Source: an uncultured Megasphaera sp. (lineage in GTDB: Bacteria; Bacillota; Negativicutes; Veillonellales; Megasphaeraceae). From it: DNA of 64,000 nucleotides. Within the stretch, counting starts at the first letter, position 1; every line of letters begins with the position of its first letter. Position numbers and translations under genes: made by a program. The stretch spans positions 76,702 through 140,701 of the forward strand of contig CAZDQW010000001.1 of the NCBI GenBank assembly GCA_964507845.1. Reading direction: 5' to 3'. A model generated the notes under the pieces. The model made no database searches. It was given only the letters and a program-made list of their open reading frames with translations, and was not told where the DNA came from. Below, piece after piece: positions 1-64,000 of the stretch.

Positions 1-1006
1 GAAGGTAAAGAATTTCGCCGCGCTTCAAGGCCCGCATATCCAGTTTACGCCCGTTGACAAGCAAATCATAGGCCTTTGCCACATACGTTGCCTGGCCGTC
101 AGATGCGGCGATCTTCTCGGCAATTTCCGAATCGCTGACAAAATTATCGACGCCGTAGCCGGCCAGGGCGCGCCTTACGTCGGCTGTGCTGAGGTCCTGC
201 CTGCGGTAGCCGTCAGGATAAATATAGTAGGATACGGTATGGTCCGGCGTGCTGTCGATAACAATGCGGTCATAATATACGATGACAGGCGTGCCGACAG
301 ATACGAGGGAATACAGTTCTTCCACATCTTCTTCAAGCATGCGGATACACCCGTTGGACACGTATTCGCCAATCGTCTCCGGCGCATTCGTGCCGTGGAT
401 TCCGTAGTTGCCGCTGAACCCGATCCACCGATAGCCCAGCGGGTTATCGGGACCGGTAGGGACGCGCTTTTCCATATCGTCAGGGTCAATCCATACGGGA
501 TCGATTTCTTTTGTCTGCACGGCATAAAATCCCGGCGGCGTCGGCGTTTCCGCCGTGCCGGCGCCGATCGGATAGATCCGCACCTTCCGGTTTCCTTCAT
601 ATACCATCAGCATCCGGCTGGCGACGTTGACGGCAATGCGCCGCTCACTGCCTGCAGCGGGCGTTTTCCCTCTTTCAGGTTTCAGGGGATCCGTTTTCTT
701 TATTTCCACCTGCGCCAGAGGAGGCGGCTTTACCGCCGTTTCCGACTTAATTTCCACCAATACTTTCGGCTCAGGTTCCGTTTTTTCGGTCTTGCTGCCG
801 GTTCGCTGCTCCTGCAGCGGCTCCAAGCGGCTATTATCCGCCGTTTTTTCTTCCGGCAGGTCTTCCCGGTTTTCTTTTTCAGGATGAGCTTCCGTCTTAA
901 CCGCCTGTGCATCGAAGGCGGAAGTAATCTGACTATCGCCGGCGGCCGGAACCGTCCCTGCAGCCAGCAGCCACGCACAAGCCAACGTAATGATCGATTT
1001 TATCAT
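1..1006 (-). CDS. L,D-transpeptidase (YkuD/ErfK family) with signal peptide; 3' end runs off the window
   Basis: Missing from the ORF track because there is no stop in the window. Manual translation from ATG at 1006 (RBS AAGGAG upstream) gives MIKSIITLACAWLLAAG..., a charged linker, then RRIAVNVASRML...YGIHGTNAPETIGEYVSNGCIRM, the HxX14-17-[S/T]xGC LDT motif. Frame is open to base 1. Confidence 0.92.
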   Translation of the reverse strand, partial: MIKSIITLACAWLLAAGTVPAAGDSQITSAFDAQAVKTEAHPEKENREDLPEEKTADNSRLEPLQEQRTGSKTEKTEPEPKVLVEIKSETAVKPPPLAQVEIKKTDPLKPERGKTPAAGSERRIAVNVASRMLMVYEGNRKVRIYPIGAGTAETPTPPGFYAVQTKEIDPVWIDPDDMEKRVPTGPDNPLGYRWIGFSGNYGIHGTNAPETIGEYVSNGCIRMLEEDVEELYSLVSVGTPVIVYYDRIVIDSTPDHTVSYYIYPDGYRRQDLSTADVRRALAGYGVDNFVSDSEIAEKIAASDGQATYVAKAYDLLVNGRKLDMRALKRGEILYL

Positions 1007-1037
1007 ATCCGCTCCTTCTGCATGAACAAAGCTTCGT

Positions 1038-2372
1038 TTAATCTTCCGTCAGCACGTCGTCCTGACCGTGTACTCCGTTAAACAGAACGTTCAGGAGGAC
1101 CGCCGTCAGGCTTCCCAAGGTAATGCCGCTTTGCAGGACGATTTTCGCCGCATCGGGAAAATGCTGGAAAAAATTCGGCGCCGTCAGGGGAATCATGCTC
1201 ATGCCGATGCTGATGGCAACCAGCATGAGATTGTAGTTCCCTTCAAAACGCACGCGCGATAAAGCGCGGACGCCGCTGGCAATAATCATTCCGAACATGG
1301 CAATGCCGGCGCCGCCGAGAACGGCGTTGGGAATACAGGCAACGATTGCCGCCATTTTGGGGAACAGTCCCAGCAAGATGAGGATAATCCCCGATGTGGC
1401 AACTACAAAGCGGCTTTTGACGCGGGTAACGGCGATAAGGCCTACGTTCTGCGCAAAAGCCGTATAAGGAAAGCTGTTTAAAATGCCGCCGATCAGCGTC
1501 GATAATCCATCGGCACGGAGACAGCGGGCCAGCCGCCCCCTGCCGATAGGCCGGTGAACGATTTCGCCGATGGCAATGCAGTCGCCTGTCGTTTCTACCA
1601 TGACGACAAGCATAACGATAATCATGGAAATGATAGATCCGACATTAAACGTCGGATAACCGAAAGAAAAGGGCGTAATTATGCCGATCCAGTCAGCACG
1701 GCCAACTTCGCTGAAATTCGCCGCGCCGAGGCAGATAGACAGAAGCGTGCCGAAAATCAAGCCGATGAGAACGGCGATGTTGCTGATAAATCCCTTGCAA
1801 TACCGGTAAACAGAAACAACGACGCACAACGTCACTGCTGCCAGAAAAAGGTTCATCGGATTGGCAAAATCAGGCGACGACGGATTGCCGCCGCCGATCC
1901 AGTTTACGGCAACCGGCAGGAGCGTGATGCCGATAATCATAATGATCGTCCCTGTCACGACAGGCGGAAACAGCCGGATAAGGCGGCTGAAATACGGCGC
2001 GACAAGAAAGGTAAATATGCCGGCAACGATAATGGAACCGTATATAGCCGTAATGCCGTATTCCGTCCCGATGAGTATCATCGGCGTAACCGATGCGAAT
2101 GTGACGCCCTGTATCATGGGAATGCGCGCGCCGACACGCCAGAAGCCGATAGTCTGGATCAGGGTGGCAATACCGCACGTAAATAAATCGGCGTTGATCA
2201 AATGGATCAGCTGTTCCGCCGTAAGCCCCAGGGCCTGGGAAATAATAATAGGCACGGCGACGGCGCCGGCATACATGGCCAGTACGTGCTGCAATCCGTA
2301 CGCAAATAAACGAGACAGCGGCATCATCTGGTCAACGGGATGGACCGCCGCTCTGGGAATGACATGTTTCAC
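1038..2372 (-). CDS. Nucleobase:cation symporter-2 (xanthine/uracil permease, PbuX/UraA family)
   Basis: GLQHVLAMY, NCS2 signature FPYTAFAQNVGLIAVTRV, many hydrophobic helices. GTG start at 2372 follows GAGGTG. Confidence 0.9.
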   Translation of the reverse strand: MKHVIPRAAVHPVDQMMPLSRLFAYGLQHVLAMYAGAVAVPIIISQALGLTAEQLIHLINADLFTCGIATLIQTIGFWRVGARIPMIQGVTFASVTPMILIGTEYGITAIYGSIIVAGIFTFLVAPYFSRLIRLFPPVVTGTIIMIIGITLLPVAVNWIGGGNPSSPDFANPMNLFLAAVTLCVVVSVYRYCKGFISNIAVLIGLIFGTLLSICLGAANFSEVGRADWIGIITPFSFGYPTFNVGSIISMIIVMLVVMVETTGDCIAIGEIVHRPIGRGRLARCLRADGLSTLIGGILNSFPYTAFAQNVGLIAVTRVKSRFVVATSGIILILLGLFPKMAAIVACIPNAVLGGAGIAMFGMIIASGVRALSRVRFEGNYNLMLVAISIGMSMIPLTAPNFFQHFPDAAKIVLQSGITLGSLTAVLLNVLFNGVHGQDDVLTED

Positions 2373-2399
2373 GATGTATTTCACCTCAATAAGCACTAT

Positions 2400-2445
2400 G
2401 AAAAAAAACAGACTGCGGTGAACTCCTTCATTCGCCACAGTCTGT
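2400..2445 (-). terminator. Intrinsic terminator after the LDH/MDH-family gene
   Basis: Minus-strand stem ACAGACTGTGG/CCGCAGTCTGT (contains a G-U pair that works only on the minus strand), followed by a U-tract. Confidence 0.75.
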
Positions 2446-2459
2446 CTGCGATGCGGAGA

Positions 2460-3413
2460 TTATAATCCTTCGGCACGTTCCAGGAAGGAACGGAGAATAT
2501 TGCAGGAATCGCGGAATTTTTCCCGTTCTTCTTCCGTCATCGCTACTTCTACAACGCCTTCCATGCCGTCTTTGCCGATGACGCACGGCACGCCGGCGGC
2601 AACATCCTGTTCGCCGTATTCGCCGAACAAAGCCGTCGAGCAGGGCCATACCAGCTTTTGGTCGTGGAAAATAGCCGAAATAATCATGCACGCAGCGTTG
2701 GCAATACCGAATTCCGTGCAGCCTTTGCCGTCGATTTCAATATCGCCGGCCCGTTTGACTTCAAGCTGGAGGGAATCCAAGTCCATATCGGCCAGTCTGG
2801 GATCATCAGCCATTGCCGCTGCCAGCGGTTTGCCGCCGATATATACCTGCGACCAGACGATGAAGCTCGAATTGCCGTGTTCGCCCATGCAGATGGCCTG
2901 AATGGAGCGGCGCGCACAGCCCGTGCGGTGGGACAGGACACGGAGCAGCCGGTACGTTTCAAGACTCGTACCGGTGCAGAAGCAGCGGTTCCGCTGCCAT
3001 CCCATTTGACGGCGGATGTATTCGCAGATAATATCGGCCGGGTTGGATATGCTGATCATAATGCCTTTAAAATCAACTTCCTTCAAATGGGAAATGACGT
3101 CTTTGGCCATGCGGATAGAATCATCGAACATATCGAGCCGCGTTTCACCCGGCTTGCGGCTGCGTCCGAAAGCCATGACCAGAATATCGGCGTCGTTTAG
3201 TTCTTCATATCCGCCGGCGCGAACCTGCGCGTCGCGTCCGCACAGGGAACCGCTGATCCCGTCGTCCAGGTCCATGGCCTGCCCTATGGCCTTATCCTGC
3301 AATATATCAATCAAAACGATATCATCGGCTTCACCGGACTGAATCAGCGCCAACGCGACGTGAGACCCTACATGGCCGGCGCCGACAATAACTACTTTAC
3401 GTGTTTTTACCAT
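2460..3413 (-). CDS. LDH/MDH-superfamily NAD-dependent 2-hydroxyacid dehydrogenase
   Basis: GAGHVG Rossmann motif, IDI (NAD), mobile loop GRSRKPGETRLDM, ISNPAD, GEHGNS catalytic His. Start moved to ATG 3413 after GAAGGAGG. Extended -10 TGCTATAAT upstream. Confidence 0.9.
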   Translation of the reverse strand: MVKTRKVVIVGAGHVGSHVALALIQSGEADDIVLIDILQDKAIGQAMDLDDGISGSLCGRDAQVRAGGYEELNDADILVMAFGRSRKPGETRLDMFDDSIRMAKDVISHLKEVDFKGIMISISNPADIICEYIRRQMGWQRNRCFCTGTSLETYRLLRVLSHRTGCARRSIQAICMGEHGNSSFIVWSQVYIGGKPLAAAMADDPRLADMDLDSLQLEVKRAGDIEIDGKGCTEFGIANAACMIISAIFHDQKLVWPCSTALFGEYGEQDVAAGVPCVIGKDGMEGVVEVAMTEEEREKFRDSCNILRSFLERAEGL

Positions 3414-3681
3414 AACATATCCTCCTTCAGCAGATACTGACCGCATCTACATATACATCAAATCTCATTTCATTATAGCATATACAAAGGGGAAAAAATG
3501 CTCCTTTTCTTAAATTTTTGTTTTTACTTTTTTTCATTCATTATCTGTCTGCATCTCTTCGCACAGCCGCATTATATTATTACCGCTTGCCGTATGGTTC
3601 GTAAATAATCCTGTTCCCGATATGTAGCGCCGAGCCTTTCCGCACAGGAAAATTCACACGATTTCCGACGTCGTGCAATAT

Positions 3682-3715
3682 AAAAGACGGGCAAAGGATT
3701 TCTTTGCCCGTCTTT
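3682..3715 (-). terminator. Intrinsic terminator after the desulfidase gene
   Basis: Perfect 14-bp stem AAAGACGGGCAAAG/CTTTGCCCGTCTTT. Confidence 0.8.
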
Positions 3716-3746
3716 GTCTGCATACAGATAAAGAGATGTTCATCTA

Positions 3747-5057
3747 TTATTGTCTGCCCTTATTTTTGTGAAGCATGATGTTTAAAATTTCATCGTCTGC
3801 TGCTTTCATGCCGCAGCAGGCAAGAGCGCCGACGTTGCGGATACATTCGTCGGCATCATCGGCTACAAGGCCGTCGCTGCCGCCGACGCGGACGCCGTCA
3901 AGAGCCAGAATCACGGAACGGAATGCCGATGAAACGGCTGTGACAACTTTCATGGAACAGCTGTTGGCCGCGCCGTCACAGACCATGCCGACGGCGTCGC
4001 CGGTCATGCTGCAGACGGCATGGCGAATCGTCCTGACGCTGTTTTCCCGGTCCAAAAGCCACGCCATGCCGGCGGCAGCTCCCATAGATGCCGTCAGGGC
4101 CGCGCACAGCGCCGATAATTTCGGCAGGAAAGCATGGGCGTAAATCGCCGTCATGTGAGATAACACCAAGGCGCGCAGCCGTTCTTCATCAGAAGCGTTC
4201 AGGTAATCCGCCACGACAACGACCGGTTCCGTCGCCGCAATTCCCTGGTTTCCCGAACCGGAATTCGTCACCGCCGGTAGCGGCGCTCCGCCCATGCGGG
4301 CATCTGATGCGGCAGCAGTCCGAATGATAACCTCGTTCATCAAATCACGGCCCACAATGCCTTTCTCTTGTTTTTTGCGCATTGCAGAACCGATAGCCAG
4401 TCCGTATTTTCTCGTCAAACCTTCCTTAGACAGGGCGTCGTTTACTTCTCCGGCCTGCTTCATGAAATCAATCGCTTCCAGCGGTACCTGTTCCGCAAAT
4501 TCGACAATTTCGCAGATAGACAGTTTTTGAAGAAACGCTTGCTTTTCTTCAAAGGCAGTATCTTCTCCCTGTTCGGCCCTGAATATACTATTGCCGTCTT
4601 TTTCAATCCGTACAACGTTCGTATGCGCATCGGCAATACAAACTTTGGCTGTATGATTTTTTCCTTTGACCAACGCTTCGGCATATAGGACATTCGGCAC
4701 TTCTCTAGCAATCTGTATCGTAACAAGGCCCATGTCCGCCATGCGTTTCCCCGCCTCAATGTGATCGGGAGAAATTCCGTTTAAAACCTGAAGACCCTTT
4801 GACGGATCTCCGCCCAAGGCTCCCACAGCGGCGGCAATATGCAGCCCGTGCCGTCCTGTACCGGGAACCATGACGCCCATGCCGTTTTTCATCAGATTCG
4901 CCGATACGCGGGCTTCGACAGACAATACAGGTTCGCCTAATTCACGGGCGGCCGAAGCTGCCGCAAAGGCCAGCGACACAGGTTCCGTACAGCCCGTTGC
5001 CGGAATAACGTCGCCTTTCATAATTTCAATCATTTTTTCCCATGTTGCAGTAATCAT
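3747..5057 (-). CDS. cyuA: L-cysteine desulfidase / serine dehydratase alpha-like (YhaM/CyuA family)
   Basis: PATGCTEP, DARMGG, NSGSGNQG and GMVCDGAANSCSMK motifs typical of YhaM/CyuA. Lies directly downstream of a YhaO-type permease. Confidence 0.82.
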   Translation of the reverse strand: MITATWEKMIEIMKGDVIPATGCTEPVSLAFAAASAARELGEPVLSVEARVSANLMKNGMGVMVPGTGRHGLHIAAAVGALGGDPSKGLQVLNGISPDHIEAGKRMADMGLVTIQIAREVPNVLYAEALVKGKNHTAKVCIADAHTNVVRIEKDGNSIFRAEQGEDTAFEEKQAFLQKLSICEIVEFAEQVPLEAIDFMKQAGEVNDALSKEGLTRKYGLAIGSAMRKKQEKGIVGRDLMNEVIIRTAAASDARMGGAPLPAVTNSGSGNQGIAATEPVVVVADYLNASDEERLRALVLSHMTAIYAHAFLPKLSALCAALTASMGAAAGMAWLLDRENSVRTIRHAVCSMTGDAVGMVCDGAANSCSMKVVTAVSSAFRSVILALDGVRVGGSDGLVADDADECIRNVGALACCGMKAADDEILNIMLHKNKGRQ

Positions 5058-5072
5058 ACGATGCACCTCATT

Positions 5073-6371
5073 TTACGAAAATGCTAAAAACGGAGAGATA
5101 ACCAGCAAAAAGCCGGTAAAAATAATAATCTTCAAACTAATACCCTTGTACTGATGCAGCATAGGTACCTGATATACCAGATACGCGGGAATCAGACATC
5201 CTACAAGGCCGAAAATCGGACTGCATATTGATGTAAAGCTGAGAACCGGGGCATTTAGTACAATCGCTCCCCATGACACCAGAACAGCAAAGATAAGAAT
5301 ACCGTATTTGACAGCGCCTTTATGAATGCGTTCATCAGGCATTACGCGGCGCAGACAGTTCAGTGCTATACCGTGGCAGGCTTCGCGGAATCCGAGAAAT
5401 ACGCTGAAGTACGCCGTCATAACAGCAAAGATATTTAGGATAAGACTCATAATACGGACGGAATTTCCTTCAAAACCCTGAGCTGCCATAGCCAGCGACG
5501 AAATATTTTTAGCGTAAGCTTCAACAGCCTGGTCGTGTCCCATAGCCAGGTTAAAGGAAATGGCATAAAAGAAAACGACGACGAAAAGGATGGCGAAAGC
5601 AATATTCATTGCCCGAAGCGCCTTGTAGCGGGCCGCTTCAATGGATTTATTATGAGCACGGTATGAAATAACCATAGGGCTGAGGCTTTGAATAAACAAA
5701 ATCGACGTAAGCGTAAAGGGAAGCATAATGATCGTCTGCTTGATGAGGTAATCAAAATCCGGAAGCGAACCGAAATTTGCAAAATCCCAATGCTGCACCA
5801 TGATGATGCCTAAAACAGCGATAACCCCTATTTTTGTCAGTACCATTCCCGTAGATAATTTGAACAGCAACTTTTCACCTCGTGAAGCAAGTGCTACTAA
5901 TATGCAGATAATAGCTAATCCATAAAGGGGATTTGACGAAAGAACTGTATCGGTCACTCCGAAGGTATGAAGGAAAGAGGCACTGTCGTTTGTAATGGCC
6001 GTCGAATAAACAAATACCCAAATAACCAACATGATAAAATACAAAATTCCCAGAAAAAACCCCCAGTTTTTTCCTAAATATCCGGCAATAATACTCGGAT
6101 AATCTTCTGCTTTTTCCGCAGCAGCCAGCGTATTGATAAACAGTTTCTGAAATAAATACATCGCCGGGTAACCGATAACGGAAGATAGTAAATAAATCCA
6201 AATACCGGCAATCCCGACCTGAACAGGCAGAAAGACGATGCCGGCGCCAATAGCCATGCCGATACTCATGATGACCCAGCCCCAGTCAGTGCTGTCGAAA
6301 GCAATCGCCTGCTTCCATTCCTCTTCCGTCATTCCTGCACGCTGCGCATGAGTCAATTTTTGTGTTGCCAT
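5073..6371 (-). CDS. cyuP: HAAAP-family amino acid permease (YhaO/CyuP type; cysteine/serine)
   Basis: N-terminus RAGMTEEEWKQAIAFDSTDWGWVIMSIGMAIGAGIVFLPVQVG resembles E. coli YhaO as recalled. About 11 TM helices. Confidence 0.82.
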   Translation of the reverse strand: MATQKLTHAQRAGMTEEEWKQAIAFDSTDWGWVIMSIGMAIGAGIVFLPVQVGIAGIWIYLLSSVIGYPAMYLFQKLFINTLAAAEKAEDYPSIIAGYLGKNWGFFLGILYFIMLVIWVFVYSTAITNDSASFLHTFGVTDTVLSSNPLYGLAIICILVALASRGEKLLFKLSTGMVLTKIGVIAVLGIIMVQHWDFANFGSLPDFDYLIKQTIIMLPFTLTSILFIQSLSPMVISYRAHNKSIEAARYKALRAMNIAFAILFVVVFFYAISFNLAMGHDQAVEAYAKNISSLAMAAQGFEGNSVRIMSLILNIFAVMTAYFSVFLGFREACHGIALNCLRRVMPDERIHKGAVKYGILIFAVLVSWGAIVLNAPVLSFTSICSPIFGLVGCLIPAYLVYQVPMLHQYKGISLKIIIFTGFLLVISPFLAFS

Positions 6372-6472
6372 AAAAAATTTCATCTCCTTTGTACTATTAT
6401 GGCGGCAATATAATGCCAACTATGAGTTGAATACCGGTATTGGCCCCTACTTCCATCCGATACATTTCTGTT

Positions 6473-7165
6473 TTATTCCGAAACGTTCGGTGCTTCTTCC
6501 CTGCGGATGCGCTGCAAATACCGATATACCGTCGGTTCTGAAACTTCCAGCGTATCGGCCAGTGCGGAAATACCTCCTTTCAGCAGAAACAGCCCATCGT
6601 CGTGTAAATCGTGGATTACTTGGATGCGCTCCTTCATGGACAGCCGTTTCGGCTCAGCGGGATATTCTGCAAGCCGTTTGTTAATCATATTTTCAATGGC
6701 ATCTCCGGCAGTCTTGTATAAATTTTCAAAGGCATCGGCGCGCTTTTCCTTGCCGTTTACCTGCGGAAGGAAGTCTTCCGCCGAAAGATTCATAAAGAAC
6801 GCCCTGTCCAAAACAGTTCTCGCGTCAATGTAAGGCTGCACATCGTAATTAAGACATAATACGCCGATAACGTCACCGCCGTCGTCCCGGATAAAATAAG
6901 AAGATGAGCGAAATAGATGTCCCGTACTTCCTTTGCCATGATAATTGGCCACATAAGGAACTTGACCGCTTTTTTCCTGCTGCAGCAGTTTCAGTACCAA
7001 ATCCGTCAGTGAACCGCCGATACGGCGGCCGCTCAAATGTCCGTTGGCAATGGCTATAATAGAATGTTCCGGGTCGCTTACATCATGTAACACAACTTCA
7101 CAATGTTCCCCTAATGCTTTACCCAAAAATTCCACTAAAAGAATATATGCATCTAATTTTCCCAT
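6473..7165 (-). CDS. YheO/DauR-like transcriptional regulator (PAS_6 + HTH_22)
   Basis: CEVVLHD...IIAIANGHLSGRRIGG...RSSSYFIRD...IGVLCLN; C-terminal GLFLLKGGISALADTLEVSEPTVYRYL. Confidence 0.9.
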   Translation of the reverse strand: MGKLDAYILLVEFLGKALGEHCEVVLHDVSDPEHSIIAIANGHLSGRRIGGSLTDLVLKLLQQEKSGQVPYVANYHGKGSTGHLFRSSSYFIRDDGGDVIGVLCLNYDVQPYIDARTVLDRAFFMNLSAEDFLPQVNGKEKRADAFENLYKTAGDAIENMINKRLAEYPAEPKRLSMKERIQVIHDLHDDGLFLLKGGISALADTLEVSEPTVYRYLQRIRREEAPNVSE

Positions 7166-7316
7166 TTTCTTCCCCTCCTTTCTTGATTTAATAAAATGTT
7201 ATCATCTTAATAATATTTTTTCAATGTCTTTTTGACAAGATATGCCGTTCATATAAAATCGGCAATTTCCGTCATAAATTCATGCATTTCCTGTATTTTT
7301 GTATTTCTAAAAAATA

Positions 7317-7360
7317 CAAAAATGACTGATGTTTGCATACACTCATTCAAAACATCAGTC
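7317..7360 (-). terminator. Terminator-like hairpin after the GGT gene
   Basis: 11-bp stem GACTGATGTTT/AAACATCAGTC with U-rich tail on the minus strand. Confidence 0.6.
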
Positions 7361-7469
7361 GCATAAATCTAATATTCACTTAAGTATTTTCAATATGCCG
7401 AAAAGCGTCTTTTGTGATTTTTATAACTATTTCAATGCCTATCAGGAATAAAAACTATGTATCATAGAG

Positions 7470-9089
7470 CTACCAAGCGGCAACAGTTCCGTCGGCTCGC
7501 GGCTCCGTCGCTCCCATTAATACGCCGTCTTCACTGCGCCAGATAATTTGCCCCCGTCCATAGGCCATAATATCAGAATTGACGACGACATCATGGCCTC
7601 TTGCTTTCAAACCGGCAATAATCTTTTCGCCGACAGCGGGCTCTACTTCTATGGTTTTTCCGCCTACCCACTGCCACCGCGGCGCATCAAGAGCAGCTTG
7701 CGGATTGAGGTGATAATCTATCGTGTTCATGAGTACCTGCATCTGTCCCTGCGGCTGCATAAATCCTCCCATGACGCCGAAGGGGCCTACAGGCTTTCCT
7801 TCTTTCGTAAGAAATCCCGGAATAATCGTATGATACGATCTTTTCCGCGGGCCTACGCAGTTATCGCTATCCCTGTCCATGCTGAAGTTGCTCCCGCGGT
7901 TGCTCAGGGAAATACCTCTTCCGGGAATGACGATGCCCGAACCGAACCCGTCGAAATTGCTCTGGATATACGACACCATATTTCCTTCTCCGTCAGCGGC
8001 GCATAAGTAAACGGTGCCGCCGTTATTGACATCGACCGGTTCAGGCATGACTGCTTCTTCTCCTATGACGGCCCGGCGTTTTTCAGCATATTCCGAAGAC
8101 AGCCAGTACGCTACGTCTGTTTTCATGCAGCGCATATCTGCAATATACTTCCGCCCGTCCGTAAAGGCCAGCTTCATGGATTCAATTTGGCGGTGGAACG
8201 ATTCGGCCGTATCCCGCCGGTCAAAGCGGAACCCGCCGGCAATATTCAGAGCCATCAGTACGACAAGTCCATGGCCGTTCGGCGGAATCTCCCATACGTC
8301 ATATCCCCGGTACGATGTATGAATAGGCTTTACCCATAACGGTTTATACCCGGCTAAATCGTTTTTCCGTATATAGCCGCCCGTTTTCCTGGACCACGCG
8401 TCAATATCGTCCGCCAGTCCGCCTTCATATAAATCCCGGCACGCACTGTCCCTGAGCAGGCGCAGCGACGCGGCGTGATCAGGAAGGCGCAGAATCTCTC
8501 CGGCCTTTGCCGGCCGTCCCTGCGGGAAAAAAGTCGGAAAAAGTCCGGAGAATGCCTCATCTTGCCGATACGGCGCAAAACTTTTCCAACTTTCCGCCAG
8601 CATCGCCGCCACGCACGGCGTGACGGCATACCCGTCTTCCGCATAAGAAACAGCCGGTTCAAACAGCTCTCCGAAAGGTAATTTTCCAAACCGCTCATGT
8701 ATTTCCGCCCATGACGCCGCCGCTCCCGGAACCATGACGGGCGCCCAGCCGCGGTGAGGAACGGCGCTGCAGCCCCATTCATGAAGCGCCTCCCACGTCA
8801 GCCCCTGCGGAGACCATCCGCTGCCGTTCAGCCCGTATAACTTGTCCTTCATCCATATCAAGGCAAAGGCGTCGCTGCCTAAACCGTTGCTTGTCGGTTC
8901 CAGCACTGTCAGGCTGATAGCCGCCGCCAACGCCGCATCGACCGCATTGCCTCCTTTCTTGAGCATATCAAGCCCTGCCTGCGCCGCCAGACTTTGAGAC
9001 GTGCATATCATGCCGCGGCGGCCGTAAACAACTTCCCGCCGTGAAGGATACGGATACTGGAGCGCATCAACCTGCATATTCATTTTCAT
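7470..9089 (-). CDS. ggt: Gamma-glutamyltransferase family Ntn-hydrolase (cytoplasmic YwrD type)
   Basis: GGNAVDAA, EPTSNGLGSDAF, autoprocessing site GG|TVYLCAAD, SYIQSN, GPFGVMGGFMQPQG. No signal peptide. Confidence 0.9.
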   Translation of the reverse strand: MKMNMQVDALQYPYPSRREVVYGRRGMICTSQSLAAQAGLDMLKKGGNAVDAALAAAISLTVLEPTSNGLGSDAFALIWMKDKLYGLNGSGWSPQGLTWEALHEWGCSAVPHRGWAPVMVPGAAASWAEIHERFGKLPFGELFEPAVSYAEDGYAVTPCVAAMLAESWKSFAPYRQDEAFSGLFPTFFPQGRPAKAGEILRLPDHAASLRLLRDSACRDLYEGGLADDIDAWSRKTGGYIRKNDLAGYKPLWVKPIHTSYRGYDVWEIPPNGHGLVVLMALNIAGGFRFDRRDTAESFHRQIESMKLAFTDGRKYIADMRCMKTDVAYWLSSEYAEKRRAVIGEEAVMPEPVDVNNGGTVYLCAADGEGNMVSYIQSNFDGFGSGIVIPGRGISLSNRGSNFSMDRDSDNCVGPRKRSYHTIIPGFLTKEGKPVGPFGVMGGFMQPQGQMQVLMNTIDYHLNPQAALDAPRWQWVGGKTIEVEPAVGEKIIAGLKARGHDVVVNSDIMAYGRGQIIWRSEDGVLMGATEPRADGTVAAW

Positions 9090-9291
9090 GCCTCCCCTGC
9101 AATTGTTTTTCTTACTATATCATAGTTTATTCCAGAGGAACAGCCGTTTTATGTAAAAACAGTTTTGCGGCTATTTTTTACAAATCCAAAATATCCATCT
9201 TCACTTACGGCGCATTTACCGCTATAATAATAAACACTGCAAAAATACCGATATATGGTTATACGTCTATTCATCGTAAGGAGATACAGCA

Positions 9292-10188
9292 ATGACGCGA
9301 TGTATGTTGATCATCAACCCGACAGCCGGACGCGAACGGGCAAAATACCATAAAGAGCCTTTGAAAAAACAATTGGAAACCATGTTTGACGACGTTGAGC
9401 TGCGGCAGACGGAAAAAGCCGGCGACGCAACAAACTGGGCGGCCGAGGCTTCATTTAATAACTACGACGCCGTATTTTGCATGGGCGGCGACGGAACGCT
9501 CAACGAAACGATCAATGGCCTGGCCCATGCCAATAAATCGATTCACTTCGGATTTATCCCATTAGGAACAGTCAATGACCTGGCCCGGGCACTCCGCATC
9601 CCGCTTCAGCCGGAAGCTGCTATTGCGATGCTCCGGCGATGCAGGACAAGGAAAGTAGATATTGGCCGGGCCAATGACCGTTATTTCGTCAACACCATTG
9701 CCGCCGGCGTCATGCCCGAAGCAGTCGGCCACGTATCGATCGAGCAGAAAACCAGGCTGGGGCCTCTGGCTTATTTCTTGACCGGCATCAGGGCGCTGCA
9801 GAACAACAAAACATCCCTCTTTAAGCTTGAAACCGACGACGGGCAGATGATTTACCGGTCGTCCCTTCTCATCGTCATGCTGACCAATTCCATCGGCAGT
9901 TTTCGATGCATTGCTCCCCAAGCCCGTGCCGACGACGGCAAACTCTGGATTGCCGTATTCAAAGATTTTTCTTATCTGAACCTGTTCAAACTCATTCCGG
10001 AAATACTGGCCGGTATCCCCCTGAGCAGCGAATATATGACTCTCCTGACAACGACAAAAGCTAAAATATCTATTGCCGACGATGCGTTTCTTTCAACAAA
10101 TATGGACGGCGACAAAGGTCCTTCTTTTCCGCTGGATTTGGAAGTTCTGCCATCCTTTCTCACTGTCTATGTGCCCGATGAACAATAA
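9292..10188 (+). CDS. Diacylglycerol/lipid kinase family protein (YegS/BmrU)
   Basis: IINPTAG, GGDGTLNE, PLGTVNDLARAL and DGD motifs. Confidence 0.92.
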   Translation: MTRCMLIINPTAGRERAKYHKEPLKKQLETMFDDVELRQTEKAGDATNWAAEASFNNYDAVFCMGGDGTLNETINGLAHANKSIHFGFIPLGTVNDLARALRIPLQPEAAIAMLRRCRTRKVDIGRANDRYFVNTIAAGVMPEAVGHVSIEQKTRLGPLAYFLTGIRALQNNKTSLFKLETDDGQMIYRSSLLIVMLTNSIGSFRCIAPQARADDGKLWIAVFKDFSYLNLFKLIPEILAGIPLSSEYMTLLTTTKAKISIADDAFLSTNMDGDKGPSFPLDLEVLPSFLTVYVPDEQ

Positions 10189-10218
10189 AAACAGTCCTTT
10201 AAAAAAGGACTGTTTTTT
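10188..10218 (+). terminator. Bidirectional terminator
   Basis: AAAACAGTCCTTT/AAAGGACTGTTTT stem between convergent genes. Confidence 0.75.
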
Positions 10219-10349
10219 CTTTGCCCAATAGTTTGTCATATCGCTTCCTGCCAGCGCACTATATCCAAAGTCTGGAAGAAGCTGCAAAGGACACCCGGCA
10301 TACTGATAAAAATATGATTTTTATGATGCAGTTCGCGGAAAAACAAGAG

Positions 10350-11513
10350 TTACGGCAAGATAACTTTTTTAACTTCTTCGGCAGCCATCTGATATCCTCC
10401 ATGTTCCGCTTCGAGCATGTTAAGGTACATATACGAAAGCTGAGCGCCGGCATAATTGCGGAAATGGTTGAACGGCGCGCCGTTTAGATCGCTTTCAGAC
10501 ATGCCGTATTCTTGACGGGCAATTTTTTTCAGGAGAAGAACTGTTTTCTGCGCTGCCGGAGAAGATAAGACCCAATCATGATCGCCTAAGTGAACAATAT
10601 ATCCTTCCTGATGATGCGGCGCCGGAATCGTTTCTCCATCTTTCCCGACAAGTCCGTAGGAAACCGGATCTGTTCCGGCCATGATCGCTGCAGCTTTCAG
10701 CCAGGAGGCAACTTCGGCTTCTTCTTTTTTAGATGTCGGCGCACTGTGAGCGCATGCCTGCGCTACGATCTCTTCTGCAGGAAACCGGCGGTAGATGACT
10801 TCCGCCAATGCAATAACGTGATGCGCGCCCTGGCCGGCAATCGTATATTCCGTCAGCGACGATCCGTCGGCGTTCCATTGAAAGACAAAGGGCTTTGAAA
10901 TATCATGCAAAGCTTGCGCCGCAACGGCAATATCCCTGTTTACGGAATAGCAAAAGACGTCTTCATACGTCCGGCATATATAATCCGTAATATGCATGTT
11001 GCAGTTTACATGAGTCGCCAGCCCTCCGGGATACGGATGATGGCTGCCGTATCCGCTGCCGGGAGCCGTTTTAAATTCCTGAACCGTGCCGCTGAACGGC
11101 GGTAATAAATGAGCTTCGTCTATTTTCGACGTATCCACCAAACGCCGGGCAGCCAGTGCGGAATATACGCGGCGTATAGACGACGGCGACGTATATTCCT
11201 GCATAAACGTCGGCACTGGATTTTTTAAAAGATCAAGGACAGATTGACGAAGGCTCCTGTCTGTAATGGTACCGGATAATTTTACGATGTTGTCGAAAGA
11301 CGATTGCACCAGCGGTGAAGCTTGAGCAGCAGCAACGGCATTTTTAGGGATATTTCTGAAAGAAACAGGTTTTACGGTACGTTTTGCTGTACTCAGATTA
11401 CGGGCAAAAGACAAAGAAGGCATGGAAAACAAAGCCGCGCTTACGGCAGAACCTGCAGCCAGTTTCAAAAAACTGCGTCTGGAAAAGGCATGTTCCGATA
11501 ATTGAGACATCAT
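10350..11513 (-). CDS. Tat-exported HD-domain metal-dependent hydrolase, substrate unknown
   Basis: Exact twin-arginine motif SRRSFLK, hydrophobic stretch and SFA cleavage site. HHPYPGGLATH, LHD, AHH, CAH and GDHD metal-ligand motifs. Confidence 0.78.
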   Translation of the reverse strand: MMSQLSEHAFSRRSFLKLAAGSAVSAALFSMPSLSFARNLSTAKRTVKPVSFRNIPKNAVAAAQASPLVQSSFDNIVKLSGTITDRSLRQSVLDLLKNPVPTFMQEYTSPSSIRRVYSALAARRLVDTSKIDEAHLLPPFSGTVQEFKTAPGSGYGSHHPYPGGLATHVNCNMHITDYICRTYEDVFCYSVNRDIAVAAQALHDISKPFVFQWNADGSSLTEYTIAGQGAHHVIALAEVIYRRFPAEEIVAQACAHSAPTSKKEEAEVASWLKAAAIMAGTDPVSYGLVGKDGETIPAPHHQEGYIVHLGDHDWVLSSPAAQKTVLLLKKIARQEYGMSESDLNGAPFNHFRNYAGAQLSYMYLNMLEAEHGGYQMAAEEVKKVILP

Positions 11514-11841
11514 ATAGTGCTCCTCTCTTTTTATCTAAAAGATAATCCGCTTACTTTATGGTAATGTTTTATTGTATATGTTTTGTATAATTTATGTATA
11601 ATTTATGAAATTTATTATTCCATGCAATAAAGAAAAATGCTTTGCTCTGCAGAAGCCGGATAAAATCTTCCCGTTGTTATCAATAAATTGTACTGTTTAG
11701 AAACAAGATAATATTGCTTTTGCTTTGGGTTTTTGTATAATGCCCGATATCTGATTCTGTGTTTTTTACCCTGCTTTATCTCGTTTTCTATTACATACAT
11801 TGCATATATTTCATACGTCCCAGACGTTTGTTTTATACAAT

Positions 11842-11859
11842 GTCGTCAAAACGTCGTCA
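11842..11859. repeat. 7-bp direct repeat GTCGTCA x2 at 11-bp spacing (integrase arm-site-like)
   Basis: tGTCGTCAaaacGTCGTCAc at 11841-11860. The att/arm-site interpretation is inference. Confidence 0.45.
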
Positions 11860-11860
11860 C

Positions 11861-11888
11861 AAAAAAAGAGCCGGTTTTTACCGGCTCT
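11861..11888 (-). terminator. Terminator overlapping the stop of the 11878 gene
   Basis: AGAGCCGG/CCGGCTCT stem followed by U7 on the minus strand. Confidence 0.7.
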
Positions 11889-12519
11889 CGTCTTTTATTT
11901 CTTTGATGTCAAAATCTAATTTAATTTGTTCAGGTCTTTTCTGTAGTTCAAGAACTTTGGTAACAATATATTCACGGGAAAGCGAATCACCTTTCATTTT
12001 TTGATGAATGTAATATCTGATACGCAACATATCCCCATTAGTAAAAGACACATTGCCTTGCTCAACTTTAGACAAAAATTTTTCATCTTCAATTTTAGCC
12101 CAGAAAGTATTATTCCCGTCCGTTAATCGCCATTTATTCCCTTTTTCAAACGTAATGGATGTTATCTTAACGGTTATTTCCTGCTCTGTGGATGTTTCTT
12201 CCCGTTCAACAGATTCTACAGGTGGGGCTTTGAAATAATGAACATCCTCTTTAGTAATAGATTCAATCGGCTTTTTATCTTGTGGGCAATCTGGATTTCT
12301 TAATTCAAACGACTCAATACCTTCACCTTTCAATGGCATTAATACCTTTTCAATAGACTTACGGCAATCAGCATACAAATACACTTTCATGATATTTTTC
12401 GTCGTAATAACGATTTCCCCGTCTTCTAAATGAAGCTTAATTTTATTTTCTTTAGTTTCAACAGCATTGATTTCCCTGCCCCGAATCCATTTAATAAGTG
12501 AAAAAATACCTCCAGCAGT
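11878..12519 (-). pseudogene. 5'-truncated AT-rich hypothetical gene (prophage/island accessory type)
   Basis: The frame stays open 43 codons upstream of the ATG at 12390 (TAGGIFSLIKWIRGREINAVETKENKIKLHLEDGEIVITTKNI) to a TGA at 12520-12522, with no ATG/GTG/TTG in that stretch. Visibly AT-richer than its neighbours. Confidence 0.6.
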
Positions 12520-12675
12520 TCATTGAGAGTTTCCTCTACGCTACCTCATATAGGCTTTAGCCTGCGTAAAAACTGTCGAATATTTTAGAATTGATAAAAG
12601 AAAAAGACGGATACAAGCTCGACATGTTTCAAGCCTTTACCGTCTATCATCACCATCGATAAATAACTACCAATG

Positions 12676-12718
12676 TACTCAGCCCTCTGTCAACAAAATG
12701 CTGACAGAGGGCTGAGTA
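12676..12718. repeat. Perfect 17-bp inverted repeat (9-nt loop) without U-tract
   Basis: TACTCAGCCCTCTGTCA-acaaaatgc-TGACAGAGGGCTGAGTA. Confidence 0.85.
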
Positions 12719-12854
12719 ATACTGTGCTGGTGAACTGCCGCTTAGCAAAAGCGAACATATATGCGGAATTTTACCAAGAATATTTTTTGTGTGTTAGACC
12801 TTTTTTTGGTATAATAAATATAACGTATGCAAATACTATGAAAGGTGACATTAT

Positions 12855-13787
12855 ATGAATTTATTTTACATTATTTCCAGCCAGCTCTTTCAGTTTTTTA
12901 TCATGATGGTTTGCGGATATATTGCTGCAAAAAAAGGAATCTTGTCCCGATCCACTTTGGACGCACTGTCTAAAGTTATTATCGGACTGCTTTTGCCTAT
13001 ATTGATTTTTGCCAATGCCATGAACGGAACGACCCGGCAGATTTTATTTGACAGTTATCAGATTATCTTGCTGGGAATAGGATTATATGGCGGCCTTATT
13101 GTATTTCAGGCCGTTGTGGCTCGTATCCTCCGCCTGAAAGGAAATCACAGCCGCATTTACCAGGCAACGATGATATACGGAAACGTCGGTTTTCTCGGCA
13201 TTCCCTTACTATCAGCAGCCTTTCCCGGACACGGCGGCATTTATATCGCGTTGTTCAGCATTGTCGATCAGCTTGTTTTATGGACATACGGCATCTATTT
13301 GACGACGCCGGGCGAGGAAAAAGCATCGTTTCAGTGGCGGAGTTTTATCAATCCGGCGGTGTTTGCCATCTTACTGGCGCTGGTACTGATTCTTCTCGGA
13401 ATATCTTTGCCCGGACTACTGGAAACGTCGCTCCTTACAGTAGGCCGGGCGGCAACACCGTTGTCTCTCATTTACTTAGGCGGGCTTATTTATTATGTTG
13501 ATTGGTCCGTTGCCGCAAAATCGAAAGATTTATACGTCGGCATAGCGACGAAAATGCTGATATATCCTTTAGTATTTTTTGAAATTGTCCATCGGCTCTG
13601 CGATGATTTGATGATGGTGCAGGCCCTCACGCTTATTGGCGCTTTGCCGACGATGGCGGCTATCGCCATGTTTGCTCAATCAAAGCGCAATTACGGAGAT
13701 TATGCGTTGAGCATGGTTTTGCTGACGACGGTCGCCAGCCTGCTATCTATGACTATCGTTTCCTATTTAATTTTCAACGTTTTGTAA
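12855..13787 (+). CDS. AEC-family (auxin efflux carrier / malate permease) transporter
   Basis: LLLPILIF, YGNVGFLGIPL, NPAVFA, PLSLIYLG and LPTMA motifs. About 10 TM helices. Confidence 0.9.
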   Translation: MNLFYIISSQLFQFFIMMVCGYIAAKKGILSRSTLDALSKVIIGLLLPILIFANAMNGTTRQILFDSYQIILLGIGLYGGLIVFQAVVARILRLKGNHSRIYQATMIYGNVGFLGIPLLSAAFPGHGGIYIALFSIVDQLVLWTYGIYLTTPGEEKASFQWRSFINPAVFAILLALVLILLGISLPGLLETSLLTVGRAATPLSLIYLGGLIYYVDWSVAAKSKDLYVGIATKMLIYPLVFFEIVHRLCDDLMMVQALTLIGALPTMAAIAMFAQSKRNYGDYALSMVLLTTVASLLSMTIVSYLIFNVL

Positions 13788-13795
13788 CTGTTACC

Positions 13796-13833
13796 AAAAA
13801 AAGCCTCATCAGTATACAGATGAGGCTTTTTTT
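13796..13833 (+). terminator. Intrinsic terminator
   Basis: AAGCCTCATC/GATGAGGCTT stem followed by T-tract. Confidence 0.8.
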
Positions 13834-13870
13834 ACATGCGGAATAAATAGGCATATTAAAGAAAAATATA

Positions 13871-13899
13871 TTGACAATTAAAAATATTATCTATATATT
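13871..13899 (+). promoter_or_regulatory. Sigma70/A promoter of the crotonase-CoA transferase operon
   Basis: TTGACA (13871) - 17 nt - TATATT (13894). Confidence 0.7.
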
Positions 13900-14032
13900 T
13901 TAAGTATAACTAACTTGCGGAAATAAAAACAAAAAACTGCTGGATACCTGCCGAACTTCCTTACTGCCGGGTTCGTATATTGCAGGCAGAACAGCCATAC
14001 AGCAGGATGTTGCAGCGAAAGGAGGTCTAAAA

Positions 14033-14827
14033 ATGGATTTACAAAAAGTGTTGTACACAGTGGAAAACGGTATTGCTGTTATTACAATGAATTACATGAA
14101 AAATCTTAATGCCATTGACGAGCAGATGGCGGAAGAACTATTGTATGTTCTTCGCACGGCAGACCAGGATCCAGATGTACGGGTCGTCCTGTTGAAAGGT
14201 GCGGAAAAAGCTTTTTCCGCCGGCGGAGATATCGGTTATTTTTATCAGCTCATCCAAGCCGGCGGCGAAATCAATATGGATAGCCTCATCCGTAAAGTCG
14301 ATTCTGTTGCCGACGAGATGCGCAAGATGAAAAAAATCATCATAACGTCGGTCAGCGGAGCGGCCGCCGGCGCAGGCGCAAGCCTGGCATTCAACGGCGA
14401 TTTTCTGATTTGCTCTGAAAACGCCAAATTTATTCTGGCCTTTGTCAATTTGGGCCTAGTGCCTGACACGGGCGTTACCTACCTGCTGACGAAAATGATC
14501 GGCCCTATGCGGACGATGGAACTGGCAGCGACAGGCCGTCCTGTCAGTGCGGAAGAAGCAAAAAATCTCGGATTGGTTTACAAAATAGTGCCGGCGGAAG
14601 AATTAGAGGAAACGGCAATAAATTTTGCCCGAAAACTATGTGCAGGTCCTTTACTTTCGTACGCAAACATCAAAAAACAGGTATATGCCGCAGCGTATGC
14701 CGATTACAAAAAATGGCTTGAGGAGACGGAAGTTCCGACGCAGCGCGCATGCTCATCATCCCACGATTTTCAGGAAGGCTGCAAAGCGTTCATGGAAAAA
14801 AGAAAACCAGTTTTCCAGGGAAAATAA
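14033..14827 (+). CDS. Crotonase-superfamily enoyl-CoA hydratase/isomerase (PaaG-like)
   Basis: AFSAGGDI oxyanion loop, GAAAGAG, AFVNLGLVPDTG, C-terminal DFQEGCKAFMEKRKPVFQG. Confidence 0.88.
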   Translation: MDLQKVLYTVENGIAVITMNYMKNLNAIDEQMAEELLYVLRTADQDPDVRVVLLKGAEKAFSAGGDIGYFYQLIQAGGEINMDSLIRKVDSVADEMRKMKKIIITSVSGAAAGAGASLAFNGDFLICSENAKFILAFVNLGLVPDTGVTYLLTKMIGPMRTMELAATGRPVSAEEAKNLGLVYKIVPAEELEETAINFARKLCAGPLLSYANIKKQVYAAAYADYKKWLEETEVPTQRACSSSHDFQEGCKAFMEKRKPVFQGK

Positions 14828-14859
14828 CTGCGTGGCGCTCATAAAAAGGAGGGATTGCT

Positions 14860-15600
14860 TTGCGGCAGAAAGTTGTAACAAAAGCAGAAGCGCTGGAAAA
14901 AATACACGACGGACAGACAATTATGTTCGGCGATTGGCACGGCGAGCTTGCTCCTGATGAAATAATCGACGGAATGCTGGAAAAAGGAATAAAAAATATC
15001 TGCGCAATTTCTGTTTCAGGAGGTATGCCGGATCAAGGCGTAGGAAAACTCATTGCGGCCAAACGGGTCAGCCGGTTAATTACTACGCATATCGGCCTGA
15101 ATCCCCTGGCAAAAGAGCAGATGTTTGCCGGTGAGCTGGATGTGGAATTCGTCCCCATGGGGACATGGATTGAACGCATTCGGTGCGGCGGCGCCGGACT
15201 CGGCGGCTTCCTTACGCCGACAGGCATCGGCACGGATGTGGAAAAAGGAAAACAGAAAATTACCGTCAACGGCAAGGAATATTTGCTTGAACTGCCGCTA
15301 CGGGCCGATGTAGCCCTCGTCAAAGCGACAAAAGCCGACAGAGCCGGCAATATTTATTTCCGCATGAATTCACGGGCAACAAACAGCACCATTGCCTTGG
15401 CGGCAGACATAGTCATTGCCGAAGTGGAAGAACTCGTCGAAGTAGGCGAGTTAGGCCCGGAAGAAATTGATGTCCCTGCGCCCATCATCGACATGGTGTA
15501 TGTGAGAAACGGAGAAAAACGGCCATTATATCCGATGTGGCAGCGGGCGAAAGCCAAGGCAGAAGCAAAAATCAAAAAATCGGAAGGAGGCGGAGAGTGA
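14860..15600 (+). CDS. Family I CoA-transferase subunit A (AtoD/CtfA-like)
   Basis: DGQTIMFG, TTHIGLNP, ERIRCGGAGLGGFLTPTGIGT, ADVALVKA. TTG start. Confidence 0.9.
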   Translation: MRQKVVTKAEALEKIHDGQTIMFGDWHGELAPDEIIDGMLEKGIKNICAISVSGGMPDQGVGKLIAAKRVSRLITTHIGLNPLAKEQMFAGELDVEFVPMGTWIERIRCGGAGLGGFLTPTGIGTDVEKGKQKITVNGKEYLLELPLRADVALVKATKADRAGNIYFRMNSRATNSTIALAADIVIAEVEELVEVGELGPEEIDVPAPIIDMVYVRNGEKRPLYPMWQRAKAKAEAKIKKSEGGGE

Positions 15601-16259
15601 TGGCGGCGCTGACGGGACGGGCGCTTATTGCGTCGCGGTGCGCAAAATTTTTTAAAGACGGTGATTTTATAAATTTAGGCATCGGCGTGCCTCTTATGTG
15701 CGTCAATTATCTCCCTGACGGCGTGCACGTTTGGCTGGAAGCAGAAATCGGCACAGTCGGCAGCGGCGCTACGCCGTCGTGGGACGACGCCGATATCGAC
15801 GTTATCGATGCCGGCGGCCAGCCTGCTTCTATCATTGCCGGCGGTAGCGTATATGACCACGATATGTCCTTCGCTTTTATCCGCGGCGGTCATATTGACG
15901 CGACCGTTCTCGGCACGCTTCAGGTAGATCAGGAAGGAAATATTGCCAATTGGACGATCCCGGGAATATTCGTTCCCGGCATGGGCGGCGCCATGGATCT
16001 GTGCGCCGGCGTAAAACGGATTATCGTTGCGACAGATCACTGTGAAAAAAACGGTACGTCAAAAATACTCAAAAAATGCACCCTTCCTTTGACGGGCGCA
16101 AAGTGCGTTACCGATATTGTAACGGAACGCTGTTATTTTGAAGTCTCGCCGGAAGGTCTTGTTTTGCGGGAAATCGCTCCGGGATATACGGTAGAAGATA
16201 TTCTGGCCTCAACGGAAGCCGATGTCATCATACCTGACGAAATCGGCGTTATGGAATAA
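15600..16259 (+). CDS. Family I CoA-transferase subunit B (AtoA/CtfB-like)
   Basis: INLGIGVP, catalytic Glu in EAEIG, RGGHIDATVLGTLQVD, GMGGAMDL, CTLPLTG. Confidence 0.9.
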   Translation: MAALTGRALIASRCAKFFKDGDFINLGIGVPLMCVNYLPDGVHVWLEAEIGTVGSGATPSWDDADIDVIDAGGQPASIIAGGSVYDHDMSFAFIRGGHIDATVLGTLQVDQEGNIANWTIPGIFVPGMGGAMDLCAGVKRIIVATDHCEKNGTSKILKKCTLPLTGAKCVTDIVTERCYFEVSPEGLVLREIAPGYTVEDILASTEADVIIPDEIGVME

Positions 16260-16622
16260 ACTGCATAAATACCAATTCGGCCTTTTCATGTCCTGCACGG
16301 ATTACAGGAATACCATGGAAAGGCCTTTTTATATCATTCTATTTTTCCGCTCAGCAATACGAGTATCTCCTGTAATATAGAAACGCCTCCTTATGCTGCA
16401 CAGTCTGCCGGTATTTCCCTTCCCTGCAGCCATTTCCAAAAATTTAGGAGCACCGGAAACAGGTCTTAATTACGAATTATCTTCTATCTTTATCTGCAGC
16501 GGAAAACACCGGATATACGATGGGCATGATTTTTCCCCTTCAGTATTAATATATTTCTTAATCCGTGGTATAATGAGTATCGCCTTATATCATGTTACAC
16601 TTACGCTATAAAGGGGGATATT

Positions 16623-17330
16623 ATGTATTTCAAGGTAGAACCGGCTATTTTCCAATGTTTGCCGACATTATATATCGGTGTTGTCGCGGCAGACGGCGTG
16701 AATAATCAGAAAGCGTATCCCGCTGTCGAAGCCATGCTGGCAGAAGCCGTAGAAAAAGCGCAGACAAAGTTTGCTGACATGTCTGTCAAAAAAATGCAGG
16801 AAATCATACCGTACCGCGAAGCATTCCGCGCAGTCGGCTTAAACCCAAACCGGTTTCCGTGCTCCGTAGAAGCTATGTTTTCCCGTATAGTGAAAGGAAA
16901 AGGACTTCCTCATATCAATCCGCTCGTCGATTTGAATAACGCCCTGTCATTAAACCACGTCATCCCGATGGGAACGCACGACCTATCCCGTTCTGATGCA
17001 GATATCGAAATGCGGTATGCTTCAGAGGGGGATACATTTATTCCTTTCGGTTCCGAACAGAAAGAACCTGTTGACGCCGGCGAAGTCGTTTATGCCGTAG
17101 GACATGAAGTAAGAACGAGGCGCTGGACCTGGAGACAAAGCGAATGCGGGAAAATTACGGAACAGACAAGCCGCGTATTTTTTCCTATTGACGGATTTTC
17201 CGATATCAATAAGGATCAAGTAGACGCCGTATGCGCAGAACTGACTGATATATTAACATGCACTTTTGGCTGCCGCACCGTTTCCGGATATGTTGACGCA
17301 GCCCACCCTTCTTTCCGCCTGGATATATGA
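16623..17330 (+). CDS. Stand-alone B3/4-domain protein (PheRS-beta editing domain; candidate trans-editing deacylase)
   Basis: YREAFRAVGLNPNRFPCSVEAM, LPHINPLVDLNNALS, PMGTHDL, RRWTWRQS. Extended -10 TGGTATAAT upstream. Confidence 0.85.
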   Translation: MYFKVEPAIFQCLPTLYIGVVAADGVNNQKAYPAVEAMLAEAVEKAQTKFADMSVKKMQEIIPYREAFRAVGLNPNRFPCSVEAMFSRIVKGKGLPHINPLVDLNNALSLNHVIPMGTHDLSRSDADIEMRYASEGDTFIPFGSEQKEPVDAGEVVYAVGHEVRTRRWTWRQSECGKITEQTSRVFFPIDGFSDINKDQVDAVCAELTDILTCTFGCRTVSGYVDAAHPSFRLDI

Positions 17331-17384
17331 TATAAGATGCGGCAATATTTTTTATCTTAAATTCTGTGTTTGAAGAAGGTGTTA

Positions 17385-18782
17385 ATGAATATGAACATAC
17401 TGCGCCGAAAATCCTTTGACGACTTGATGGCGCATACGGAAGAGAAAAAACTGGCTAAAGCACTGAATGCGTTCGACATTACCATGATGGGTCTGGGAAT
17501 CATCATAGGCACCGGTATTTTCGTATTGACCGGGATCGGCGCCGCCAAGTACGCCGGACCCGGATTGATGTTATCTTTCATATTAGCCGCCGTAACCTGT
17601 ACTTTCGTCTGCCTGGCCTATTCGGAGCTGGCTTCTTTCCTGCCTGTTTCGGGAAGTTCTTACACATATGCCTATGCATCGCTTGGAGAAATTTTCGGCT
17701 GGTGGGTAGGATGGAGCCTAATTTTGGAATATTCCGTCGGAGCCAGCGCCGTCGCCGGCGGATGGTCGGCCTACTTCGTTGAAATTCTCCGTTCCTGCGG
17801 CATTGAACTGCCTAAAGCGCTGACTACAGTACCTGCTGACGGCGGAATCATTAATTTGCCGGCAGTTTTAATCGTATTACTGACAACTGCCCTTTTGGTA
17901 ATCGGCGTGCGGGAAAGCGCTCGAGTAAACCGAATTCTCGTCTATGTAAAAATCGGCACCATTTTTTTATTCCTCTTCCTGGCTGGCCCGCATATTGAAC
18001 CGGCCAACTGGCATCCTTTCCTGCCGTACGGAGTTCAAGGCATTGCCACCGGAACAGCCGTCTTATTTTTTGCCTATTTAGGATTTGACGCTTTATCTAC
18101 GGCAGCGGAAGAAACAAAAAATCCAAAGCGGGATATGCCCATCGGCATCATTGCGGCGTTATCGATCTGCACGGCTCTGTATATCGCCGTATGTGCCGTC
18201 ATGACCGGAGTCGTTCCCTATCAAATGCTCGACACAGCAGCCCCGGCAGCTTATGTGCTGGAATATATCGGACTCAGACTGGGATCGGCTATCGTCGGCA
18301 CCGGCGCCCTTTGCGGATTGTCGACAGTCGTATTGTGCATGCTTTTTGCCCAGAGCCGGGCGCTGTATTCCATGAGCCGCGACGGCCTTATGCCGATGAG
18401 TCTGCATAAAGTTCACCCTAAATTCCACACGCCGTATATGATCCAAATTATCATTGGAATCCTCGTCGCCTGTATTACGGGATTTACGCCGATACATATC
18501 GTCGCTGAAACCTGCAGCGCCGGCACGATCTTTGCCTTTTTATGCTCCTGCATCGGGATTCTCGTACTGCGGCGGCTGTATCCCGACAAACCGAGAGGAT
18601 TTCGCTGCCCGGCAGTTCGAATTATTGCTCCGTTAGGATTTATTTTTTGTGCCTTCGTTTTTTCCCAGCTTTCCTGGCACACACTGGTCCTGTTCGCCGG
18701 ATGGTCCTGTTTGGGACTGCTGATTTACCTGCTGTATGGTTACAGACATAGTGAACTGAACAAACCGGAAAAAAATAATTAA
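17385..18782 (+). CDS. APC-family amino acid permease (YfnA/cationic amino acid type)
   Basis: GLGIIIGTGIF, YSELAS, GSSYTY, FFAYLGFDAL, EETKNPKRD, SRDGL. Confidence 0.92.
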   Translation: MNMNILRRKSFDDLMAHTEEKKLAKALNAFDITMMGLGIIIGTGIFVLTGIGAAKYAGPGLMLSFILAAVTCTFVCLAYSELASFLPVSGSSYTYAYASLGEIFGWWVGWSLILEYSVGASAVAGGWSAYFVEILRSCGIELPKALTTVPADGGIINLPAVLIVLLTTALLVIGVRESARVNRILVYVKIGTIFLFLFLAGPHIEPANWHPFLPYGVQGIATGTAVLFFAYLGFDALSTAAEETKNPKRDMPIGIIAALSICTALYIAVCAVMTGVVPYQMLDTAAPAAYVLEYIGLRLGSAIVGTGALCGLSTVVLCMLFAQSRALYSMSRDGLMPMSLHKVHPKFHTPYMIQIIIGILVACITGFTPIHIVAETCSAGTIFAFLCSCIGILVLRRLYPDKPRGFRCPAVRIIAPLGFIFCAFVFSQLSWHTLVLFAGWSCLGLLIYLLYGYRHSELNKPEKNN

Positions 18783-18828
18783 CAATACCCTCCTTACCGG
18801 ATGATCCGGCAAGGAGGGTATTGTTTTT
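18782..18828. terminator. Bidirectional terminator
   Basis: CAATACCCTCCTT..CCGG/CCGG..AAGGAGGGTATTG between convergent genes. Confidence 0.8.
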
Positions 18829-18873
18829 CCATGATATTTTTTTACTGCGGGGAAATTTCTCACATCGACTGTA

Positions 18874-21165
18874 CTATGCTTTATGGCGGTTCCGATTAAA
18901 ATTAATCAAGCATCCTGCCTTGATGATTTCTTTTTCATCTTCCGTCATGTCCGCAACGTACAACGATATTTCCTTCATGGTTTTGCCGACAACATACGCT
19001 TTGATATGCTGCATATCGCCGTCAAGCGCTTTCTTGATATCCGGTATAAAGATATAGTCGCCTACTTCAAAATCCGGTTCATCCTTCATCTGGAACGGAA
19101 GCATTCCCCAATTGATGACATTGGAACGATACCGTTTTGTTGCATACTCCCGGCAAATATTTGCCAGACCGCCGAGAACGCGCTGGCAGCTGGCAGCTTG
19201 TTCTCTTGCCGATCCGTCCCCCGGTCTGACGCAGTAAATAACGCTGCCGATTTCCGTTTTCGCCATGTCGGCATCTGAAAATGCTTCCTGTATTTTATCA
19301 AATACCTCTTTCAGCGACGCATCGGCCGCTACGGGGCATTGTCCGGCCAAACGGGTCCGTTCAACGGCATCGACGGCTTTTGCTCTCCCAACATATGCAG
19401 GGTCGCGTCGGGACAGCGTAAACTCAGCCAGTCCCAGAGGATTGGAACGATATGATGACGTTTCGCCTGACGGAATAAGTTCATCCGTCGTCGTAACGGC
19501 ATCCATGATTTTAGAACATACTTTAAGTAAAATATCATCAGCCAGCGCTTCCATCGCAGGCCAATCTTTTATATTGGGACCATATACAAGTTCTTGTTGC
19601 TCGTCGGCGCTGCCGAATCCTTGATATATCCTGGCTTCATAAGAGGAATTATCATACTCATAAAACGGTTCAACATAATCGTCCAAATACCCTTCCGCCG
19701 ACGTAAGAACGCCGCCGTTCGCAGCCGTAGCAGCAATGGAACGAGCGTCCATAAGAGCTACTGCTGAAAACTGGCCATTCCCCGGCTTGGAACCTTCGCG
19801 ATTCGGGAAATTACGCGTCGTATGACGGATACTGAATGCATTATTAGCCGGCGTGTCGCCGGCGCCAAAACAGGGGCCGCAAAAAGCCGTCTTGAATACA
19901 GCGCCGGCAGCTAACAGATCGGCAATAGCTCCTTTTCGTACCAAATCCATATATACGGGCTGTGACGACGGGTAAACATCCAATGTAAACATATCCGAAC
20001 CGCAGCTGGCATTTTTCAGGATATGCGCCGCAGCCATAATATTTCCGTAGTTGCCGCCTGCGCAGCCGGCGATAATGCCCTGCTGCACACAGAGCTTTCC
20101 ACGAACAATCTTATCGGTCAAACTGTAATGAAGTTCCGGATTACTCATTCGTTTATTGATATTTTCTTCTGTTTCGTGAAGGATGTCATATAAATTTTCA
20201 TTCAGTTCGTCAATCGTAAAGGCGTTGCTCGGATGCATGGGCATAGCGATCATAGGTTTTATCTTGCTGAGATCTACATAGATGACGCCGTCATAATAGG
20301 CTACGTCGGCAGGATTGAGCTCTTTATAGTCCTGCGGCCTGCCATGCTGCGTCAGATAGGCTTTCGTATCGTCATCAGTCCGCCACACCGACGATAAACA
20401 TGTCGTTTCTGTCGTCATGACGTCAACACTGTTTCGGTAATCCGTATTCATCGACGAAACGCCGGGCCCGATAAATTCCATGACTTTATTTTTTACATAT
20501 CCGTTTTTAAACACGGCGCCGACAATGGCTACGGCAATATCATGGGGCCCTGCGGCGGGACTTGGTTTTCCTGTCAAGTATACGGCCACGACACCGGGAT
20601 ATGCCACATCATATGTGTCGCGCAGGAGCTGCTTAACCAGCTCGCCGCCGCCTTCGCCGACAGCCATGGTACCGAGCGCTCCATAGCGCGTATGACTGTC
20701 GGAGCCGATGATCATCTTTCCGCAGCTGGCCATTTTTTCACGCATATACTGATGGATAACGGCAATATGAGGAGGTACGAAAATACCTCCGTATTTTTTA
20801 GCCGCCGATAAGCCGAAAACATGATCATCTTCGTTAATGGTACCGCCGACGGCACATAAAGAATTATGACAGTTTGTCAGCACATACGGCAAAGGAAATG
20901 TTTCCATTCCGGATGCTTTCGCTGTCTGAATAATCCCTACAAACGTAATATCATGAGACGCCATGGCATCAAATTTTATTTTTAACCGCTCCATCGAACC
21001 GGATGTATTATGGGCCTTTAAAATGGAATACGCGATTGTTCCCTTACGGGCTTCTTCTTTATCTGCCGGTTTTCCCGTAAGCTGCTTTACTTTTTCCGCA
21101 TCCTTTTCAGCCACTAATTCCGTACCGTGTACTAAATACGCACCGCCTTCATATAATTGAATCAT
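18874..21165 (-). CDS. Aconitate hydratase (YbhJ-like aconitase family)
   Basis: SHDIT, GSDSHTR, [4Fe-4S] ligands IAGCAGG and [16 protein letters not shown], swivel domain TTDELIPSG and [10 protein letters not shown]. Confidence 0.9.
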
Positions 21166-21473
21166 CGTATCTCTCCTTTACTGCGTCATATTCTGATTCA
21201 CTCTGCAACTTTCTTATCCTGAAATTTACGCAAATAATTTTCACAATATAAAAACTTTTTTTCAATATACATCTTATTATATCATAATTATTCTTACACT
21301 GACTACCCTTCATTGTTTATTTGCTATCATTCTTTATATTTTATTTTTCCCATAATTATGCTATAATAACTTATGCTCTTCACAAGAGAACACCGTTTTT
21401 CGGTAGAAGAATTTTTATAAATATCAGAGAATAATTAAAAGTATTGCTGTTTATGAGAAAGTGAGGAATCATT

Positions 21474-22814
21474 TTGGACAATAATATTTATTTAGCCCAA
21501 TTTTACGGTAAGTCCCAAAATTATACACAGATTCCCCGTGAATGGTTTTCAAAATACGGCGTCAAAAGAGGGCTCCGAAACGAAGATCACACCGGTGTTC
21601 TCGTCGGCCTGACTCGAATTGCCGATGTCGTCGGCTATAAAAGAGACGCTGAAGGAAATAAAATAGACTGCGACGGCATATTATATTATCGCGGCATTGA
21701 CGTGCAGGATTTGATAAAAAAGGAAAAGTATAACGGATACTTATACGAAGAAGCCTGTTTTCTTCTGTTGTTCGGCTATCTGCCGACGCGGGAAGAACTG
21801 AATTCATTCTGTACTATCCTGCAGGACAACTACGATCTTCCCGATGATTTTCTGGAAATGAATCTTCTGCGCCTTCCCGGCAAAAATTTAATGAATAAAT
21901 TGCAGCATTCGCTCATTACGTTATACAACTACGACGAAGATCCTGATAATACGGACGTGTATCAGACTCTTCGCAAAGGCCTTAATATCCTGAGCAAGAT
22001 GCCTTCCATTGCCGTTTACGCATATATGTCCAAAATTCATTACTATAATCGTCAAAGTCTGGTTATTCATTATCCCCGCAAAGATTATTCCACAGCGGAA
22101 AATATTTTGTCCATGCTCCGCCTTGACGGAACCTTTACTCCAAAAGAAGCGCAGCTTCTCGATCTGCTCCTCTTCCTTCACGCCGATCACGGCGGCGGCA
22201 CCAACTCAACGTTTACGAACGTCGTTGTCTCGTCAACCAATACAGACCTCTATTCCAGCATGGCCAGTTCTATCGGCGCCTTAAAAGGACCTCGTCACGG
22301 CGGCGCCAACGTCCGCGTTTCTCAAATGATGGAAAACATCATGGACGCTATAGGAACCCGAGCCACGGATGCGCAGATAAAAGACGTCATCGAACGGATC
22401 CTCCACGGCCAATTCCGCCATCAGGATAAGTTAATTTACGGATTCGGCCATGCCGTTTATACATTATCGGATCCGCGGGCTGAAATTATGCGCCATTACT
22501 GCGGCACGCTGGCGGCAGAGAAAAACATGGAGGATATTTACGAGTTCTACACGAGATTTGAAAAAATTGCCGCAAAAACATTAAGTGAAGAAAAAAATGC
22601 CAACATGTGCAGCAACGTCGATTTCTACAGTGGTTTTGCCTATCACATGCTCGGTATTCCCCGAGACTTATATACGCCGCTGTTCGTCATCAGCCGTATG
22701 GTAGGCTGGCTGGCACACAATATCGAACATAAGCTTTACGACAACCGCATTGTCCGGCCGGCGGCCAAGTACGTCGGAGAATTGATGGATTACACAGCGA
22801 TGGAGGACAGATAA
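21474..22814 (+). CDS. gltA: Citrate synthase (Si-type)
   Basis: YYRGIDV, HADHGGG, GPRHGGAN, GFGHAVY and NVDFYSG catalytic residues. TTG start. Confidence 0.9.
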   Translation: MDNNIYLAQFYGKSQNYTQIPREWFSKYGVKRGLRNEDHTGVLVGLTRIADVVGYKRDAEGNKIDCDGILYYRGIDVQDLIKKEKYNGYLYEEACFLLLFGYLPTREELNSFCTILQDNYDLPDDFLEMNLLRLPGKNLMNKLQHSLITLYNYDEDPDNTDVYQTLRKGLNILSKMPSIAVYAYMSKIHYYNRQSLVIHYPRKDYSTAENILSMLRLDGTFTPKEAQLLDLLLFLHADHGGGTNSTFTNVVVSSTNTDLYSSMASSIGALKGPRHGGANVRVSQMMENIMDAIGTRATDAQIKDVIERILHGQFRHQDKLIYGFGHAVYTLSDPRAEIMRHYCGTLAAEKNMEDIYEFYTRFEKIAAKTLSEEKNANMCSNVDFYSGFAYHMLGIPRDLYTPLFVISRMVGWLAHNIEHKLYDNRIVRPAAKYVGELMDYTAMEDR

Positions 22815-22816
22815 CC

Positions 22817-23812
22817 ATGAAAACGATCACCGTCTTTAAAGGCGACGGCATTGGCCCTGAAATTACAGATGCCGTCATTAATATTTTACAAGCAGCGGAT
22901 GCGCCTTTGGCCTATGAATTTTTTAACGTCGGCGCCGCTGAATATGAAAAAAACGGCGAACTAATTCCCGAAGCCGCTTTTGCATCCTTTGAAAGGACAA
23001 AAGTTCTCTTAAAATCACCGATTACGACGCCTGTCGGCAGCGGGTTCCGTTCCCTAAACGTAACGCTTCGCAATAAGTACGACTTATACGCCAACATCAG
23101 GCCGGCAAAATCAAATGCCGCCGTTTCTACGCCCTTTCCCGACATAGATATTGTGACATTCCGTGAAAATACGGAAGACCTCTATATCGGCGCCGAATAC
23201 AAAATGAATGAAGATACGGTACAAGCCGTCAAGCTTATTACGCGCAAAGCCAGCGAACGTATCATCCGCGCTGCTTTTGAATACGCCGCCGCCAACGGGC
23301 GAAAAAAAGTAACCTGTGTCCATAAAGCCAATATCTTAAAAATGAGCGACGGCATGTTCCTCCGAATTTTTAAAGAAATTGCCGGCGATTATCCCAACAT
23401 TGAAAGCGACGACAAAATTGTCGACAATACATGTATGCAGCTTGTCATGTATCCTCAAAATTTTGACGTCTTGGTCATGCCGAATCTGTACGGAGACATC
23501 GTATCCGACCTGACAAGCGGCCTCATCGGAGGTCTCGGTTTGCTTCCATCCATGAACGTCGGCCACGAGTATGCCATGTTTGAAGCTGTTCACGGCAGCG
23601 CTCCCGACATTGCCGGAAAGCACATTGCCAATCCGACGGCATTGCTTTGGTCCGCCTGCCTGATGCTGGATTATATCGGCGAAACGGCTGTTTCAGCCAA
23701 TATCCGCCGGGCCGTCGATACTGTATTGGCTGAAAAACTTCACCTGACGCCTGACCTCGGCGGAACTGCCAAAACCGAAGAATACTGCGACGCCGTTATT
23801 TCTCATTTATAA
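22817..23812 (+). CDS. icd: Isocitrate dehydrogenase (NAD-type, isocitrate/isopropylmalate DH family)
   Basis: GDGIGPEI, KSPITTP..FRSLNVTLR, FRENTED, VHKANI, NLYGDIVSDL, FEAVHGSAPDIAG. 2 bp after citrate synthase. Confidence 0.88.
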   Translation: MKTITVFKGDGIGPEITDAVINILQAADAPLAYEFFNVGAAEYEKNGELIPEAAFASFERTKVLLKSPITTPVGSGFRSLNVTLRNKYDLYANIRPAKSNAAVSTPFPDIDIVTFRENTEDLYIGAEYKMNEDTVQAVKLITRKASERIIRAAFEYAAANGRKKVTCVHKANILKMSDGMFLRIFKEIAGDYPNIESDDKIVDNTCMQLVMYPQNFDVLVMPNLYGDIVSDLTSGLIGGLGLLPSMNVGHEYAMFEAVHGSAPDIAGKHIANPTALLWSACLMLDYIGETAVSANIRRAVDTVLAEKLHLTPDLGGTAKTEEYCDAVISHL

Positions 23813-23838
23813 GAAAAAAACATTGCCCATCACGAACG

Positions 23839-23875
23839 AAAAAATTACCGTCTGCAAAACAGACGGTAATTTTTT
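23839..23875. terminator. Bidirectional terminator
   Basis: AAAAAATTACCGTCTG/CAGACGGTAATTTTTT. Confidence 0.85.
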
Positions 23876-23923
23876 CTGTATTTTTTACACGCTTTTGTAA
23901 ACCGAATCTGGAAATATTTTTTC

Positions 23924-25027
23924 TCATCGTCTTGCAAAAGCCGGAATAACTGACAATACATACTTGCTTAGAACAAGACAAATGACAAGGGATATGCTGC
24001 ACATGACAATGTATTTAAAAAATATATTTCCGTCCCAAGACCGCAAGAGCCATACCATACTCATAACGATAAACTGATGAACGTAATACACTCCGTACGA
24101 TAAGTAGGATAATTCCCGCCCGAATTTTCCGTAGGCGTTTCCCCAATAATAAAAAATAACTGACAAAAAAATAATGCTGATACTAACCATGGCACTGTGA
24201 AAAAATGCAAAGGAAAACTGGTAAAACATCGTACTATCAGGAGAAATCAGCAAACGAAACGCGATGTAGAAAATCGATGCAAAAACAAACAACACCGTCC
24301 ACCGCAGCGGATGCAGACAGCAAGCCTCCGTATCAAACCACCGGCAGCGCCATGCTGCTGCTCCGGCAAAAAAGGCAATAATATAAATCGGAGCCCGCGT
24401 CGGCTGGAAACATAAAATATAACCAGGATGAACCCACTGACTGTCCGAAAAGAAAAATAATGCTGCATTCATCAATATGGATGTCAAAAGTATAAAAAAG
24501 ACAGTCGTTTGAACCGTAAAATGTCGTTCTATCCGGAAGCAGATCATATCAGGGTATAAATGGGCGGCAGCATACAATATGGCATATAAAACCATGAGGA
24601 ATCCTAAAAACCAATAGTGCGCCTGCTGGTAAAAGACACCCCAAAAAAGATTTATATAAAAATCCTGAAAAGACATGGGAATATTCCGGCTGGCAATATA
24701 TAAATACGTAATGCACGGGGCAATAAAGAATGAACCGAAAAGCCACGGGAGGCCGATGCGCTTCCACTTTTCCGTCCAAAAATTTTCCCATCCTTTTTTA
24801 TGCAATGAAAGAACAGCAACGTACCCGGATACAAAAAACATGACAGGCATGATAAATGCATCAGCCCATATGACAAATATCGCAGCTGATATGCTTTCCT
24901 GCCTATCAATAACATACCACCATTCAGGAACGTAAGCCATATAAGACATCGCTCCATGAAATATGACGACCAGAGCAATAATACATGTCTTCAAGTTGTC
25001 TAAAAAAATCATCCTGTCCGTTTTCAT
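23924..25027 (-). CDS. Acyltransferase family 3 membrane protein (OpgC/MdoC-like)
   Basis: R-x-x-x-LDNLK..VVIFH, FIMPVMFFVSGY, KWKRIGLP, HYWFL, SYGVYYVH. About 10 TM helices. Confidence 0.85.
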   Translation of the reverse strand: MKTDRMIFLDNLKTCIIALVVIFHGAMSYMAYVPEWWYVIDRQESISAAIFVIWADAFIMPVMFFVSGYVAVLSLHKKGWENFWTEKWKRIGLPWLFGSFFIAPCITYLYIASRNIPMSFQDFYINLFWGVFYQQAHYWFLGFLMVLYAILYAAAHLYPDMICFRIERHFTVQTTVFFILLTSILMNAALFFFSDSQWVHPGYILCFQPTRAPIYIIAFFAGAAAWRCRWFDTEACCLHPLRWTVLFVFASIFYIAFRLLISPDSTMFYQFSFAFFHSAMVSISIIFLSVIFYYWGNAYGKFGRELSYLSYGVYYVHQFIVMSMVWLLRSWDGNIFFKYIVMCSISLVICLVLSKYVLSVIPAFARR

Positions 25028-25121
25028 ACGAGTTTCTCCCATCATAATGTTCTTTTATATAAGTATACCAACAAATAGAAAAAAATATACTTCCAGTTTC
25101 TCTGTTCGTCTGTTTCTGTAT

Positions 25122-25158
25122 AAAACACAGGGAGGGAGCCTTTCGGCTCCCTCCCTGC
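25122..25158 (-). terminator. Terminator of the liv operon
   Basis: 13-bp stem CAGGGAGGGAGCC-GAAA-GGCTCCCTCCCTG followed by UGUUUUA on the minus strand. Confidence 0.85.
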
Positions 25159-25201
25159 GTATAGAGGAAAATATGGGTATGAGATTGGTATCGTTTGGTA
25201 A

Positions 25202-26389
25202 TTACGGGTTGACTTTAGTAACAAAAGCCTGATTTCCGTCTTTGAAGGTCAAGATGACCGCCGATTTTACCGGGTCATGGAATTCGTTGTAGCTGATATT
25301 ACCGGAAACACCGTTGAAGTCTTTGAGTTGTTCCAAAGCTTCGCGTACTTTATCTTTATCATCACTGTTGGCATTTTTAATAGCTTGCGCCAAAATCATG
25401 ACGCTGTCATACGAAAGAGCTGCCGGAGAATCGGGTCTCAAGTTAAACATTTTCTGATAGTTCGCAACGAAATTCTGTACAACTTCCGATGTATCATCCG
25501 ATGAATAGTGGTTGCCGAAGTAGCAGTCTACCAAATTAGCTGCGCCGGCAATTTCAGCCAATTTTGCGCTGTCCCATCCGTCGCCGCCGACGATCGGAGC
25601 CGTAATGCCCATTTCACGAGCTTGCTTAATGATCATGCCGACTTCCTGATAGTAGCCGGGAACGAAAATAACGTCAGGATTTGCGGCTTTAATCTTCGTC
25701 AAAGCGGCTTTGAAATCCGTATCTTTCTGGAGGTAAGCTTCTGCTGCAACAATGCTTCCGCCGCCGTTTTCAAATCCTTCTATAAAGAATTTCTGAAGTC
25801 CTTTGGAATAATCGCTCGAGTTGTCAACGTAAACAGCAGCCGTTTTAGCGTTAAGTTCCTTCGCTACAAAATCAGCCATTACCTTTCCTTGGAACGTATC
25901 GATGAAAGCGCCGCGGAAAACATAGGGCCGCGTCTGATTCGTATCCGGATTAACGGTAATCGCCGGGTTCGTTCCGAAAGACGAAATCATCGGAATTTTT
26001 TCCTGGTCGGCTGTAGCAACGCAGGCCAGCGCGCAGCTCGATGTTTCAGGCCCAACAATGAACTGAGCCTCTTCATCTAACAGCTTCTGCATGGCGTTGA
26101 CGGCTTCCGTTGCTTCGCTCCGATTATCGCCGTAAACAACTTCAACTTTTTTGCCCAACAAACCGCCGGCATCATTGATTTCCTTTACGGCCAGCTCAAC
26201 GCCGTTTTTACCGGATATGCCGTACGATGCGCTGTTGCCGGTCATGGCCAAATTGGCGCCGATTTTAATGACGTCCGAATTACCGGAACTGCTGGAACTG
26301 CCGGAACTGCCGCAGCCGGTAAGTATAGCCGCAACGGATACTACAGTTAAAGCTGTCATTACGCATTTTTTCAAACTTCTTATTTTCAT
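25202..26389 (-). CDS. HAAT/branched-chain amino acid ABC transporter substrate-binding lipoprotein (LivJ/K family)
   Basis: Lipobox LTGC, Gly/Ser linker, IKIGANLAMTG, GDGWD, SYDSVMIL. Confidence 0.92.
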   Translation of the reverse strand: MKIRSLKKCVMTALTVVSVAAILTGCGSSGSSSSSGNSDVIKIGANLAMTGNSASYGISGKNGVELAVKEINDAGGLLGKKVEVVYGDNRSEATEAVNAMQKLLDEEAQFIVGPETSSCALACVATADQEKIPMISSFGTNPAITVNPDTNQTRPYVFRGAFIDTFQGKVMADFVAKELNAKTAAVYVDNSSDYSKGLQKFFIEGFENGGGSIVAAEAYLQKDTDFKAALTKIKAANPDVIFVPGYYQEVGMIIKQAREMGITAPIVGGDGWDSAKLAEIAGAANLVDCYFGNHYSSDDTSEVVQNFVANYQKMFNLRPDSPAALSYDSVMILAQAIKNANSDDKDKVREALEQLKDFNGVSGNISYNEFHDPVKSAVILTFKDGNQAFVTKVNP

Positions 26390-26462
26390 CGTGTACCCCT
26401 CCTACGAATATATAAATATAACATGATAATCCATGCTATATCCCTGTATGTTATAAATAGAG

Positions 26463-27173
26463 CTAACCGCCTAAATATACTCTCCGAACCTCTTCGCTTT
26501 CAGCCAGGTCCTTCGCTTTGCCCTGCAAGGATATGCTTCCCGTTTCAAGGACGTACGCATAATCGGAAATTGCCAGCGCCATGCGGGCATTCTGTTCTAC
26601 CAGCAGGACTGTCGTACCGCGATTATGAATTTCTTTTACCATATCGAATATTTCTTTTACTAAAATCGGCGCCAAACCCATGGACGGTTCATCCAGCAAA
26701 AGCAATTTCGGCTGACTCATCAACGCCCGTCCCATGGCCAGCATTTGCTGTTCGCCGCCGGATAATGTCCCTGCCGATTGGGAAATTCGTTCCCGAAGTC
26801 TGGGAAACCGTTCGAATATCGATTCCATAGTCTTGGATATTTCTTTTTTATCTTTCCGCGTAAACGCGCCCATTTCCAAGTTTTCACGAACGGACATATC
26901 GGCAAAAACACGCCGCCCTTCCGGACAATGAGATATGCCTATCTTTACGATAGATTCGGCACTGGTGCTTTGAATTGGTCTCCCCATAAAGGTAATGGAA
27001 CCGGTTTTTGACCGAAGCAGGCCGGAAATCGTCCGCAATGTCGTCGTTTTCCCTGCGCCGTTCGCCCCGATAAGGCTGACGATCTGCCCTTCTTCTACCG
27101 TAAGGCTGATTCCTTTCAGCGCATGAATAGCGCCATAGTATACATTGATATCATTCAATTCCAACATGCTCAT
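26463..27173 (-). CDS. livF: Liv-type ABC ATPase
   Basis: GANGAGKTT, PEGRRVF, LSGGEQQM, LLDEPSMGL. Confidence 0.93.
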   Translation of the reverse strand: MSMLELNDINVYYGAIHALKGISLTVEEGQIVSLIGANGAGKTTTLRTISGLLRSKTGSITFMGRPIQSTSAESIVKIGISHCPEGRRVFADMSVRENLEMGAFTRKDKKEISKTMESIFERFPRLRERISQSAGTLSGGEQQMLAMGRALMSQPKLLLLDEPSMGLAPILVKEIFDMVKEIHNRGTTVLLVEQNARMALAISDYAYVLETGSISLQGKAKDLAESEEVRRVYLGG

Positions 27174-27176
27174 ATA

Positions 27177-27944
27177 TCATACCTCCTCGCCTAAGTACGC
27201 CCGGATAACATCGGCGTTAGACTTGATTTCCTGCGGTATGCCTTTGGCCAATATTTTGCCGAATTCCAAAACGTAAAGCCGTTCGCAAATCCCCATAACC
27301 AGAGACATGTCATGTTCTATGAGCAGTATCGTCAAATTAAACCTCTTGCGTATTCCTTCAATCAGCGACATTAAATCGTTCGTTTCCTGCGGATTCATGC
27401 CGGCTGCCGGTTCATCAAGCAGCAGTAATTTCGGCCGCGCCGCCAAAGCTCTGGCAATTTCCAGCCGCCGCTGCAAGCCATACGGCAAACTTCCGGCCAA
27501 TTCGTCTTTTTTATCGTCCAGATGGAAAATCTTAAGCAAATCAACGGCTTCTTTTTCTATCCGTTCTTCTTCTTTTCCATACCGGCCGATACGCAGGATC
27601 GCTTCGGCAACATTGTATTTTACCAGATAACTGCAGGCAATTTTTACATTGTCCAGTACGGTCAAATTTCCGAACAAACGAATATTTTGGAAAGTCCGGG
27701 CAATACCGCGCTGCGTAATTTGATATGGTTTCATTCCCGTTAAATTCGTTCCGTCAAACTCAATCGTACCCGTCGTCGGCTGATACACTCCTGTCAGTAA
27801 GTTGAACGCCGTCGTTTTTCCCGCGCCGTTCGGACCAATGAGGCCTACCAGTTCACCCCGGTTCAATTCTATATTAAAATCCTGTACAGCTTTAATGCCG
27901 CCAAAGGAAATAGATACATTATTTGCTTTCAGCAACGGTTCCAT
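27177..27944 (-). CDS. livG: Liv-type ABC ATPase
   Basis: GPNGAGKTT, RTFQNIRLF, LPYGLQRRLE, LDEPAAG, IEHDM. Confidence 0.93.
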   Translation of the reverse strand: MEPLLKANNVSISFGGIKAVQDFNIELNRGELVGLIGPNGAGKTTAFNLLTGVYQPTTGTIEFDGTNLTGMKPYQITQRGIARTFQNIRLFGNLTVLDNVKIACSYLVKYNVAEAILRIGRYGKEEERIEKEAVDLLKIFHLDDKKDELAGSLPYGLQRRLEIARALAARPKLLLLDEPAAGMNPQETNDLMSLIEGIRKRFNLTILLIEHDMSLVMGICERLYVLEFGKILAKGIPQEIKSNADVIRAYLGEEV

Positions 27945-28899
27945 TGCCTTTTCCTCCCTTCTTCCACTTGGACAGCATAAATTCCGCCAGTTCTTTGTTC
28001 CCTAATATACCGTACGGCCGGTACAGCATGAGGAAGATAAGCAAGAGTGCGTATACAATCATGCGGTATTCAGGGTAACTCTGCATCGCAGCGGCGATAA
28101 ATGTAAGAATGATCGCGCCAATGACAGAGCCGGATAAACTTCCCAAACCGCCCAGAACGACCATCGTCATGATATCGAAAGAACGCATGAACGTAAAGCT
28201 CGCCGGATGGGCAATACCGAAGAAATGAGAAAACAACGAACCTGCAAGCCCGGCAAACATCGCCGAAACAGTAAAAGCAAACACTTTGAACATCGTTGTA
28301 TGGATGCCCATGGCTTCAGCAGCAATGGCATTTTCACGAACAGCCAAGCAAGCCCGGCCCTGGTTGGAATTAATGATATTCTTTAAAATAAACAGGACGA
28401 TAATCATGCAGATGAAGATCCATGGAAAGGTAGCTTCCCGCGGAATACCCGTCATGCCTGACGCGCCGCCGACTTTCTGGATATTCAAAATGCATATGCG
28501 GATAATTTCGCCCATCCCCAGCGTTGCAATAGCCAGATAATCGCCTTGAAGCCGCAGCGTCGGCAAACCGACAAGCAGTCCCAAAACACCTGCCGCAATA
28601 GCTCCGCCTATAATGCTGACGCCAAAAGGCATATGGAAAAACATGGTGCATACGGCAGATACATAGGCGCCAATAGCCATAAAACCAGCATGGCCCAGTG
28701 AAAACTGTCCTGTAACGCCGTTGATGAGATTCAAGCTTGACGCCAAGATAACATTGATGCACATTAACGATATATTAAGCCGCCAAAAAGGCGATAAAAT
28801 CCGTTCGGCCATCAAAAACTGAAAGATCGCAAATACGATTACGGCGATGACCAGAAAAATAGCGTCTTGTTTTCGCAATTGTTTTAGCATCATCATCAC
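27919..28899 (-). CDS. livM: Liv-type ABC permease
   Basis: GQFSLGHAGF, RLQGDYLAIATLG, VLGGLGS, RPYGILG. Confidence 0.92.
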   Translation of the reverse strand: MMMMLKQLRKQDAIFLVIAVIVFAIFQFLMAERILSPFWRLNISLMCINVILASSLNLINGVTGQFSLGHAGFMAIGAYVSAVCTMFFHMPFGVSIIGGAIAAGVLGLLVGLPTLRLQGDYLAIATLGMGEIIRICILNIQKVGGASGMTGIPREATFPWIFICMIIVLFILKNIINSNQGRACLAVRENAIAAEAMGIHTTMFKVFAFTVSAMFAGLAGSLFSHFFGIAHPASFTFMRSFDIMTMVVLGGLGSLSGSVIGAIILTFIAAAMQSYPEYRMIVYALLLIFLMLYRPYGILGNKELAEFMLSKWKKGGKGNGTVAESK

Positions 28900-29793
28900 C
28901 TATACCTTTTCATGCTGATTCTTACCGAACAGGCCTGTCGGCTTAATAAGCAAAATAATAATCAAAATAGCAAAAGCTGCGGCGTCACGGAACGTGGAAG
29001 AAATAAACCCGCTGACCATTGCTTCCACGATGCCCAAAATAATACCGCCGGTCATCGCGCCCGGAATAATGCCGATACCGCCGAGAACAGCGGCAACAAA
29101 GGCTTTCAAGCCCGGCATAATCCCCATCAGCGGTTCAATGGAGTTATAATAAATTCCAACCAAAACACCGGCAGCGCCTGCAAGACTCGAACCAATACAG
29201 AACGTAAAAGAAATCGTCTTGTCTACGTTAATCCCCATAAGCTGCGCCGCATCAGGATCGTACGAAACAGCCCGCATGGCTTTCCCCATTTTCGTATAAT
29301 TAACAACATAAGTAAGAACCAACATCAGCACGATGGAAGTTAAAAAGATGACGATTTGCTGAAAAGAAATAACGAGACCGCCGATATTGTATATGCTGTT
29401 ATTCATAACCATCGGAAATGTCCGGGGCTGCGGCGTTAAAAATAGCATGGTCGTATATTCGAGAAAGAAACTTACGCCGATAGCCGTCGTTAAAATAGCA
29501 ATTTTCGGACTGTGCCGCAAAGGCTTGTACGCTAACCGTTCAATGATCATGCCTAAAACGCCTGTCATGGCCATAGCTACGATAATCGCCGGAGCAAAAG
29601 GAAGTCCGAGAACAGTGATAGCAAAAAAACCTGCATATGCGCCGATCATATATACGTCGCCATGAGCAAAGTTGATCAGCTTCATAATACCGTATACCAT
29701 CGTATATCCTAATGCGATCAATGCATAAATGCTTCCAAGAGATATACCGTTTATGAGCTGCTGCATAAATTGCAAACCTAATGTCCCTTCCAC
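28900..29793 (-). CDS. livH: Liv-type ABC permease
   Basis: LINGISLGSIYALIALGYTMVYG, INFAHG, GKAMRA, VLGGIG, KPTGLFG. Confidence 0.93.
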   Translation of the reverse strand: MEGTLGLQFMQQLINGISLGSIYALIALGYTMVYGIMKLINFAHGDVYMIGAYAGFFAITVLGLPFAPAIIVAMAMTGVLGMIIERLAYKPLRHSPKIAILTTAIGVSFFLEYTTMLFLTPQPRTFPMVMNNSIYNIGGLVISFQQIVIFLTSIVLMLVLTYVVNYTKMGKAMRAVSYDPDAAQLMGINVDKTISFTFCIGSSLAGAAGVLVGIYYNSIEPLMGIMPGLKAFVAAVLGGIGIIPGAMTGGIILGIVEAMVSGFISSTFRDAAAFAILIIILLIKPTGLFGKNQHEKV

Positions 29794-29848
29794 TATAAAC
29801 TCCCCCTTTGATTTTCTGGGACTGCTAGCATATTTTCCTCTTCATTCA

Positions 29849-30169
29849 TTAAATCAGCTGCTGGCTAATCGTATATCCCTCATCAACACGATTAATAAAT
29901 ATTCTTCCATCACCATGGGTGCCTTTCGGTTTTGTCTGGCACACGGAGATAATCGTCGTAACGACTTTCGTCTTATGTTCGTCGTGAACAACGAGGTAAA
30001 CCATTTCTTTCGGCATATCATCATACCTTATGCCGTTAACGACAACTCCGCGCTGTTTTCCCCGGCCTGAAACATGCCAGTGAGTTATCCCATAAAGCCC
30101 CAGTTCGGCTAATGCATCTTTCAGCGCCTTCAATTTTTCGCGCCGTATGATCGCTTTAATTTCTACCAT
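29849..30169 (-). CDS. PII-family signal transduction protein, NifI1-like with short T-loop
   Basis: AIIR, GRGKQRG, MPKE, GDGRIF. T-loop is 4 residues shorter than GlnB. Confidence 0.88.
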   Translation of the reverse strand: MVEIKAIIRREKLKALKDALAELGLYGITHWHVSGRGKQRGVVVNGIRYDDMPKEMVYLVVHDEHKTKVVTTIISVCQTKPKGTHGDGRIFINRVDEGYTISQQLI

Positions 30170-30378
30170 AGTCCCTTTCCCTTCTTTCCCCTAAACTTCA
30201 TCAAAAAAAAATACGACGAATTATTTTTCCTAAAAATAACATCGTCGTTATAAAAAAATATTTTATTTTTTTGATGAAATAAGTTTATCATTTAAATTTA
30301 TAAAATACAACTGGATATATGCACAATTTTTTTTTACATTTTACATAAATTCAAAAAAACATTTATGTTATTCCATAA

Positions 30379-30415
30379 TAAATACAGACCTGGACAATTC
30401 CAGGTCTGTATTTTT
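30379..30415 (-). terminator. Terminator after the class III aminotransferase
   Basis: AATACAGACCTGGA/TCCAGGTCTGTATT stem flanked by A/T tracts. Confidence 0.8.
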
Positions 30416-30436
30416 GTTTACATCTATCCATGCCTT

Positions 30437-31762
30437 TTATTTTATCATATCGTCTACTTCAGTTAATACTTCATCCATAATGGCCATGGCTTCTCTTAGT
30501 TGTTCTTCTGTAATAATGAGAGGCGGAGCCACCATAATGGTATTTTCATGGGAGTACGTATAAAATCCTTTGTTTAGTAATTTTTTCATAATAGACGGCA
30601 TGATGCCTTCCGGATCCTGCCCATAAGGAACGAGAGCCTCTTTTGTTTCCTTGTCTTTTACTAACTCAATGGCCGACCATAAGCCGATATAACGGACATC
30701 TCCGACACAAGCATGTTTTTCTTTCAGTTCTTCTTCCAGTTCGCCGAGAAGTTTGCCGACAGTATTGACATTTCCCAGAATATCAGCTTTATCATAATAA
30801 TTCAAGCAGGCGATGCCGGCAGCGCAGGCCAACGGATGGCCGCTGTATGTAAGCCCGCAGGACAGCACATGATCATCAAAGAAAGCCGCTATATCTTTCG
30901 ATACGGCAACACCGCCAAGCTGGACATACCCGCAGGTAATACCTTTGGCAAATGTTACGATGTCAGGCTTGACGTTAAAGTGTTCAAAGGCAAACATCTT
31001 GCCTGTACGGCACCATCCGGCCATGACTTCATCGCAAACCATCATGATGCCGAACTCATCGCATATTTTGCGCACGCCTTCCAGATACCCTTTCGGCGGA
31101 ATAATAATTCCGTTGGAACCGGTAATGGTTTCCATGAAAATGGCGGCAATCGAACCGGGATTTTCATAAACAACTTGTTCACGCAGCTTTGCCAGATAAA
31201 ATTTCGTAGCAGCTTCTTCATCGGGAAACTCAATAGCTTCCCGGTATACATATGGATCAAAAAATTTGATAAAACCGGGGATTCCAGGTTCCAACGCATA
31301 GCGGCGCGGTTCGCCGGTTAAATTTCCGGCGCCGAAAGACGAACCATGGTAACTGCGGTAACGGCTCATTATTTTATTCCGGCCCGTATACATCCGGGCT
31401 ATTTTTACGGCATTTTCATTTGCATCAGCGCCGCCGTTCGTAAAAAATACCTTGCCCATGTTATCCGGCATGCGCTCAATAACCATCTTGGCCAATTTAG
31501 CCCTCGGTTCCACGGCAAATCCCGGCGACAAAAAACAATATTTATCGGCTTGTTCTTTAATCGCTTCGACAATATCGCGATTACCGTGGCCGACATTGGA
31601 ATTAACCAGTTCCGACGACATATCCATATACCGATTGCCTTCGCTGTCCCATAAATAAATGCCTTCTGCCTTTGTAATAACCAGCGGATTGATTCCTTTC
31701 TGCTTCGACCAGGAATGTAAATTATATTTTAAATCCATTTCCCGTATTTCTTGTCCTGTCAC
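30437..31762 (-). CDS. Class III PLP omega-amino acid aminotransferase (beta-alanine/taurine/GABA type)
   Basis: YMDMSS, FFTNGGADANE, YHG, DEVMAGWCRTG, PLP lysine in TFAKG, SGHP. Start likely GTG 31762 by SD spacing; uncertain. Confidence 0.9.
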   Translation of the reverse strand: MTGQEIREMDLKYNLHSWSKQKGINPLVITKAEGIYLWDSEGNRYMDMSSELVNSNVGHGNRDIVEAIKEQADKYCFLSPGFAVEPRAKLAKMVIERMPDNMGKVFFTNGGADANENAVKIARMYTGRNKIMSRYRSYHGSSFGAGNLTGEPRRYALEPGIPGFIKFFDPYVYREAIEFPDEEAATKFYLAKLREQVVYENPGSIAAIFMETITGSNGIIIPPKGYLEGVRKICDEFGIMMVCDEVMAGWCRTGKMFAFEHFNVKPDIVTFAKGITCGYVQLGGVAVSKDIAAFFDDHVLSCGLTYSGHPLACAAGIACLNYYDKADILGNVNTVGKLLGELEEELKEKHACVGDVRYIGLWSAIELVKDKETKEALVPYGQDPEGIMPSIMKKLLNKGFYTYSHENTIMVAPPLIITEEQLREAMAIMDEVLTEVDDMIK

Positions 31763-31904
31763 TGTAAACATCTCCTTTATTCTGTTACTAAAAAACACTG
31801 ATTATTGTCTTTCTGAAAGTTATTTTTTTCATCTTATTATATACACAATAAAACACCTATTTCAATCTGTAAAAGAACAGTGTTTTTTGTGCAGACAAAC
31901 AAAT

Positions 31905-33041
31905 TTATTTTTTATATAAAAGATCTCTGATTTTAAAAGCCAGTACCATTGCTGTTTTATCTTCTTCGTCATATAAATCTTTTCCTGTTATTTTTTCAAT
32001 TTTGTTAAATTTATATAAAATAGTATTACGGTGTACAACTTCATGAAGAGCTGTTTCCTTAATGCTGCACTGGTGAAATAAATAATACCTCAACGTTTCC
32101 GTCAAAGAAGAACGATGAGCTTTATCATAAGCAGCCAGCGCTCCCAAAGTCTCTTCATAAAAATCCTGCAATACAGATACAGGAGTGCCATTAAGAAGCA
32201 ATTTATATAAACCGGCATCTCTATATGCGGCGACAGGCCGTTCCGGACCTGTCAAAGCCTGAATTGCTGCGGCTTTTCTATAACTTTCCGACAATTTTGA
32301 AATAGGCGATACAGCATCTCCTACACTGATCGTCACCGCAATGCCGTGACTTAATAAATACGTATATATTTCTTTTACTTTATCCAAAGCCGCTGCCTCG
32401 TCGCCAAATAAAATACCGGCAATAGCACCTCCGTACGGAATAGCGTACACCTTTTCCAGCAAACCGAGGAGAGCCAAAATTTCATCCGTATCCTGTTTTT
32501 CGCTGGCGGCTTTTAAAACAGATACGCAAAATGTACCGGAAATATCTATTCCCTGCTGTTCCAAAGCAGCGCAAGCCGGGCCGCAGTGATCGGGCGCCAT
32601 AATAATAGATACAAAGTACTGCAGCAGACGCTGTTCTTTCTTTTCTTCTTCCATAATAAACTGACATAAATATCGCGTAATATCGACGAGCCGGACATCC
32701 CACGGAAGAATAAATAACGGCAGTCCCGCTCCCTCGCAAAATTGTGATACTTCATCGGGAATCTCCTTGATATAAGAGCCTATATTGACAACGAGTCCCG
32801 CAGCGCCGCCTTGATGGAGTTGTGTTGCATAATCCATCAGCCATTCTGAATTTTCGCAAAGTAATCCCGTAAAAAATACAAGTTCCCCGCCTTGAAGAAA
32901 AGATGCAGCTTCTTTGCTTTCAATCATATGTATCCACGTCACAGTACGGTCAAAGCCTGCCTGCCCTGCCAAGTACTGCATACGATAAATATGAACGCTT
33001 TTACTATACAAAAATCTTACAGTTACAGCCACGCCCTTCAT
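31905..33041 (-). CDS. PucR-family transcriptional regulator
   Basis: LAGQAGFDRTVTWIHMIE..LQGGELV N-domain; C-terminal HTH TLRYYL..HRNTILYK. Confidence 0.9.
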   Translation of the reverse strand: MKGVAVTVRFLYSKSVHIYRMQYLAGQAGFDRTVTWIHMIESKEAASFLQGGELVFFTGLLCENSEWLMDYATQLHQGGAAGLVVNIGSYIKEIPDEVSQFCEGAGLPLFILPWDVRLVDITRYLCQFIMEEEKKEQRLLQYFVSIIMAPDHCGPACAALEQQGIDISGTFCVSVLKAASEKQDTDEILALLGLLEKVYAIPYGGAIAGILFGDEAAALDKVKEIYTYLLSHGIAVTISVGDAVSPISKLSESYRKAAAIQALTGPERPVAAYRDAGLYKLLLNGTPVSVLQDFYEETLGALAAYDKAHRSSLTETLRYYLFHQCSIKETALHEVVHRNTILYKFNKIEKITGKDLYDEEDKTAMVLAFKIRDLLYKK

Positions 33042-33281
33042 CCCCTCTTTTTGCTGTTACGGCAACACAAAAATGCACAACAAAGTTATTACACCTCATT
33101 GTGCATTATCGGCCCGAACCAAATCATTTTTGTTTTAACTTAAATTTTATTATATTATATATAATTTGTAAACACAAAAATATATTTCTTTATTTTTATT
33201 TTTTATATTTTTTATAAAAAAAATATCTTTTATAATATAATTGACTATCAGGAATATATCATGATTCGGGAGGGTTTGTTT

Positions 33282-34241
33282 ATGAATATTGCCGTCTTGG
33301 GCTGCGGACGATGGGGAACATTTCACGCTTGGTACGCCCATCGTCTCGGTCATAACGTCATCCTATGGGGACGCCCGTCATCACGTCATTTAAAAGAACT
33401 ATATCAAACAAGAAAAAATGAATATTTGACACTGCCTCATACAGTCACGCTGACCTCTGATTTACATCAGGCATTATGCCATGCCGACGCCTGCATTATT
33501 TCCATCAGTTCTCAGCAGCTTCGTTTCCTGGCCAGGCAAATCCGAGAACAATCGTTTTCAACTACGATGCCTTTTATTTTGGCAATGAAAGGATTGGAAA
33601 TGGGCAGCGGCAAACGGCTTACCACAGTAATGGAAGAAGAACTCGGGGAAAATGTCCCCGCCGCCGTCTGGGTCGGTCCCGGCCATGTGGAAGATTTTAC
33701 AGCCGGCATGCCGAACTGCATGGTCATGGCATCCCGCAGCATGACGCTGACCAAACACCTTGTCAGCATGTTTACCAGTTCACTCATCCGTTTTTACTAC
33801 GGCAGCGACTTACTGGGTATCGAAATCGGCGCGGCTGCAAAAAATGTCATGGGAATTGCCGCCGGTATGCTCGACGGAGCCGGCCTCACCAGTTTGAAAG
33901 GAGCCTTAATGGCTCGAGGCACTCATGAACTTTCTCTTCTCATCGAAGTTCTCGGCGGCAAAGCTATGACGGTTTACGGATTAAGCCATCTAGGTGATTA
34001 TGAAGCTACTTTATTTTCAGCTCACAGCAATAACCGCCGGTTCGGTGAAGATTTTATGCAAGGCAGGCCCTTTCATAAACTTGCCGAAGGAGTATATACG
34101 GCAGAAGCGCTTATGGACTTATCGGCAGAAACCGGCGTCGAACTTCCAATTACCCATGCGATTTACGATATCGTAAAATTACGCTGCGATCCCCATGACA
34201 AGTTAAAACAACTGTTTCTCCGCGCTACAAAAGCAGAATAA
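33282..34241 (+). CDS. gpsA: NAD(P)H-dependent glycerol-3-phosphate dehydrogenase
   Basis: GCGRWG, MKGLE, GPGHVE, AAKNVMGIAAG, GLSHLGDY, SNNRRFG, AEG. Confidence 0.9.
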   Translation: MNIAVLGCGRWGTFHAWYAHRLGHNVILWGRPSSRHLKELYQTRKNEYLTLPHTVTLTSDLHQALCHADACIISISSQQLRFLARQIREQSFSTTMPFILAMKGLEMGSGKRLTTVMEEELGENVPAAVWVGPGHVEDFTAGMPNCMVMASRSMTLTKHLVSMFTSSLIRFYYGSDLLGIEIGAAAKNVMGIAAGMLDGAGLTSLKGALMARGTHELSLLIEVLGGKAMTVYGLSHLGDYEATLFSAHSNNRRFGEDFMQGRPFHKLAEGVYTAEALMDLSAETGVELPITHAIYDIVKLRCDPHDKLKQLFLRATKAE

Positions 34242-34492
34242 TGCCGCCTGCCCCTTTTGCGTTGTGTTTAGTATTTAAGCAAATAACGCTAACCAAAGAG
34301 CACGATTTCATAACTCTGCATTGAGAAATCTCTCTGTTGCAAAAAAAAAGCTTATTATTTCAGCAAGAATTGATAAATCAATATTAAATTTTTGCAATTG
34401 TTTTTCTGTATTTATTAAAATATACTGAAATATAAGAAGAAACATTGTAGAAAAATACTAAATTAACGCTATATAAAAAGGAGGTATTATTT

Positions 34493-36421
34493 ATGTTGGA
34501 TCATGTATTTAGTCCGATCACTATTAACGGGATGCGTCTCAAGAACCGTATGGTCGTTACTCCCATGGTAACAGATTACTGCAATGAAGATGGAACGGCA
34601 ACAGAAAAATGGCTGGCTTACCATGAAGAAAAAGCAAAAGGCGGCTTTGGGCTCATTATTACGGAAGATTATAATATAGCGCCTAACGGGCATGGATTCA
34701 AAGCAACTGCAGGATTTTGGAACGACGAGCAAATTGCCAGTCATAGTGCTCTTCCGCCAAGAGTCCACAAATACGGAGCAAAAATCTTGGCCCAAATATA
34801 TCATTGCGGCCGCCAAACCAATACCGGCGCTATCCCCGGCATGACTGCCCGCTCTTCTTCGCGAATCGCCTGTCCTTTCAGCGATATGATGCCGGAACCT
34901 TTTACTACGGAAGAAGTGAAAGAAGTCGTCAGCCAGTACGGAGATGCTGCTTTAAGAGCAAAAAAAGCCGGCTTTGACGGCGTTCAAATCCACGCAGCTC
35001 ACGGTTACTTAATTACCCAATTTCTTTCCATGTATTCGAATAAACGCCTTGATGAGTACGGCGGAAACTTCTGGAACCGCACCCGTTTTATCCGGGAAAT
35101 CATCGAAGATATCCGTCAAAAATGCGGCCGCAACTTTGTCATTGATATTCGCCTGTCCGGCAGTGAGTTTGTAGAAGGCGGATTAACCATAGAAGATACA
35201 AAAACAATTGCCATGATGGTCGAAGCTGCAGGCGTAGACATGATCCATATTTCACTTGGCAATTATCTTACGTTTGATTGGAACATCCCCAGCGGATACC
35301 GGGAGCATAATCTCATTGCCGAACACGCAAAAGCAGTAAAATCCGTAGTGAAAGTACCCGTAACGGTCGTGGGCCGGATCAATGATCCATTTCTGGCCGA
35401 GACGGTCCTTGCTTCCGGCCAGGCCGACCTGGTAGGCATGGGACGCGCCTCTCTGGTAGACCCGGAAATGCCGAATAAAGCATTGGCTGGACGTTTCGAA
35501 GATATTCGCCGCTGCTTTGGCTGCGATAAGGGGTGCATCGGTGTTCTGCTGACAGATAATCCTATTACATGCGTATTGAATCCTGAACTGGGAAATGAAT
35601 GGCAAGGCGAAATCAAACCTGCTGAGGTTAAGAAAAACATAATAATCATAGGCGCCGGCCCAGGCGGTCTGGAAGCAGCAATCTATGCGGCCAAACGAGG
35701 TCATAAAGTGACGGTATTCGAGAAAGAAGATCACAGCGGCGGCCAGTTCTTCCTAGCATCCATACCTCCGGGAAAAGGCGAAATTACGGACTTTTTAGTA
35801 TGGCAGACAACGCAGTGCAAAAAATTGGGCGTTGAAATCCGGTACAGCACAGAAGCTGCTTTGGAAACTATCCAGGAACTGAATCCGGATTATGTAATTT
35901 TAGCCACGGGCGCTACGAATAAACGGATTCCGATTCCCGGCCTTGCTGATGATAAACGTGTAGTAGATCCCGGCGACGTGCTGAGCGGAAAAGTCTGGTA
36001 CGGCAGTCAAATTGTAATCATCGGCGGCGCCCTGGTGGGCAGTGAAACGGCCCATTTCCTGGCGCAGGAATTGCGCGACGTCAGCATTGTGGAAATGCAG
36101 CCTGAAATTTCCGCTGACGCCGTATTCCCTGTAAAAGTAGACATTAATCGTCATTTAGACGAACGTAAAGTCAAGAAGTACGTAAATTCCACAGTAAAAG
36201 AAATTGTTCCGGAAGGCGTCGTAATCGAAGACAACAAAGGCAACAAACAGATTCTTCCTTGCGACCAGATTGTCGTAGCCGCCGGCCGCGATCCGTATAA
36301 ACCGCTGGAAGATGATTTGAAAAAAGCCGGCATTGCTTACAGCATTATTGGAGATGCTAACGGGCATAAAGAAGCCGGCGACGCTATCCGTGAAGGCTAT
36401 GAAATCGGCAGAACGCTGTAA
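34493..36421 (+). CDS. Old-yellow-enzyme-family FMN/[4Fe-4S]/FAD oxidoreductase (BaiCD/BaiH/FadH-like)
   Basis: TIM-barrel HAAHGYL, RLDEYGG; C-x2-C-x3-C-x11-C (CFGCDKGC..C); FAD motif GAGPGG; NAD motif GGALVG. Confidence 0.9.
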   Translation: MLDHVFSPITINGMRLKNRMVVTPMVTDYCNEDGTATEKWLAYHEEKAKGGFGLIITEDYNIAPNGHGFKATAGFWNDEQIASHSALPPRVHKYGAKILAQIYHCGRQTNTGAIPGMTARSSSRIACPFSDMMPEPFTTEEVKEVVSQYGDAALRAKKAGFDGVQIHAAHGYLITQFLSMYSNKRLDEYGGNFWNRTRFIREIIEDIRQKCGRNFVIDIRLSGSEFVEGGLTIEDTKTIAMMVEAAGVDMIHISLGNYLTFDWNIPSGYREHNLIAEHAKAVKSVVKVPVTVVGRINDPFLAETVLASGQADLVGMGRASLVDPEMPNKALAGRFEDIRRCFGCDKGCIGVLLTDNPITCVLNPELGNEWQGEIKPAEVKKNIIIIGAGPGGLEAAIYAAKRGHKVTVFEKEDHSGGQFFLASIPPGKGEITDFLVWQTTQCKKLGVEIRYSTEAALETIQELNPDYVILATGATNKRIPIPGLADDKRVVDPGDVLSGKVWYGSQIVIIGGALVGSETAHFLAQELRDVSIVEMQPEISADAVFPVKVDINRHLDERKVKKYVNSTVKEIVPEGVVIEDNKGNKQILPCDQIVVAAGRDPYKPLEDDLKKAGIAYSIIGDANGHKEAGDAIREGYEIGRTL

Positions 36422-36558
36422 AAGAAGTTCCGTTTTCCGTCATAGCAGCGTGGAAGCAGATTGTATTCAGACACTAATAAATAATAAATTATGAAAAAGT
36501 TTTCGTAGTTTATGTAATCTATCCAAAAACTCTTTACCCATATTGAACTGCTAATAAA

Positions 36559-36611
36559 AATAGACAGCATGAACTCTGTTAAAAAAGTAAACAGAGTTCA
36601 TGCTGTCTATT
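36559..36611. terminator. 22-bp perfect inverted repeat between convergent genes (bidirectional terminator)
   Basis: AATAGACAGCATGAACTCTGTT-9 nt-AACAGAGTTCATGCTGTCTATT. Confidence 0.8.
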
Positions 36612-36689
36612 CTGATAAAAGAAAATATAAAGTATATGAAAATAATTCAAAAATCAGTACATAAAAAATAGGAAAGGACTATTCAAATT

Positions 36690-37559
36690 TCAAATGATTT
36701 CTGCTGCTTTAATAGTTTTATAGTAATTCCGTATTTCATTCGGAGTACTTCCGACATATTTTTTGTATGCAGAATAAAAATGCTGCAAATTACAATACCC
36801 GCAGACAGCGGCAATATCTTTAATAGGCATATCGCTGAATACCAACAGAGATTGAGCCTCTCCCAGTTTTCTGTTTAAAATATATTTCATAATCGTGTAT
36901 CCGGTTTCTGCCTTGAACTTATGAGAAAGGTAGTAGGGACTTACGAAAAAAGTCTTTGCAATGAAATCAAGACACAGCGGTTCACTGAAATGTGCATCTA
37001 TAAAATCCAATACGTCCGTAATGAGACGGCTGTATTTTTTTCGCTCAATACGCTCCATTTCACCTGCAAGAAGCATGTTGATCACTGAAATTTCATGTTC
37101 AATCGCCTGGTGAATAACTGTCGCTGCGCCGTCTTTGGGATTGCTGCTGAGATAAAACAAATACCGTGTGACGGCGCGGAGATAATCGAACGCTTCCCCG
37201 GTTCGAATGACAGGCTTCATTTCAACAGGAAGTAATGTATTGGGAAGCATACCGGGACTATTGATTCCGGAAATTCCCAGACAGTACTGTTCAAAATACT
37301 GGGACACAGAGAATTCAGAATGAAGTGTTCCGGCATTTTTGATGACAAGGTCTCCTTCAGAAATTAAAAATCGGTTATGGTTATATTCAAAATTTGCTTC
37401 ACCTTTAATAATGAGAGATATTTCCAGAAAATCATGATGACTATGATGAGGAAACATCCACGGCCCGGAAACGGAATCTGGAGATACGGAAATATGATAA
37501 AATGACTCAATTTTTAAAGAATTACTATAATCGCGATATTGAGGAACTGCTGTTTTCAC
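36690..37559 (-). CDS. AraC-family regulator with cupin sensor domain
   Basis: HHSHHDFLEI cupin; SPYYLSHKFK..G, IAAVCGYCNLQHFYSAYKKYVGSTP. Confidence 0.92.
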   Translation of the reverse strand: MKTAVPQYRDYSNSLKIESFYHISVSPDSVSGPWMFPHHSHHDFLEISLIIKGEANFEYNHNRFLISEGDLVIKNAGTLHSEFSVSQYFEQYCLGISGINSPGMLPNTLLPVEMKPVIRTGEAFDYLRAVTRYLFYLSSNPKDGAATVIHQAIEHEISVINMLLAGEMERIERKKYSRLITDVLDFIDAHFSEPLCLDFIAKTFFVSPYYLSHKFKAETGYTIMKYILNRKLGEAQSLLVFSDMPIKDIAAVCGYCNLQHFYSAYKKYVGSTPNEIRNYYKTIKAAEII

Positions 37560-37726
37560 ATAAAATCACCTCGCCCGGAAAGACAATATATTCAAGTTTC
37601 TTCTATGAAAAATGAATGAATCCGCACCATTGAACATACTAAATACAACGTATAGGCTATTTATACTATACCATATTTAACAGAAAATATTTATATAAAA
37701 TTTTCTTAAAGATAAGACTAAAACAA

Positions 37727-37775
37727 CAAAAAGGTTCCTCTATGATGAAATCTAATTCACAAAGGAACCTTTTTT
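37727..37775 (-). terminator. Terminator after the CNNM gene
   Basis: AAAAAAGGTTCCT/AGGAACCTTTTTT. Confidence 0.7.
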
Positions 37776-37801
37776 ATTTTACAGAAAATCTTTATGTACC
37801 C

Positions 37802-39166
37802 TTATTTTTCTTCATCCCCTTCAGATTCCGCTATTTTCTGCAAAACTAAAATCTTATCGACGCGCAAATTATCCATCTGCACAACTTCAAAGGTAAATTC
37901 ATTCCATGAGTACCGATCCTTTTCCCTGGGAATTCTTCCTACGCCATACGTAACAAATCCGGCAAGTGTTTTATATAAGTCATCTTCTTCACCAGGCATA
38001 TCCTCTTCTATATGAAAGAAATCCTTGAATTCTTCCATCGTCAGCAGCCCTTCCATAAGCCATTCCTGAGGACCGCGCCGAATAATTCGGTTATCATTTT
38101 CCTTTTTTTCTTTTTCCCCTGAAGGCATGGCTCCGACAATCTCTTCTAAAATGTCACGAAGCGTCAGCAGTCCGCTGAAATTCCCATATTCATCAAGAAC
38201 GGCCGCTTCATGAACGCTGTGTTCACGAAATAAAGGAACTATTTTCATAATATCCATCGATTCAGGCACATAAATAGGCCTGCGGACGCATGATTCGATA
38301 ATATTTCTCAGGTCCGCGTCTTTTCCTGCATGAACGGCTTCATAATACTTTTGAAATACTAGATTTACCGATACCATGCCGAGAAAATCATCAAGAGAAC
38401 CTTTTCCGACAGGAATATGCATATGATTGACCGAAAGTACGTCATTCATTATGTTTTCTTCCGAATTTTCTACGTCAATCCATTCGACCTGCGTACGGTT
38501 CGTCATAATATCGCTTACGCTCAAGTCGGCCAAACGAAATACTTTATCAACAAGAACAGGCTCTTCTTTTTCAAAAGTTCCCATCTTCGCGCCTTGTTCC
38601 AATAAAATTCTGATTTCTTCTTCCGTAACCGGCTGCACTTCCGGCTTTCCCATGCCGATAATTCTGGCTACTGCTGAAGTAGACGCAGACAAAAACCAGA
38701 TAACAGGCGTACAAATAGTACAGAAAAACAACATCGGCCTTGCCCAAAAACAAGCAATAAATTCTGGTTTGTTAATGCCGATGCGTTTAGGAACTATTTC
38801 CCCCAAAATAATCGTTAAATAAGTAATGACAGCAACAATCGCCGTCAAGCTGATACTATATGCATACGTTTCTAATCCCGGAATCATCGCAATAAATTTC
38901 GATACCGGCCCGGCCATTTCTGTACCGCCGTACACGCCTGTCAGCAGTCCCATCAACGTAATTCCGAATTGAATAGCTGAAAACATTTTATTGGGATTTT
39001 CCCTTAATTTTAAAACAATGCCGGCCGATTTGCTTCCTTCTTCGGCCATTGCTTTCAGCCGGGCCTGGTGACAACTTACGATAGACATTTCAAGCATTGA
39101 AAAAATGCCGTTTCCTATAATTAACAGAAATATAACGATACATTCTTTTCCTAGGGAAACTTCCAA
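37802..39166 (-). CDS. Hemolysin/CNNM-family protein (DUF21 + 2 CBS + CorC_HlyC; Mg/Co transport)
   Basis: NGIFSMLEMSI, GEIVPKR, DIMT.R, DEYG..SGLLTLRDILEEIVG, TLAGFV. Confidence 0.9.
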   Translation of the reverse strand: MEVSLGKECIVIFLLIIGNGIFSMLEMSIVSCHQARLKAMAEEGSKSAGIVLKLRENPNKMFSAIQFGITLMGLLTGVYGGTEMAGPVSKFIAMIPGLETYAYSISLTAIVAVITYLTIILGEIVPKRIGINKPEFIACFWARPMLFFCTICTPVIWFLSASTSAVARIIGMGKPEVQPVTEEEIRILLEQGAKMGTFEKEEPVLVDKVFRLADLSVSDIMTNRTQVEWIDVENSEENIMNDVLSVNHMHIPVGKGSLDDFLGMVSVNLVFQKYYEAVHAGKDADLRNIIESCVRRPIYVPESMDIMKIVPLFREHSVHEAAVLDEYGNFSGLLTLRDILEEIVGAMPSGEKEKKENDNRIIRRGPQEWLMEGLLTMEEFKDFFHIEEDMPGEEDDLYKTLAGFVTYGVGRIPREKDRYSWNEFTFEVVQMDNLRVDKILVLQKIAESEGDEEK

Positions 39167-39395
39167 ACCTGCTCACTTCTCCTTTTGTAAAAAATATTTT
39201 CAGCTTGCATTATATCTTGTTTTTATTTCACCGTAAATACAGCCGGACACATATGATCACGATGTCCTATAATTCTAATCGGCTTTCTTCTTGATATAAT
39301 ATAGCACCCCACTTGTTTTCGGTAACCATGATTTCCAACAAATGGGGTGCAGTTTACTTATATCTGTTCTATTGATTTGCTCCCAACGACAGTTG

Positions 39396-40145
39396 CTACC
39401 ACCACGGCCCTACGCCGATGCCTATGCCGCCGCCGTGATGACCTCCGCTTCCCCAGCCGACGCCAAAACCGACGCCGACCGAAGTGCCGCGGCGTTTGCT
39501 TTCTTTATCGGCCGTATCAAATACGGAAATGCTTTCCGTAAACGTCCGTTCAGATTGACCGATTTTAATATCGACAACAATATCTGTTTTTCCGGGACTC
39601 ATCGGAACAATGTTCAGCTTATCGGATATTCCGGCAATTTCTCCGTTCAAACTGGTAATTTTCACATCATAAGGCAGCATGCCCGGTACATGAATTCGTA
39701 CAATACCGTAGCTTCCTACAGCAAGCTTTTTAGGATAAACGACAACTTTTACTTTTTTTATCAGATTTTCCGCCGTTCCGTAAATAAGAGCTGCACTTCC
39801 GTCCTTTTCCAATTTCCATACGCAGCTGTTATCTTTAGCGACGAAATAATTTCCCTGCAAAAGATGCTGAAGTGAATCATAGGCTTTAACATGGTAAAAA
39901 TAATCACTCGTTAAATTTTTTTCAATACGAAAATAATACGCCCCTGTAAGGCCTGTACTTTCAGAAGGAATTTGACTAAACAACGCCGTAATACTATCGT
40001 ATTTTTTTCCTTTTGTAATGTAATAACTATCCGCTTGTTCCATGGAAACTGCCGGATCGACCATCATTTCATCGGAAAGATCAGCCGCCGACGCTGCGGC
40101 TCCCAAACATATCAGCATACAAAGCATATACGCACGCCATTTCAT
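39396..40145 (-). CDS. Secreted hypothetical protein with Gly-rich C-terminal tail
   Basis: Signal peptide MKWRAYMLCMLICLGAAASAA, RBS GAAGGAGG, possible Ig-like segment, C-terminus GVGFGVGWGSGGHHGGGIGIGVGPWW. Confidence 0.75.
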   Translation of the reverse strand: MKWRAYMLCMLICLGAAASAADLSDEMMVDPAVSMEQADSYYITKGKKYDSITALFSQIPSESTGLTGAYYFRIEKNLTSDYFYHVKAYDSLQHLLQGNYFVAKDNSCVWKLEKDGSAALIYGTAENLIKKVKVVVYPKKLAVGSYGIVRIHVPGMLPYDVKITSLNGEIAGISDKLNIVPMSPGKTDIVVDIKIGQSERTFTESISVFDTADKESKRRGTSVGVGFGVGWGSGGHHGGGIGIGVGPWW

Positions 40146-40188
40146 AGATAATCCCTCCTTCTGCACAGGTAAGTACATATGTAACTAA

Positions 40189-41349
40189 TTATTTTTTCAG
40201 AAAACGGAGATTTTCAAAACGATGCAGCGCTTCATATAACGTTTCATCTTTGACAGCAAATTGAAGCCGCACCAAATTACGCACATCTTCATGAAAAAAA
40301 GTAGATGCCGGAACCAAAGCGACGCCGGCTTTACGAACGGCATCTTCACAAAACGCCGTATCATCATGATACCCGTATTCCGATATATCGATCAGCAAAT
40401 AAAAAGCCCCCTGCGGAACGTTATGCTGAATTCCCAGGGAATCCAATCCCTCCATAATAATACTGCGTTTTTTTGTATACATAGCCCGCAATTCATCATA
40501 ATAAGAACGATCAAACAATAATCCGAAAACAGCCGCCTCCTGCAGCGGGCTGGGTGCGCTGATCGTTAAAAACATATGCAGCTGCCGTATAGCTCCGGCA
40601 AGATAAGGAGGCGCAAAAACGTACCCGAGACGCCATCCTGTAATAGAGTAGGTTTTCGACAAAGAACCGCACGTAATAGTCCGTTCATACATGCCGGGCA
40701 AAGCAGAAAAATATATGTATTCCGTCGGTTCATAAACGATATGCTCATATACTTCGTCGACAATAACAAAAGTATCATATTTTTTTACTAGTTCAGCAAT
40801 ACAATGCAGCTCTGATCTCGAAAACACTTTTCCGCAGGGATTTGAGGGATTGCATAAGACGATCGCTTTAGGCTGCTTACGAAAAGCATCCTCCAGTACA
40901 TCGGCATCAAATGTAAAGTTAGGCTGCTGCAGCGGTACATAAATCGGTTCGGCTCCGGACAGAATAATGTCCGCTCCGTACGCTTCATAAAAAGGGGAAA
41001 ATACGATAACTTTATCACCAGGATCAAGAATAGTCATCATCGCGGCTATCAACGCTTCTGTTCCGCCGCACGTAACGACAATTTCTTCTTCGGGATTTAA
41101 ATCTTGTCCTGTAAATGTCTTTCTATATTTTGCCAACGCATTTCTTAACTTTGCTGAACCGCTGTCAATACTGTACTGGTGCGGTCCTGTATGCGCAACA
41201 GATGCCATCTGCCGCATCATAGGAGACGGCGGCGGAAAATCGGGAAACCCTTCGGATAAGTTAACAGCATCGTATTGTTCTGCCATCTCAGCCATTCTAG
41301 CAATAGCCGATTCAGTAAATAAAGATATTTTTTTCGATATCTTTGGCAT
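40189..41349 (-). CDS. Class I/II PLP aminotransferase (YbdL/methionine aminotransferase-like)
   Basis: NLSEGFPDF, GGTEAL, NPSNPCGK, DEVY, SLSKTYSITGWRLG. Confidence 0.92.
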   Translation of the reverse strand: MPKISKKISLFTESAIARMAEMAEQYDAVNLSEGFPDFPPPSPMMRQMASVAHTGPHQYSIDSGSAKLRNALAKYRKTFTGQDLNPEEEIVVTCGGTEALIAAMMTILDPGDKVIVFSPFYEAYGADIILSGAEPIYVPLQQPNFTFDADVLEDAFRKQPKAIVLCNPSNPCGKVFSRSELHCIAELVKKYDTFVIVDEVYEHIVYEPTEYIYFSALPGMYERTITCGSLSKTYSITGWRLGYVFAPPYLAGAIRQLHMFLTISAPSPLQEAAVFGLLFDRSYYDELRAMYTKKRSIIMEGLDSLGIQHNVPQGAFYLLIDISEYGYHDDTAFCEDAVRKAGVALVPASTFFHEDVRNLVRLQFAVKDETLYEALHRFENLRFLKK

Positions 41350-41360
41350 GGAATTTCCTC

Positions 41361-43352
<1,992 letters not shown>

Positions 43353-43365
43353 TCATGCTTGAACT

Positions 43366-43620
43366 TTATTTTCTTATGACAGAAAATATCTTTTTATATC
43401 GTTCTATCATTGTCTCCAACGTAATAGAAGAAGCATAAATACAATCTTCTGTTACAATATAACAGCCCGTCCGCCGATCTTGATTTTTACCGGCTGCAAT
43501 TAACGGACGATAATATTGGTGCAGCGGATTAGTCTTTTTGTTTTTACTGGGATGCTCTTTAATTATGGCAACGATACTGCGCACATCAACCATCTGCTGG
43601 CCGCCGACATGAAGGTACAT
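43366..43620 (-). CDS. remB: DUF370 RemB/YaaB-family protein
   Basis: MYLHVG..V..IVAI N-terminus, YASSIT motif, position between recF and gyrB. Confidence 0.75.
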   Translation of the reverse strand: MYLHVGGQQMVDVRSIVAIIKEHPSKNKKTNPLHQYYRPLIAAGKNQDRRTGCYIVTEDCIYASSITLETMIERYKKIFSVIRK

Positions 43621-44518
43621 CGTCTTTTCTCCTATATTTTTTCGTTAAATTACGGATAAATTCATCTGTAATTTCTACAGGATGACGGCCTGTAATAAGC
43701 ATAGCAAGCATCATGCCGTCTTCCTCGAACTCACAGTCACAATAGATTCTATGAATGCATTTGTAAATGCATTCGCGCTTTACTTCATTATATAATTCCG
43801 TATACATCGGATTGTCTTTCGGTATATATCCGTTATGTTTCATTTCTTCCAGCGTCAGCCACGGCATCTTTGTCACGATACGATATATGTCAATTTTTTT
43901 GTGATGCCGTTCTTTCAACCTGCATAAATAACAGACAGATTCGCCGGCGTCAAGCCACCGGCCGCAGTTCGGACATTGCCGCTTATTATTTTTCATAGCG
44001 GCTAGCCTTCGTTTTTCCTGAATAAACCGAAGTTTAACGATTCGTTCCTTCAATGCATCCGGTATGTTTTTTACATCATCTTGAATACGCCGCACCGTTT
44101 CTTCCGGCAGCACGATGCCTTTCACATTCATCTCCAAACTATATTCTTCTTCTCCGCTGACTGTCGCATAGGTAAAATAATCGGGCCTTCGTCCCCGCCT
44201 GACAAATCGTATATCATCAATTACAGAGTCATGTATATACTCATTTATCTTTTCAATAATTTTCTGCTTATACATAAACATCTGGCTCATCCATACGGAA
44301 TTAAGAACTGCAACTATGGCAGCCGAACCATCAAATGCAAGAATATACGAATATTGGGCAATTTTCGGACCAACGATCTGTTTCCAGTCTCTTTTGGCTT
44401 GGAATAATTTGTACGGAGTAAGCAGCTTATTTTTTTCCAATATATCCGGTATAGCAAGGGCAGCTTTTTCCAAATTATGGTTTTGTTTTTTCATAAGATA
44501 GTACCTTGCCTTTTTCAA
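43586..44518 (-). CDS. DUF721/DciA-family protein with C-terminal Zn ribbon
   Basis: W.QIVG..IA, VLNSVWMSQM (DUF721), CPNCG...CYLC. Follows recF. Confidence 0.8.
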   Translation of the reverse strand: MKKARYYLMKKQNHNLEKAALAIPDILEKNKLLTPYKLFQAKRDWKQIVGPKIAQYSYILAFDGSAAIVAVLNSVWMSQMFMYKQKIIEKINEYIHDSVIDDIRFVRRGRRPDYFTYATVSGEEEYSLEMNVKGIVLPEETVRRIQDDVKNIPDALKERIVKLRFIQEKRRLAAMKNNKRQCPNCGRWLDAGESVCYLCRLKERHHKKIDIYRIVTKMPWLTLEEMKHNGYIPKDNPMYTELYNEVKRECIYKCIHRIYCDCEFEEDGMMLAMLITGRHPVEITDEFIRNLTKKYRRKDDVPSCRRPADG

Positions 44519-45587
44519 TACGCAGAGGATAACAGCCGTTCATCGTTTCAAAAATAAGCGGATCCGTCGTCGTAATAAATGTTTGTATGCGGTTGCGTAC
44601 AAAATCAAGCAAGGCCTGGCGGCGTTCTCCATCTAGTTCACTCATTACGTCATCCAACAATAATACGGGATATTCGCCAATTTCTGATTTCATATATTCC
44701 AATTCCGATAACTTTAGCGATAAAACGGCTGTCCGCTGCTGGCCCTGAGAACCATATTTTTTTAGGTCGGCACCGCCGACAGTAAACGATAAATCATCTC
44801 GATGCGGTCCGATAGACGTAGATTGACGGTCTATGTCGGAACGAATATATTTTTTCAGCAAATAATAATACCACTGGGGATCTGTTTGCCGCCTATCCTG
44901 ATGTTCAGCATAAGGCTGAACATACGTCATAGACAAAGATTCCTTTCCTCCCGACAGCCGGCGATGAATCATGCTAGCCAACAAAGACATTTTCCGAAGC
45001 GCCTCAAGGCGTTTTTTTACAATAGATGCGGCAAAAGAAGCTATTTGGCGGTCCCATTCATCCAGCACGACAGTATTGTCATACCTCATTTGCCGCAGAA
45101 GCAGATTGCGCTGCAATACGGCGCGATTGTACTGCAGCAGCGTTTTGTAATATGATTTGCTGACCTGAGCTATTTCCATATCCATAAAACGCCGCCGCAA
45201 AGAAGGACTTCCTTTTATAAGCTGTAAATCTTCCGGTGAAAACAATACTTCATTTAAAGTCCCTACTAATTCTTTCTGAAATACCTTCGTCTCATTGATC
45301 CATAATTCTTTCTTTTTTGTCTTTGACAGGATAATCTTAATCTGCTGAATAACGTCGTTCCGAAAAAAATCGACGATAATACTGGCATTTTCCTGATCCC
45401 ACTGAATAAGATCGCCGTCTGATATTCCCCGGTAAGATTTTCCCACACTGCCTGCGTACAATGCTTCCAGAAGGTTCGTCTTCCCCTGCCCGTTCTTTCC
45501 GTACAATAAGATAATAGAAGGCAAAAACGTAATAAATTCATTTTGATAATTTCGGAATTGATGTAGGCGTATTGACTTTATATTCAT
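44475..45587 (-). CDS. recF: DNA replication/repair protein RecF
   Basis: GKNGQGKTNLLEA, GSPSLRRRFMD, GPHRDDL, SQGQQR, LLLDDVMSELD. Confidence 0.97.
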   Translation of the reverse strand: MNIKSIRLHQFRNYQNEFITFLPSIILLYGKNGQGKTNLLEALYAGSVGKSYRGISDGDLIQWDQENASIIVDFFRNDVIQQIKIILSKTKKKELWINETKVFQKELVGTLNEVLFSPEDLQLIKGSPSLRRRFMDMEIAQVSKSYYKTLLQYNRAVLQRNLLLRQMRYDNTVVLDEWDRQIASFAASIVKKRLEALRKMSLLASMIHRRLSGGKESLSMTYVQPYAEHQDRRQTDPQWYYYLLKKYIRSDIDRQSTSIGPHRDDLSFTVGGADLKKYGSQGQQRTAVLSLKLSELEYMKSEIGEYPVLLLDDVMSELDGERRQALLDFVRNRIQTFITTTDPLIFETMNGCYPLRIEKGKVLSYEKTKP

Positions 45588-45589
45588 AA

Positions 45590-45805
45590 TTATACACCGG
45601 CTATTTCATATATGCCGATTCCTTTTATTTCAACAATGTCGCCCTGATATAATTTTTTTCTCTTTGCCGTACAAAGCTCACCATTAACGAATATTCTCCG
45701 CTCCTGCAATAAAAAACGGATTTCACCGCCGCTCTGCAAAACGCTTGCCAATTTAAGACTTTGATCCAATTGTATACTTTCCGTTTTAATCACTATTTTT
45801 TCCAT
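45590..45805 (-). CDS. yaaA: S4-domain RNA-binding protein YaaA
   Basis: I.LDQSLK..GGE...VNGE..KRKKL..GD; synteny. Confidence 0.9.
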   Translation of the reverse strand: MEKIVIKTESIQLDQSLKLASVLQSGGEIRFLLQERRIFVNGELCTAKRKKLYQGDIVEIKGIGIYEIAGV

Positions 45806-46920
45806 TATTTTGTCCTCATCGGCGTCACAACAAATACACTCGATTCATCGCCTTTATCCTGAACGAGCATTGGACTGTTTCGCCGCGCTTTCAATATGAT
45901 GTCGTCATCGTGGCAGTGTTTTAATATGTCTAAAATGAATTTGCCGTTAAAAGCTATTTCCAACGTTTCCCCTTCCATGTTGCACGGAACGAAATCTTCA
46001 ATCGTTCCGTAATCGGGATTCTGACTCATCAAACGAATTTCTTCATCGGAAAATACAAAGTGAATGACATTATATTGGGCATCTTTTGCAACAATAGATG
46101 CCCGTTCGACTGCACCGGTGAATTCGCTGCGGTTAACCACTAACTGGCATTGAAACTCTGTCGGTATGACCCGGCGGTAGTTTGGAAATTCACCGTCAAT
46201 AAGCCGTGTTCTGATATACACATTGCCGAATTTGATGGAAAGATAACTTCTAACGGTCGTGATTTCTACGGTTTCCGGAATATCTGCAGGAAGCTGCCGT
46301 GATATTTCCGTTAAGAGGCGGCTTGGAATCACTGCCTTCAGCGGAGTTTCTATAGGTTCGTCAAGGGGTGCGGTTTTTAAAGCTAACCGGTGCGTATCTG
46401 TCGCCACCATGGAAATCGTATCGCCTTGTACGTCTAAGTAAGTACCGGTAAAAACGGGCCTGGACACGTCGGTTGCACAAGCATACGCAGTATTTTCGAT
46501 CAAATCTTTCAGAATAATGCTCGTTGTTTTGAAATAAGCATACCCATTTTCCAGTATTTCTACTTCGTTAAAATCATTAGGATTCATGGTCAGGCATTCA
46601 AATTTCAGTTTACCGCCTTTAACGGTCATCTGCGTATCGGAATCATTTTTTATAATTTCGATTTCCTCGCTGGGAAGTTTACGGATCAGATCAATTAAAT
46701 ATGGATTGGCAACAAACGTTTCGCCGCTTTCTTGGATAATTCCCGGAACAGTTGTTTTGATTCCCATGTCGTAGTCGTTTGCTTGAAATTCTATTCTGTT
46801 GTTCATGGCTTTGATGAGCAATCCATTTGACGACGTCAGATTATTGTTTTTATTTTGAGCAACTTTTTGGACTGTCTGCAGTCCTTTGTATAGATCATCT
46901 TTTTTCAGCAGTAGTTTCAT
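45805..46920 (-). CDS. dnaN: DNA polymerase III beta clamp
   Basis: SRPVFTG, VATDTHRLA, RLIDGEFPNY, FNGKFILD, VVTPMR. Confidence 0.97.
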   Translation of the reverse strand: MKLLLKKDDLYKGLQTVQKVAQNKNNNLTSSNGLLIKAMNNRIEFQANDYDMGIKTTVPGIIQESGETFVANPYLIDLIRKLPSEEIEIIKNDSDTQMTVKGGKLKFECLTMNPNDFNEVEILENGYAYFKTTSIILKDLIENTAYACATDVSRPVFTGTYLDVQGDTISMVATDTHRLALKTAPLDEPIETPLKAVIPSRLLTEISRQLPADIPETVEITTVRSYLSIKFGNVYIRTRLIDGEFPNYRRVIPTEFQCQLVVNRSEFTGAVERASIVAKDAQYNVIHFVFSDEEIRLMSQNPDYGTIEDFVPCNMEGETLEIAFNGKFILDILKHCHDDDIILKARRNSPMLVQDKGDESSVFVVTPMRTK

Positions 46921-46944
46921 GAAATTATCCCCTTTTCTGCTTTG

Positions 46945-47157
46945 AATATGTTAATTGTAAAAAAATTAAAGAATAGTAGTCTTAGTAATAAAGGCTGTGG
47001 ATTTGTGCATAACGTATTATAAAGCGCAATAGCAAGCTATTCACATTAGTGAATAAGATGTGGATAAGTATGTTTTATCTATCCACATCTTCACTTTTTT
47101 TTTCAAAATTTACGTTATACCCAATTTATCTACACTATGTTCACTTAGTTATTCACG
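46945..47157 (-). other. oriC: DnaA-box cluster plus basal unwinding module (dnaA-dnaN intergenic)
   Basis: Minus strand reads TTATGCACAAATCCACAGCC-TTTATTACTAAGACTACTATT-AT-rich, i.e. overlapping boxes, GC motif, DnaA-trios and AT tract as in B. subtilis incC. Further boxes TGTGGATAA (47059) and CTATCCACA (47079). Confidence 0.88.
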
Positions 47158-48623
47158 TCCATAATTCGTTTTTTCAAGCGTTCGATAACATCTTTAAAAT
47201 TGTCGTCATTTTTTATGGCAGCTGTAATTTTTTCATATGCATGCATCACTGTCGTATGATCCCGCCCGTTAAACGTGGCGCCTATATGAGGATAGGTATT
47301 TCCTGTCAGCTCACGGCATAAATACATGGCGACTTGTCTGGCCAGCGCTATATTTTTCGTTCGTTTTTTTCCCATCAATTCATTGTAATTGACACGATAA
47401 AATTGACAAACTACTTTTGTAATTTCATCAATCGTGACATATTTTTTTTCTTCTTTTTCATTGACCAAATATTTTAATGCTTTCTGAGTCAGTTGTAAGG
47501 TAACGGCCGATCCTTCAATAGATGCCATAGATAAGACATTATTATAGGCGCCGTATAAATCACGGATATTTTCACTGACATTGGCGGCAATATAATTGAT
47601 GGCGTCATTTTCAATTTGAATGCTTTCTTTTTGTGCCCAGGTACGTAAAATTGCTGTTCTTGTTTCCAAATCAGGCGGTTCGATTCCTGTAACCATTCCG
47701 CTTTGAAACCGCGACCGAAGACGATCTTCCAAGCTCTTGATATCTTGCGGCGGCCGATCGCTTGTAAATACCATTTGTTTTTGTCCCTGATATAATTTAT
47801 TGAACGTATGAAAAAATTCTTCTTTTGAACTGTCTTTTTCCCCTTGTCCCAGGAACTGGATATCATCGACAAGAAGAACATCAATATTACGGTATTGCTG
47901 CCGGAAATTTTCCGTATTTTTGTCTTGTATTGCCTGAATAAAATCATTGACAAAGTCTTCGCTTGTAATACAGCGAAGACGGATATGGGGGAATTTTTGC
48001 AATATTTTATGGCCGATGGCATGCATTAAATGGGTTTTTCCCAAGCCGCTGCTTCCGTATATGTATAGTGGATTATATTTTTGAGCCGGAGCATCTGCCA
48101 CGCTGGTAGCTATGGAATAAGCGATTCGGTTGCTGTTGCCAACAATAAAATTATCAAACGTATAGTTGGGAATCAAATTGTTTTCCGACGTAGGGGCTTC
48201 TGGCGGCGAAGAAACTGATTTTGCTTCTTTTATATGGTTGCTGTCGGCAGAAACTGTATTTTTTTCGGGAAATAGCGAAATATGAATAGTGTCGCTGTAG
48301 ATATCATCCTCTGATATTATTTTAGGCGGCTGCTCTTGCTGCGCAGGTGGTTTGGAAGAATTGGATGACATTGATGTAATTGTGACAGTGATATTGCGGC
48401 CTGTTACTTTTTGTGCCGATTCGTTGAGTAATTTGGAATAATTTTTTGATATATAAGTAGCAATAAAATATTGCGGTGCTGCTAAAACCAATGTATCCTT
48501 TTCATAGGAAATAGGGATCAGAGCTGATTCAATATATTGTTTATATATTTCAGGCGGGAGAATTTTTTTTAGTTCATCCAGCATTCCTGTCCATAACATA
48601 ATCCAGTCGAATGATTCCATCAT
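47145..48623 (-). CDS. dnaA: Chromosomal replication initiator DnaA
   Basis: YTFDNFIVG, GSSGLGKTHL, LLVDDIQF, EEFFHTFN, RQVAMYL, RDHTTV. Confidence 0.98.
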   Translation of the reverse strand: MMESFDWIMLWTGMLDELKKILPPEIYKQYIESALIPISYEKDTLVLAAPQYFIATYISKNYSKLLNESAQKVTGRNITVTITSMSSNSSKPPAQQEQPPKIISEDDIYSDTIHISLFPEKNTVSADSNHIKEAKSVSSPPEAPTSENNLIPNYTFDNFIVGNSNRIAYSIATSVADAPAQKYNPLYIYGSSGLGKTHLMHAIGHKILQKFPHIRLRCITSEDFVNDFIQAIQDKNTENFRQQYRNIDVLLVDDIQFLGQGEKDSSKEEFFHTFNKLYQGQKQMVFTSDRPPQDIKSLEDRLRSRFQSGMVTGIEPPDLETRTAILRTWAQKESIQIENDAINYIAANVSENIRDLYGAYNNVLSMASIEGSAVTLQLTQKALKYLVNEKEEKKYVTIDEITKVVCQFYRVNYNELMGKKRTKNIALARQVAMYLCRELTGNTYPHIGATFNGRDHTTVMHAYEKITAAIKNDDNFKDVIERLKKRIMDVNN

Positions 48624-48649
48624 CAACAATCCTTTCCGTAAAGCAGACT

Positions 48650-49020
48650 ATGTGAATATTTTTTAAGATCAATATGTGGATAAGTGAATAATTACGAGCT
48701 GAAAAAAGCGGAAATTACGATATATATCGAATTTCCGGCAACATCATAAGTTGTACACAATTTGTGGAAAAATTGTTGATAACTTTTATTTTATCCACTT
48801 GATATACTGTTATTTTACACTAAAAGAGCAGGTATGGAAAGTTATTTTTTTCTGGATTGTCTCAGTAAAAAATTAAAATTATAGTAGTAGTGGATATGTT
48901 ATTATATTGACTGTGGATAAGTGGATAATTTTTAAGAGAAAAAAATCAGGAAACTAAGAAACAAGCGCTTCTTTTTTTTATAAAGTTATGCACAATTTGT
49001 GGATTATATGTGTATAACTT
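48650..49020. promoter_or_regulatory. DnaA-box cluster upstream of dnaA
   Basis: Multiple boxes, e.g. TGTGGATAA near 48675 and 48912, TTATGCACA near 48986, TGTGTATAA near 49009, plus near-consensus copies. Confidence 0.85.
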
Positions 49021-49068
49021 TTGTTTTTACATAAAAAATATGCTTTTTCTAATTGCATAAGAAAAGAA

Positions 49069-49097
49069 TTGACAGGCTTATTTTTTTTGACTATAAT
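49069..49097 (+). promoter_or_regulatory. Consensus promoter of the rpmH operon
   Basis: TTGACA-17 nt-TATAAT. Confidence 0.85.
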
Positions 49098-49160
49098 TAT
49101 GCTGTTATGGTGTAAAATGAATGGAAATGTGAGTGATAGGTGAAAAAGGAGGTGTCTAGC

Positions 49161-49295
49161 TTGAAACAGACATATCAGCCGAATACATTGTGGAGAAAAC
49201 GTACTCATGGTTTTCGTGCAAGAATGAAAACAAAAGGCGGCCGCATGGTTTTGAAAAAACGCCGTTTAAAAGGGAGAAAGAGACTCTCCGCGTAA
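49161..49295 (+). CDS. rpmH: 50S ribosomal protein L34
   Basis: Below the ORF-track cutoff. TTG start after AGGAGG; [44 protein letters not shown]. Confidence 0.97.
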
Positions 49296-49366
49296 TTATT
49301 ACAGATGAACAGACGAGTTCCGCAAGGGATTTTTCTGTTCATCTGCGTTTTAGGACAAATTAAAAT

Positions 49367-49729
49367 ATGTATGAATTAAAAAAAGAGAAAAGACTATGTA
49401 AGAATAGGGAATATCAGATTGTATACCGTTACGGAAAATCTTTTGTTAATCGATATGCTGTTCTGTATGTTCTAAAACGTTCACCGAAACAGGCATCCCG
49501 CATCGGTTTTGTTACAGGAAAAAAAATAGGCTGTGCAGTAGAACGGAACCGATGCCGGCGGTTGATGAAAGAGGTATATCGCCTTCATCAATTTGAATTA
49601 GCCGATGGATTTGATTTGGTGCTTATTGGCCGAAGTTATTTGAAAAATGTCGGATATGAGCAAGCTGAACGCAATATAATGCAGTTATTTCGGCAAGCTG
49701 GCGTATTGCGGAAAAACGAAAAATCATGA
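49367..49729 (+). CDS. rnpA: Ribonuclease P protein component
   Basis: [21 protein letters not shown] (RNR motif). Confidence 0.96.
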
Positions 49730-49935
49730 AACAGCTTTTTATCATTTTTATACGATGCTACCAAATTTTCATCTCTCCATTAAAACCGCCGTGCTGCCGG
49801 TTTTATCCAACTTGTTCGGCTTATGCGGTTGAAGCACTGCAGAAATACGGTTTTGCGAAAGGGAGTTATTTAGCAGTAAGGCGCATTTTAAAATGCCATC
49901 CCTTTCATAAAGGCGGATATGATCCTGTGCCGTAA
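49726..49935 (+). CDS. yidD: Membrane protein insertion efficiency factor
   Basis: [33 protein letters not shown]. Confidence 0.96.
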
Positions 49936-49989
49936 ATGCCGTCGGACAGATGAAAAAGAAATCTGGACATATTTCCCTTTGAATAGGAG

Positions 49990-50682
49990 TTGAATACAGT
50001 GAGTTTTTTTAGTGAAATAATGGACTTTCTCAGCGGTATCATGACTACGTTCATGGACTATTGCTACGCTTTTACTCAATCGATGGGATATCCGAGTTAT
50101 GGCTTGGCTATTATTATGCTGACCTTAATCATAAAATTGATCTTGTCGCCGCTTACGGCAAAGCAAATTCGTTCTATGGAAGGAATGCAGACATTACAGC
50201 CGAGAATAAAAGAACTGCAGAAGAAATATAAAGGAAATCAAAAGAAGCTTCAGGAAGAAATGGGAAAATTATATAGAGAAACAGGTGTGAATCCGCTGTC
50301 GGGATGTTTGCCGATCCTTATTCAAATGCCGTTTCTCATAGCTATTTTTTATGCATTGCGGTCATACCCCTATGATCCGGCTTATGAAAGCTTTTTATGG
50401 CTGCCGAGCTTGGGACAAGCAGACCCGACATATATCATGCCTATTTTGGCGGCGGCATCGACATATGTCATCCAAAAACAGATGTCGGCCACCTCGGTAG
50501 CAACGACAGAAGCGCAAGAAAAGCAGCAAAAGATCATGCGGGTTATTATGCCCTTATTTATTGGCTGGATTAGTTTAAACTTCCCAAGCGGTCTTGTTAT
50601 TTATTGGTTTTTGTCCAACATATTCCAATGGGGGCAGCAGATGATCATGTTCCGGAATAAGGGAAAGGGTGCAAAAGCATGA
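49990..50682 (+). CDS. yidC: YidC/Oxa1 membrane insertase (short form)
   Basis: YGLAII, LQP.IKELQ.KY, NPLSGCLPILIQMP, GLVIYW. Confidence 0.95.
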   Translation: MNTVSFFSEIMDFLSGIMTTFMDYCYAFTQSMGYPSYGLAIIMLTLIIKLILSPLTAKQIRSMEGMQTLQPRIKELQKKYKGNQKKLQEEMGKLYRETGVNPLSGCLPILIQMPFLIAIFYALRSYPYDPAYESFLWLPSLGQADPTYIMPILAAASTYVIQKQMSATSVATTEAQEKQQKIMRVIMPLFIGWISLNFPSGLVIYWFLSNIFQWGQQMIMFRNKGKGAKA

Positions 50683-51455
50683 AAACGATGGAAGCAACAG
50701 GAAAAACGATAGAAGATGCTGTGCGGTCCGGATTAGTCCGTCTCGGCATGATGGAAAATGAAGTAGAAATTGAAGTATTGGAAGAACCAAAAAGCGGATT
50801 TTTAGGCTTTGGAAGCAAGCCGGCGAAAGTGCGCCTGACAGAAAAAGAAAAGAGAACTACGGCGATTTGCGACTTGGAAAAAGAAACAAGTAAAAAAATA
50901 ACAGATGATGAACCGGCTATTGAAAAAAAAGAGGCTGCTGAAGAAGAAATACCATTAGAAGATGTTTGCGAACATACTGATGAAAAGGCAGAAATATTTA
51001 CTGCTGAAGAAGCGGCCGCCAGAGCTAAGGTTTTTTTACAAGATGTTCTTCGCAATATGGGTGTTCAGGTTATGATTGAAAAGATGATAAAACCTGATAA
51101 AGTTATTCTCCACCTTCGCGGCAAACATTTAGGCATTTTGATTGGAAAACATGGACAGACCTTGGACGCGCTTCAGTATTTGACGAATTTGACGACGAAT
51201 CAGGGAGAAGAAACACGTCATTTTATTATGCTGGATGTAGAAAATTACCGGCAGCGTCGGGAAGAAACGTTGAAGCAGTTAGCTTCCCGCTTGGCCGGCC
51301 GTGTCCGCCGAAATAAAGAGAAAGTAGTTCTGGAACCGATGAACGGGTATGAACGGAAAGTGATTCATGTAGCGTTGCAGAATGAAGAACATGTTCGCAC
51401 GGAAAGCGAAGGGCAGGATCCGTATCGTCATGTTGTCATTTATTACGAGAAATAA
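50679..51455 (+). CDS. jag: Jag/EloR/KhpB RNA-binding protein (Jag_N, KH, R3H)
   Basis: TGKTIEDA, LIGKHGQTLDALQ, LEPMNGYERKVIH. Confidence 0.95.
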   Translation: MKTMEATGKTIEDAVRSGLVRLGMMENEVEIEVLEEPKSGFLGFGSKPAKVRLTEKEKRTTAICDLEKETSKKITDDEPAIEKKEAAEEEIPLEDVCEHTDEKAEIFTAEEAAARAKVFLQDVLRNMGVQVMIEKMIKPDKVILHLRGKHLGILIGKHGQTLDALQYLTNLTTNQGEETRHFIMLDVENYRQRREETLKQLASRLAGRVRRNKEKVVLEPMNGYERKVIHVALQNEEHVRTESEGQDPYRHVVIYYEK

Positions 51456-51505
51456 AATATAGGCAGTGATTAGTCATCGTTAAGCAGATTATTCACTGGT
51501 GAGAC

Positions 51506-51537
51506 AAAAAAACCGGTGCTGCAGCGCCGGTTTTTTT
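51506..51537 (+). terminator. Intrinsic terminator between jag and mnmE
   Basis: AAAACCGGTGC/GCGCCGGTTTT stem followed by T-tract. Confidence 0.75.
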
Positions 51538-51551
51538 GAAAGGAGAATAGT

Positions 51552-52931
51552 ATGTACGATACAAGTGATACGATAGCTGCCATTGCCACGCCGCTGGGAG
51601 AAGGCGGTATCGGTGTTATCCGAATCAGCGGACCGGAGGCATATGCTGTCGGCGATGCCGTTTTTCGGAGTACATCTGATATACCGCTGGGGAAAAGACA
51701 GGATCGATCTATTCAGTACGGAATTATTTCCGACGATGACGGGATGCCTGTTGATGAAGTACTGATGCTCATTATGAAAGGACCTCATTCATATACGGCT
51801 GAAGATGTTTTGGAAATTCAGTGCCATGGAGGAAGGCAGTCGTTGGAACGTATTATGAGTCTTGTATTGCGGCATGGCGCTCGGCTGGCTTATCCGGGAG
51901 AATTTACGCAGCGCGCTTTTATAAACGGGCGAATTGATTTGGCGCAAGCCGAAGCTGTCATGGATGTCATTCAGGCAAAAAGCGCCAAGGGGTTAACTGC
52001 TGCCGTCAGCCAGCTTGAAGGACGTTTATCCAAAAGCATCAATACCATGCGGCTTCATTTAACCGATTTTATTACACGGCTGGAAGTTACGGTCGATTAT
52101 CCGGAAGAAGATCTGGAAGATATTGAAATTCCCGATATTGCGGCAGCTTTGCGCGATATGGAATCCCGTTTGGAAAAGATGCTGGCAGAATCGAGAGATG
52201 GACGCATAATACGGGATGGTGTTGTAGCAGCCATTGCCGGAACGCCGAATGCAGGAAAATCGAGTTTGCTGAACCGTTTTTTAGAGGAAGAAAGGGCGAT
52301 TGTTACGGATGTTCCCGGAACGACGCGAGACGTCATTGAGGAGTGGATAACGATTCAAGGCATTCCCGTCTGTTTGGTGGATACGGCAGGCATACGCAAT
52401 ACCAGCGATGCAGTAGAACAAATCGGCGTTCAGCGGGCTAAAGAATATATGGATAAAGCAGATATCGTTATTATTGTTGTCGATCAATCACGGCCGCTGC
52501 AGGATGAAGATAAACGCATTTTGACATCTGCCCAGGGAAAAGAAGGATTGATTGTGCTCAATAAAAATGATTTGACGCCGGTTATTCATGAAGGGGATGT
52601 TTCATTATATGGTTTTCCTGTTTTGTCTGTTTCCGCAAATTCCGGTAGTGGCATGGATAGGCTGAAAGAAAAGATCGTATCCATGGCTTTGCAGCATGAG
52701 CCGATGTCCGGTCAAAGCGCGCTGCTGACGAATACGCGTCATATTGAACTGGTTCGTCAAAGTCAGGATGCATTGCGTCGTGCTTTGGAATCAATCGAAA
52801 AGGGAATGCCTGTAGACTGCGCCATCGTTGATATTCGCGAAGCGTGGGAACTGCTGGGATCTATTACAGGTCAGACCGTTCATGACGATATTGTAGAAGA
52901 AATATTCAGCCGTTTTTGTTTAGGAAAGTAG
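51552..52931 (+). CDS. mnmE: tRNA modification GTPase MnmE
   Basis: [45 protein letters not shown]. Confidence 0.98.
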
Positions 52932-52944
52932 AAAAGGTGAGAAC

Positions 52945-54834
52945 ATGTTTGTAGTCGATACATACGACGTCATCGTTATTGGCGCCGGTCACGCCGGCTG
53001 CGAAGCGGCGCTGGCCAGCGCGCGCCTCGGAGCAAAGACGCTGGCGGCTACGCTTAATCTCGATAATATTGCGCTCATGCCGTGCAACCCCGCCGTCGGA
53101 GGACCTGGAAAAAGCCATCTTGTTCGGGAAATAGATGCTCTTGGCGGACAAATGGCGATTAATACGGACAAAACATGCATTCAGATGCGTATGCTTAATA
53201 CCGGTAAAGGACCGGCAGTTTATTCTCTCCGGGCGCAGTCCGATAAGAAATTATACCAGATGATGATGACGGACGTACTGGAAAATCAGGAAAACCTGGA
53301 CGTAAAACAATTAATGGTTACGGAACTTCTTATAGATGACGGGAAGATTTCCGGCATCCGTACGGAAATGGATGAAGTATATAAAGCATCGTGCGTTATA
53401 TTGGCTACGGGTACCTATTTAAAAGGCAAGATCATTACCGGCGAATGCGTATATTCCGGCGGCCCTATGGGACAGCGGTCGGCTGAATTGTTGTCTGCAT
53501 CGTTAATAAAGGCAGGGCTTCATCTCATGCGGTTTAAGACCGGCACACCGGCGCGTGTCGATCGTCGTACGCTGCGGACTGAAAAAATGAAGGTGCAGGA
53601 AGGCGATAAAGAAGGCCAGGCTTTTTCTTTTATGTCGGAACGGAGAAATCGCAGCAAAGAATGTTGTTGGCTGACATTTACAAATGAAGAAACCCATCGC
53701 ATCATACGGGAAAATTTGCAGCGGGCACCTATGTGCAACGGCGTTATTCAAGGTACAGGGCCGCGGTACTGCCCGTCAATAGAATCTAAAATAGTGCGAT
53801 TTGCCGATAAAAAACGGCATCAGCTTTTTATTGAGCCGGAAGGAGAAACAACGGAAGAAATGTATGTGCAGGGAATGAGCACAAGCCTTCCTGTTGACGT
53901 TCAATATGCCTTTTTGCGCACTATTCCCGGATTGGAAGACGTAAAGATTATGAGGCCCGGTTATGCGATCGAATATGATTGCCTCGATCCGACACAGCTT
54001 ACCGCTTCATTGGAAACAAAAAAAATAGAAGGACTTTTTTCCGCAGGACAATCCAACGGTACAAGCGGATATGAAGAAGCCGCTGCGCAAGGACTTATTG
54101 CCGGCATTAATGCTGCCCGCAAAGTGCAGGGCAAAGAGCCGTTTATCCTTACTCGTTCCGAGGCGTACATCGGCGTTCTTATTGATGATTTGGTGACGAA
54201 AGGCACGAATGAACCGTACCGCATGATGACAAGCCGTTCCGAATACAGGCTGATTTTGCGGCAGGATAACGCCGATTTGCGCTTGACGCAGAAAGGATAT
54301 GATCTTGGTCTGGTTACGCAGGAAAGATACGATGCATTTGTTAAAAAGAAAAAAGCCGTTGACGCCGGGCTGGCGGCGTTGAAGGAAATTTCTGTCACTC
54401 CAGCAAAAGTAAATCAGGAAAAGCTGGCATCTATTAGAACGGCGCCTATCCGGACGGCTCTTAAAGCATATGACCTGCTGCGCCGTAATGAAGTGACGTA
54501 TAAGTTATTGTGCCGCATTTTCCCGCTTCCTGTTCTTGATGAAGATGCCTGCGAAGAAATAGAAATTATAGTAAAGTATGAGGGATATATAGAACGGCAG
54601 CTTGAACAAGTTGAAAAAATGAATCGGCTGGAAAAGAAACTTATGCCGGAAGATATTGTTTATGCCGATATTGATACGCTGTCCGGGGAAGCGAGACAGA
54701 AATTAGATGCTATCCGGCCTCGTTCATTAGGTCAAGCAAGCCGGATTTCCGGCGTATCGCCTGCAGATATTACGGCGCTGCTCATCGTGTTGGAACAGCG
54801 CCGGCGGGAGGAGAAAAGCAATGTTTCGAATTGA
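52945..54834 (+). CDS. mnmG: tRNA uridine 5-carboxymethylaminomethyl modification enzyme MnmG/GidA
   Basis: [37 protein letters not shown]. Confidence 0.98.
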
Positions 54835-55531
54835 ACTTGAAAAAGCGGCTGATCAGTTCGGCATAACACTGACGGAAGAACAAATTGATAAATTCTGCAT
54901 TTTTGCAGAACTGCTTGTTGAAACGAATAAAGTCATGAATTTGACGGCTATTACTGATCCTTTCGGCGTTGCAGTCAAACACGTCATCGATAGTTTGTCC
55001 TGTTATGACGAAAAATTTTTTCCAAACAAAGCCTCTCTTCTTGATTTAGGCACCGGCGCCGGATTTCCCGGTATGCCTCTTCTTATATACAGACCGGATC
55101 TTCAGGTTACTTTTTTCGATTCTTTGCGGAAACGGCTTGACTTTTTACAACAGGCAGCGGAAAAACTTAAGGTTAAGGCGAAGTTTCTTCATGGCCGGGC
55201 CGAAGATATGGCTCATGAAGCGGCGTATCGGGAAAAATTCGATATTGTAACCAGCCGGGCCGTAGCCAGACTGCCTGTATTAAATGAGTGGGCTCTTCCA
55301 TATGTTTCCTGCGGAGGCGTATTTATTTCCCTGAAAGGGGCTCAGTATGAAGAAGAATTAGCTGATTCGAAAAACGGGCTGAACATATTGGGAGGGGCTG
55401 TATCTGCCGTACACCCTGTTCATTTACCGGGAATTGACGATAAACGGGCTGTCATATATATTAAGAAAGTTAGCCCCAGTCCGAAAAAATATCCGCGCAA
55501 GCCGAAAGCAGCGGAGAAACATCCGCTGTAA
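54821..55531 (+). CDS. rsmG: 16S rRNA m7G527 methyltransferase RsmG/GidB
   Basis: [27 protein letters not shown]. Confidence 0.96.
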
Positions 55532-55564
55532 TACAGCTATTTCATGAAGGAGAGTGACGGTGCA

Positions 55565-56500
55565 ATGTCTTTAAGAAAAATAGTTACAATCATAGCGGCG
55601 GTCGGACTGGCGGCATCTGCAGCGGCAGCATCCGCGGCGGAACTGCCGGATGTCAAAGCGCAGTCTGCCTATGTCATGGATGCAGATACAGGAGACACGC
55701 TTTATGTTAAAAATCCTGATGTGCAAGGATACCCGGGCAGTACGACAAAAATTATGACCTGTATTATTGCCTTAGAGAAAGGAAAAAATAAAATGGATCA
55801 GGCTGTTGTTATTTCAGATGATTCGCTGCGCATGGACAGCGACGTATCTGTATTAGGTCTGCAGCCCGGCGACCAAGTAACGCTGCGTAATGCATTGACA
55901 GGGATGATGCTCGTATCCGGCTGCGATGCGGCAGTAGATATTGCCGAAACGGTTATGCCGACAGAAGCTGACTTTGTAGCTGCCATGAATGAAAAAGCTG
56001 GTGCTGTTGGCGCGAACCGTACTCATTTTACGAATCCCCATGGACTTCCTGACGAAAATCATTACACGACGGCTCGGGATTTGGCTCAAATAGCCGCATA
56101 CGGAATGAAAATGGAAGAATTCCGTAATATCGTTAGTAAAAGTGAGTTTGACATGCCTTACATAACCGGCGGATACAAGCATTGCATATCGACAAATGAA
56201 TTTTTAACCGGCGGCTTTCCCGGCGCCAACGGCGTAAAAACGGGGACGACAAATGCCGGAGGCCCCTGCCTTGTCGTATCGGCAACGCAAAACGGGCGTA
56301 CGGTTATTGCGGCGATAGTCAATTCAGAAGATCGTTATGGCGACGCTCAAGAATTGATGGCGTACGGCTTTTCGGTTTTAAAACCGTCAGAAAATGTTTA
56401 TGTTATCAGAAAAGCACCGGCAGGACAGAAACTTTCATCACCTTCATCTCGTGCGGCGGGAGCAGGTGAAAACAACAGGGATTCAAAAACATCGGCATAA
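55565..56500 (+). CDS. Peptidase S11 low-molecular-weight PBP (DD-carboxypeptidase/transpeptidase) with signal peptide
   Basis: STTK, SGC, HFTNPHGL, KTG. Ala-rich signal peptide; no obvious C-terminal anchor. Confidence 0.9.
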   Translation: MSLRKIVTIIAAVGLAASAAAASAAELPDVKAQSAYVMDADTGDTLYVKNPDVQGYPGSTTKIMTCIIALEKGKNKMDQAVVISDDSLRMDSDVSVLGLQPGDQVTLRNALTGMMLVSGCDAAVDIAETVMPTEADFVAAMNEKAGAVGANRTHFTNPHGLPDENHYTTARDLAQIAAYGMKMEEFRNIVSKSEFDMPYITGGYKHCISTNEFLTGGFPGANGVKTGTTNAGGPCLVVSATQNGRTVIAAIVNSEDRYGDAQELMAYGFSVLKPSENVYVIRKAPAGQKLSSPSSRAAGAGENNRDSKTSA

Positions 56501-56503
56501 TTC

Positions 56504-56532
56504 TTGACAGAAATGAAATATATCCGTATAAT
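56504..56532 (+). promoter_or_regulatory. Consensus promoter driving the riboswitch-MFS transcript
   Basis: TTGACA (56504)-17 nt-TATAAT (56527). Confidence 0.88.
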
Positions 56533-56554
56533 CAAAACATGACAAGTACATAAT

Positions 56555-56628
56555 CAATGCAGGACTGACGGAATTAAGTGGAATAACCACGTGGACTGCA
56601 TGGTGAAAAAGCGCCGACCGTCTGGGCA
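56555..56628 (+). ncRNA. ZMP/ZTP (pfl) riboswitch aptamer
   Basis: P1 TGCAG/CTGCA enclosing GACTGACGGA, P2 GTGG-AATAA-CCAC, A-rich linker, 3' element GCCGACCGTCTGGGC; pseudoknot GACGG (56567-71)/CCGTC (56618-22). Confidence 0.85.
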
Positions 56629-56669
56629 AAGAGTACATCTGTTCTTTGGCTGGGCGATCGGCGTTTTTT
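56612..56669 (+). terminator. Riboswitch expression-platform terminator overlapping the 3' aptamer
   Basis: CGCCGACCGTCTGGGCAAAGA pairs with TCTTTGGCTGGGCGATCGGCG, followed by TTTTTT. Confidence 0.82.
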
Positions 56670-56705
56670 ACGGGATTGCCGGCCTTGCAAAGGAGAGAGT
56701 TTTAC

Positions 56706-57989
56706 ATGAAACGAAATCGGTGGCTCATCGCTTTGTCGGCTATGGGGATCCATATCTGCATTGGCAGCGTCTATGCATGGAGCGTACTGACGAAGCCAAT
56801 AATGGAAAACATGGGATTTTCCCTTCAGGAAACGACGTGGACATTTTCTTTGGCTATTTTATTTTTAGGACTTTCCGCAGGATTTCTCGGCAATTTTGTC
56901 CAAAAAGCAGGTCCGCGCGTATCCGGCCTCGTTTCTACTTTGTTTTTCGGCAGCGCAATGTTTGGAACGGCGGCGGCAATGTATTTCCACAGCCTGCCTA
57001 TGCTGTATCTGTTTTATGGCGTTATCGGCGGCATCGGGCTGGGAACAGGGTACATAACGCCTGTCTCGACACTTGTCAAATGGTTTCCCGATAACCGCGG
57101 CTTTGCAACAGGCCTGGCGATTATGGGTTTTGGCTTTGCCAGCATGATTGCCGGACCGGTTATGCAGCTTTTAGTAGCCAATTTCGGACTGACGGAAAAT
57201 TTCATTATTCTTGGCGTTGTGTATGTTGTTATCATGACGGCTTCGTCCTTGTATCTGGCGCCGCCTAAGGAAAATGAAATGCCCCGTCCCGATATCAGTC
57301 TGCAGGGAGCGGAAGAAAAGCACCGTCCCGTATATGCAGACGCAATGCCGCAATTTTCGCTGAATGATGCGATGAAAACATGGCAACTGTATACAATTTG
57401 GTGGCTCTTTTTTGTCAATATTGCCTGCGGTATTGCCCTGCTGGCCGTCGTATCGCCGATGGCGCAGGAAGTAGTCGGCATGTCGCCGATGGCGGCGGCG
57501 TCCATGGTCGGAGTCATCGGCTTTTTAAACGGCGCCGGCCGTATTGCCTGGGCAACGGTATCTGATTATATCGGCCGGGCCAATACGTATGTTTTATTTT
57601 TCTTTATTGAAGTACTGGCATTTTATAAGTTATCAACAGAAACAAATGCTTTTAGTTTTCAGATTATTGTGCTGCTTATTATTACTTGCTACGGCGGCGG
57701 CTTTTCGTGTATGCCCGCTTACTTGAGCGATTTATTCGGCACAAAATCGCTGAGCGCTATTCACGGACGCATTCTTACGGCTTGGGGTGCTGCCGGCGTG
57801 GCCGGGCCTCTTCTTCTGTCGTGGATTAAGGAAACGACAAACAGCTATGCTTTTACGCTGCAGGCTTTTTCAGCGCTTTTTGTGACGTCTTTGTTTATTA
57901 TGATTTTCCTCAAAATAAAAACACGTCATGGTATTGTGCAGAACCAAGCGTATTGGCCGGTAAAAAATAAATCTGTTGAAAAATTATAA
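56706..57989 (+). CDS. MFS transporter, oxalate/formate antiporter (OFA, YhjX/OxlT) family
   Basis: GSVYAWSV, GIGLGTGYITPVSTLVKWFPDNRGFATG, NGAGRIAW..SDYIGR, CYGGGF..PAYLSDLFG. Start after AAGGAG. Confidence 0.92.
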   Translation: MKRNRWLIALSAMGIHICIGSVYAWSVLTKPIMENMGFSLQETTWTFSLAILFLGLSAGFLGNFVQKAGPRVSGLVSTLFFGSAMFGTAAAMYFHSLPMLYLFYGVIGGIGLGTGYITPVSTLVKWFPDNRGFATGLAIMGFGFASMIAGPVMQLLVANFGLTENFIILGVVYVVIMTASSLYLAPPKENEMPRPDISLQGAEEKHRPVYADAMPQFSLNDAMKTWQLYTIWWLFFVNIACGIALLAVVSPMAQEVVGMSPMAAASMVGVIGFLNGAGRIAWATVSDYIGRANTYVLFFFIEVLAFYKLSTETNAFSFQIIVLLIITCYGGGFSCMPAYLSDLFGTKSLSAIHGRILTAWGAAGVAGPLLLSWIKETTNSYAFTLQAFSALFVTSLFIMIFLKIKTRHGIVQNQAYWPVKNKSVEKL

Positions 57990-58001
57990 TCTGGATAATG
58001 T

Positions 58002-58034
58002 AAAAACAGCTGTCTGCGGACAGCTGTTTTTTTT
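58002..58034 (+). terminator. Intrinsic terminator
   Basis: AAAAACAGCTGTC/GACAGCTGTTTTT followed by T-tract. Confidence 0.85.
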
Positions 58035-58236
58035 ATAATGACAAGAATGACAACTTTGTTATACAGTTAATTTTTGTCGGTGCGCATAATTTGGAGGTCA
58101 TAATATACGTTATTCGATACGTTCATGGTTCCTGATGAATCCTGTTCCGTTTTAAAATGTATTGGCGGTGCAATTTTATATTAGAGGACATAGCCGGAAT
58201 AAATAGATTCCTGCCAGTATGATATATAGACATAAG

Positions 58237-58308
58237 TGACTGGTTATGATTGATTTTTAAAAATAATGACTGAAAAAGATTGAAATTGATTGAATGTGAA
58301 TGTATAAT
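58237..58308 (+). promoter_or_regulatory. fru promoter overlapped by 10-bp-period FruR-type operator repeats
   Basis: TGACTGGTTA, TGATTGATTT, (gap), TGACTGAAAA, AGATTGAAAT, TGATTGAATG, TGAATGTATA, in exact 10-bp phase. -35 TTGAAA (58280), -10 TATAAT (58303). Confidence 0.78.
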
Positions 58309-58331
58309 AAAGATGAAAAGAGGTGAGATGC

Positions 58332-59090
58332 ATGTTAACGGAGGAACGGAAAGAGGAAATTTTGCGTCTTGTCAATACGCACAGAGCGATGACAGTGCAA
58401 GAATTAGTCCGTTATCTGGATATTTCCGAATCGACGGCACGGCGGGATTTGGCGGCATTAGATCAGGAAGGATTGCTGAAACGGGTTCACGGCGGTGCAA
58501 CGACGCTGCGGGAGGGAACGTATGATGCGGATATGGAAGATCTGCAGGATAAATATTCGTTTCATTTGCTGGAAAAACGGCAGATTGCGCAGTTTGCGTC
58601 TGCGCAGGTGAAAAAAAATGATTTTGTGTATTTGGATGCCGGTTCAACGGTTGAACAAATGGCCGATTTTCTTTCCGGATCGGAAGCGTCTTTTGTAACA
58701 AACAGCATCCCTTTAGCGAAAAAACTGGCCCGCAGCGGAGCAGCCGTTTATATTCTTCCCGGAAAGGTTAAAGGACGGACAGAGGCTGTTATTGGCAGCG
58801 AAATGAGGGATATGCTGAGCCGGTATCACTTTACGAAAGGTTTTTTCGGAACAAACGGTATTTCTTCGGCAAATGGCTGCACGACGCCGGATATAGAAGA
58901 AGCCGCCTGCAAACGGGCAGCGGTGATGCAGTGCGAAACGGCGTATGTTTTGGCAGATACAGCCAAATTCGGCTTGTCATCTCACATTACCTTTGCCGAG
59001 CTTTCTCAGGTAACGATTATTACGGCAAAAGGAGAAAGAGTTATAGATTATGAGCCGTATAAAAATATAACGGAGGTGCATGTGCTTTGA
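58332..59090 (+). CDS. fruR: DeoR-family fructose repressor
   Basis: SESTARRDL..L...RVHGGA, YLDAGST, TNS, KGFFGTNG, ADTAKF. Confidence 0.92.
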   Translation: MLTEERKEEILRLVNTHRAMTVQELVRYLDISESTARRDLAALDQEGLLKRVHGGATTLREGTYDADMEDLQDKYSFHLLEKRQIAQFASAQVKKNDFVYLDAGSTVEQMADFLSGSEASFVTNSIPLAKKLARSGAAVYILPGKVKGRTEAVIGSEMRDMLSRYHFTKGFFGTNGISSANGCTTPDIEEAACKRAAVMQCETAYVLADTAKFGLSSHITFAELSQVTIITAKGERVIDYEPYKNITEVHVL

Positions 59091-59995
59091 TTTATACAGT
59101 AACATTTAATCCTTCTCTTGATTATGTCGTACGTATGGAGCAATTTACGGCCGGCGGAATCAATCGGGCGGAAGAAGAGAGGATTTATCCAGGCGGCAAA
59201 GGCGTCAATGTTGCGCTGGTCTTGGGAAATCTTGGTATTCCGGCTAAAATGCTGGGTTTTGTTGCCGGATTTACAGGCCGCGAAATTGAACGCCTTGCTG
59301 CGGAAAACGGCGGTAATTGTGAATTTATCAGGCTGGATACAGGGTATTCGCGCATCAATCTGAAAATAAGCGCTGAAGAAGAAACGGCGGTCAACGGGGC
59401 AGGTCCTGACGTTCCGCCGGATAAGGTGGAGGCGCTGATAAAGCAGATTGAAACGATAGCCGACGGCGATACGCTGGTCTTGGCCGGAAGTATTCCTGCA
59501 ACGCTTCCCAATAATATGTACGAACAGATTATGGATCGTCTTGCTGCCCGGCCTATCCATATTGTTGTCGATGCGACTGGCGATTTATTGAAAAACGTGC
59601 TGCCGTACAGGCCTTTTCTTATTAAACCGAATCAATTTGAGTTAGGCGAGCTGTTTGGCGCCGATTTATGCACAGATGAAGAAATTACGGAATGCGCGAA
59701 AAATCTGCAGGATAGAGGGGCGAGAAATGTCCTCGTATCTCTCGGCGGAGACGGAGCGCTTCTTGTTGGTGAAGACGGAACGGTATATCGAATGAAATCG
59801 CCGGGCGGAAAACTCGTCAATTCCGTTGGAGCCGGAGACAGCATGGTTGCCGGTTTTCTCGCAGGTTTTGCGTCGTCAGGCGGCGATCTTCACGAAGCGT
59901 TGAAAATGGGCGTCAGCGCCGGCAGTGCGTCGGCTTTTCGTGAGTGGCTGGCGGCAAAAGAAGATATTGAAGAAATATATGGATTATTGACGTAG
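59087..59995 (+). CDS. fruK: 1-phosphofructokinase
   Basis: TVTFNPSLDY, PGGKGVNV, IKPNQFEL, NSVGAGDSMVAG. Confidence 0.94.
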   Translation: MIYTVTFNPSLDYVVRMEQFTAGGINRAEEERIYPGGKGVNVALVLGNLGIPAKMLGFVAGFTGREIERLAAENGGNCEFIRLDTGYSRINLKISAEEETAVNGAGPDVPPDKVEALIKQIETIADGDTLVLAGSIPATLPNNMYEQIMDRLAARPIHIVVDATGDLLKNVLPYRPFLIKPNQFELGELFGADLCTDEEITECAKNLQDRGARNVLVSLGGDGALLVGEDGTVYRMKSPGGKLVNSVGAGDSMVAGFLAGFASSGGDLHEALKMGVSAGSASAFREWLAAKEDIEEIYGLLT

Positions 59996-60024
59996 AAAAA
60001 TCATTTGTAGAGGAGAAAAAGCAC

Positions 60025-61950
60025 ATGCGTATAGTTGATCTGCTGAAAAAGGAAAGTATTGATTTAAATGCCTGTGTTGCCGATAAAAAACAGGCCATTG
60101 ACCATCTTGCCGATTTGATGAATAAAGGCGGCAACATCAATGATCTTGAAGCATATAAGGCGGCTGTTTTTGCCCGCGAAGATGAAGGCAGCACCGGTAT
60201 CGGCGAAGGTATTGCTATTCCGCATGCCAAGACGGATGCTGCCGATGCGCCCGGACTGGCGTCCATGATTGTCCGGAACGGTGTTGATTATGAAAGCCTT
60301 GATGACGAACCGGCATATTTATTCTTTTTAATTGCGGCGCCTGCCGGCGGAGCCAATGTGCATTTGGAAGTATTGAGCCGTCTGAGCCGGATGCTTATGG
60401 ACGATGATTTTCGGGAAAAACTTATGAGCGCAGAGACTGCTTCCGAATATCTTTCGGTTATTGATGCGGCGGAATCGAAACAACTTGCCGAAGACGGAGA
60501 AGCAGAGGCATCCGCGGAAAATCAAATAGATACAGCTGTACCCGGCAGGCCGTTTATTATCGGTGTAACGGCGTGCCCTACGGGCATTGCTCATACGTAC
60601 ATGGCTGCAGAAGCGTTGGAAAATAAAGGCGCGGCTATGGGTATTGAAATAAAAATTGAAACAAACGGATCCGGCGGGGTCAAAAATCATCTCACGGCTG
60701 AAGATATTCGCCGTGCTGCCGGAGTTATTGTTGCTTGCGATAAAGACGTGCCGACGCAGCGGTTTGCCGGAAAACCCGTTATTTTTACGAAAGTAGCCAA
60801 CGGCATTAAAGTTCCGGGAGAATTAATCCAAACGATTCTCGACGGAAAAGCGCCGATTTTCCACGGAGAAGCATCGTCGGCAGAAGAGATCGGCACGGAA
60901 ACTGCTGAAAAAGAAAGCGCCGGCCGGCAGATATATAAACATTTGATGGACGGCGTGTCGCATATGCTGCCCTTTGTTATCGGCGGCGGCATACTTATTG
61001 CGCTGGCGTTCTTGTTTGATATGGAGAATGCAGGAACGGCTCAGTTCGGTACGGGAACGCCGCTGGCGGCATTTCTGAAAAATATAGGCGGTTTGGCTTT
61101 CAGCATGATGATGCCGATTTTAGCCGGATACATTGCCATGAGCATCGGTGAACGGCCTGCGCTTATGCCGGGCATTGTCGGCGGATTTCTTGCGACGACC
61201 GGCGGTTCCGGCTTTTTCGGCGCTCTTTTTGCCGGTTTTATCGGCGGATATCTTATCGTTTTTCTAAAAAAAGCATTTTCCCGTCTTCCGCAGGCTCTTG
61301 ACGGAACAAAGCCGGTTTTGATTTACCCTGTCTTGGGACTTGTGCTTATCGGCATTATTATGACGTATATCATTAATCCGCCGACAGCAATGTTCAACAC
61401 ATGGCTTTTTGACGTATTGAACAGCATGACGACGACTAGCCGCGTTGTTTTGGGATTCATCCTCGGAGGCATGATGTCCATTGATTTCGGCGGACCGATT
61501 AATAAAGCGGCGTATGTCTTCGGTACGGCATCGTTGATGAATGCTGCCGGAAGTGCCGTCAGCTCGGGCATTATGGCTTCCGTTATGGTAGGCGGCATGG
61601 TGCCTCCCATTGCGATTGCTTTATCGATGGTATTATTTAAACATAAATTTACGGCCAGAGAACGGCAGTCAACGGTAACGAATTTCATTATGGGACTATC
61701 TTTTATTACAGAAGGAGCCATTCCTTTTGCGGCGGCTGATCCTATACGCGTTATTCCGACGTGCGCCGCCGGCGCAGCCGTTGCCGGAGCATTGTCCATG
61801 TTTTTCGGCTGCACCGTTCCGGCTCCTCACGGAGGTATTTTCGTTTTCGGTGTTGTAACGAATTGGCCGATGTATCTGGTTTCCCTATGTGCCGGCGGCG
61901 TCGTAGCAGCGGTTTTGATGGGTATTATTAAGAAAAAACAGGAAGTGTAA
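60025..61950 (+). CDS. fruA: PTS fructose-specific EIIABC
   Basis: IIA GIAIPH, IIB ACPTGIAHTYMAAE, IIC FDMGGP-like IDFGGPINK, FITEGAIPF, PAPHGG. Confidence 0.94.
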   Translation: MRIVDLLKKESIDLNACVADKKQAIDHLADLMNKGGNINDLEAYKAAVFAREDEGSTGIGEGIAIPHAKTDAADAPGLASMIVRNGVDYESLDDEPAYLFFLIAAPAGGANVHLEVLSRLSRMLMDDDFREKLMSAETASEYLSVIDAAESKQLAEDGEAEASAENQIDTAVPGRPFIIGVTACPTGIAHTYMAAEALENKGAAMGIEIKIETNGSGGVKNHLTAEDIRRAAGVIVACDKDVPTQRFAGKPVIFTKVANGIKVPGELIQTILDGKAPIFHGEASSAEEIGTETAEKESAGRQIYKHLMDGVSHMLPFVIGGGILIALAFLFDMENAGTAQFGTGTPLAAFLKNIGGLAFSMMMPILAGYIAMSIGERPALMPGIVGGFLATTGGSGFFGALFAGFIGGYLIVFLKKAFSRLPQALDGTKPVLIYPVLGLVLIGIIMTYIINPPTAMFNTWLFDVLNSMTTTSRVVLGFILGGMMSIDFGGPINKAAYVFGTASLMNAAGSAVSSGIMASVMVGGMVPPIAIALSMVLFKHKFTARERQSTVTNFIMGLSFITEGAIPFAAADPIRVIPTCAAGAAVAGALSMFFGCTVPAPHGGIFVFGVVTNWPMYLVSLCAGGVVAAVLMGIIKKKQEV

Positions 61951-62046
61951 TTGCATTCATTTGTAAAATCATGTAAACTTATAGTATTGAAGTTTATGGG
62001 GTTGTTATACGATAACGTGTAATACCTATAAAGGAGGAAATTAAAA

Positions 62047-62304
62047 ATGAAAGAGTTTACATTTACCGTTACAGATCCATTAGGCCTGCATGCCCGTCCT
62101 GCCAGCCTTTTGGTAAAAGAAGCAAAGAAATTTGAATCGGAAATCACGATGATTAAGGGCGCCCGCAAGGGAGATTTAAAAAAGATTTTTACTATTATGG
62201 CTCTTGGCGTTAAGCAGGGAGAATCCGTTACCGTGCAGGTAGAAGGATCTGATGAAGAAGCGGCGGCGACTATGGTAGAAACATTCCTCAAAGAAAATTT
62301 CTAG
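62047..62304 (+). CDS. ptsH: Phosphocarrier HPr (His15 intact, Lys at position 46)
   Basis: GLHARP; DLKKIFTIMALG aligns with B. subtilis NLKSIMGVMSLG. Confidence 0.93.
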   Translation: MKEFTFTVTDPLGLHARPASLLVKEAKKFESEITMIKGARKGDLKKIFTIMALGVKQGESVTVQVEGSDEEAAATMVETFLKENF

Positions 62305-62327
62305 TAGTATAAGGAGTGAAGTATTCC

Positions 62328-63959
62328 ATGATCACGTTACAAGGAAAAAGCGTATTTGCCGGTATTACTATCGGTCCTCTGGCATTGTTTCATCGCAGCA
62401 CGGTTTCGACGGACAAGCATTCTATTGCCGATGCCGAAGCTGAAATTGCCCGTTTCCATGAGGCCCGTCAGACGTCTATTGCGCAGTTGAAGGAATTATA
62501 CGATAAAGCCGTGGAAAAAGTTGGCGAAGAAGATGCGGCTGTGTTCGAAGTGCATCAGATGATGCTGGAAGACGACGACTACATCGAATCCGTTGAAAAT
62601 CAGATCCGAGGGGAAATGATTAATGCCGAAGCGGCTGTCGACAGTACGGCACAGCAGTTTGCCGAGATGTTCCGCTCCATGGACGATGCGTACATGCAGG
62701 CTCGTGCCGCTGACGTCCTGGATATTTCACGGCGTGTGGAACAGGAGCTTTGCGGAGGACCAGCAATTGATTTCAGCAAATATGACCAGGTTATTATTGC
62801 TGCTGACGATTTGGCGCCCAGTGAAACGCTCCAGCTTGATACAGACAAAATTCTCGGATTCGTTACGTCCGGAGGAAGCACGAATTCCCATACGGCTATA
62901 TTGGCGCGCACGCTCGGCATTGCCGCTGTCGTCAGCACGAATACGCCGCTCAATACGGACGTAGACGGCATGATTGCCGTCATTGACGGATTAACAGGCA
63001 TGGTTTATATTGATCCTGATGAAGATACGCTGAGCAAAATGAAAGCAAAACAGGCGGAAGAAGCAGAGAGAAAACAACGCCTTGAAGCTGTCCGCGGCGC
63101 TTCTTCAGAAACGATAGACGGGAGAAAAATCAATGTATTCGCCAATATCGGCAATCCCGGAAACATACCTCAGGTACTGGCAAATGATGCCGAAGGCATC
63201 GGCCTTTTCCGCAGTGAATTTCTTTATTTGGAAAACAGCGATTATCCTACGGAAGAACAGCAGTTTGAAGCATATAAACAAACTGCTGAAGCCTTGGGCG
63301 GGAAAACGGTTGTCATCCGGACTCTCGATATCGGCGCCGACAAACAAGTTGATTATTTCCAGCTCGATAAAGAAGAAAATCCCGCTATGGGGATGCGGGC
63401 GATCCGAATCTGCCTGACCCGGCCGGAATTGTTCAAGACGCAGCTTCGGGCGCTGCTCCGCGCATCGGCGTTCGGTAAAATTGCCATTATGTTCCCGATG
63501 ATTATTTCCGTCAGTGAAGTAAAAAAATGCAAGGAAATATTGGCACAGGTCCGCGGCGAATTGGATCAGGAAGGCATCGCCTATGATAAAGATATGGAAA
63601 TCGGCATCATGGTTGAAACGCCGGCAGCTGCTATCATGAGTGATGAACTGGCAAAGGAAGTAGACTTTTTCAGCATCGGTTCTAATGACTTGACGCAGTA
63701 TACATTGGCTATCGACCGCCAGCAGACAAAGCTGGATAACTTCTTTGACGCGCATCATCCTGCCGTACTGCGGCTCATTGCCCAGACTATCGAAAACGGG
63801 CATAAGGCTGGTATTTGGGTAGGCATTTGCGGTGAATTAGGCGCTGATCTGACGCTTACGGAAACGTTCCTGCGTATGGGCGTCGATGAACTGTCCGTCA
63901 GCCCGCCTTTGGTCTTGCCGTTGAGAGAAAAGATTCGGTCTATTGACTTGAGCAAATAA
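62328..63959 (+). CDS. ptsI: PTS enzyme I
   Basis: SHTAILAR phospho-His, GIGLFRSEF, RTLDIGADK, MVETP, GSNDLTQY, GICGE. Confidence 0.96.
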   Translation: MITLQGKSVFAGITIGPLALFHRSTVSTDKHSIADAEAEIARFHEARQTSIAQLKELYDKAVEKVGEEDAAVFEVHQMMLEDDDYIESVENQIRGEMINAEAAVDSTAQQFAEMFRSMDDAYMQARAADVLDISRRVEQELCGGPAIDFSKYDQVIIAADDLAPSETLQLDTDKILGFVTSGGSTNSHTAILARTLGIAAVVSTNTPLNTDVDGMIAVIDGLTGMVYIDPDEDTLSKMKAKQAEEAERKQRLEAVRGASSETIDGRKINVFANIGNPGNIPQVLANDAEGIGLFRSEFLYLENSDYPTEEQQFEAYKQTAEALGGKTVVIRTLDIGADKQVDYFQLDKEENPAMGMRAIRICLTRPELFKTQLRALLRASAFGKIAIMFPMIISVSEVKKCKEILAQVRGELDQEGIAYDKDMEIGIMVETPAAAIMSDELAKEVDFFSIGSNDLTQYTLAIDRQQTKLDNFFDAHHPAVLRLIAQTIENGHKAGIWVGICGELGADLTLTETFLRMGVDELSVSPPLVLPLREKIRSIDLSK

Positions 63960-63960
63960 T

Positions 63961-64000
63961 AAAAAAGTAATTCCCGATTTACGATTGGGAATTACTTTTT
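63961..64000 (+). terminator. Terminator after ptsI
   Basis: AAAAAGTAATTCCC/GGGAATTACTTTT at the window end. Confidence 0.8.

Follow-up and report, generated by a model that had tools for sequence, protein, structure and literature searches.

A predicted cysteine-catabolic operon with a YheO-family regulator gene, adjoining a YwrD-like amidohydrolase gene, in an uncultured Megasphaera sp.

Bacterial release of H2S from cysteine has been described in several systems that resemble the locus studied here. The operon cyuP-cyuA (yhaO-yhaM) of E. coli and Salmonella is a CyuR-activated system for anaerobic cysteine import and desulfidation (PMC9040844; bioRxiv 10.1101/2023.05.16.541025), and E. coli CyuPA is presented as the cysteine importer and desulfidase that serve cysteine fermentation (PMC9040844). 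Clostridioides difficile possesses a cysteine desulfidase encoded by cdsB (PMC5767170), and Treponema denticola converts glutathione to H2S in three steps catalyzed by GGT, cysteinylglycinase and cystalysin (PMC8182430). According to a review, B. subtilis can dispense with YwrD when using extracellular glutathione, and no role has been assigned to the protein (PMC8062742).

We analyzed a window of 64,000 nucleotides, meaning the whole stretch of DNA under study, from an uncultured Megasphaera sp. of the gut. A preliminary description of this DNA had reported five minus-strand ORFs, and profile searches placed all five at the coordinates and in the families first given. Together with the neighboring genes and signals, the features of the locus are as follows.

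9292..10188, plus strand: YegS/BmrU-family lipid kinase (DAGK_cat and YegS_C domains; TIGR00147 above cut-off)
7470..9089, minus strand: GGT-family ORF, predicted YwrD / class-IV cephalosporin-acylase-like Ntn amidohydrolase, cytoplasmic, own transcription unit
7310..7360, minus strand: intrinsic terminator downstream of the GGT-like gene (-13.8 kcal/mol hairpin, z -2.4, then a U-rich tail)
7196..7224, minus strand: promoter of yheO-cyuP-cyuA (TTGAAA, 17 nt, TG-extended TAACAT; promoter scan)
6473..7165, minus strand: YheO-family regulator (PAS_6 sensor domain and HTH_22)
5073..6371 (ORF 5073-6419), minus strand: cyuP, HAAAP/STP permease, predicted L-cysteine importer orthologue
3747..5057 (ORF 3747-5066), minus strand: cyuA, SDH_alpha/UPF0597 desulfidase, predicted [4Fe-4S] L-cysteine desulfidase orthologue
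3676..3715, minus strand: intrinsic terminator ending yheO-cyuP-cyuA (14-bp GC-rich stem, -26.3 kcal/mol, z -8.0)
3472-3480, minus strand: TGcTATAAT, own promoter of the LDH-like dehydrogenase gene
2460..3413 (ORF 2460-3446), minus strand: LDH/MDH-family dehydrogenase (Ldh_1_N and Ldh_1_C domains)
1038..2438, minus strand: pbuX, xanthine permease (TIGR03173 556.9 bits, above cut-off)

Terminators and a conserved promoter mark out the limits of the transcription units. Folding energies and z scores indicate that the two terminators claimed earlier are both real, and the tail directly after the cyuA terminator hairpin reads UUUUAUAUU. In this genome the GGT-like gene is a transcription unit apart from yheO-cyuP-cyuA, with a terminator and 304 bp between it and yheO. 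Phylogenetic footprinting across eight Megasphaera species identified the yheO promoter as the sole block conserved upstream of yheO and revealed no clear operator palindrome in that region. The likely true starts are ATG 6371 for cyuP, giving 432 aa as in deposited Megasphaera homologues, ATG 5057 for cyuA, giving a protein of 436 aa that equals its E. coli counterpart in length, and ATG 3413 for the dehydrogenase. Since only 21 bp and no terminator separate the dehydrogenase gene from pbuX, the two are co-transcribed as the third unit. The split into three units proposed at the outset was thus correct for the GGT-like gene and for yheO-cyuP-cyuA, but not in leaving the dehydrogenase on its own.

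That cyuP and cyuA are orthologues of the characterized E. coli pair, with gene order preserved and catalytic residues intact, is strongly supported by sequence comparison, as is the part of the preliminary description that concerned cysteine degradation. Across 429 aa, CyuP shows 72% identity to its E. coli namesake, and it scores 419 bits against TIGR00814, a subfamily model with a cut-off of 525.8. Its gene lies directly upstream of cyuA, with 15 nt between them, and has a GC content of 0.44 vs. 0.53-0.55 in the genes on either side. CyuA is 49% identical to its E. coli counterpart over 432 aa, i.e., full length, and matches the L-cysteine desulfidase of PDB 9HE0 at 2.7e-34. In MmCyuA, the [4Fe-4S] ligands C287, C329, and C336 are strictly conserved, and the catalytic Cys/Glu, Arg, Asn, and Lys residues have been defined (PMC12647591). 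C321, C363, and C370 of the Megasphaera protein align to these ligands, all of which are kept, as are C26 and E28 (the catalytic Cys/Glu of the GCTE motif) and R257, N273, and K373 of the anion site. In a quick tree, CyuA and its E. coli counterpart shared a clade, to which neither of the genome's other two paralogues, encoded on contigs C11 and C7, belonged (SH-aLRT 93).

The nature of the GGT-like protein is less conventional. It matches Pfam G_glu_transpept at 474 bits and scores below both the TIGR00066 equivalog cut-off (311.6 vs. 357.85 bits) and the PRK09615 threshold (187.7 vs. 990). The Ntn machinery is kept, with T359 corresponding to the nucleophile T391 of EcGGT and G441-G442 to the oxyanion hole G483-G484. 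All six residues by which canonical GGT recognizes the gamma-glutamyl group through alpha-amino and alpha-carboxylate contacts are replaced: R114, N411, and Q430 of EcGGT by S90, F379 (N378 adjacent), and R398, and D433, S462, and S463 by N401, H420, and T421. The replacement residues are invariant or nearly so across Megasphaera. Because of these replacements and the sub-cut-off TIGR00066 score, we rejected the protein as a canonical glutathione hydrolase, and glutathione as its substrate therefore remains conjecture. R109/R114 mutants and D433N retain hydrolase activity (PMC8062742), so the residue changes weaken membership among canonical GGTs, but the protein may yet carry out gamma-glutamyl hydrolysis. 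Near-full-length similarity to PDB 2NLZ (675 bits, 6.9e-202, residues 4-539), the presence of N401 where class-IV cephalosporin acylases (CAs) have Asn at the EcGGT D433 position (review PMC8062742), and the lack of a signal peptide identify it by homology as a member of the YwrD / class-IV CA-like subfamily. The lack of a signal peptide, which sets the protein apart from the extracytoplasmic canonical GGTs, had been noted before and was confirmed: there is no N-terminal hydrophobic segment (highest Kyte-Doolittle 11-residue mean of 0.67 in the first 50 residues), and the alignment to 2NLZ, a cytoplasmic protein, starts at residue 4. Neither GshA nor GshB was found in the genome, which is 94% complete, so glutathione or a substrate like it would need to be taken up from outside. 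An M17 aminopeptidase is encoded in the genome and could perform a Cys-Gly step.

When the surroundings of the gene were compared among Megasphaera genomes, the slot directly downstream of GGT was found to hold a cysteine-lyase-type gene in 20 of 24, in three arrangements. The first, in 10 genomes, has a DcyD/CuyA-family PLP lyase, co-oriented at 70-105 bp in 8 of the 10; the DcyD-like protein falls below all curated cut-offs, so that cysteine is a putative substrate. The second, in two genomes, has a lineage-B CyuA with an Mrp Fe-S carrier, the cyuA gene beginning only 25-27 nt beyond the stop codon of GGT, in a gap that contains a ribosome-binding site and is free of hairpins. The third, in eight genomes, has lineage-A yheO-(cyuP)-cyuA. 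Two of the three arrangements look operonic with GGT. Lineages A and B are split in a quick CyuA tree, and on a FastTree phylogeny of GGT the arrangements amount to three or more separate events of gain or replacement at a single position. These observations support a functional link of GGT to cysteine catabolism in Megasphaera, a genus whose genomes share kinship, so that the synteny may reflect few events. Outside Megasphaera, neither a cyuA nor a DcyD-like gene occurred near YwrD-like genes in any of 79 loci (flanks of up to 8 kb), and a general GGT-cyuA link across taxa was rejected in favor of a genus-specific one. At 8-14 of 80 loci elsewhere, YwrD-like genes have Opp/Dpp-type peptide importers as neighbors, and YwrD-type genes of Bacillus sit with chromate-transporter genes. 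Conversely, G024 (99% complete) carries yheO-cyuA while GGT was not found in it, which makes CyuA independent of GGT.

It might be argued that the GGT-like gene is a mere syntenic neighbor, a core gene paired with the lipid kinase beside a slot that receives accessory cassettes, and that its substrate is something other than cysteine-containing: oxamate (HpxW-like, with purine use via pbuX), an acyl amide such as a glutaryl amide, or gamma-glutamyl compounds taken for glutamate. We regard this as unlikely, though it is a serious contender. The lipid-kinase (DAGK) gene adjoins GGT in divergent orientation at every Megasphaera locus reaching that far and is its invariant partner, whereas the content downstream of GGT varies and also includes PHO4/PhoU and UxaA-like genes and unknown ORFs; pbuX borders the variable slot as a conserved boundary in 12 genomes. 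The terminator of the GGT-like gene and the genus-restricted linkage (0/79 loci outside) point the same way, as do the non-canonical pocket residues and the IQS/NRG/HT motifs in common with 2I3O and with 5HFT, which we take to be the HpxW oxamate amidohydrolase of Klebsiella. Bit scores of the small subunit are 92 against 5HFT_B, 55-59 against canonical GGT small chains and 267 against 2NLZ. Danchin has proposed that YwrD is HpxW-like (PMC5270733), and the genome contains one xanthine-dehydrogenase-like cluster. Against this, chance hardly explains three kinds of cysteine-lyase-type gene directly after GGT, two of them operon-like. Moreover, no purine-catabolic (hpx) genes were found near pbuX or GGT at the locus, where an L,D-transpeptidase gene lies downstream of pbuX; the xanthine-dehydrogenase-like cluster is on another contig, beside serine-biosynthesis genes and serS; and purine genes are absent from the recurrent neighbors of YwrD-like genes at 80 loci. 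The HpxW alternative raised earlier has no support from context beyond pbuX, but by its sequence the protein may still be HpxW-like.

Far less credible is the five-gene route of glutathione and cysteine fermentation originally envisaged, in which GGT would yield Cys-Gly and then Cys, CyuA would form pyruvate, and the dehydrogenase would reduce it to lactate as a redox sink. All of the genes are co-oriented, and both this genome and G024 have an LDH-family gene directly after cyuA. Arg at specificity position 102 is of the malate-dehydrogenase type, while L-lactate dehydrogenases have Gln. The protein has Arg102, in the loop GRSRKPGETRLD, as do three orthologues, and it falls under the L-LDH cut-off (TIGR01771, 291.3 vs. 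303.55 bits); an L-lactate dehydrogenase identity was therefore rejected. Nor is it of the D-2-hydroxyacid type, as had been suggested, but an L-LDH/MDH-family protein. Its gene has a promoter of its own, comes after a very strong terminator and is linked to pbuX; in G002 and G014 these two genes stay together, 3.3 kb away from cyuA, while G001 and G010, the nearest relatives, lack the dehydrogenase gene at this locus. Its inclusion in the cysteine module was accordingly not borne out, and Arg102 and the unit shared with pbuX led us to reject a role for the LDH-like gene in the last step of the pathway.

The regulator matches PF08348 (PAS_6, N-terminal, 3.3e-41) and PF13309 (HTH_22, C-terminal, 6.7e-17), with both full profiles covered, which rules out a regulator of the CyuR (Lrp/AsnC) type. 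CdsR, the regulator of C. difficile cdsB, is a sigma-54 activator (enhancer-binding protein), and that type was likewise set aside in favor of the YheO family on the basis of the PAS_6 and HTH_22 domains. In at least 15 Megasphaera genomes, yheO is immediately followed by cyuA or cyuP-cyuA, and yheO-cyuA without cyuP is the arrangement in many species. A general YheO-cyuA pairing across Bacillota was rejected, as it occurred at 1 of 28 loci outside the genus, where RidA and a PALP dehydratase are the usual partners. That the substrate of the SDH_alpha protein and permease is some amino acid other than cysteine, such as serine or threonine, as their generic Pfam/NCBIfam names ('Serine dehydratase alpha chain', 'serine/threonine transporter') and the RidA and threonine/serine dehydratase companions of YheO-family regulators elsewhere in Bacillota would suggest, is the least probable reading of all, since the permease is so close to CyuP and scores only 69 bits against TdcC, and the enzyme clusters with E. 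coli CyuA away from both paralogues and has the Cys/Glu pair that CyuA cannot do without and that SdaA/B serine dehydratases do not conserve (PMC12647591).

We propose an explanation of the locus in three units. In the first, L-cysteine would be brought in by CyuP and converted by the [4Fe-4S] enzyme CyuA to pyruvate, NH4+, and H2S. The product of the operon's first gene, the YheO-family PAS/HTH regulator, would govern the operon from the conserved promoter, with cysteine or a deamination intermediate as its probable ligand. We are confident that yheO-cyuP-cyuA is such a cysteine-catabolic operon under YheO-family control. In the second unit, the cytoplasmic GGT-like amidohydrolase would most likely act on an imported amide to yield cysteine or a product that contains it, candidate substrates being gamma-glutamyl-type or related amides such as gamma-Glu-Cys and glutathione, and its product would supply the lyase encoded by the adjacent gene. 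This metabolic coupling is put forward tentatively, as a proposal with nearly as much in its favor as against it. The third unit, the LDH-like gene with pbuX, is in all likelihood unrelated. Taken as a whole, the three-unit explanation has an even prospect of being right. A broader reading, which we consider speculative and rather doubtful, is that the YwrD/class-IV-acylase-like branch in Megasphaera is a dedicated cytoplasmic cysteine-releasing hydrolase feeding interchangeable C-S lyases, with YheO-family proteins as deamination sensors. The lyases may then be a DcyD-like PLP enzyme or the Fe-S CyuA of two lineages, the partner may have been exchanged at the same site three or more times, and the YheO-family ligand may be cysteine here and threonine or serine elsewhere.

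H2S formed from cysteine by anaerobes of the gut, rumen, and oral cavity bears on the host epithelium, malodor, and sulfur cycling. Megasphaera carries an E. coli-type CyuPA system whose permease is labeled only 'amino acid permease' in databases. YheO defines a regulator family with almost no characterized members, and here it would control CyuPA. The repeated pairing of a YwrD-type amidase with cysteine lyases provides a testable hypothesis for the role of a subfamily that has a crystal structure. The locus thus combines a known cysteine system with a new regulator class and a useful lead on YwrD function.

The relationship of the locus to known systems can be summarized as follows. The GGT-like protein and HpxW (5HFT) share the small-subunit motifs TV, IQS, FGSG, NRG, FHT, and MGG..QPQ, and 5HFT outscores canonical GGT small chains; HpxW is nonetheless far more distant than 2NLZ, and hpx/purine-catabolic genes were not found at the locus. 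YwrD of B. subtilis and the B. halodurans 'cephalosporin acylase' 2NLZ resemble it in the 675-bit match, the lack of a signal peptide, the Asn at EcGGT Asp433 and the motifs TVY, IQSN, NRG..F, YHT, and MGGF..QPQ, but the Bacillus genes lie beside chromate-transporter genes, and cysteine-lyase partners occur only in Megasphaera. With T. denticola the locus shares the proposed logic of a GGT-family enzyme ahead of a cysteine lyase that would give H2S, pyruvate, and NH3, and an M17 aminopeptidase is available in the Megasphaera genome. In contrast, the Megasphaera GGT-family protein is cytoplasmic and without the canonical gamma-glutamyl-binding residues, and the lyase is a predicted Fe-S desulfidase (a DcyD-like PLP enzyme in relatives) instead of cystalysin. 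C. difficile cdsB represents a same-family desulfidase with a dedicated regulator in a Bacillota anaerobe; the regulator here is of the YheO family, and the cdsB system has neither a CyuP-type importer nor a GGT-like neighbor. The E. coli/Salmonella cyuPA system differs in that E. coli's CyuR is Lrp/AsnC-type, whereas the Megasphaera regulator is a YheO-family protein encoded by the first gene of the operon, many Megasphaera yheO-cyuA loci are without cyuP, and a GGT-like amidase gene adjoins the Megasphaera locus. It is alike in having an orthologous pair (72%/49%), the same gene order, tight spacing, the catalytic and Fe-S residues, and an anaerobe host.

The five consecutive minus-strand genes that a preliminary description had joined into one candidate glutathione/cysteine-to-H2S fermentation module were found to be present as described, but the interpretation placed on them held only in part. 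Likely translation starts (3413, 5057, and 6371) were chosen from ribosome-binding sites and deposited homologues.

Genes of the locus (window coordinates)
1038-2438, minus strand: pbuX, xanthine permease
2460-3446, minus strand: LDH/MDH-family dehydrogenase gene, probable start 3413
3747-5066, minus strand: SDH_alpha/UPF0597 gene (cyuA), probable start 5057
5073-6419, minus strand: HAAAP/STP permease gene (cyuP), probable start 6371
6473-7165, minus strand: PAS_6+HTH_22 regulator gene (yheO), by domain content
7470-9089, minus strand: GGT-family gene, by family assignment
9292-10188, plus strand: YegS-type lipid kinase gene (DAGK), divergent from the GGT gene

Folding energies and z-scores bear out both terminators noted earlier: downstream of the desulfidase gene, a hairpin (-26.3 kcal/mol, z -8.0) is followed by UUUUAUAUU, and the one after the GGT gene (-13.8 kcal/mol, z -2.4) by a U-rich tail. 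Since terminators are absent from the regulator/permease, permease/desulfidase, and dehydrogenase/pbuX gaps, the genes fall into three units, namely GGT, yheO-cyuP-cyuA, and dehydrogenase-pbuX. Just upstream of the window (G000:C1:70282-73626; extracted locus L168 4283-7627, minus strand) is a gene for a YadA-type trimeric autotransporter adhesin of 1114 aa whose C-terminus carries an SLH domain.

The claim of cysteine import and desulfidation was well founded. The permease is 72% identical to E. coli CyuP over 429 residues, the SDH_alpha protein is 49% identical to E. coli CyuA over 432 residues, and the latter also matches a solved archaeal L-cysteine desulfidase (9HE0, 2.7e-34). A structural study of CyuA defined three strictly conserved cluster cysteines, an anion site of Arg, Asn, and Lys, and an essential Cys/Glu pair whose conservation does not extend to serine dehydratases (PMC12647591). 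All of these residues are kept, aligning with C321, C363, and C370 (cluster), R257, N273, and K373 (anion site), and C26 and E28 (essential pair). In a quick ML tree, the window and E. coli CyuA proteins share one clade, apart from two other paralogues of the same genome. The E. coli CyuPA pair is described as a dedicated importer and desulfidase for cysteine fermentation (PMC9040844), and by homology the window cyuPA is regarded as an orthologous cysteine-to-pyruvate/NH4+/H2S system. The paralogues (G000:C11:39016-40347, L166; G000:C7:75252-76604, L167) show 30-33% identity and do not belong to the CyuA clade; genes for a 523-aa SDH_alpha protein and an SSF symporter precede one, and the other adjoins an AbgT-family transporter.

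The permease family is well conserved (76-77% identity in other Negativicutes), with the nearest named homologues in M. stantonii, M. hexanoica, and M. butyrica. The G+C content of cyuP is 0.44, and the values for cyuP and yheO (5073-7165) span 0.44-0.47, vs. 0.53-0.55 for flanking genes; GC3 is 0.46 for cyuP/yheO vs. 0.55-0.64. A cyuP gene lies between yheO and cyuA in some species only. This low G+C content and patchy presence fit a mobile or recently added gene, and identities of 91-94% for cyuP between species whose cyuA genes are only 67-80% identical suggest that it spread recently. A second CyuP-like permease gene (G000:C12:61789-63057; L165 13784-15085, minus strand), whose product is 69% identical to the window permease, is a lone gene with a trp biosynthesis operon on one side and a LysR-type regulator on the other.

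Profile searches identified the regulator as a complete YheO-family protein, and no relative of it was found among solved structures. At least 15 Megasphaera genomes have its gene immediately before cyuA or cyuP-cyuA. The sole conserved block upstream of yheO is a promoter (TTGMAA-17-TG-extended -10), which places the regulator gene first in the operon, and the protein presumably controls its own operon, yheO-cyuP-cyuA. Among the nearest relatives outside the genus (33-44% identity), the usual neighbours are RidA and threonine/serine dehydratase genes, so the YheO family seems tied to deaminating amino-acid catabolism; an SDH_alpha gene adjoins only 1 of 28 such loci. In other Bacillota (L137, L139, L141, and similar loci), a yheO-type gene is followed by RidA (L-PSP) and then a PALP threonine/serine dehydratase, and the recurrence of this three-gene unit suggests a general role for a poorly known family.

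The dehydrogenase (2460-3413, minus strand) was rejected as a member of a cysteine module. It carries Arg rather than Gln at specificity position 102 (loop GRSRKPGETRLD), as do three orthologues (G002, G014, and G024 of the compared Megasphaera genomes), and scores below the L-LDH cut-off. In LDH/MDH enzymes, Arg102 suggests that oxaloacetate or a different anionic 2-oxo acid is preferred over pyruvate. Past the strong cyuA terminator, the gene is served by a separate TGcTATAAT promoter; G001 and G010 lack the gene at this locus. It is predicted to be co-transcribed with pbuX, an odd pairing, and travels with pbuX in G002 and G014. The five genes do not form one fermentation module.

As previously stated, the GGT-like protein lacks a signal peptide, judging by its N-terminal sequence. 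Because of a near full-length match to 2NLZ, a Bacillus halodurans 'cephalosporin acylase' (6.9e-202), we assign it to the YwrD / class-IV-acylase-like branch. Its score is under the NCBI GGT equivalog cut-off, and it keeps the catalytic residues of E. coli GGT (nucleophile T359; oxyanion Gly-Gly G441-G442). The alignment shows substitutions at all six E. coli positions that hold the alpha-amino and alpha-carboxylate groups of the gamma-glutamyl moiety (S90 for R114; F379, with N378 adjacent, for N411; R398 for Q430; N401 for D433; H420 and T421 for S462 and S463), and these replacements are invariant or nearly so across Megasphaera. Such a pocket speaks against annotation as a canonical glutathione hydrolase, and on these residues and its score the protein is not one. 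According to a review, Asn occupies the D433 position in class-IV acylases, D433N and R109S mutants keep most hydrolase activity, and YwrD, an intracellular protein, has been assigned no role (PMC8062742). In light of these mutants and the class-IV Asn, the pocket lowers the canonical-GGT claim but may still permit gamma-glutamyl hydrolysis. Danchin proposed that YwrD is HpxW-like (PMC5270733). Purine-catabolic genes were found neither beside the GGT-like gene here nor at 80 YwrD-like loci elsewhere; the small subunit is closer to 5HFT, which we take to be HpxW, than to canonical GGTs.

A divergent DAGK-GGT pair occurs in every Megasphaera locus examined that reaches that far, and the slot directly downstream of GGT was surveyed in the 24 Megasphaera genomes that carry it.

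Content of the slot downstream of GGT (DcyD-family assignments are for proteins scoring under every curated cut-off)
DcyD/CuyA-family PLP lyase, co-oriented, at 70-105 bp: n=8 (G003, G006, G015, G019, G020, G021, G022, Megasphaera sp. UBA1696)
DcyD/CuyA-family PLP lyase, convergent: n=2 (G009, G023)
yheO-cyuA: n=5 (G002, G007, G011, G012, G014)
yheO-cyuP-cyuA, without DcyD-like gene: n=3 (G000, the window genome; G001; G010)
Second CyuA lineage (B) and Mrp-type Fe-S carrier: n=2 (G005, G008)
Other genes: n=2 (G004, G017)
Atypical or undetermined, contig ends: n=2 (G016, G018)

A convergent DcyD-like gene follows yheO-cyuA in G002, G011, G012, and G014 (the G007 contig ends after cyuA), and none was found anywhere in G000. 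In G005 and G008, cyuA starts 25-27 nt past the GGT stop, with a ribosome-binding site ahead of it and no hairpin in between; by eye, the 66 nt leading up to the DcyD-like gene of G015 also show no evident terminator. The Mrp/NUBPL-type Fe-S carrier ATPase genes (L019 6077-6925, L020 644-1483) lie same-strand after GGT-cyuA in two basal species, and G004 retains Mrp near GGT with cyuA absent there. The G017 slot (L027 8224-9723) holds an SAF + UxaA/GarD-family dehydratase, an HpcH-type aldolase, and an HpaB-like gene, with no cysteine lyase. When homologues from other families are used to root the GGT tree, the GGT-cyuA(B)-Mrp type comes out at the base and the DcyD-like type makes up the crown; the yheO-cyuA cassette is confined to one subclade, and the DcyD-like gene was lost in the window genome's lineage. 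The two CyuA lineages were confirmed by a quick ML tree of CyuA.

Taken together, these arrangements and lineages require at least three separate events that put a cysteine-lyase-type gene directly after GGT. Such repeated placement is hard to attribute to chance and supports a functional tie between GGT and cysteine lyases. Counting against the tie, the Megasphaera genomes compared are kin, the slot also holds unrelated genes (e.g., PHO4/PhoU, UxaA-like), and G024 has yheO-cyuA-dehydrogenase with no GGT found. Synteny supports the proposed GGT-cysteine link within Megasphaera, but no cyuA or DcyD-like gene was linked at 79 YwrD-like loci outside the genus (up to 8 kb of flank each), and GGT is a separate unit in the window. 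The GGT-like gene is a probable, if unproven, upstream partner of cysteine lyases.

No GshA or GshB domains were found in this 94%-complete genome, so a glutathione-type substrate would need import; it would then be cleaved by the cytoplasmic GGT-like enzyme ahead of the cysteine lyase. An M17 aminopeptidase of the cysteinylglycinase type is present, and Opp/Dpp-type importers recur beside YwrD-like genes elsewhere (8-14 of 80 loci). Among known systems, the three-step pathway from glutathione to H2S in Treponema denticola is the nearest analogue in function (PMC8182430). The core of the locus is an already known system, CyuPA, with the same gene order as E. coli cyuP-cyuA, and it is new in its class of regulator. 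YheO-type regulators were nowhere linked to cysteine in the searchable literature. In contrast to enterobacterial cyuPA, which is regulated by CyuR, and to C. difficile, which uses a sigma-54 system, Megasphaera cyuPA is associated with a YheO-type protein.

Follow-up and report, generated by a model that had tools for sequence, protein, structure and literature searches.

The gene at positions 29849 to 30169 (minus strand) of the window, i.e. the whole stretch of 64,000 nucleotides that was analysed, encodes a PII protein of 106 amino acids that by its sequence descends from NifI1, and it heads an operon for a Liv-type ABC importer in a genome (94% complete) with neither NifI2 nor NifDK. The protein has the PII fold and has retained ligand-site residues, and the gene is co-inherited with the adjacent transporter genes in an exclusive and conserved manner. 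By analogy with known PII targets we propose that it may be a sensor of 2-oxoglutarate, ATP and ADP that would reversibly gate the adjacent importer of an alternative nitrogen source, a reading to which we give an even chance of being correct.

The open reading frame matched the Pfam family P-II (PF00543) with 70.6 bits against a cut-off of 25 (E 1.6e-19); the NCBIfam models for GlnB and GlnK gave 46 and 35 bits, below their cut-offs of 202 and 181. An AlphaFold2 model built with 15 homologs had a mean pLDDT of 82.8 and the beta-alpha-beta-beta-alpha-beta order of a ferredoxin-like fold (strands at residues 2-9, 29-33, 54-61 and 89-94, helices at 10-22 and 63-77). When this model was searched with Foldseek, structures of GlnZ, GlnK and PII came out on top with a probability of 1.00. 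The canonical features of GlnB and GlnK, a full-length T-loop and the C-loop residues R101 and R103, are absent. The translation contains G35-R-G-K38-Q39-R-G41 and P53-K54, and in the alignment the T-loop is four residues shorter than that of the GlnK of the same genome. T100 and S102 occupy the positions equivalent to R101 and R103 of GlnB, and the C-terminus reads YTISQQLI. The preliminary description of this DNA had noted the short T-loop, the retention of Q39 and of K54, the equivalent of GlnB K58, and the replacement of the C-terminal RxRTG motif, and was accurate in these points. Among the 15 closest homologs G35, G37, K38, Q39, G41, K54, G86-D-G-R89 and F91 are invariant.

The best solved relative of the window PII is a PII chain of 105 amino acids, 9p1x_H (E 8e-21), followed by GlnK and GlnB at 1e-14 or weaker. 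By its length we read chain H as the NifI1 of the nitrogenase-NifI supercomplex of M. acetivorans (bioRxiv 10.1101/2025.09.09.675011). A homolog scan with one genome per species yielded 80 related loci. Five of them are from Megasphaera with 66-79% identity to the window PII, and most of the others share 39-50%. At 53 of the 80 loci nifH lies immediately upstream and a NifI2-type gene immediately downstream; these relatives are bona fide NifI1. The T-loop of the window PII has the same length as that of 52 nifH-adjacent NifI1 proteins and carries the NifI1 motif.

In a tree of 168 rows the NifI group including the window PII was split from GlnK by a branch with 99% support. Together with the match to 9p1x_H, this phylogeny, which the preliminary description had called for, bears out its NifI1-type assignment. 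The Liv-linked PII proteins formed one clade on a long branch, again with 99% support. The first tree that included NifI2 had placed this clade beside NifI2 (83%) with a warning of long-branch attraction, a position that was superseded after the removal of NifI2. In the second, more careful tree, from which NifI2 was left out to avoid long-branch attraction, the window PII clade stood on its own (100/100 support) and was joined with a second orphan clade, likewise devoid of NifI2 (100/97 support). Common to both orphan clades are W31, E97 and the loss of G105. Compared with NifI1 the window PII clade has R10 in place of a proline, H30, W31, an invariant E97 and a B-loop that is one residue longer; the Thr-Gly after YTIS is gone and the C-terminus is shortened. 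The clade is small, as its R10-T-H-W signature has one full-length representative among 1.84 billion proteins clustered at 50%. In spite of its descent the window PII should not be filed as a NifI1, because of the four features that define the NifI1 system it lacks three, namely the location in a nif operon, the NifI2 partner and the NifDK target.

From the lack of the C-loop arginines the preliminary description had deduced an altered nucleotide sensing. This argument had to be dropped. Among the 52 nifH-adjacent bacterial NifI1 the R101-equivalent is threonine in 51 and the R103-equivalent serine in 50. Because threonine and serine are thus the rule there, the absence of the RxR motif is ancestral to bacterial NifI1, and we rejected it as a peculiarity of the window PII, whose other ligand-site residues are invariant. 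NifI2 has kept the second C-loop arginine in 25 of 26 cases. The window PII is probably a homotrimer, and all three of its ligand sites would then be devoid of a C-loop arginine. It would represent a natural experiment on nucleotide binding by a PII trimer that has this arginine in none of its sites.

The Megasphaera assembly (2.06 Mb in 67 contigs; the genus is shared with M. cerevisiae) contains three PII genes, i.e. a glnK beside amtB on contig 30, the window PII gene and a gene for a DUF1538-linked protein of 221 amino acids. None of these three PII matches in the 94% complete genome was of the NifI2 type. True NifDK was not found in the genome either, as all PF00148 matches had 134 bits or less and the NCBIfam models nifD, nifE and nifH stayed below their cut-offs. 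Contig 4 has two NifH-like and four NifD/K-like genes, none of which reaches the nifH, nifD and nifE cut-offs; they encode nitrogenase-like enzymes and not nitrogenase. No PII gene is present in the nitrogenase-like clusters of contig 4. Furthermore, of the 39 family genomes 37 have the NifD-like gene and 7 a PII of the window type. Because the two do not correlate, the window PII is unrelated to the NifD-like gene, and the nitrogenase-like enzymes were rejected as its partner. Among the open reading frames annotated from 18874 to 41349 there was no nifI2, nif or amtB gene near the PII gene, and every nif-like, amtB or further PII match of the whole-genome searches was located outside the window, in agreement with what had been claimed for the window at the outset. 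The genome-wide check proposed at that time gave a mixed result. NifI2 and NifDK are indeed absent, and because of this the PII can be called repurposed, as had been suggested; an amtB-glnK pair and two nitrogenase-like clusters are present elsewhere in the genome.

Some features of these other loci may be recorded here. The contig-4 clusters (L012, 4710-16913) consist of two sets, each with one NifH-like and two NifD/K-like genes, which flank hypF-hypD-hypE and are followed by hydF. The GlnK of the genome (L001, 1486-1848, contig 30) has the T-loop base G-C-G-S-Q-K-G and a histidine at the position of GlnB K58, both of which are unusual for a canonical GlnK. In the 221-residue protein (L003, 12-1797, contig 38) a C-terminal PII domain (41 bits) is found, and its gene directly follows that of a DUF1538 membrane protein. 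With it the genome has three pairings of PII and a membrane protein, of which this one is unrelated to the others.

The genes downstream of the PII gene, all on the minus strand, encode components of an importer of the HAAT family of ABC transporters. A gap of 55 bp without a terminator separates the PII stop codon from the start of livH (28900-29793; BPD_transp_2 170 bits, NCBIfam LivH 263 bits), which is preceded by a ribosome-binding site of its own. This LivH-type permease is followed by a LivM-type permease (27919-28899; BPD_transp_2 147 bits, LivM 205 bits) and by the LivG-type and LivF-type ABC ATPases, which are candidates for a contact with PII. LivG (27177-27944) matched ABC_tran, BCA_ABC_TP_C and the LivG model (297 bits), and LivF (26463-27173) the LivF and UrtE models with 266 and 227 bits, i.e. 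it is of the same family as UrtE. A LivJ-like substrate-binding protein (25202-26389; Peripla_BP_6 207 bits) is closest to binders of branched-chain amino acids (PDB 4gnr, 253 bits). The operon contains the sole HAAT permease set of its genome.

Upstream of the PII gene and on the same strand lies a gene for a class III aminotransferase of the Toa type (30437-31798; PDB 6jix 539 bits, E 1e-160; NCBIfam PRK06062 556 bits). It aligns end to end, from query residue 10 onwards, with BkToa (6jix), a taurine:2-oxoglutarate aminotransferase. Translation probably begins some 10 codons further in than the listed GTG, as residue 10 is a methionine and the orthologs have 441-446 amino acids. Further upstream follows a transcriptional regulator of the PucR family (31905-33041, minus strand; Pfam PucR and HTH_30), which accompanies the aminotransferase in both orphan PII clades.

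The AT-rich intergenic region of 267 bp between the aminotransferase and the PII gene (30170-30436, minus strand) contains a terminator, a promoter-like block and a hairpin. The terminator, a 15-bp palindrome at 30380-30413, is placed after the aminotransferase gene, and the promoter-like block is kept in three close relatives. The hairpin (ACGACGA...TCGTCGT) with a U-tract at 30185-30245 (minus strand) is located just 5' of the ribosome-binding site of the PII gene, and the fold of the leader had a z of -4.46. Five relatives have a hairpin in the same position, the two more distant ones with a different stem sequence. The hairpin may serve as an attenuator, or it may terminate part of the transcripts that run from the aminotransferase gene into the PII-liv genes. 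No RNA family or riboswitch was recognized in the leader by Rfam at gathering level, and a permissive search produced chance-level matches only. Elsewhere in the window, at 56551-56634 (plus strand), there is a ZMP/ZTP riboswitch with 60 bits against a gathering score of 39.

On its other side the operon adjoins genes for aconitase, citrate synthase and isocitrate dehydrogenase (18874-23812), the route to 2-oxoglutarate. The same three genes adjoin the operon in L013-L015 and in L019, which have a distantly paralogous ABC system. Such an adjacency may have no meaning beyond synteny or may connect the operon functionally with the supply of 2-oxoglutarate.

The conservation of the link between PII and the ABC genes was examined in 39 species genomes of the family at identities of at least 66% for PII, at least 73% for the orthologous binding protein and at least 83% for the aminotransferase ortholog. 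PII and the orthologous binding protein were both found in the same 7 genomes. Neither occurred alone in any of the remaining 32, which have binding-protein paralogs of 33-39% identity only. The aminotransferase ortholog was present in the same 7 genomes and in one fragmented assembly. Metagenomic relatives of the PII with 80, 67, 60, 56 and 55% identity all adjoin Liv-type ABC genes. The arrangement varies. At most loci including those of Megasphaera the PII gene is the first of the operon, before livH, and in L019 it is the last, after livF. The PII proteins with 55-60% identity are linked to a second HAAT system (L017-L021), whose proteins are 27-37% identical to those of the window and which comes with an M20 peptidase or a CN-hydrolase. 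In L024 and L025 (genomes G036 and G037) the PII gene lies beside the ABC genes, while the aminotransferase gene is about 30 kb away and no PucR gene is found within 9 kb. Because of the co-occurrence in 7 of 7 and 0 of 32 genomes, the adjacency down to 55% identity and the varied gene orders, we concluded that the linkage is conserved, exclusive and robust to rearrangement. Strain-specificity, which the preliminary description had listed among the points that would speak against its proposal, was thus not observed.

Three of the matches in this comparison contain one in-frame TAA each, i.e. a binding-protein match in G022 (C15, 55464-56621) and aminotransferase matches in G001 (C156, 15060-16397) and G031 (C232, 1371-2708). 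These matches may run past the true end of the gene or may reflect decay of the cluster.

In the second orphan clade the PII gene is situated directly beside a gene for a Glt-symporter-like transporter; it precedes this gene in L110 and follows it in L029, L040, L088 and L112. The clusters (L029, 3963-13625; L110, 2285-10499; L112, 1-8952; L040; L088) comprise TauE, PucR, a Toa-like class III aminotransferase, a TauF-type Fe-ADH, the transporter and PII, and Amidohydro_3. They occur in Coriobacteriaceae, Bulleidia, Eubacteriales and one Megasphaera (G017). The Fe-ADH of L029 matched the sulfoacetaldehyde reductase BkTauF (PDB 6jko) with 550 bits, and the Amidohydro_3 family includes taurine-selective metal-dependent bile salt hydrolases (PMC13081988). 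Because of the Toa, TauF and Amidohydro_3 matches these gene sets are taurine nitrogen-assimilation clusters as defined in PMC6616044. A text search of the two taurine-cluster papers (PMC6616044, PMC13081988) gave no mention of PII. In the genome of the window PII a TauF-type reductase was not found, the best match to the TauF ortholog of L029 being 31-32% identical, and taurine is therefore no more than a candidate for the transported substrate. A TauE-family gene is present in this genome at an unlinked position.

Two further arrangements were seen. In Blautia producta and B. celeris (L039, 4081-16049; L042) a NifI1-like gene and one for a NifI2-like protein of 108 amino acids occur with urtA-B-C-D-E, a CN-hydrolase and urease genes, the NifI-type pair being flanked by the genes of a urea ABC importer on one side and those of urease on the other. 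In Succinivibrio MAGs (L028, 6264-9339; L031) a PII gene of the second orphan clade directly follows argG and argH, the genes for argininosuccinate synthase and lyase. From the Liv-linked, the Glt-symporter-linked and the Blautia urt contexts we conclude that NifI-type PII proteins outside of nif operons recur beside importers of alternative nitrogen sources.

Cyanobacterial PII binds UrtE, NrtC and NrtD and is released by 2-oxoglutarate (PMC6603209, PMC10945777). It locks NrtBCD via its lateral face, which is made up of the T-loop base, the B-loop and the C-loop (PMC6603209, PMC10945777). Likewise, GlnK bound to the transporter AmtB is released by 2-oxoglutarate (summarised in bioRxiv 10.1101/2025.09.09.675011). 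In the gating mechanism that we propose, the NifI1-descended PII, rid of its NifI2 and nitrogenase partners, would work as a homotrimer, sense 2-oxoglutarate together with ATP and ADP, and reversibly bind the adjacent Liv-type importer, most plausibly at its ATPase subunits LivG and LivF. With sufficient nitrogen, i.e. at low 2-oxoglutarate, PII would block uptake. A rise in 2-oxoglutarate would make it let go of the importer, and the imported compound would feed the neighbouring Toa-type aminotransferase, with 2-oxoglutarate as the amino acceptor that is converted to glutamate. In this way import would be confined to conditions of scarce nitrogen and ample acceptor, an appealing arrangement given that the aminotransferase inherited along with PII consumes 2-oxoglutarate. 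The conserved genomic linkage with a transporter operon, a trait of the transporter-gating class of PII proteins, is present here. Moreover, because of the PII topology we infer that H30 and W31 at the T-loop base, the B-loop insertion and the C-terminus would be located in the regions that form the lateral interface of the NrtC complex.

On the other hand, several observations argue against gating. LivG and LivF are of ordinary length and have no regulatory extension like that of NrtC. Some members of the sister clade have other neighbours, e.g. argG-argH in Succinivibrio. The transporter varies across the joint orphan clade, which includes two distant HAAT systems and one secondary transporter, and of the neighbours the Toa-type aminotransferase and PucR change less; therefore a transcriptional or an enzymatic target is possible. 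PII would then control the catabolic pathway by binding to the PucR-family regulator or to the aminotransferase, and expression or flux would follow 2-oxoglutarate. GlnK, which binds TnrA or AmtR, and PII acting through PipX and NtcA provide models for this. The role of 2-oxoglutarate as co-substrate of the aminotransferase, as deduced from the 6jix match, would suit such a control as well. Yet a transporter gene is always the direct neighbour of the PII gene, on one side or the other, and in G036 and G037 the PII gene has stayed by the ABC genes at a distance from the aminotransferase and PucR genes, so that we regard pathway control as unlikely.

A PII that is ligand-impaired or differently liganded would be a constitutive accessory subunit of the importer or a sensor of a signal other than ATP and 2-oxoglutarate. 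PotN reportedly does not bind 2-oxoglutarate, and the ligands of SbtB are adenine nucleotides and cAMP. Such a change could be reflected in the absence of both C-loop arginines and in the clade-specific changes near the binding cleft, i.e. R10, H30, W31, the longer B-loop and the C-terminus without the TG of NifI1. However, the threonine and serine in the C-loop are common to bacterial NifI1, and Q39, K54, G-x-G-K-Q and GDGRIF are invariant in the clade. Structures of NifI speak for both sides: the pocket between two NifI1 subunits was empty in the supercomplex of M. acetivorans (bioRxiv 10.1101/2025.09.09.675011), whereas in the NifI of M. infernus all three sites, that between the NifI1 subunits included, were occupied by MgATP and 2-oxoglutarate. 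On balance we consider impaired or altered ligand binding quite improbable. The two NifH-like and four NifD/K-like genes and the glnK of the genome would leave room for a residual NifI1 acting on the two nitrogenase-like (NFL) enzyme sets of contig 4, or for a general nitrogen regulator that is located here by chance and possibly forms mixed trimers with GlnK. This is hardly credible, as the NifD-like gene and PII differ in their occurrence (37 and 7 of 39 family genomes), the NFL clusters are devoid of a PII gene, the PII-ABC linkage is exclusive and conserved, and NifI1 needs NifI2 to act on nitrogenase (bioRxiv 10.64898/2025.12.07.692841).

Thus gating of the adjacent importer is the reading that we favor. 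A wider version of it is more tentative, and we would rather doubt than endorse it at present. In anaerobes of the gut and other fermentative anaerobes NifI1 could have given rise to a dedicated, NifI2-independent PII subfamily that as a whole is the 2-oxoglutarate-responsive gatekeeper for the scavenging of nitrogen from taurine-type compounds (omega-amines). The importer that such a PII binds would differ with the cluster, being a Liv-type ABC transporter or a Glt-symporter-like carrier, and the PII would couple uptake to the supply of the co-substrate of the aminotransferase. If true, this would define a new class of PII targets and add a regulatory layer to the microbial use of taurine and bile-salt nitrogen.

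Few metabolic sensors are as widespread as the PII proteins, whose list of targets is still growing. The present case shows that the nitrogenase-specific NifI1 branch has entered transporter operons that serve alternative nitrogen sources, unaccompanied by NifI2. The system is defined and tractable, as it consists of a single small protein together with an ABC importer and an aminotransferase. It also connects signalling by PII with gene clusters recently described in gut bacteria, those for taurine nitrogen assimilation and for taurine-selective bile-salt hydrolases. The preliminary description had called the pairing of PII with an ABC transporter little described in this form; the pairing has precedents in PII-UrtE/NrtC/NrtD (PMC6603209, PMC10945777) and PotN-PotABCD. 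Because such pairings have been described, the kind is not new. For a NifI-type PII with ABC transporters or taurine clusters no prior description was found in the open-access literature, where absence is not proof; what thus appears undescribed is a NifI1-derived, NifI2-independent subfamily in Toa-type nitrogen-scavenging clusters.

Among the known systems NifI1 (9p1x_H; M. infernus, M. maripaludis) is the closest relative of the window PII in sequence, with 40-50% identity to the bacterial nifH-adjacent proteins. T-loop length and motif (GRGKQxG...YDExPK), GDGRIF and the C-loop YTIS are common to both. The window PII differs in its place outside of a nif operon, in a genome without NifI2 and NifDK, and in the residues specific to its clade (R10 instead of proline, H30, W31, E97, one additional B-loop residue, no C-terminal TG). 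With the taurine clusters (Toa/TauF, PMC6616044; PMC13081988) the window shares the aminotransferase that matches BkToa with 539 bits, and the sister PII clade resides inside Toa-TauF-amidohydrolase-PucR-TauE clusters. In contrast to these, the window cluster is devoid of a TauF-type reductase and of an amidohydrolase and has a Liv-type ABC importer.

Three systems combine PII and a transporter. In lactic acid bacteria PotN-PotABCD (Iskhakova et al., FEBS J 2022, as cited in PMC10945777) is, according to that citation, likewise a PII-family protein of Firmicutes that is encoded in the operon of an ABC importer for a nitrogenous substrate. By the same description it is set apart as another PII subfamily with another ABC family (PotA type). 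In GlnK-AmtB, too, the PII gene adjoins the transporter gene, and GlnK blocks AmtB when nitrogen is sufficient. Yet GlnK plugs the AmtB channel with a long T-loop, while the T-loop of the window PII is four residues shorter and its partner would be an ABC transporter. The cyanobacterial PII-Nrt and PII-Urt systems (PMC10945777, PMC6603209) resemble the window in that a PII is paired with an ABC transporter that takes up an alternative nitrogen source; UrtE is a member of the LivF family. The cyanobacterial PII is a general protein of the GlnB type that is encoded elsewhere and has many targets. In contrast, the window PII is a dedicated NifI1-derived paralog encoded inside the operon of the importer that it would regulate.

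Follow-up and report, generated by a model that had tools for sequence, protein, structure and literature searches.

A ZMP/ZTP riboswitch upstream of a putative formate transporter of the major facilitator superfamily in Megasphaera and other Negativicutes

The classic genes under the control of ZMP/ZTP riboswitches are purH, fhs, and pfl together with glyA and folD (PMC2864571). Why should a riboswitch of this class precede a gene for a transporter of the major facilitator superfamily (MFS) in a Megasphaera genome, and what does this transporter carry? Here we report an analysis of the locus, which lies within a 64-kb stretch of DNA (hereafter the window), together with its orthologs and more distant relatives, the distribution of the riboswitch upstream of them, and the genes that adjoin them.

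The riboswitch and its expression platform

An earlier note on this DNA had claimed a consensus promoter, a complete pfl aptamer with a compensated GACGG/CCGTC pseudoknot, and an overlapping terminator in an ON-switch layout, and each of these elements was recovered in the leader of the gene:

56504-56532, plus strand: sigma-70 promoter, with the -35 box TTGACA at 56504-56509, a 17-nt spacer, and the -10 box TATAAT at 56527-56532 (12/12 consensus positions)
56551-56634, plus strand: ZMP/ZTP (pfl motif) riboswitch aptamer, located with the RF01750 covariance model
56557-56562 paired with 56596-56601, plus strand: aptamer helix P1
56567-56571, plus strand: pseudoknot 5' strand GACGG, read from the sequence, pairing with 56618-56622
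56578-56581 paired with 56587-56590, plus strand: aptamer helix P2
56611-56669, plus strand: intrinsic terminator of the expression platform, with the 5' arm at 56611-56633, the 3' arm at 56641-56664, and a run of six U to 56669
56613-56615 paired with 56625-56627, plus strand: aptamer helix P3
56618-56622, plus strand: pseudoknot 3' strand CCGUC, followed by the invariant UGGGC

The promoter starts 3 nt past the stop codon of an upstream S11 peptidase gene. The aptamer matches the Rfam model RF01750, whose gathering score is 39, over its full length (model positions 1-86 of 86) and reaches 60.1 bits (E 2.9e-7); it is the sole gathering-level Rfam match across the window. Taken by itself, the riboswitch is ordinary for its known class: as in the ZMP/ZTP switches of Clostridium beijerinckii pfl and Fusobacterium ulcerans, for example, its aptamer consists of two subdomains that a pseudoknot links, the CUGGGC core is invariant, an intrinsic terminator overlaps the aptamer, and the switch is part of a regulon with fhs and purH, whereas the gene downstream of it encodes a transporter and not a classic enzyme.

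The pseudoknot differs from the Rfam consensus GGCG/CGCC by one double change from G-C to A-U, which is common to nearly all Negativicutes copies examined. Among 46 related aptamers, all five pseudoknot pairs are 100% paired and one covaries, the variable pair being A-U in 43 and G-C in 3 of them, with no mismatches. Since the A-U form is also present in the fhs and purH switches of the same genome, it is lineage-wide and not peculiar to the transporter gene. Over the whole aptamer, 98% of the cells in the alignment of these 46 homologs are paired, as compared with 29-40% in control alignments that were slid out of register, and compensatory changes occur in 9 of the 19 pairs, including double changes in six of six P1 pairs and two of four P2 pairs; P3 is nearly invariant and thus uninformative for covariation.

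The leader terminator hairpin (-31 kcal/mol) builds its 5' arm from the 3' strands of the pseudoknot and P3. When the aptamer helices were enforced during folding, this terminator was absent, so it cannot form while the helices are held. An equivalent terminator/ON-switch layout was also found in Veillonella and Megamonas. At the level of sequence and predicted folding, the aptamer and its competing terminator are thereby confirmed as having the architecture of a ligand-ON transcriptional switch, and this copy is predicted to respond to ZMP.

Conservation of the pairing and the ZTP regulon

Related loci were gathered using an 8-sequence family alignment, and the ortholog loci were searched for aptamers with a covariance model; a hand-made regular expression missed all Veillonella copies. 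In the first set of Negativicutes loci every ortholog, 53 of 53, is preceded by the aptamer. The second set contains 36 loci with an intact aptamer, one locus (L118) that has lost half of it, two (L068 and L081) without it, and one (L106) with too little upstream DNA for its presence to be judged. The transporter gene is the most widely conserved ZTP-controlled gene that we found among the Negativicutes. The homologs from Bacillales, deltaproteobacteria, phages, and the outgroup have neither a ZTP aptamer nor another riboswitch directly upstream, the absence at the phage and outgroup loci being judged by the Negativicutes-trained covariance model R1 alone. In the full-text literature we found neither a link between a ZTP riboswitch and an MFS/OFA transporter nor a description of an MFS formate importer, although either may have been described before; no transporter is mentioned in the first 200 of the 438 files that make up the Weinberg 2010 supplement.

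Three ZTP switches were identified in the Megasphaera genome, preceding fhs, purH, and the MFS transporter gene. The prediction that fhs is ZTP-controlled throughout the Negativicutes failed and holds in Megasphaera only: within 700 nt upstream of fhs the aptamer is absent in Veillonella, Selenomonas, Phascolarctobacterium, Anaerovibrio, and Massilibacillus, and among the fhs relatives sampled it was found, in the same 700 nt, only in a 90%-identical Megasphaera relative. The formate users found in the genome are Fhs and NrdDG. Neither a true Pfl (the best match scores 122 bits where the cut-off is 994) nor a channel of the FNT/FocA family was detected, an absence that is not certain because the genome is 94% complete. 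A separate lactate permease, LctP, is encoded next to an amino-acid permease, two family III CoA-transferases, a BCCT carrier, and a sigma-54 activator; no clear lactate-utilization cluster was found around it.

The transporter and the gene contexts of its relatives

The coding part of the locus comprises three features:

56690-56697, plus strand: ribosome-binding site AAGGAGAG, 8 nt ahead of the ATG, read from the sequence
56706-57989, plus strand: P0001, a 427-aa MFS protein that probably transports formate, encoded from the ATG at 56706 to the stop at 57989
58002-58039, plus strand: intrinsic terminator ending the monocistronic unit, with a 13-bp stem, a 4-nt loop, and a U run (-19.4 kcal/mol)

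The presence of its own terminator downstream, at 58002-58031, bears out the earlier description of the gene as monocistronic. The accompanying label of "OFA family" proved only loosely right: P0001 stays below the cut-offs of both OFA models (TIGR04259, 148.7 vs 335; TIGR00890, 184.8 vs 374.85), and it passes only the SfMCT-named model, the NCBIfam equivalog NF049980 "L-lactate MFS transporter" (391.9 bits, cut-off 320). In Pfam it matches MFS_1 only (117.2 bits vs 33.4, residues 19-368). The residues lining its pocket are V22, Y23, Y116, F142, N275, R279, Y329, F333, L357, and W360.

P0001 shares a broad MFS subfamily with OxlT (PDB 8HPJ/8HPK, TIGR04259), the antiporter that exchanges oxalate and formate in Oxalobacter formigenes and that comes second in closeness to P0001 among the solved structures (E 5.5e-22, 27% identity). 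The N-x-x-x-R motif of TM8 is retained, with equivalents of OxlT Asn268 and Arg272 (R279 in P0001). Formate, too, is handled by OxlT, its carboxylate being placed on Arg272 (PMC10070484), and sources such as JGI name relatives of P0001 "OFA family oxalate/formate antiporter-like". Despite these likenesses, it is hardly credible that P0001 is itself an OxlT-type antiporter. The failure of both OFA models speaks against it, as do the replacement of Gln34 by Val22 and of Lys355, the second cation, by Trp360; Lys355 is essential for the binding of the second carboxylate in OxlT (PMC10070484). Moreover, OxlT is placed in another clade of the tree described below, and the release of formate under folate stress would be counter-productive. 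P0001 is predicted to mediate monocarboxylate uptake, not dicarboxylate exchange.

Evidence on the substrate also comes from the genes that adjoin the relatives of P0001, a family of 13,092 representatives at E<=0.001. In a quick IQ-TREE tree, which lacks L069, L075, and L093 (no ORF called) and in which the very long branch of L071 (a mis-called ORF) is to be disregarded, P0001 belongs to a Negativicutes clade that is sister to a formate-linked Bacillales clade, and SfMCT and OxlT fall into a separate clade with an SH-aLRT support of 100. The Bacillales proteins are 55-57% identical to P0001 and have an identical ten-residue pocket. Their genes adjoin FdhF/YdeP at 22 loci (with FdhD also at 18 of those), Fdh-alpha at 4 loci, and PurT at 6, which amounts to formate-related neighbors at 32 of 40 loci; the Fdh-alpha context also includes DUF1641. 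Not all enzymes of the FdhF/YdeP family are proven formate dehydrogenases. The phage copies with a P0001-type pocket are located after nrdD-nrdG, and outgroup relatives, from Planctomycetota and some other groups, adjoin true Pfl and/or PflA at 5 loci; at most haloarchaeal and other outgroup loci the neighbors are unrelated genes. The V-Y-Y-F-N-R-Y-F-L-W pocket is common to the Negativicutes, Bacillales, and phage members, and the only metabolite common to the six contexts (ZTP, FdhF/YdeP with FdhD, Fdh-alpha with DUF1641, PurT, NrdDG, and Pfl/PflA) is formate.

These observations support, independently of the riboswitch, the earlier suggestion of formate import by the transporter during folate stress, because homologs with the same pocket adjoin either formate consumers (FdhF/YdeP with FdhD, Fdh-alpha, PurT, NrdDG) or the producer Pfl in unrelated lineages; the ZTP control of fhs and purH and the lack of a detected Pfl or FocA in the genome point the same way. 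We infer formate as the substrate of P0001, as well as the inward direction of transport and the coupling ion; another C1- or folate-related substrate is less likely.

We consider it probable that the switch and the transporter act together as a formate uptake system under a shortage of 10-formyl-tetrahydrofolate (10-formyl-THF). The strong promoter would drive transcription into the ZMP/ZTP riboswitch. As long as 10-formyl-THF is sufficient, ZMP would be low, the 3' part of the aptamer would be caught in the terminator hairpin, and transcription would stop ahead of the gene. When 10-formyl-THF becomes short, PurH would stall and ZMP/ZTP would build up, so that the ligand would lock the GACGG/CCGUC pseudoknot and P3, block the terminator, and allow the transporter mRNA to be made. 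The product is predicted to be an MFS carrier of 12 helices, in whose pocket, made narrow by Phe142 and Trp360, one arginine alone (R279, kept in place by N275) binds the carboxylate; this carrier would bring in formate from the surroundings. Fhs (formate-THF ligase), also ZTP-induced, would turn the imported formate into 10-formyl-THF, and PurH, the product of the third ZTP-controlled gene, would then use up ZMP. A further possible user of formate is the class III ribonucleotide reductase.

The name of the NCBIfam model suggests another function, namely that P0001 is an L-lactate:H+ symporter that feeds the main fermentation substrate into the cell, the riboswitch tying lactate uptake loosely to one-carbon demand. 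The model for such a function is SfMCT of Syntrophobacter fumaroxidans (SLC16-type; PDB 6G9X/6HCL), the closest solved structure (E 1e-35), with which P0001 shares the MFS fold and the Asn-x-x-x-Arg site of TM8, and the Megasphaera and Veillonella hosts ferment lactate. SfMCT contacts lactate through L28, Y119, L145, N276, R280, Y331, F335, F359, and C362, and its F359A mutant has lost lactate transport (PMC6573034). Five of these residues, including the equivalents of Tyr119, Tyr331, and Phe335, are kept in P0001 (Y116, N275, R279, Y329, and F333), whereas L28 is replaced by Val, L145 by Phe, F359 by Leu, and C362 by Trp; the proteins are only 29% identical, and P0001 keeps two of the five proton-site residues of SfMCT and differs at the other three. 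NF049980 gives 407 bits to SfMCT and 453-472 bits to the Fdh/PurT-linked proteins, so it does not discriminate between the two groups, and its breadth keeps it from settling the substrate even though P0001 passes its cut-off. The well-supported separation of the P0001 clade from that of SfMCT makes a lactate function quite improbable, together with the recurrence of formate enzymes beside the homologs and the lack of any lactate-utilization gene among the immediate neighbors at approximately 130 loci. The genome already has LctP for lactate, and without Pfl lactate would yield no formate, so that ZTP control of a lactate carrier would have no logic.

Transport of some other small carboxylate with a link to one-carbon or purine metabolism, such as glyoxylate, glycolate, acetate, or pyruvate, or a broad specificity that includes formate as one substrate among several, seems unlikely as well. 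The single-arginine monocarboxylate pocket would accept many small acids, many outgroup loci have no formate-related neighbor, and in other organisms glyA and folD, which belong to serine/glycine-derived C1 routes, are among the members of ZTP regulons (PMC2864571). On the other hand, formate is the one metabolite that the six contexts have in common, and the pocket is constant across them, its identity being read in the Negativicutes, Bacillales, and phage members. The bulky F142 and W360, in place of smaller residues in the lactate carrier, would also argue for a smaller ligand.

The direction of transport deserves separate consideration, since the Pfl-linked relatives presumably export formate, and family membership therefore does not fix direction. 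Elsewhere, efflux pumps of the MFS are known to be under the control of ON-riboswitches. By analogy with purine efflux by PbuE under an adenine riboswitch, P0001 might be a ZMP-induced exporter of a harmful metabolite, either AICA-riboside or excess formate. We regard such a role as very unlikely: the conserved carboxylate-binding Arg/Asn/Tyr pocket is ill-suited to a nucleoside, no formate-producing Pfl was found in the genome, the co-induced Fhs consumes formate, and the PurT, Fdh, and NrdD contexts call for supply rather than removal. The proposed role of formate import in P0001 is the same job as that of the FocA/FdhC channels of the FNT family, known from the focA-pflB operon, and the two families have the same kinds of neighbors (Pfl/PflA and formate dehydrogenases); as with those channels, bidirectional use is likely across the MFS family. 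Their folds are unrelated, FNT proteins being pentameric channels and P0001 a predicted 12-helix MFS carrier.

A proposed family of formate carriers

Beyond this locus, we lean towards the view that P0001 represents a large unrecognized family of MFS formate transporters and that in the Negativicutes the uptake of community formate, not the induction of enzymes, is the main answer to folate/one-carbon stress. The proposed family, marked by its invariant pocket, would stand beside the FocA channels as their counterpart among carriers, with members in Bacillota and Planctomycetota as well as in archaea and large phages. In public databases its members are named "L-lactate" or "oxalate/formate antiporter-like" transporters.

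If this view is true, it would assign a testable function to a family of thousands of transporters and correct a systematic annotation, as the NCBI name "L-lactate MFS transporter" spans the whole formate-linked clade. It would mean that Negativicutes of the gut, mouth, and rumen (Veillonella, Megasphaera, Dialister, Phascolarctobacterium, and Selenomonas) use the formate that their neighbors excrete to sustain purine synthesis when 10-formyl-THF is short, with a bearing on cross-feeding models and on the response of these bacteria to antifolate drugs. It would also explain the presence of the transporter after nrdDG in large phages of anaerobes, where it would supply reductant for DNA precursors.

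At four ortholog loci the transporter gene is preceded by tandem ZTP aptamers, which offer a naturally occurring example of paired serial switches whose pseudoknots do not cross-pair.

Transcription unit of the riboswitch-controlled transporter

P0001, a 427-aa MFS transporter, is encoded in a transcription unit composed of the following elements of the window.

Elements of the P0001 transcription unit
56504-56532, + strand: perfect sigma-70 promoter (TTGACA-17-TATAAT), 3 nt past the stop of the D-Ala-D-Ala carboxypeptidase gene
56551-56634, + strand: full-length ZMP/ZTP riboswitch (Rfam RF01750, E 2.9e-7; 60.1 bits, gathering score 39)
56557-62 with 56596-601, + strand: P1 helix AUGCAG/CUGCAU, from sequence reading
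56578-81 with 56587-90, + strand: P2 helix GUGG/CCAC, from sequence reading
56567-71 with 56618-22, + strand: pseudoknot GACGG/CCGUC, from sequence reading
56611-56664, + strand: terminator hairpin and U6, dominating the minimum-energy fold of the leader
56706-57989, + strand: transporter gene, 427-aa ORF starting with ATG at 56706 and preceded by the RBS AAGGAGAG
58002-58031, + strand: 13-bp terminator 3' of the transporter ORF

The RF01750 match is the only gathering-level Rfam match across the 64-kb window, the covariance model recovers the complete aptamer, and the consensus promoter lies where the earlier note had placed it. The P3 helix, as read from the sequence, is short. In the minimum-energy fold, the P3 and pseudoknot 3' strands make up the 5' arm of the leader terminator, which confirms the proposed overlap; the hairpin alone has a folding energy of -31 kcal/mol, and reserving the bases of the aptamer helices and pseudoknot abolishes it. 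The leader is a classic ligand-ON transcriptional design. Because the gene has its own terminator and is followed by an independent fruR-fruK-fruA-ptsI set, the unit is monocistronic, as previously read; mnmE-mnmG-rsmG lie upstream. One flank of the locus (51552-56500) comprises these origin-proximal genes and the S11 D-Ala-D-Ala carboxypeptidase gene, and the other (58323-63959) is a fructose PTS set, with fruA encoding IIABC.

Conservation of the aptamer and the ZTP regulon

A covariance model built from an alignment of 18 aptamers was run over the ortholog loci. The aptamer was found 80-170 nt 5' of the ortholog in all 53 loci of a first set from Megasphaera, Megamonas, and Veillonella (protein identity 58-87%), two of them truncated at contig ends; an independent Rfam check recovered it in 19 of 20 loci, the exception (L026) being one of the truncated ones. 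In a second set, it precedes the orthologs of Phascolarctobacterium, Dialister, Selenomonas, Sporomusaceae, V. magna, and V. ratti, with four exceptions (L068 and L081 without the aptamer, L118 with half of it lost, and L106 with too little upstream sequence). Across 46 aptamers, 98% of cells are paired versus 29-40% with slid partners, and compensatory changes occur in 9 of 19 pairs. The compensated pseudoknot noticed earlier is real, its variable pair being A-U in 43 aptamers and G-C in three, with zero mismatches; the A-U form is a lineage trait, since the fhs and purH switches of the same genome carry it too. In Veillonella and Megamonas leaders, too, a terminator of this type overlaps the pseudoknot strand. 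The riboswitch itself is a typical representative of an established class.

Two exceptional loci have distinct upstream regions. Megasphaera elsdenii MSK.21.52 (L118:3830-3970) has lost the 5' half of the aptamer, including GACGG and the 5' strand of P1, so that P2 directly adjoins the -10 box; CCGTC is changed to CTGTC, and the terminator is retained; the M. elsdenii reference strain (L186:1342-1426) has an intact aptamer (76 bits) and the synteny of the window. In L068, the one ortholog of the Negativicutes clade with good flanks yet no ZTP switch, the upstream region (2731-3781) is taken up by four tRNA genes, with a c-di-GMP-I riboswitch farther upstream.

Besides the ZTP aptamer in the window, the draft Megasphaera genome (2.06 Mb, 94% complete) has two others, for a total of three: one precedes fhs (encoding formate-THF ligase, 795 bits), the other a gene for a PurH-type AICAR formyltransferase (710 bits). 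If the transporter serves to supply Fhs, ZTP control of fhs might be expected wherever the riboswitch-transporter pair occurs, a prediction that failed: when 700 nt upstream of 80 fhs loci were scanned, an aptamer was found only in a 90%-identical Megasphaera relative (L236), which together with contig C18 of the window genome represents ZTP-controlled fhs in Megasphaera. Within this distance, fhs lacks the aptamer in Veillonella, Selenomonas, Phascolarctobacterium, Anaerovibrio, and Massilibacillus (aptamer-less loci of other Negativicutes: L239, L247, L250, L259, L260, L264, L271, L272, L287, and L298). This absence does not speak against formate import: fhs may be expressed constitutively or lie farther inside an operon. 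Presence of the fhs switch in Megasphaera but not in the other sampled taxa means that the ZTP regulon differs within the class, and its widely conserved target in Negativicutes is the transporter, not fhs.

Transporter family and its gene contexts

The only Pfam match of P0001 is MFS_1. The OFA-family label of the earlier note holds in part: P0001 falls below the cut-offs of both oxalate/formate models (184.8 versus 374.85 and 148.7 versus 335 bits), and OxlT is among the closest solved structures (E 5.5e-22, 27% identity), after SfMCT (E 1e-35, 29% identity). P0001 passes the NCBIfam model NF049980, 'SfMCT, L-lactate MFS transporter' (391.9 bits versus 320). We scored this model on P0001, SfMCT, and L097, L084, L105, and L126, the Bacillales proteins among them being Fdh- and PurT-linked. 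SfMCT itself, at 407 bits, ranks below the Bacillales proteins (453-472 bits); the 'equivalog' thus represents a broad family and is silent on substrate, and these scores suggest that the lactate name is probably over-propagated in RefSeq.

Ligand residues of SfMCT (PMC6573034) and OxlT (PMC10070484) were mapped on P0001 via the structure-hit alignments. The carboxylate site is retained (N275/R279 of P0001, N276/R280 of SfMCT, and N268/R272 of OxlT), as are Y116, Y329, and F333. Unlike OxlT, P0001 has Trp360 in place of the second cation, Lys355, and Val22 in place of Gln34. Compared with SfMCT, Leu145, Phe359, and Cys362 are replaced by Phe142, Leu357, and Trp360, respectively, and two of five proton-site residues are retained; the SfMCT F359A mutant does not transport lactate (PMC6573034). 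In an exhaustive homolog search (13,092 representatives), the nine-position signature V-Y-F-N-R-Y-F-L-W (ten with Y23) shows little or no variation among homologs of ~32% identity or more. A quick maximum-likelihood tree groups the Negativicutes proteins (23 ZTP-linked and two switch-less, L068 and L081) in one clade (SH-aLRT 100), with a Bacillales clade as its sister (support 88); SfMCT and OxlT belong to another clade (support 100), in which the last two pocket positions hold other residues. One homolog from a deltaproteobacterial MAG (L120:3983-5713, 576 aa) is C-terminally fused to a histidine-kinase-like ATPase domain (PF13581).

Homologs outside Negativicutes have no ZTP aptamer or other riboswitch directly upstream, phage and outgroup loci having been searched with the Negativicutes-trained model only. 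Among 40 loci, mostly from Bacillales and with 55-57% identity to P0001, 32 have a formate-using enzyme next to the transporter. An FdhF/YdeP-family molybdoenzyme gene (802-888 bits versus 582) lies directly downstream on the same strand in 22 loci, 18 of which also contain FdhD (formate dehydrogenase sulfurtransferase); the transporter is preceded by true Fdh-alpha (838 bits versus 666) and a DUF1641 protein in 4/40 loci and by PurT, the formate-dependent GAR transformylase (591-612 bits), in 6/40. On IMG/VR contigs, an identical-pocket transporter follows nrdD-nrdG on the same strand in 6-7 of 47 loci, with two NrdD subtypes; formate is the reductant of class III ribonucleotide reductase. 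In a distant lineage (haloarchaea, Planctomycetota, and others), true Pfl (1150-1167 bits versus 994) and/or PflA adjoin the gene in five loci, an arrangement that mirrors focA-pflB, and Fdh-alpha is nearby in two more; the remaining loci have unrelated neighbors. The single metabolite common to the FdhF/YdeP, Fdh-alpha, PurT, NrdDG, and Pfl/PflA contexts is formate.

Eighteen Bacillales loci (L097:5301-5657 and 17 others) encode a conserved 118-aa MpsC-domain (PF10057) protein between the transporter and FdhF/YdeP genes. A 37%-identical transporter copy with no nrdDG within 5 kb occurs on a large set of giant viral contigs (IMG/VR L150-L183, mostly 230-400 kb); the pocket is identical in the two copies aligned (L150 and L153).

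Formate economy, proposed mechanism, and tandem switches

In the 94% complete Megasphaera genome, the MFS gene is single-copy, neither a true Pfl (best match 122 bits versus 994) nor an FNT/FocA channel was found, and a separate LctP-type lactate permease is present. Searches by tblastn recovered Fhs and NrdD-NrdG and did not find PurT, FdhF/YdeP, Fdh-alpha, or FdhD. The genome therefore has formate consumers, no major internal source detected, and no other recognizable formate transporter, a gene content that fits formate import by P0001. Two glycyl-radical enzymes (C9:~43300-45690, 789 aa, and C8:~48880-51460, 859 aa) are not pyruvate formate-lyases, their TIGR01255 scores being 122 and 97 bits (cut-off 994).

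The RNA class, its covariation, the competition with the terminator, the conservation, the regulon, and the gene contexts are observed, whereas we infer the ligand response of the window's riboswitch and the substrate, direction, and coupling of the transporter. At low 10-formyl-THF, PurH would stall and ZMP/ZTP would rise, stabilizing the pseudoknot and P3 so that the terminator would not form and the transporter would be made. Formate would then enter via the transporter, and Fhs, presumably co-induced in this genome, would make 10-formyl-THF, allowing PurH to consume ZMP. A full-text literature search returned neither a ZTP-MFS pairing nor an MFS formate importer, and either may have been mentioned earlier; what appears to be new is the function proposed for the transporter family.

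Tandem pairs of complete ZTP switches precede the ortholog in four loci (L062:3712-3922, L066:3722-3929, L073:1080-1290, and L116:3729-3928). All units score above the Rfam gathering threshold; in the two loci folded (L066 and L116), every unit has a terminator of its own. Both units of L062 have the A-U pseudoknot form. In L066, L073, and L116, the upstream unit has GACGG/CCGUC and the downstream unit the canonical GGCGG/CCGCC, a difference that would prevent cross-pairing between the units.
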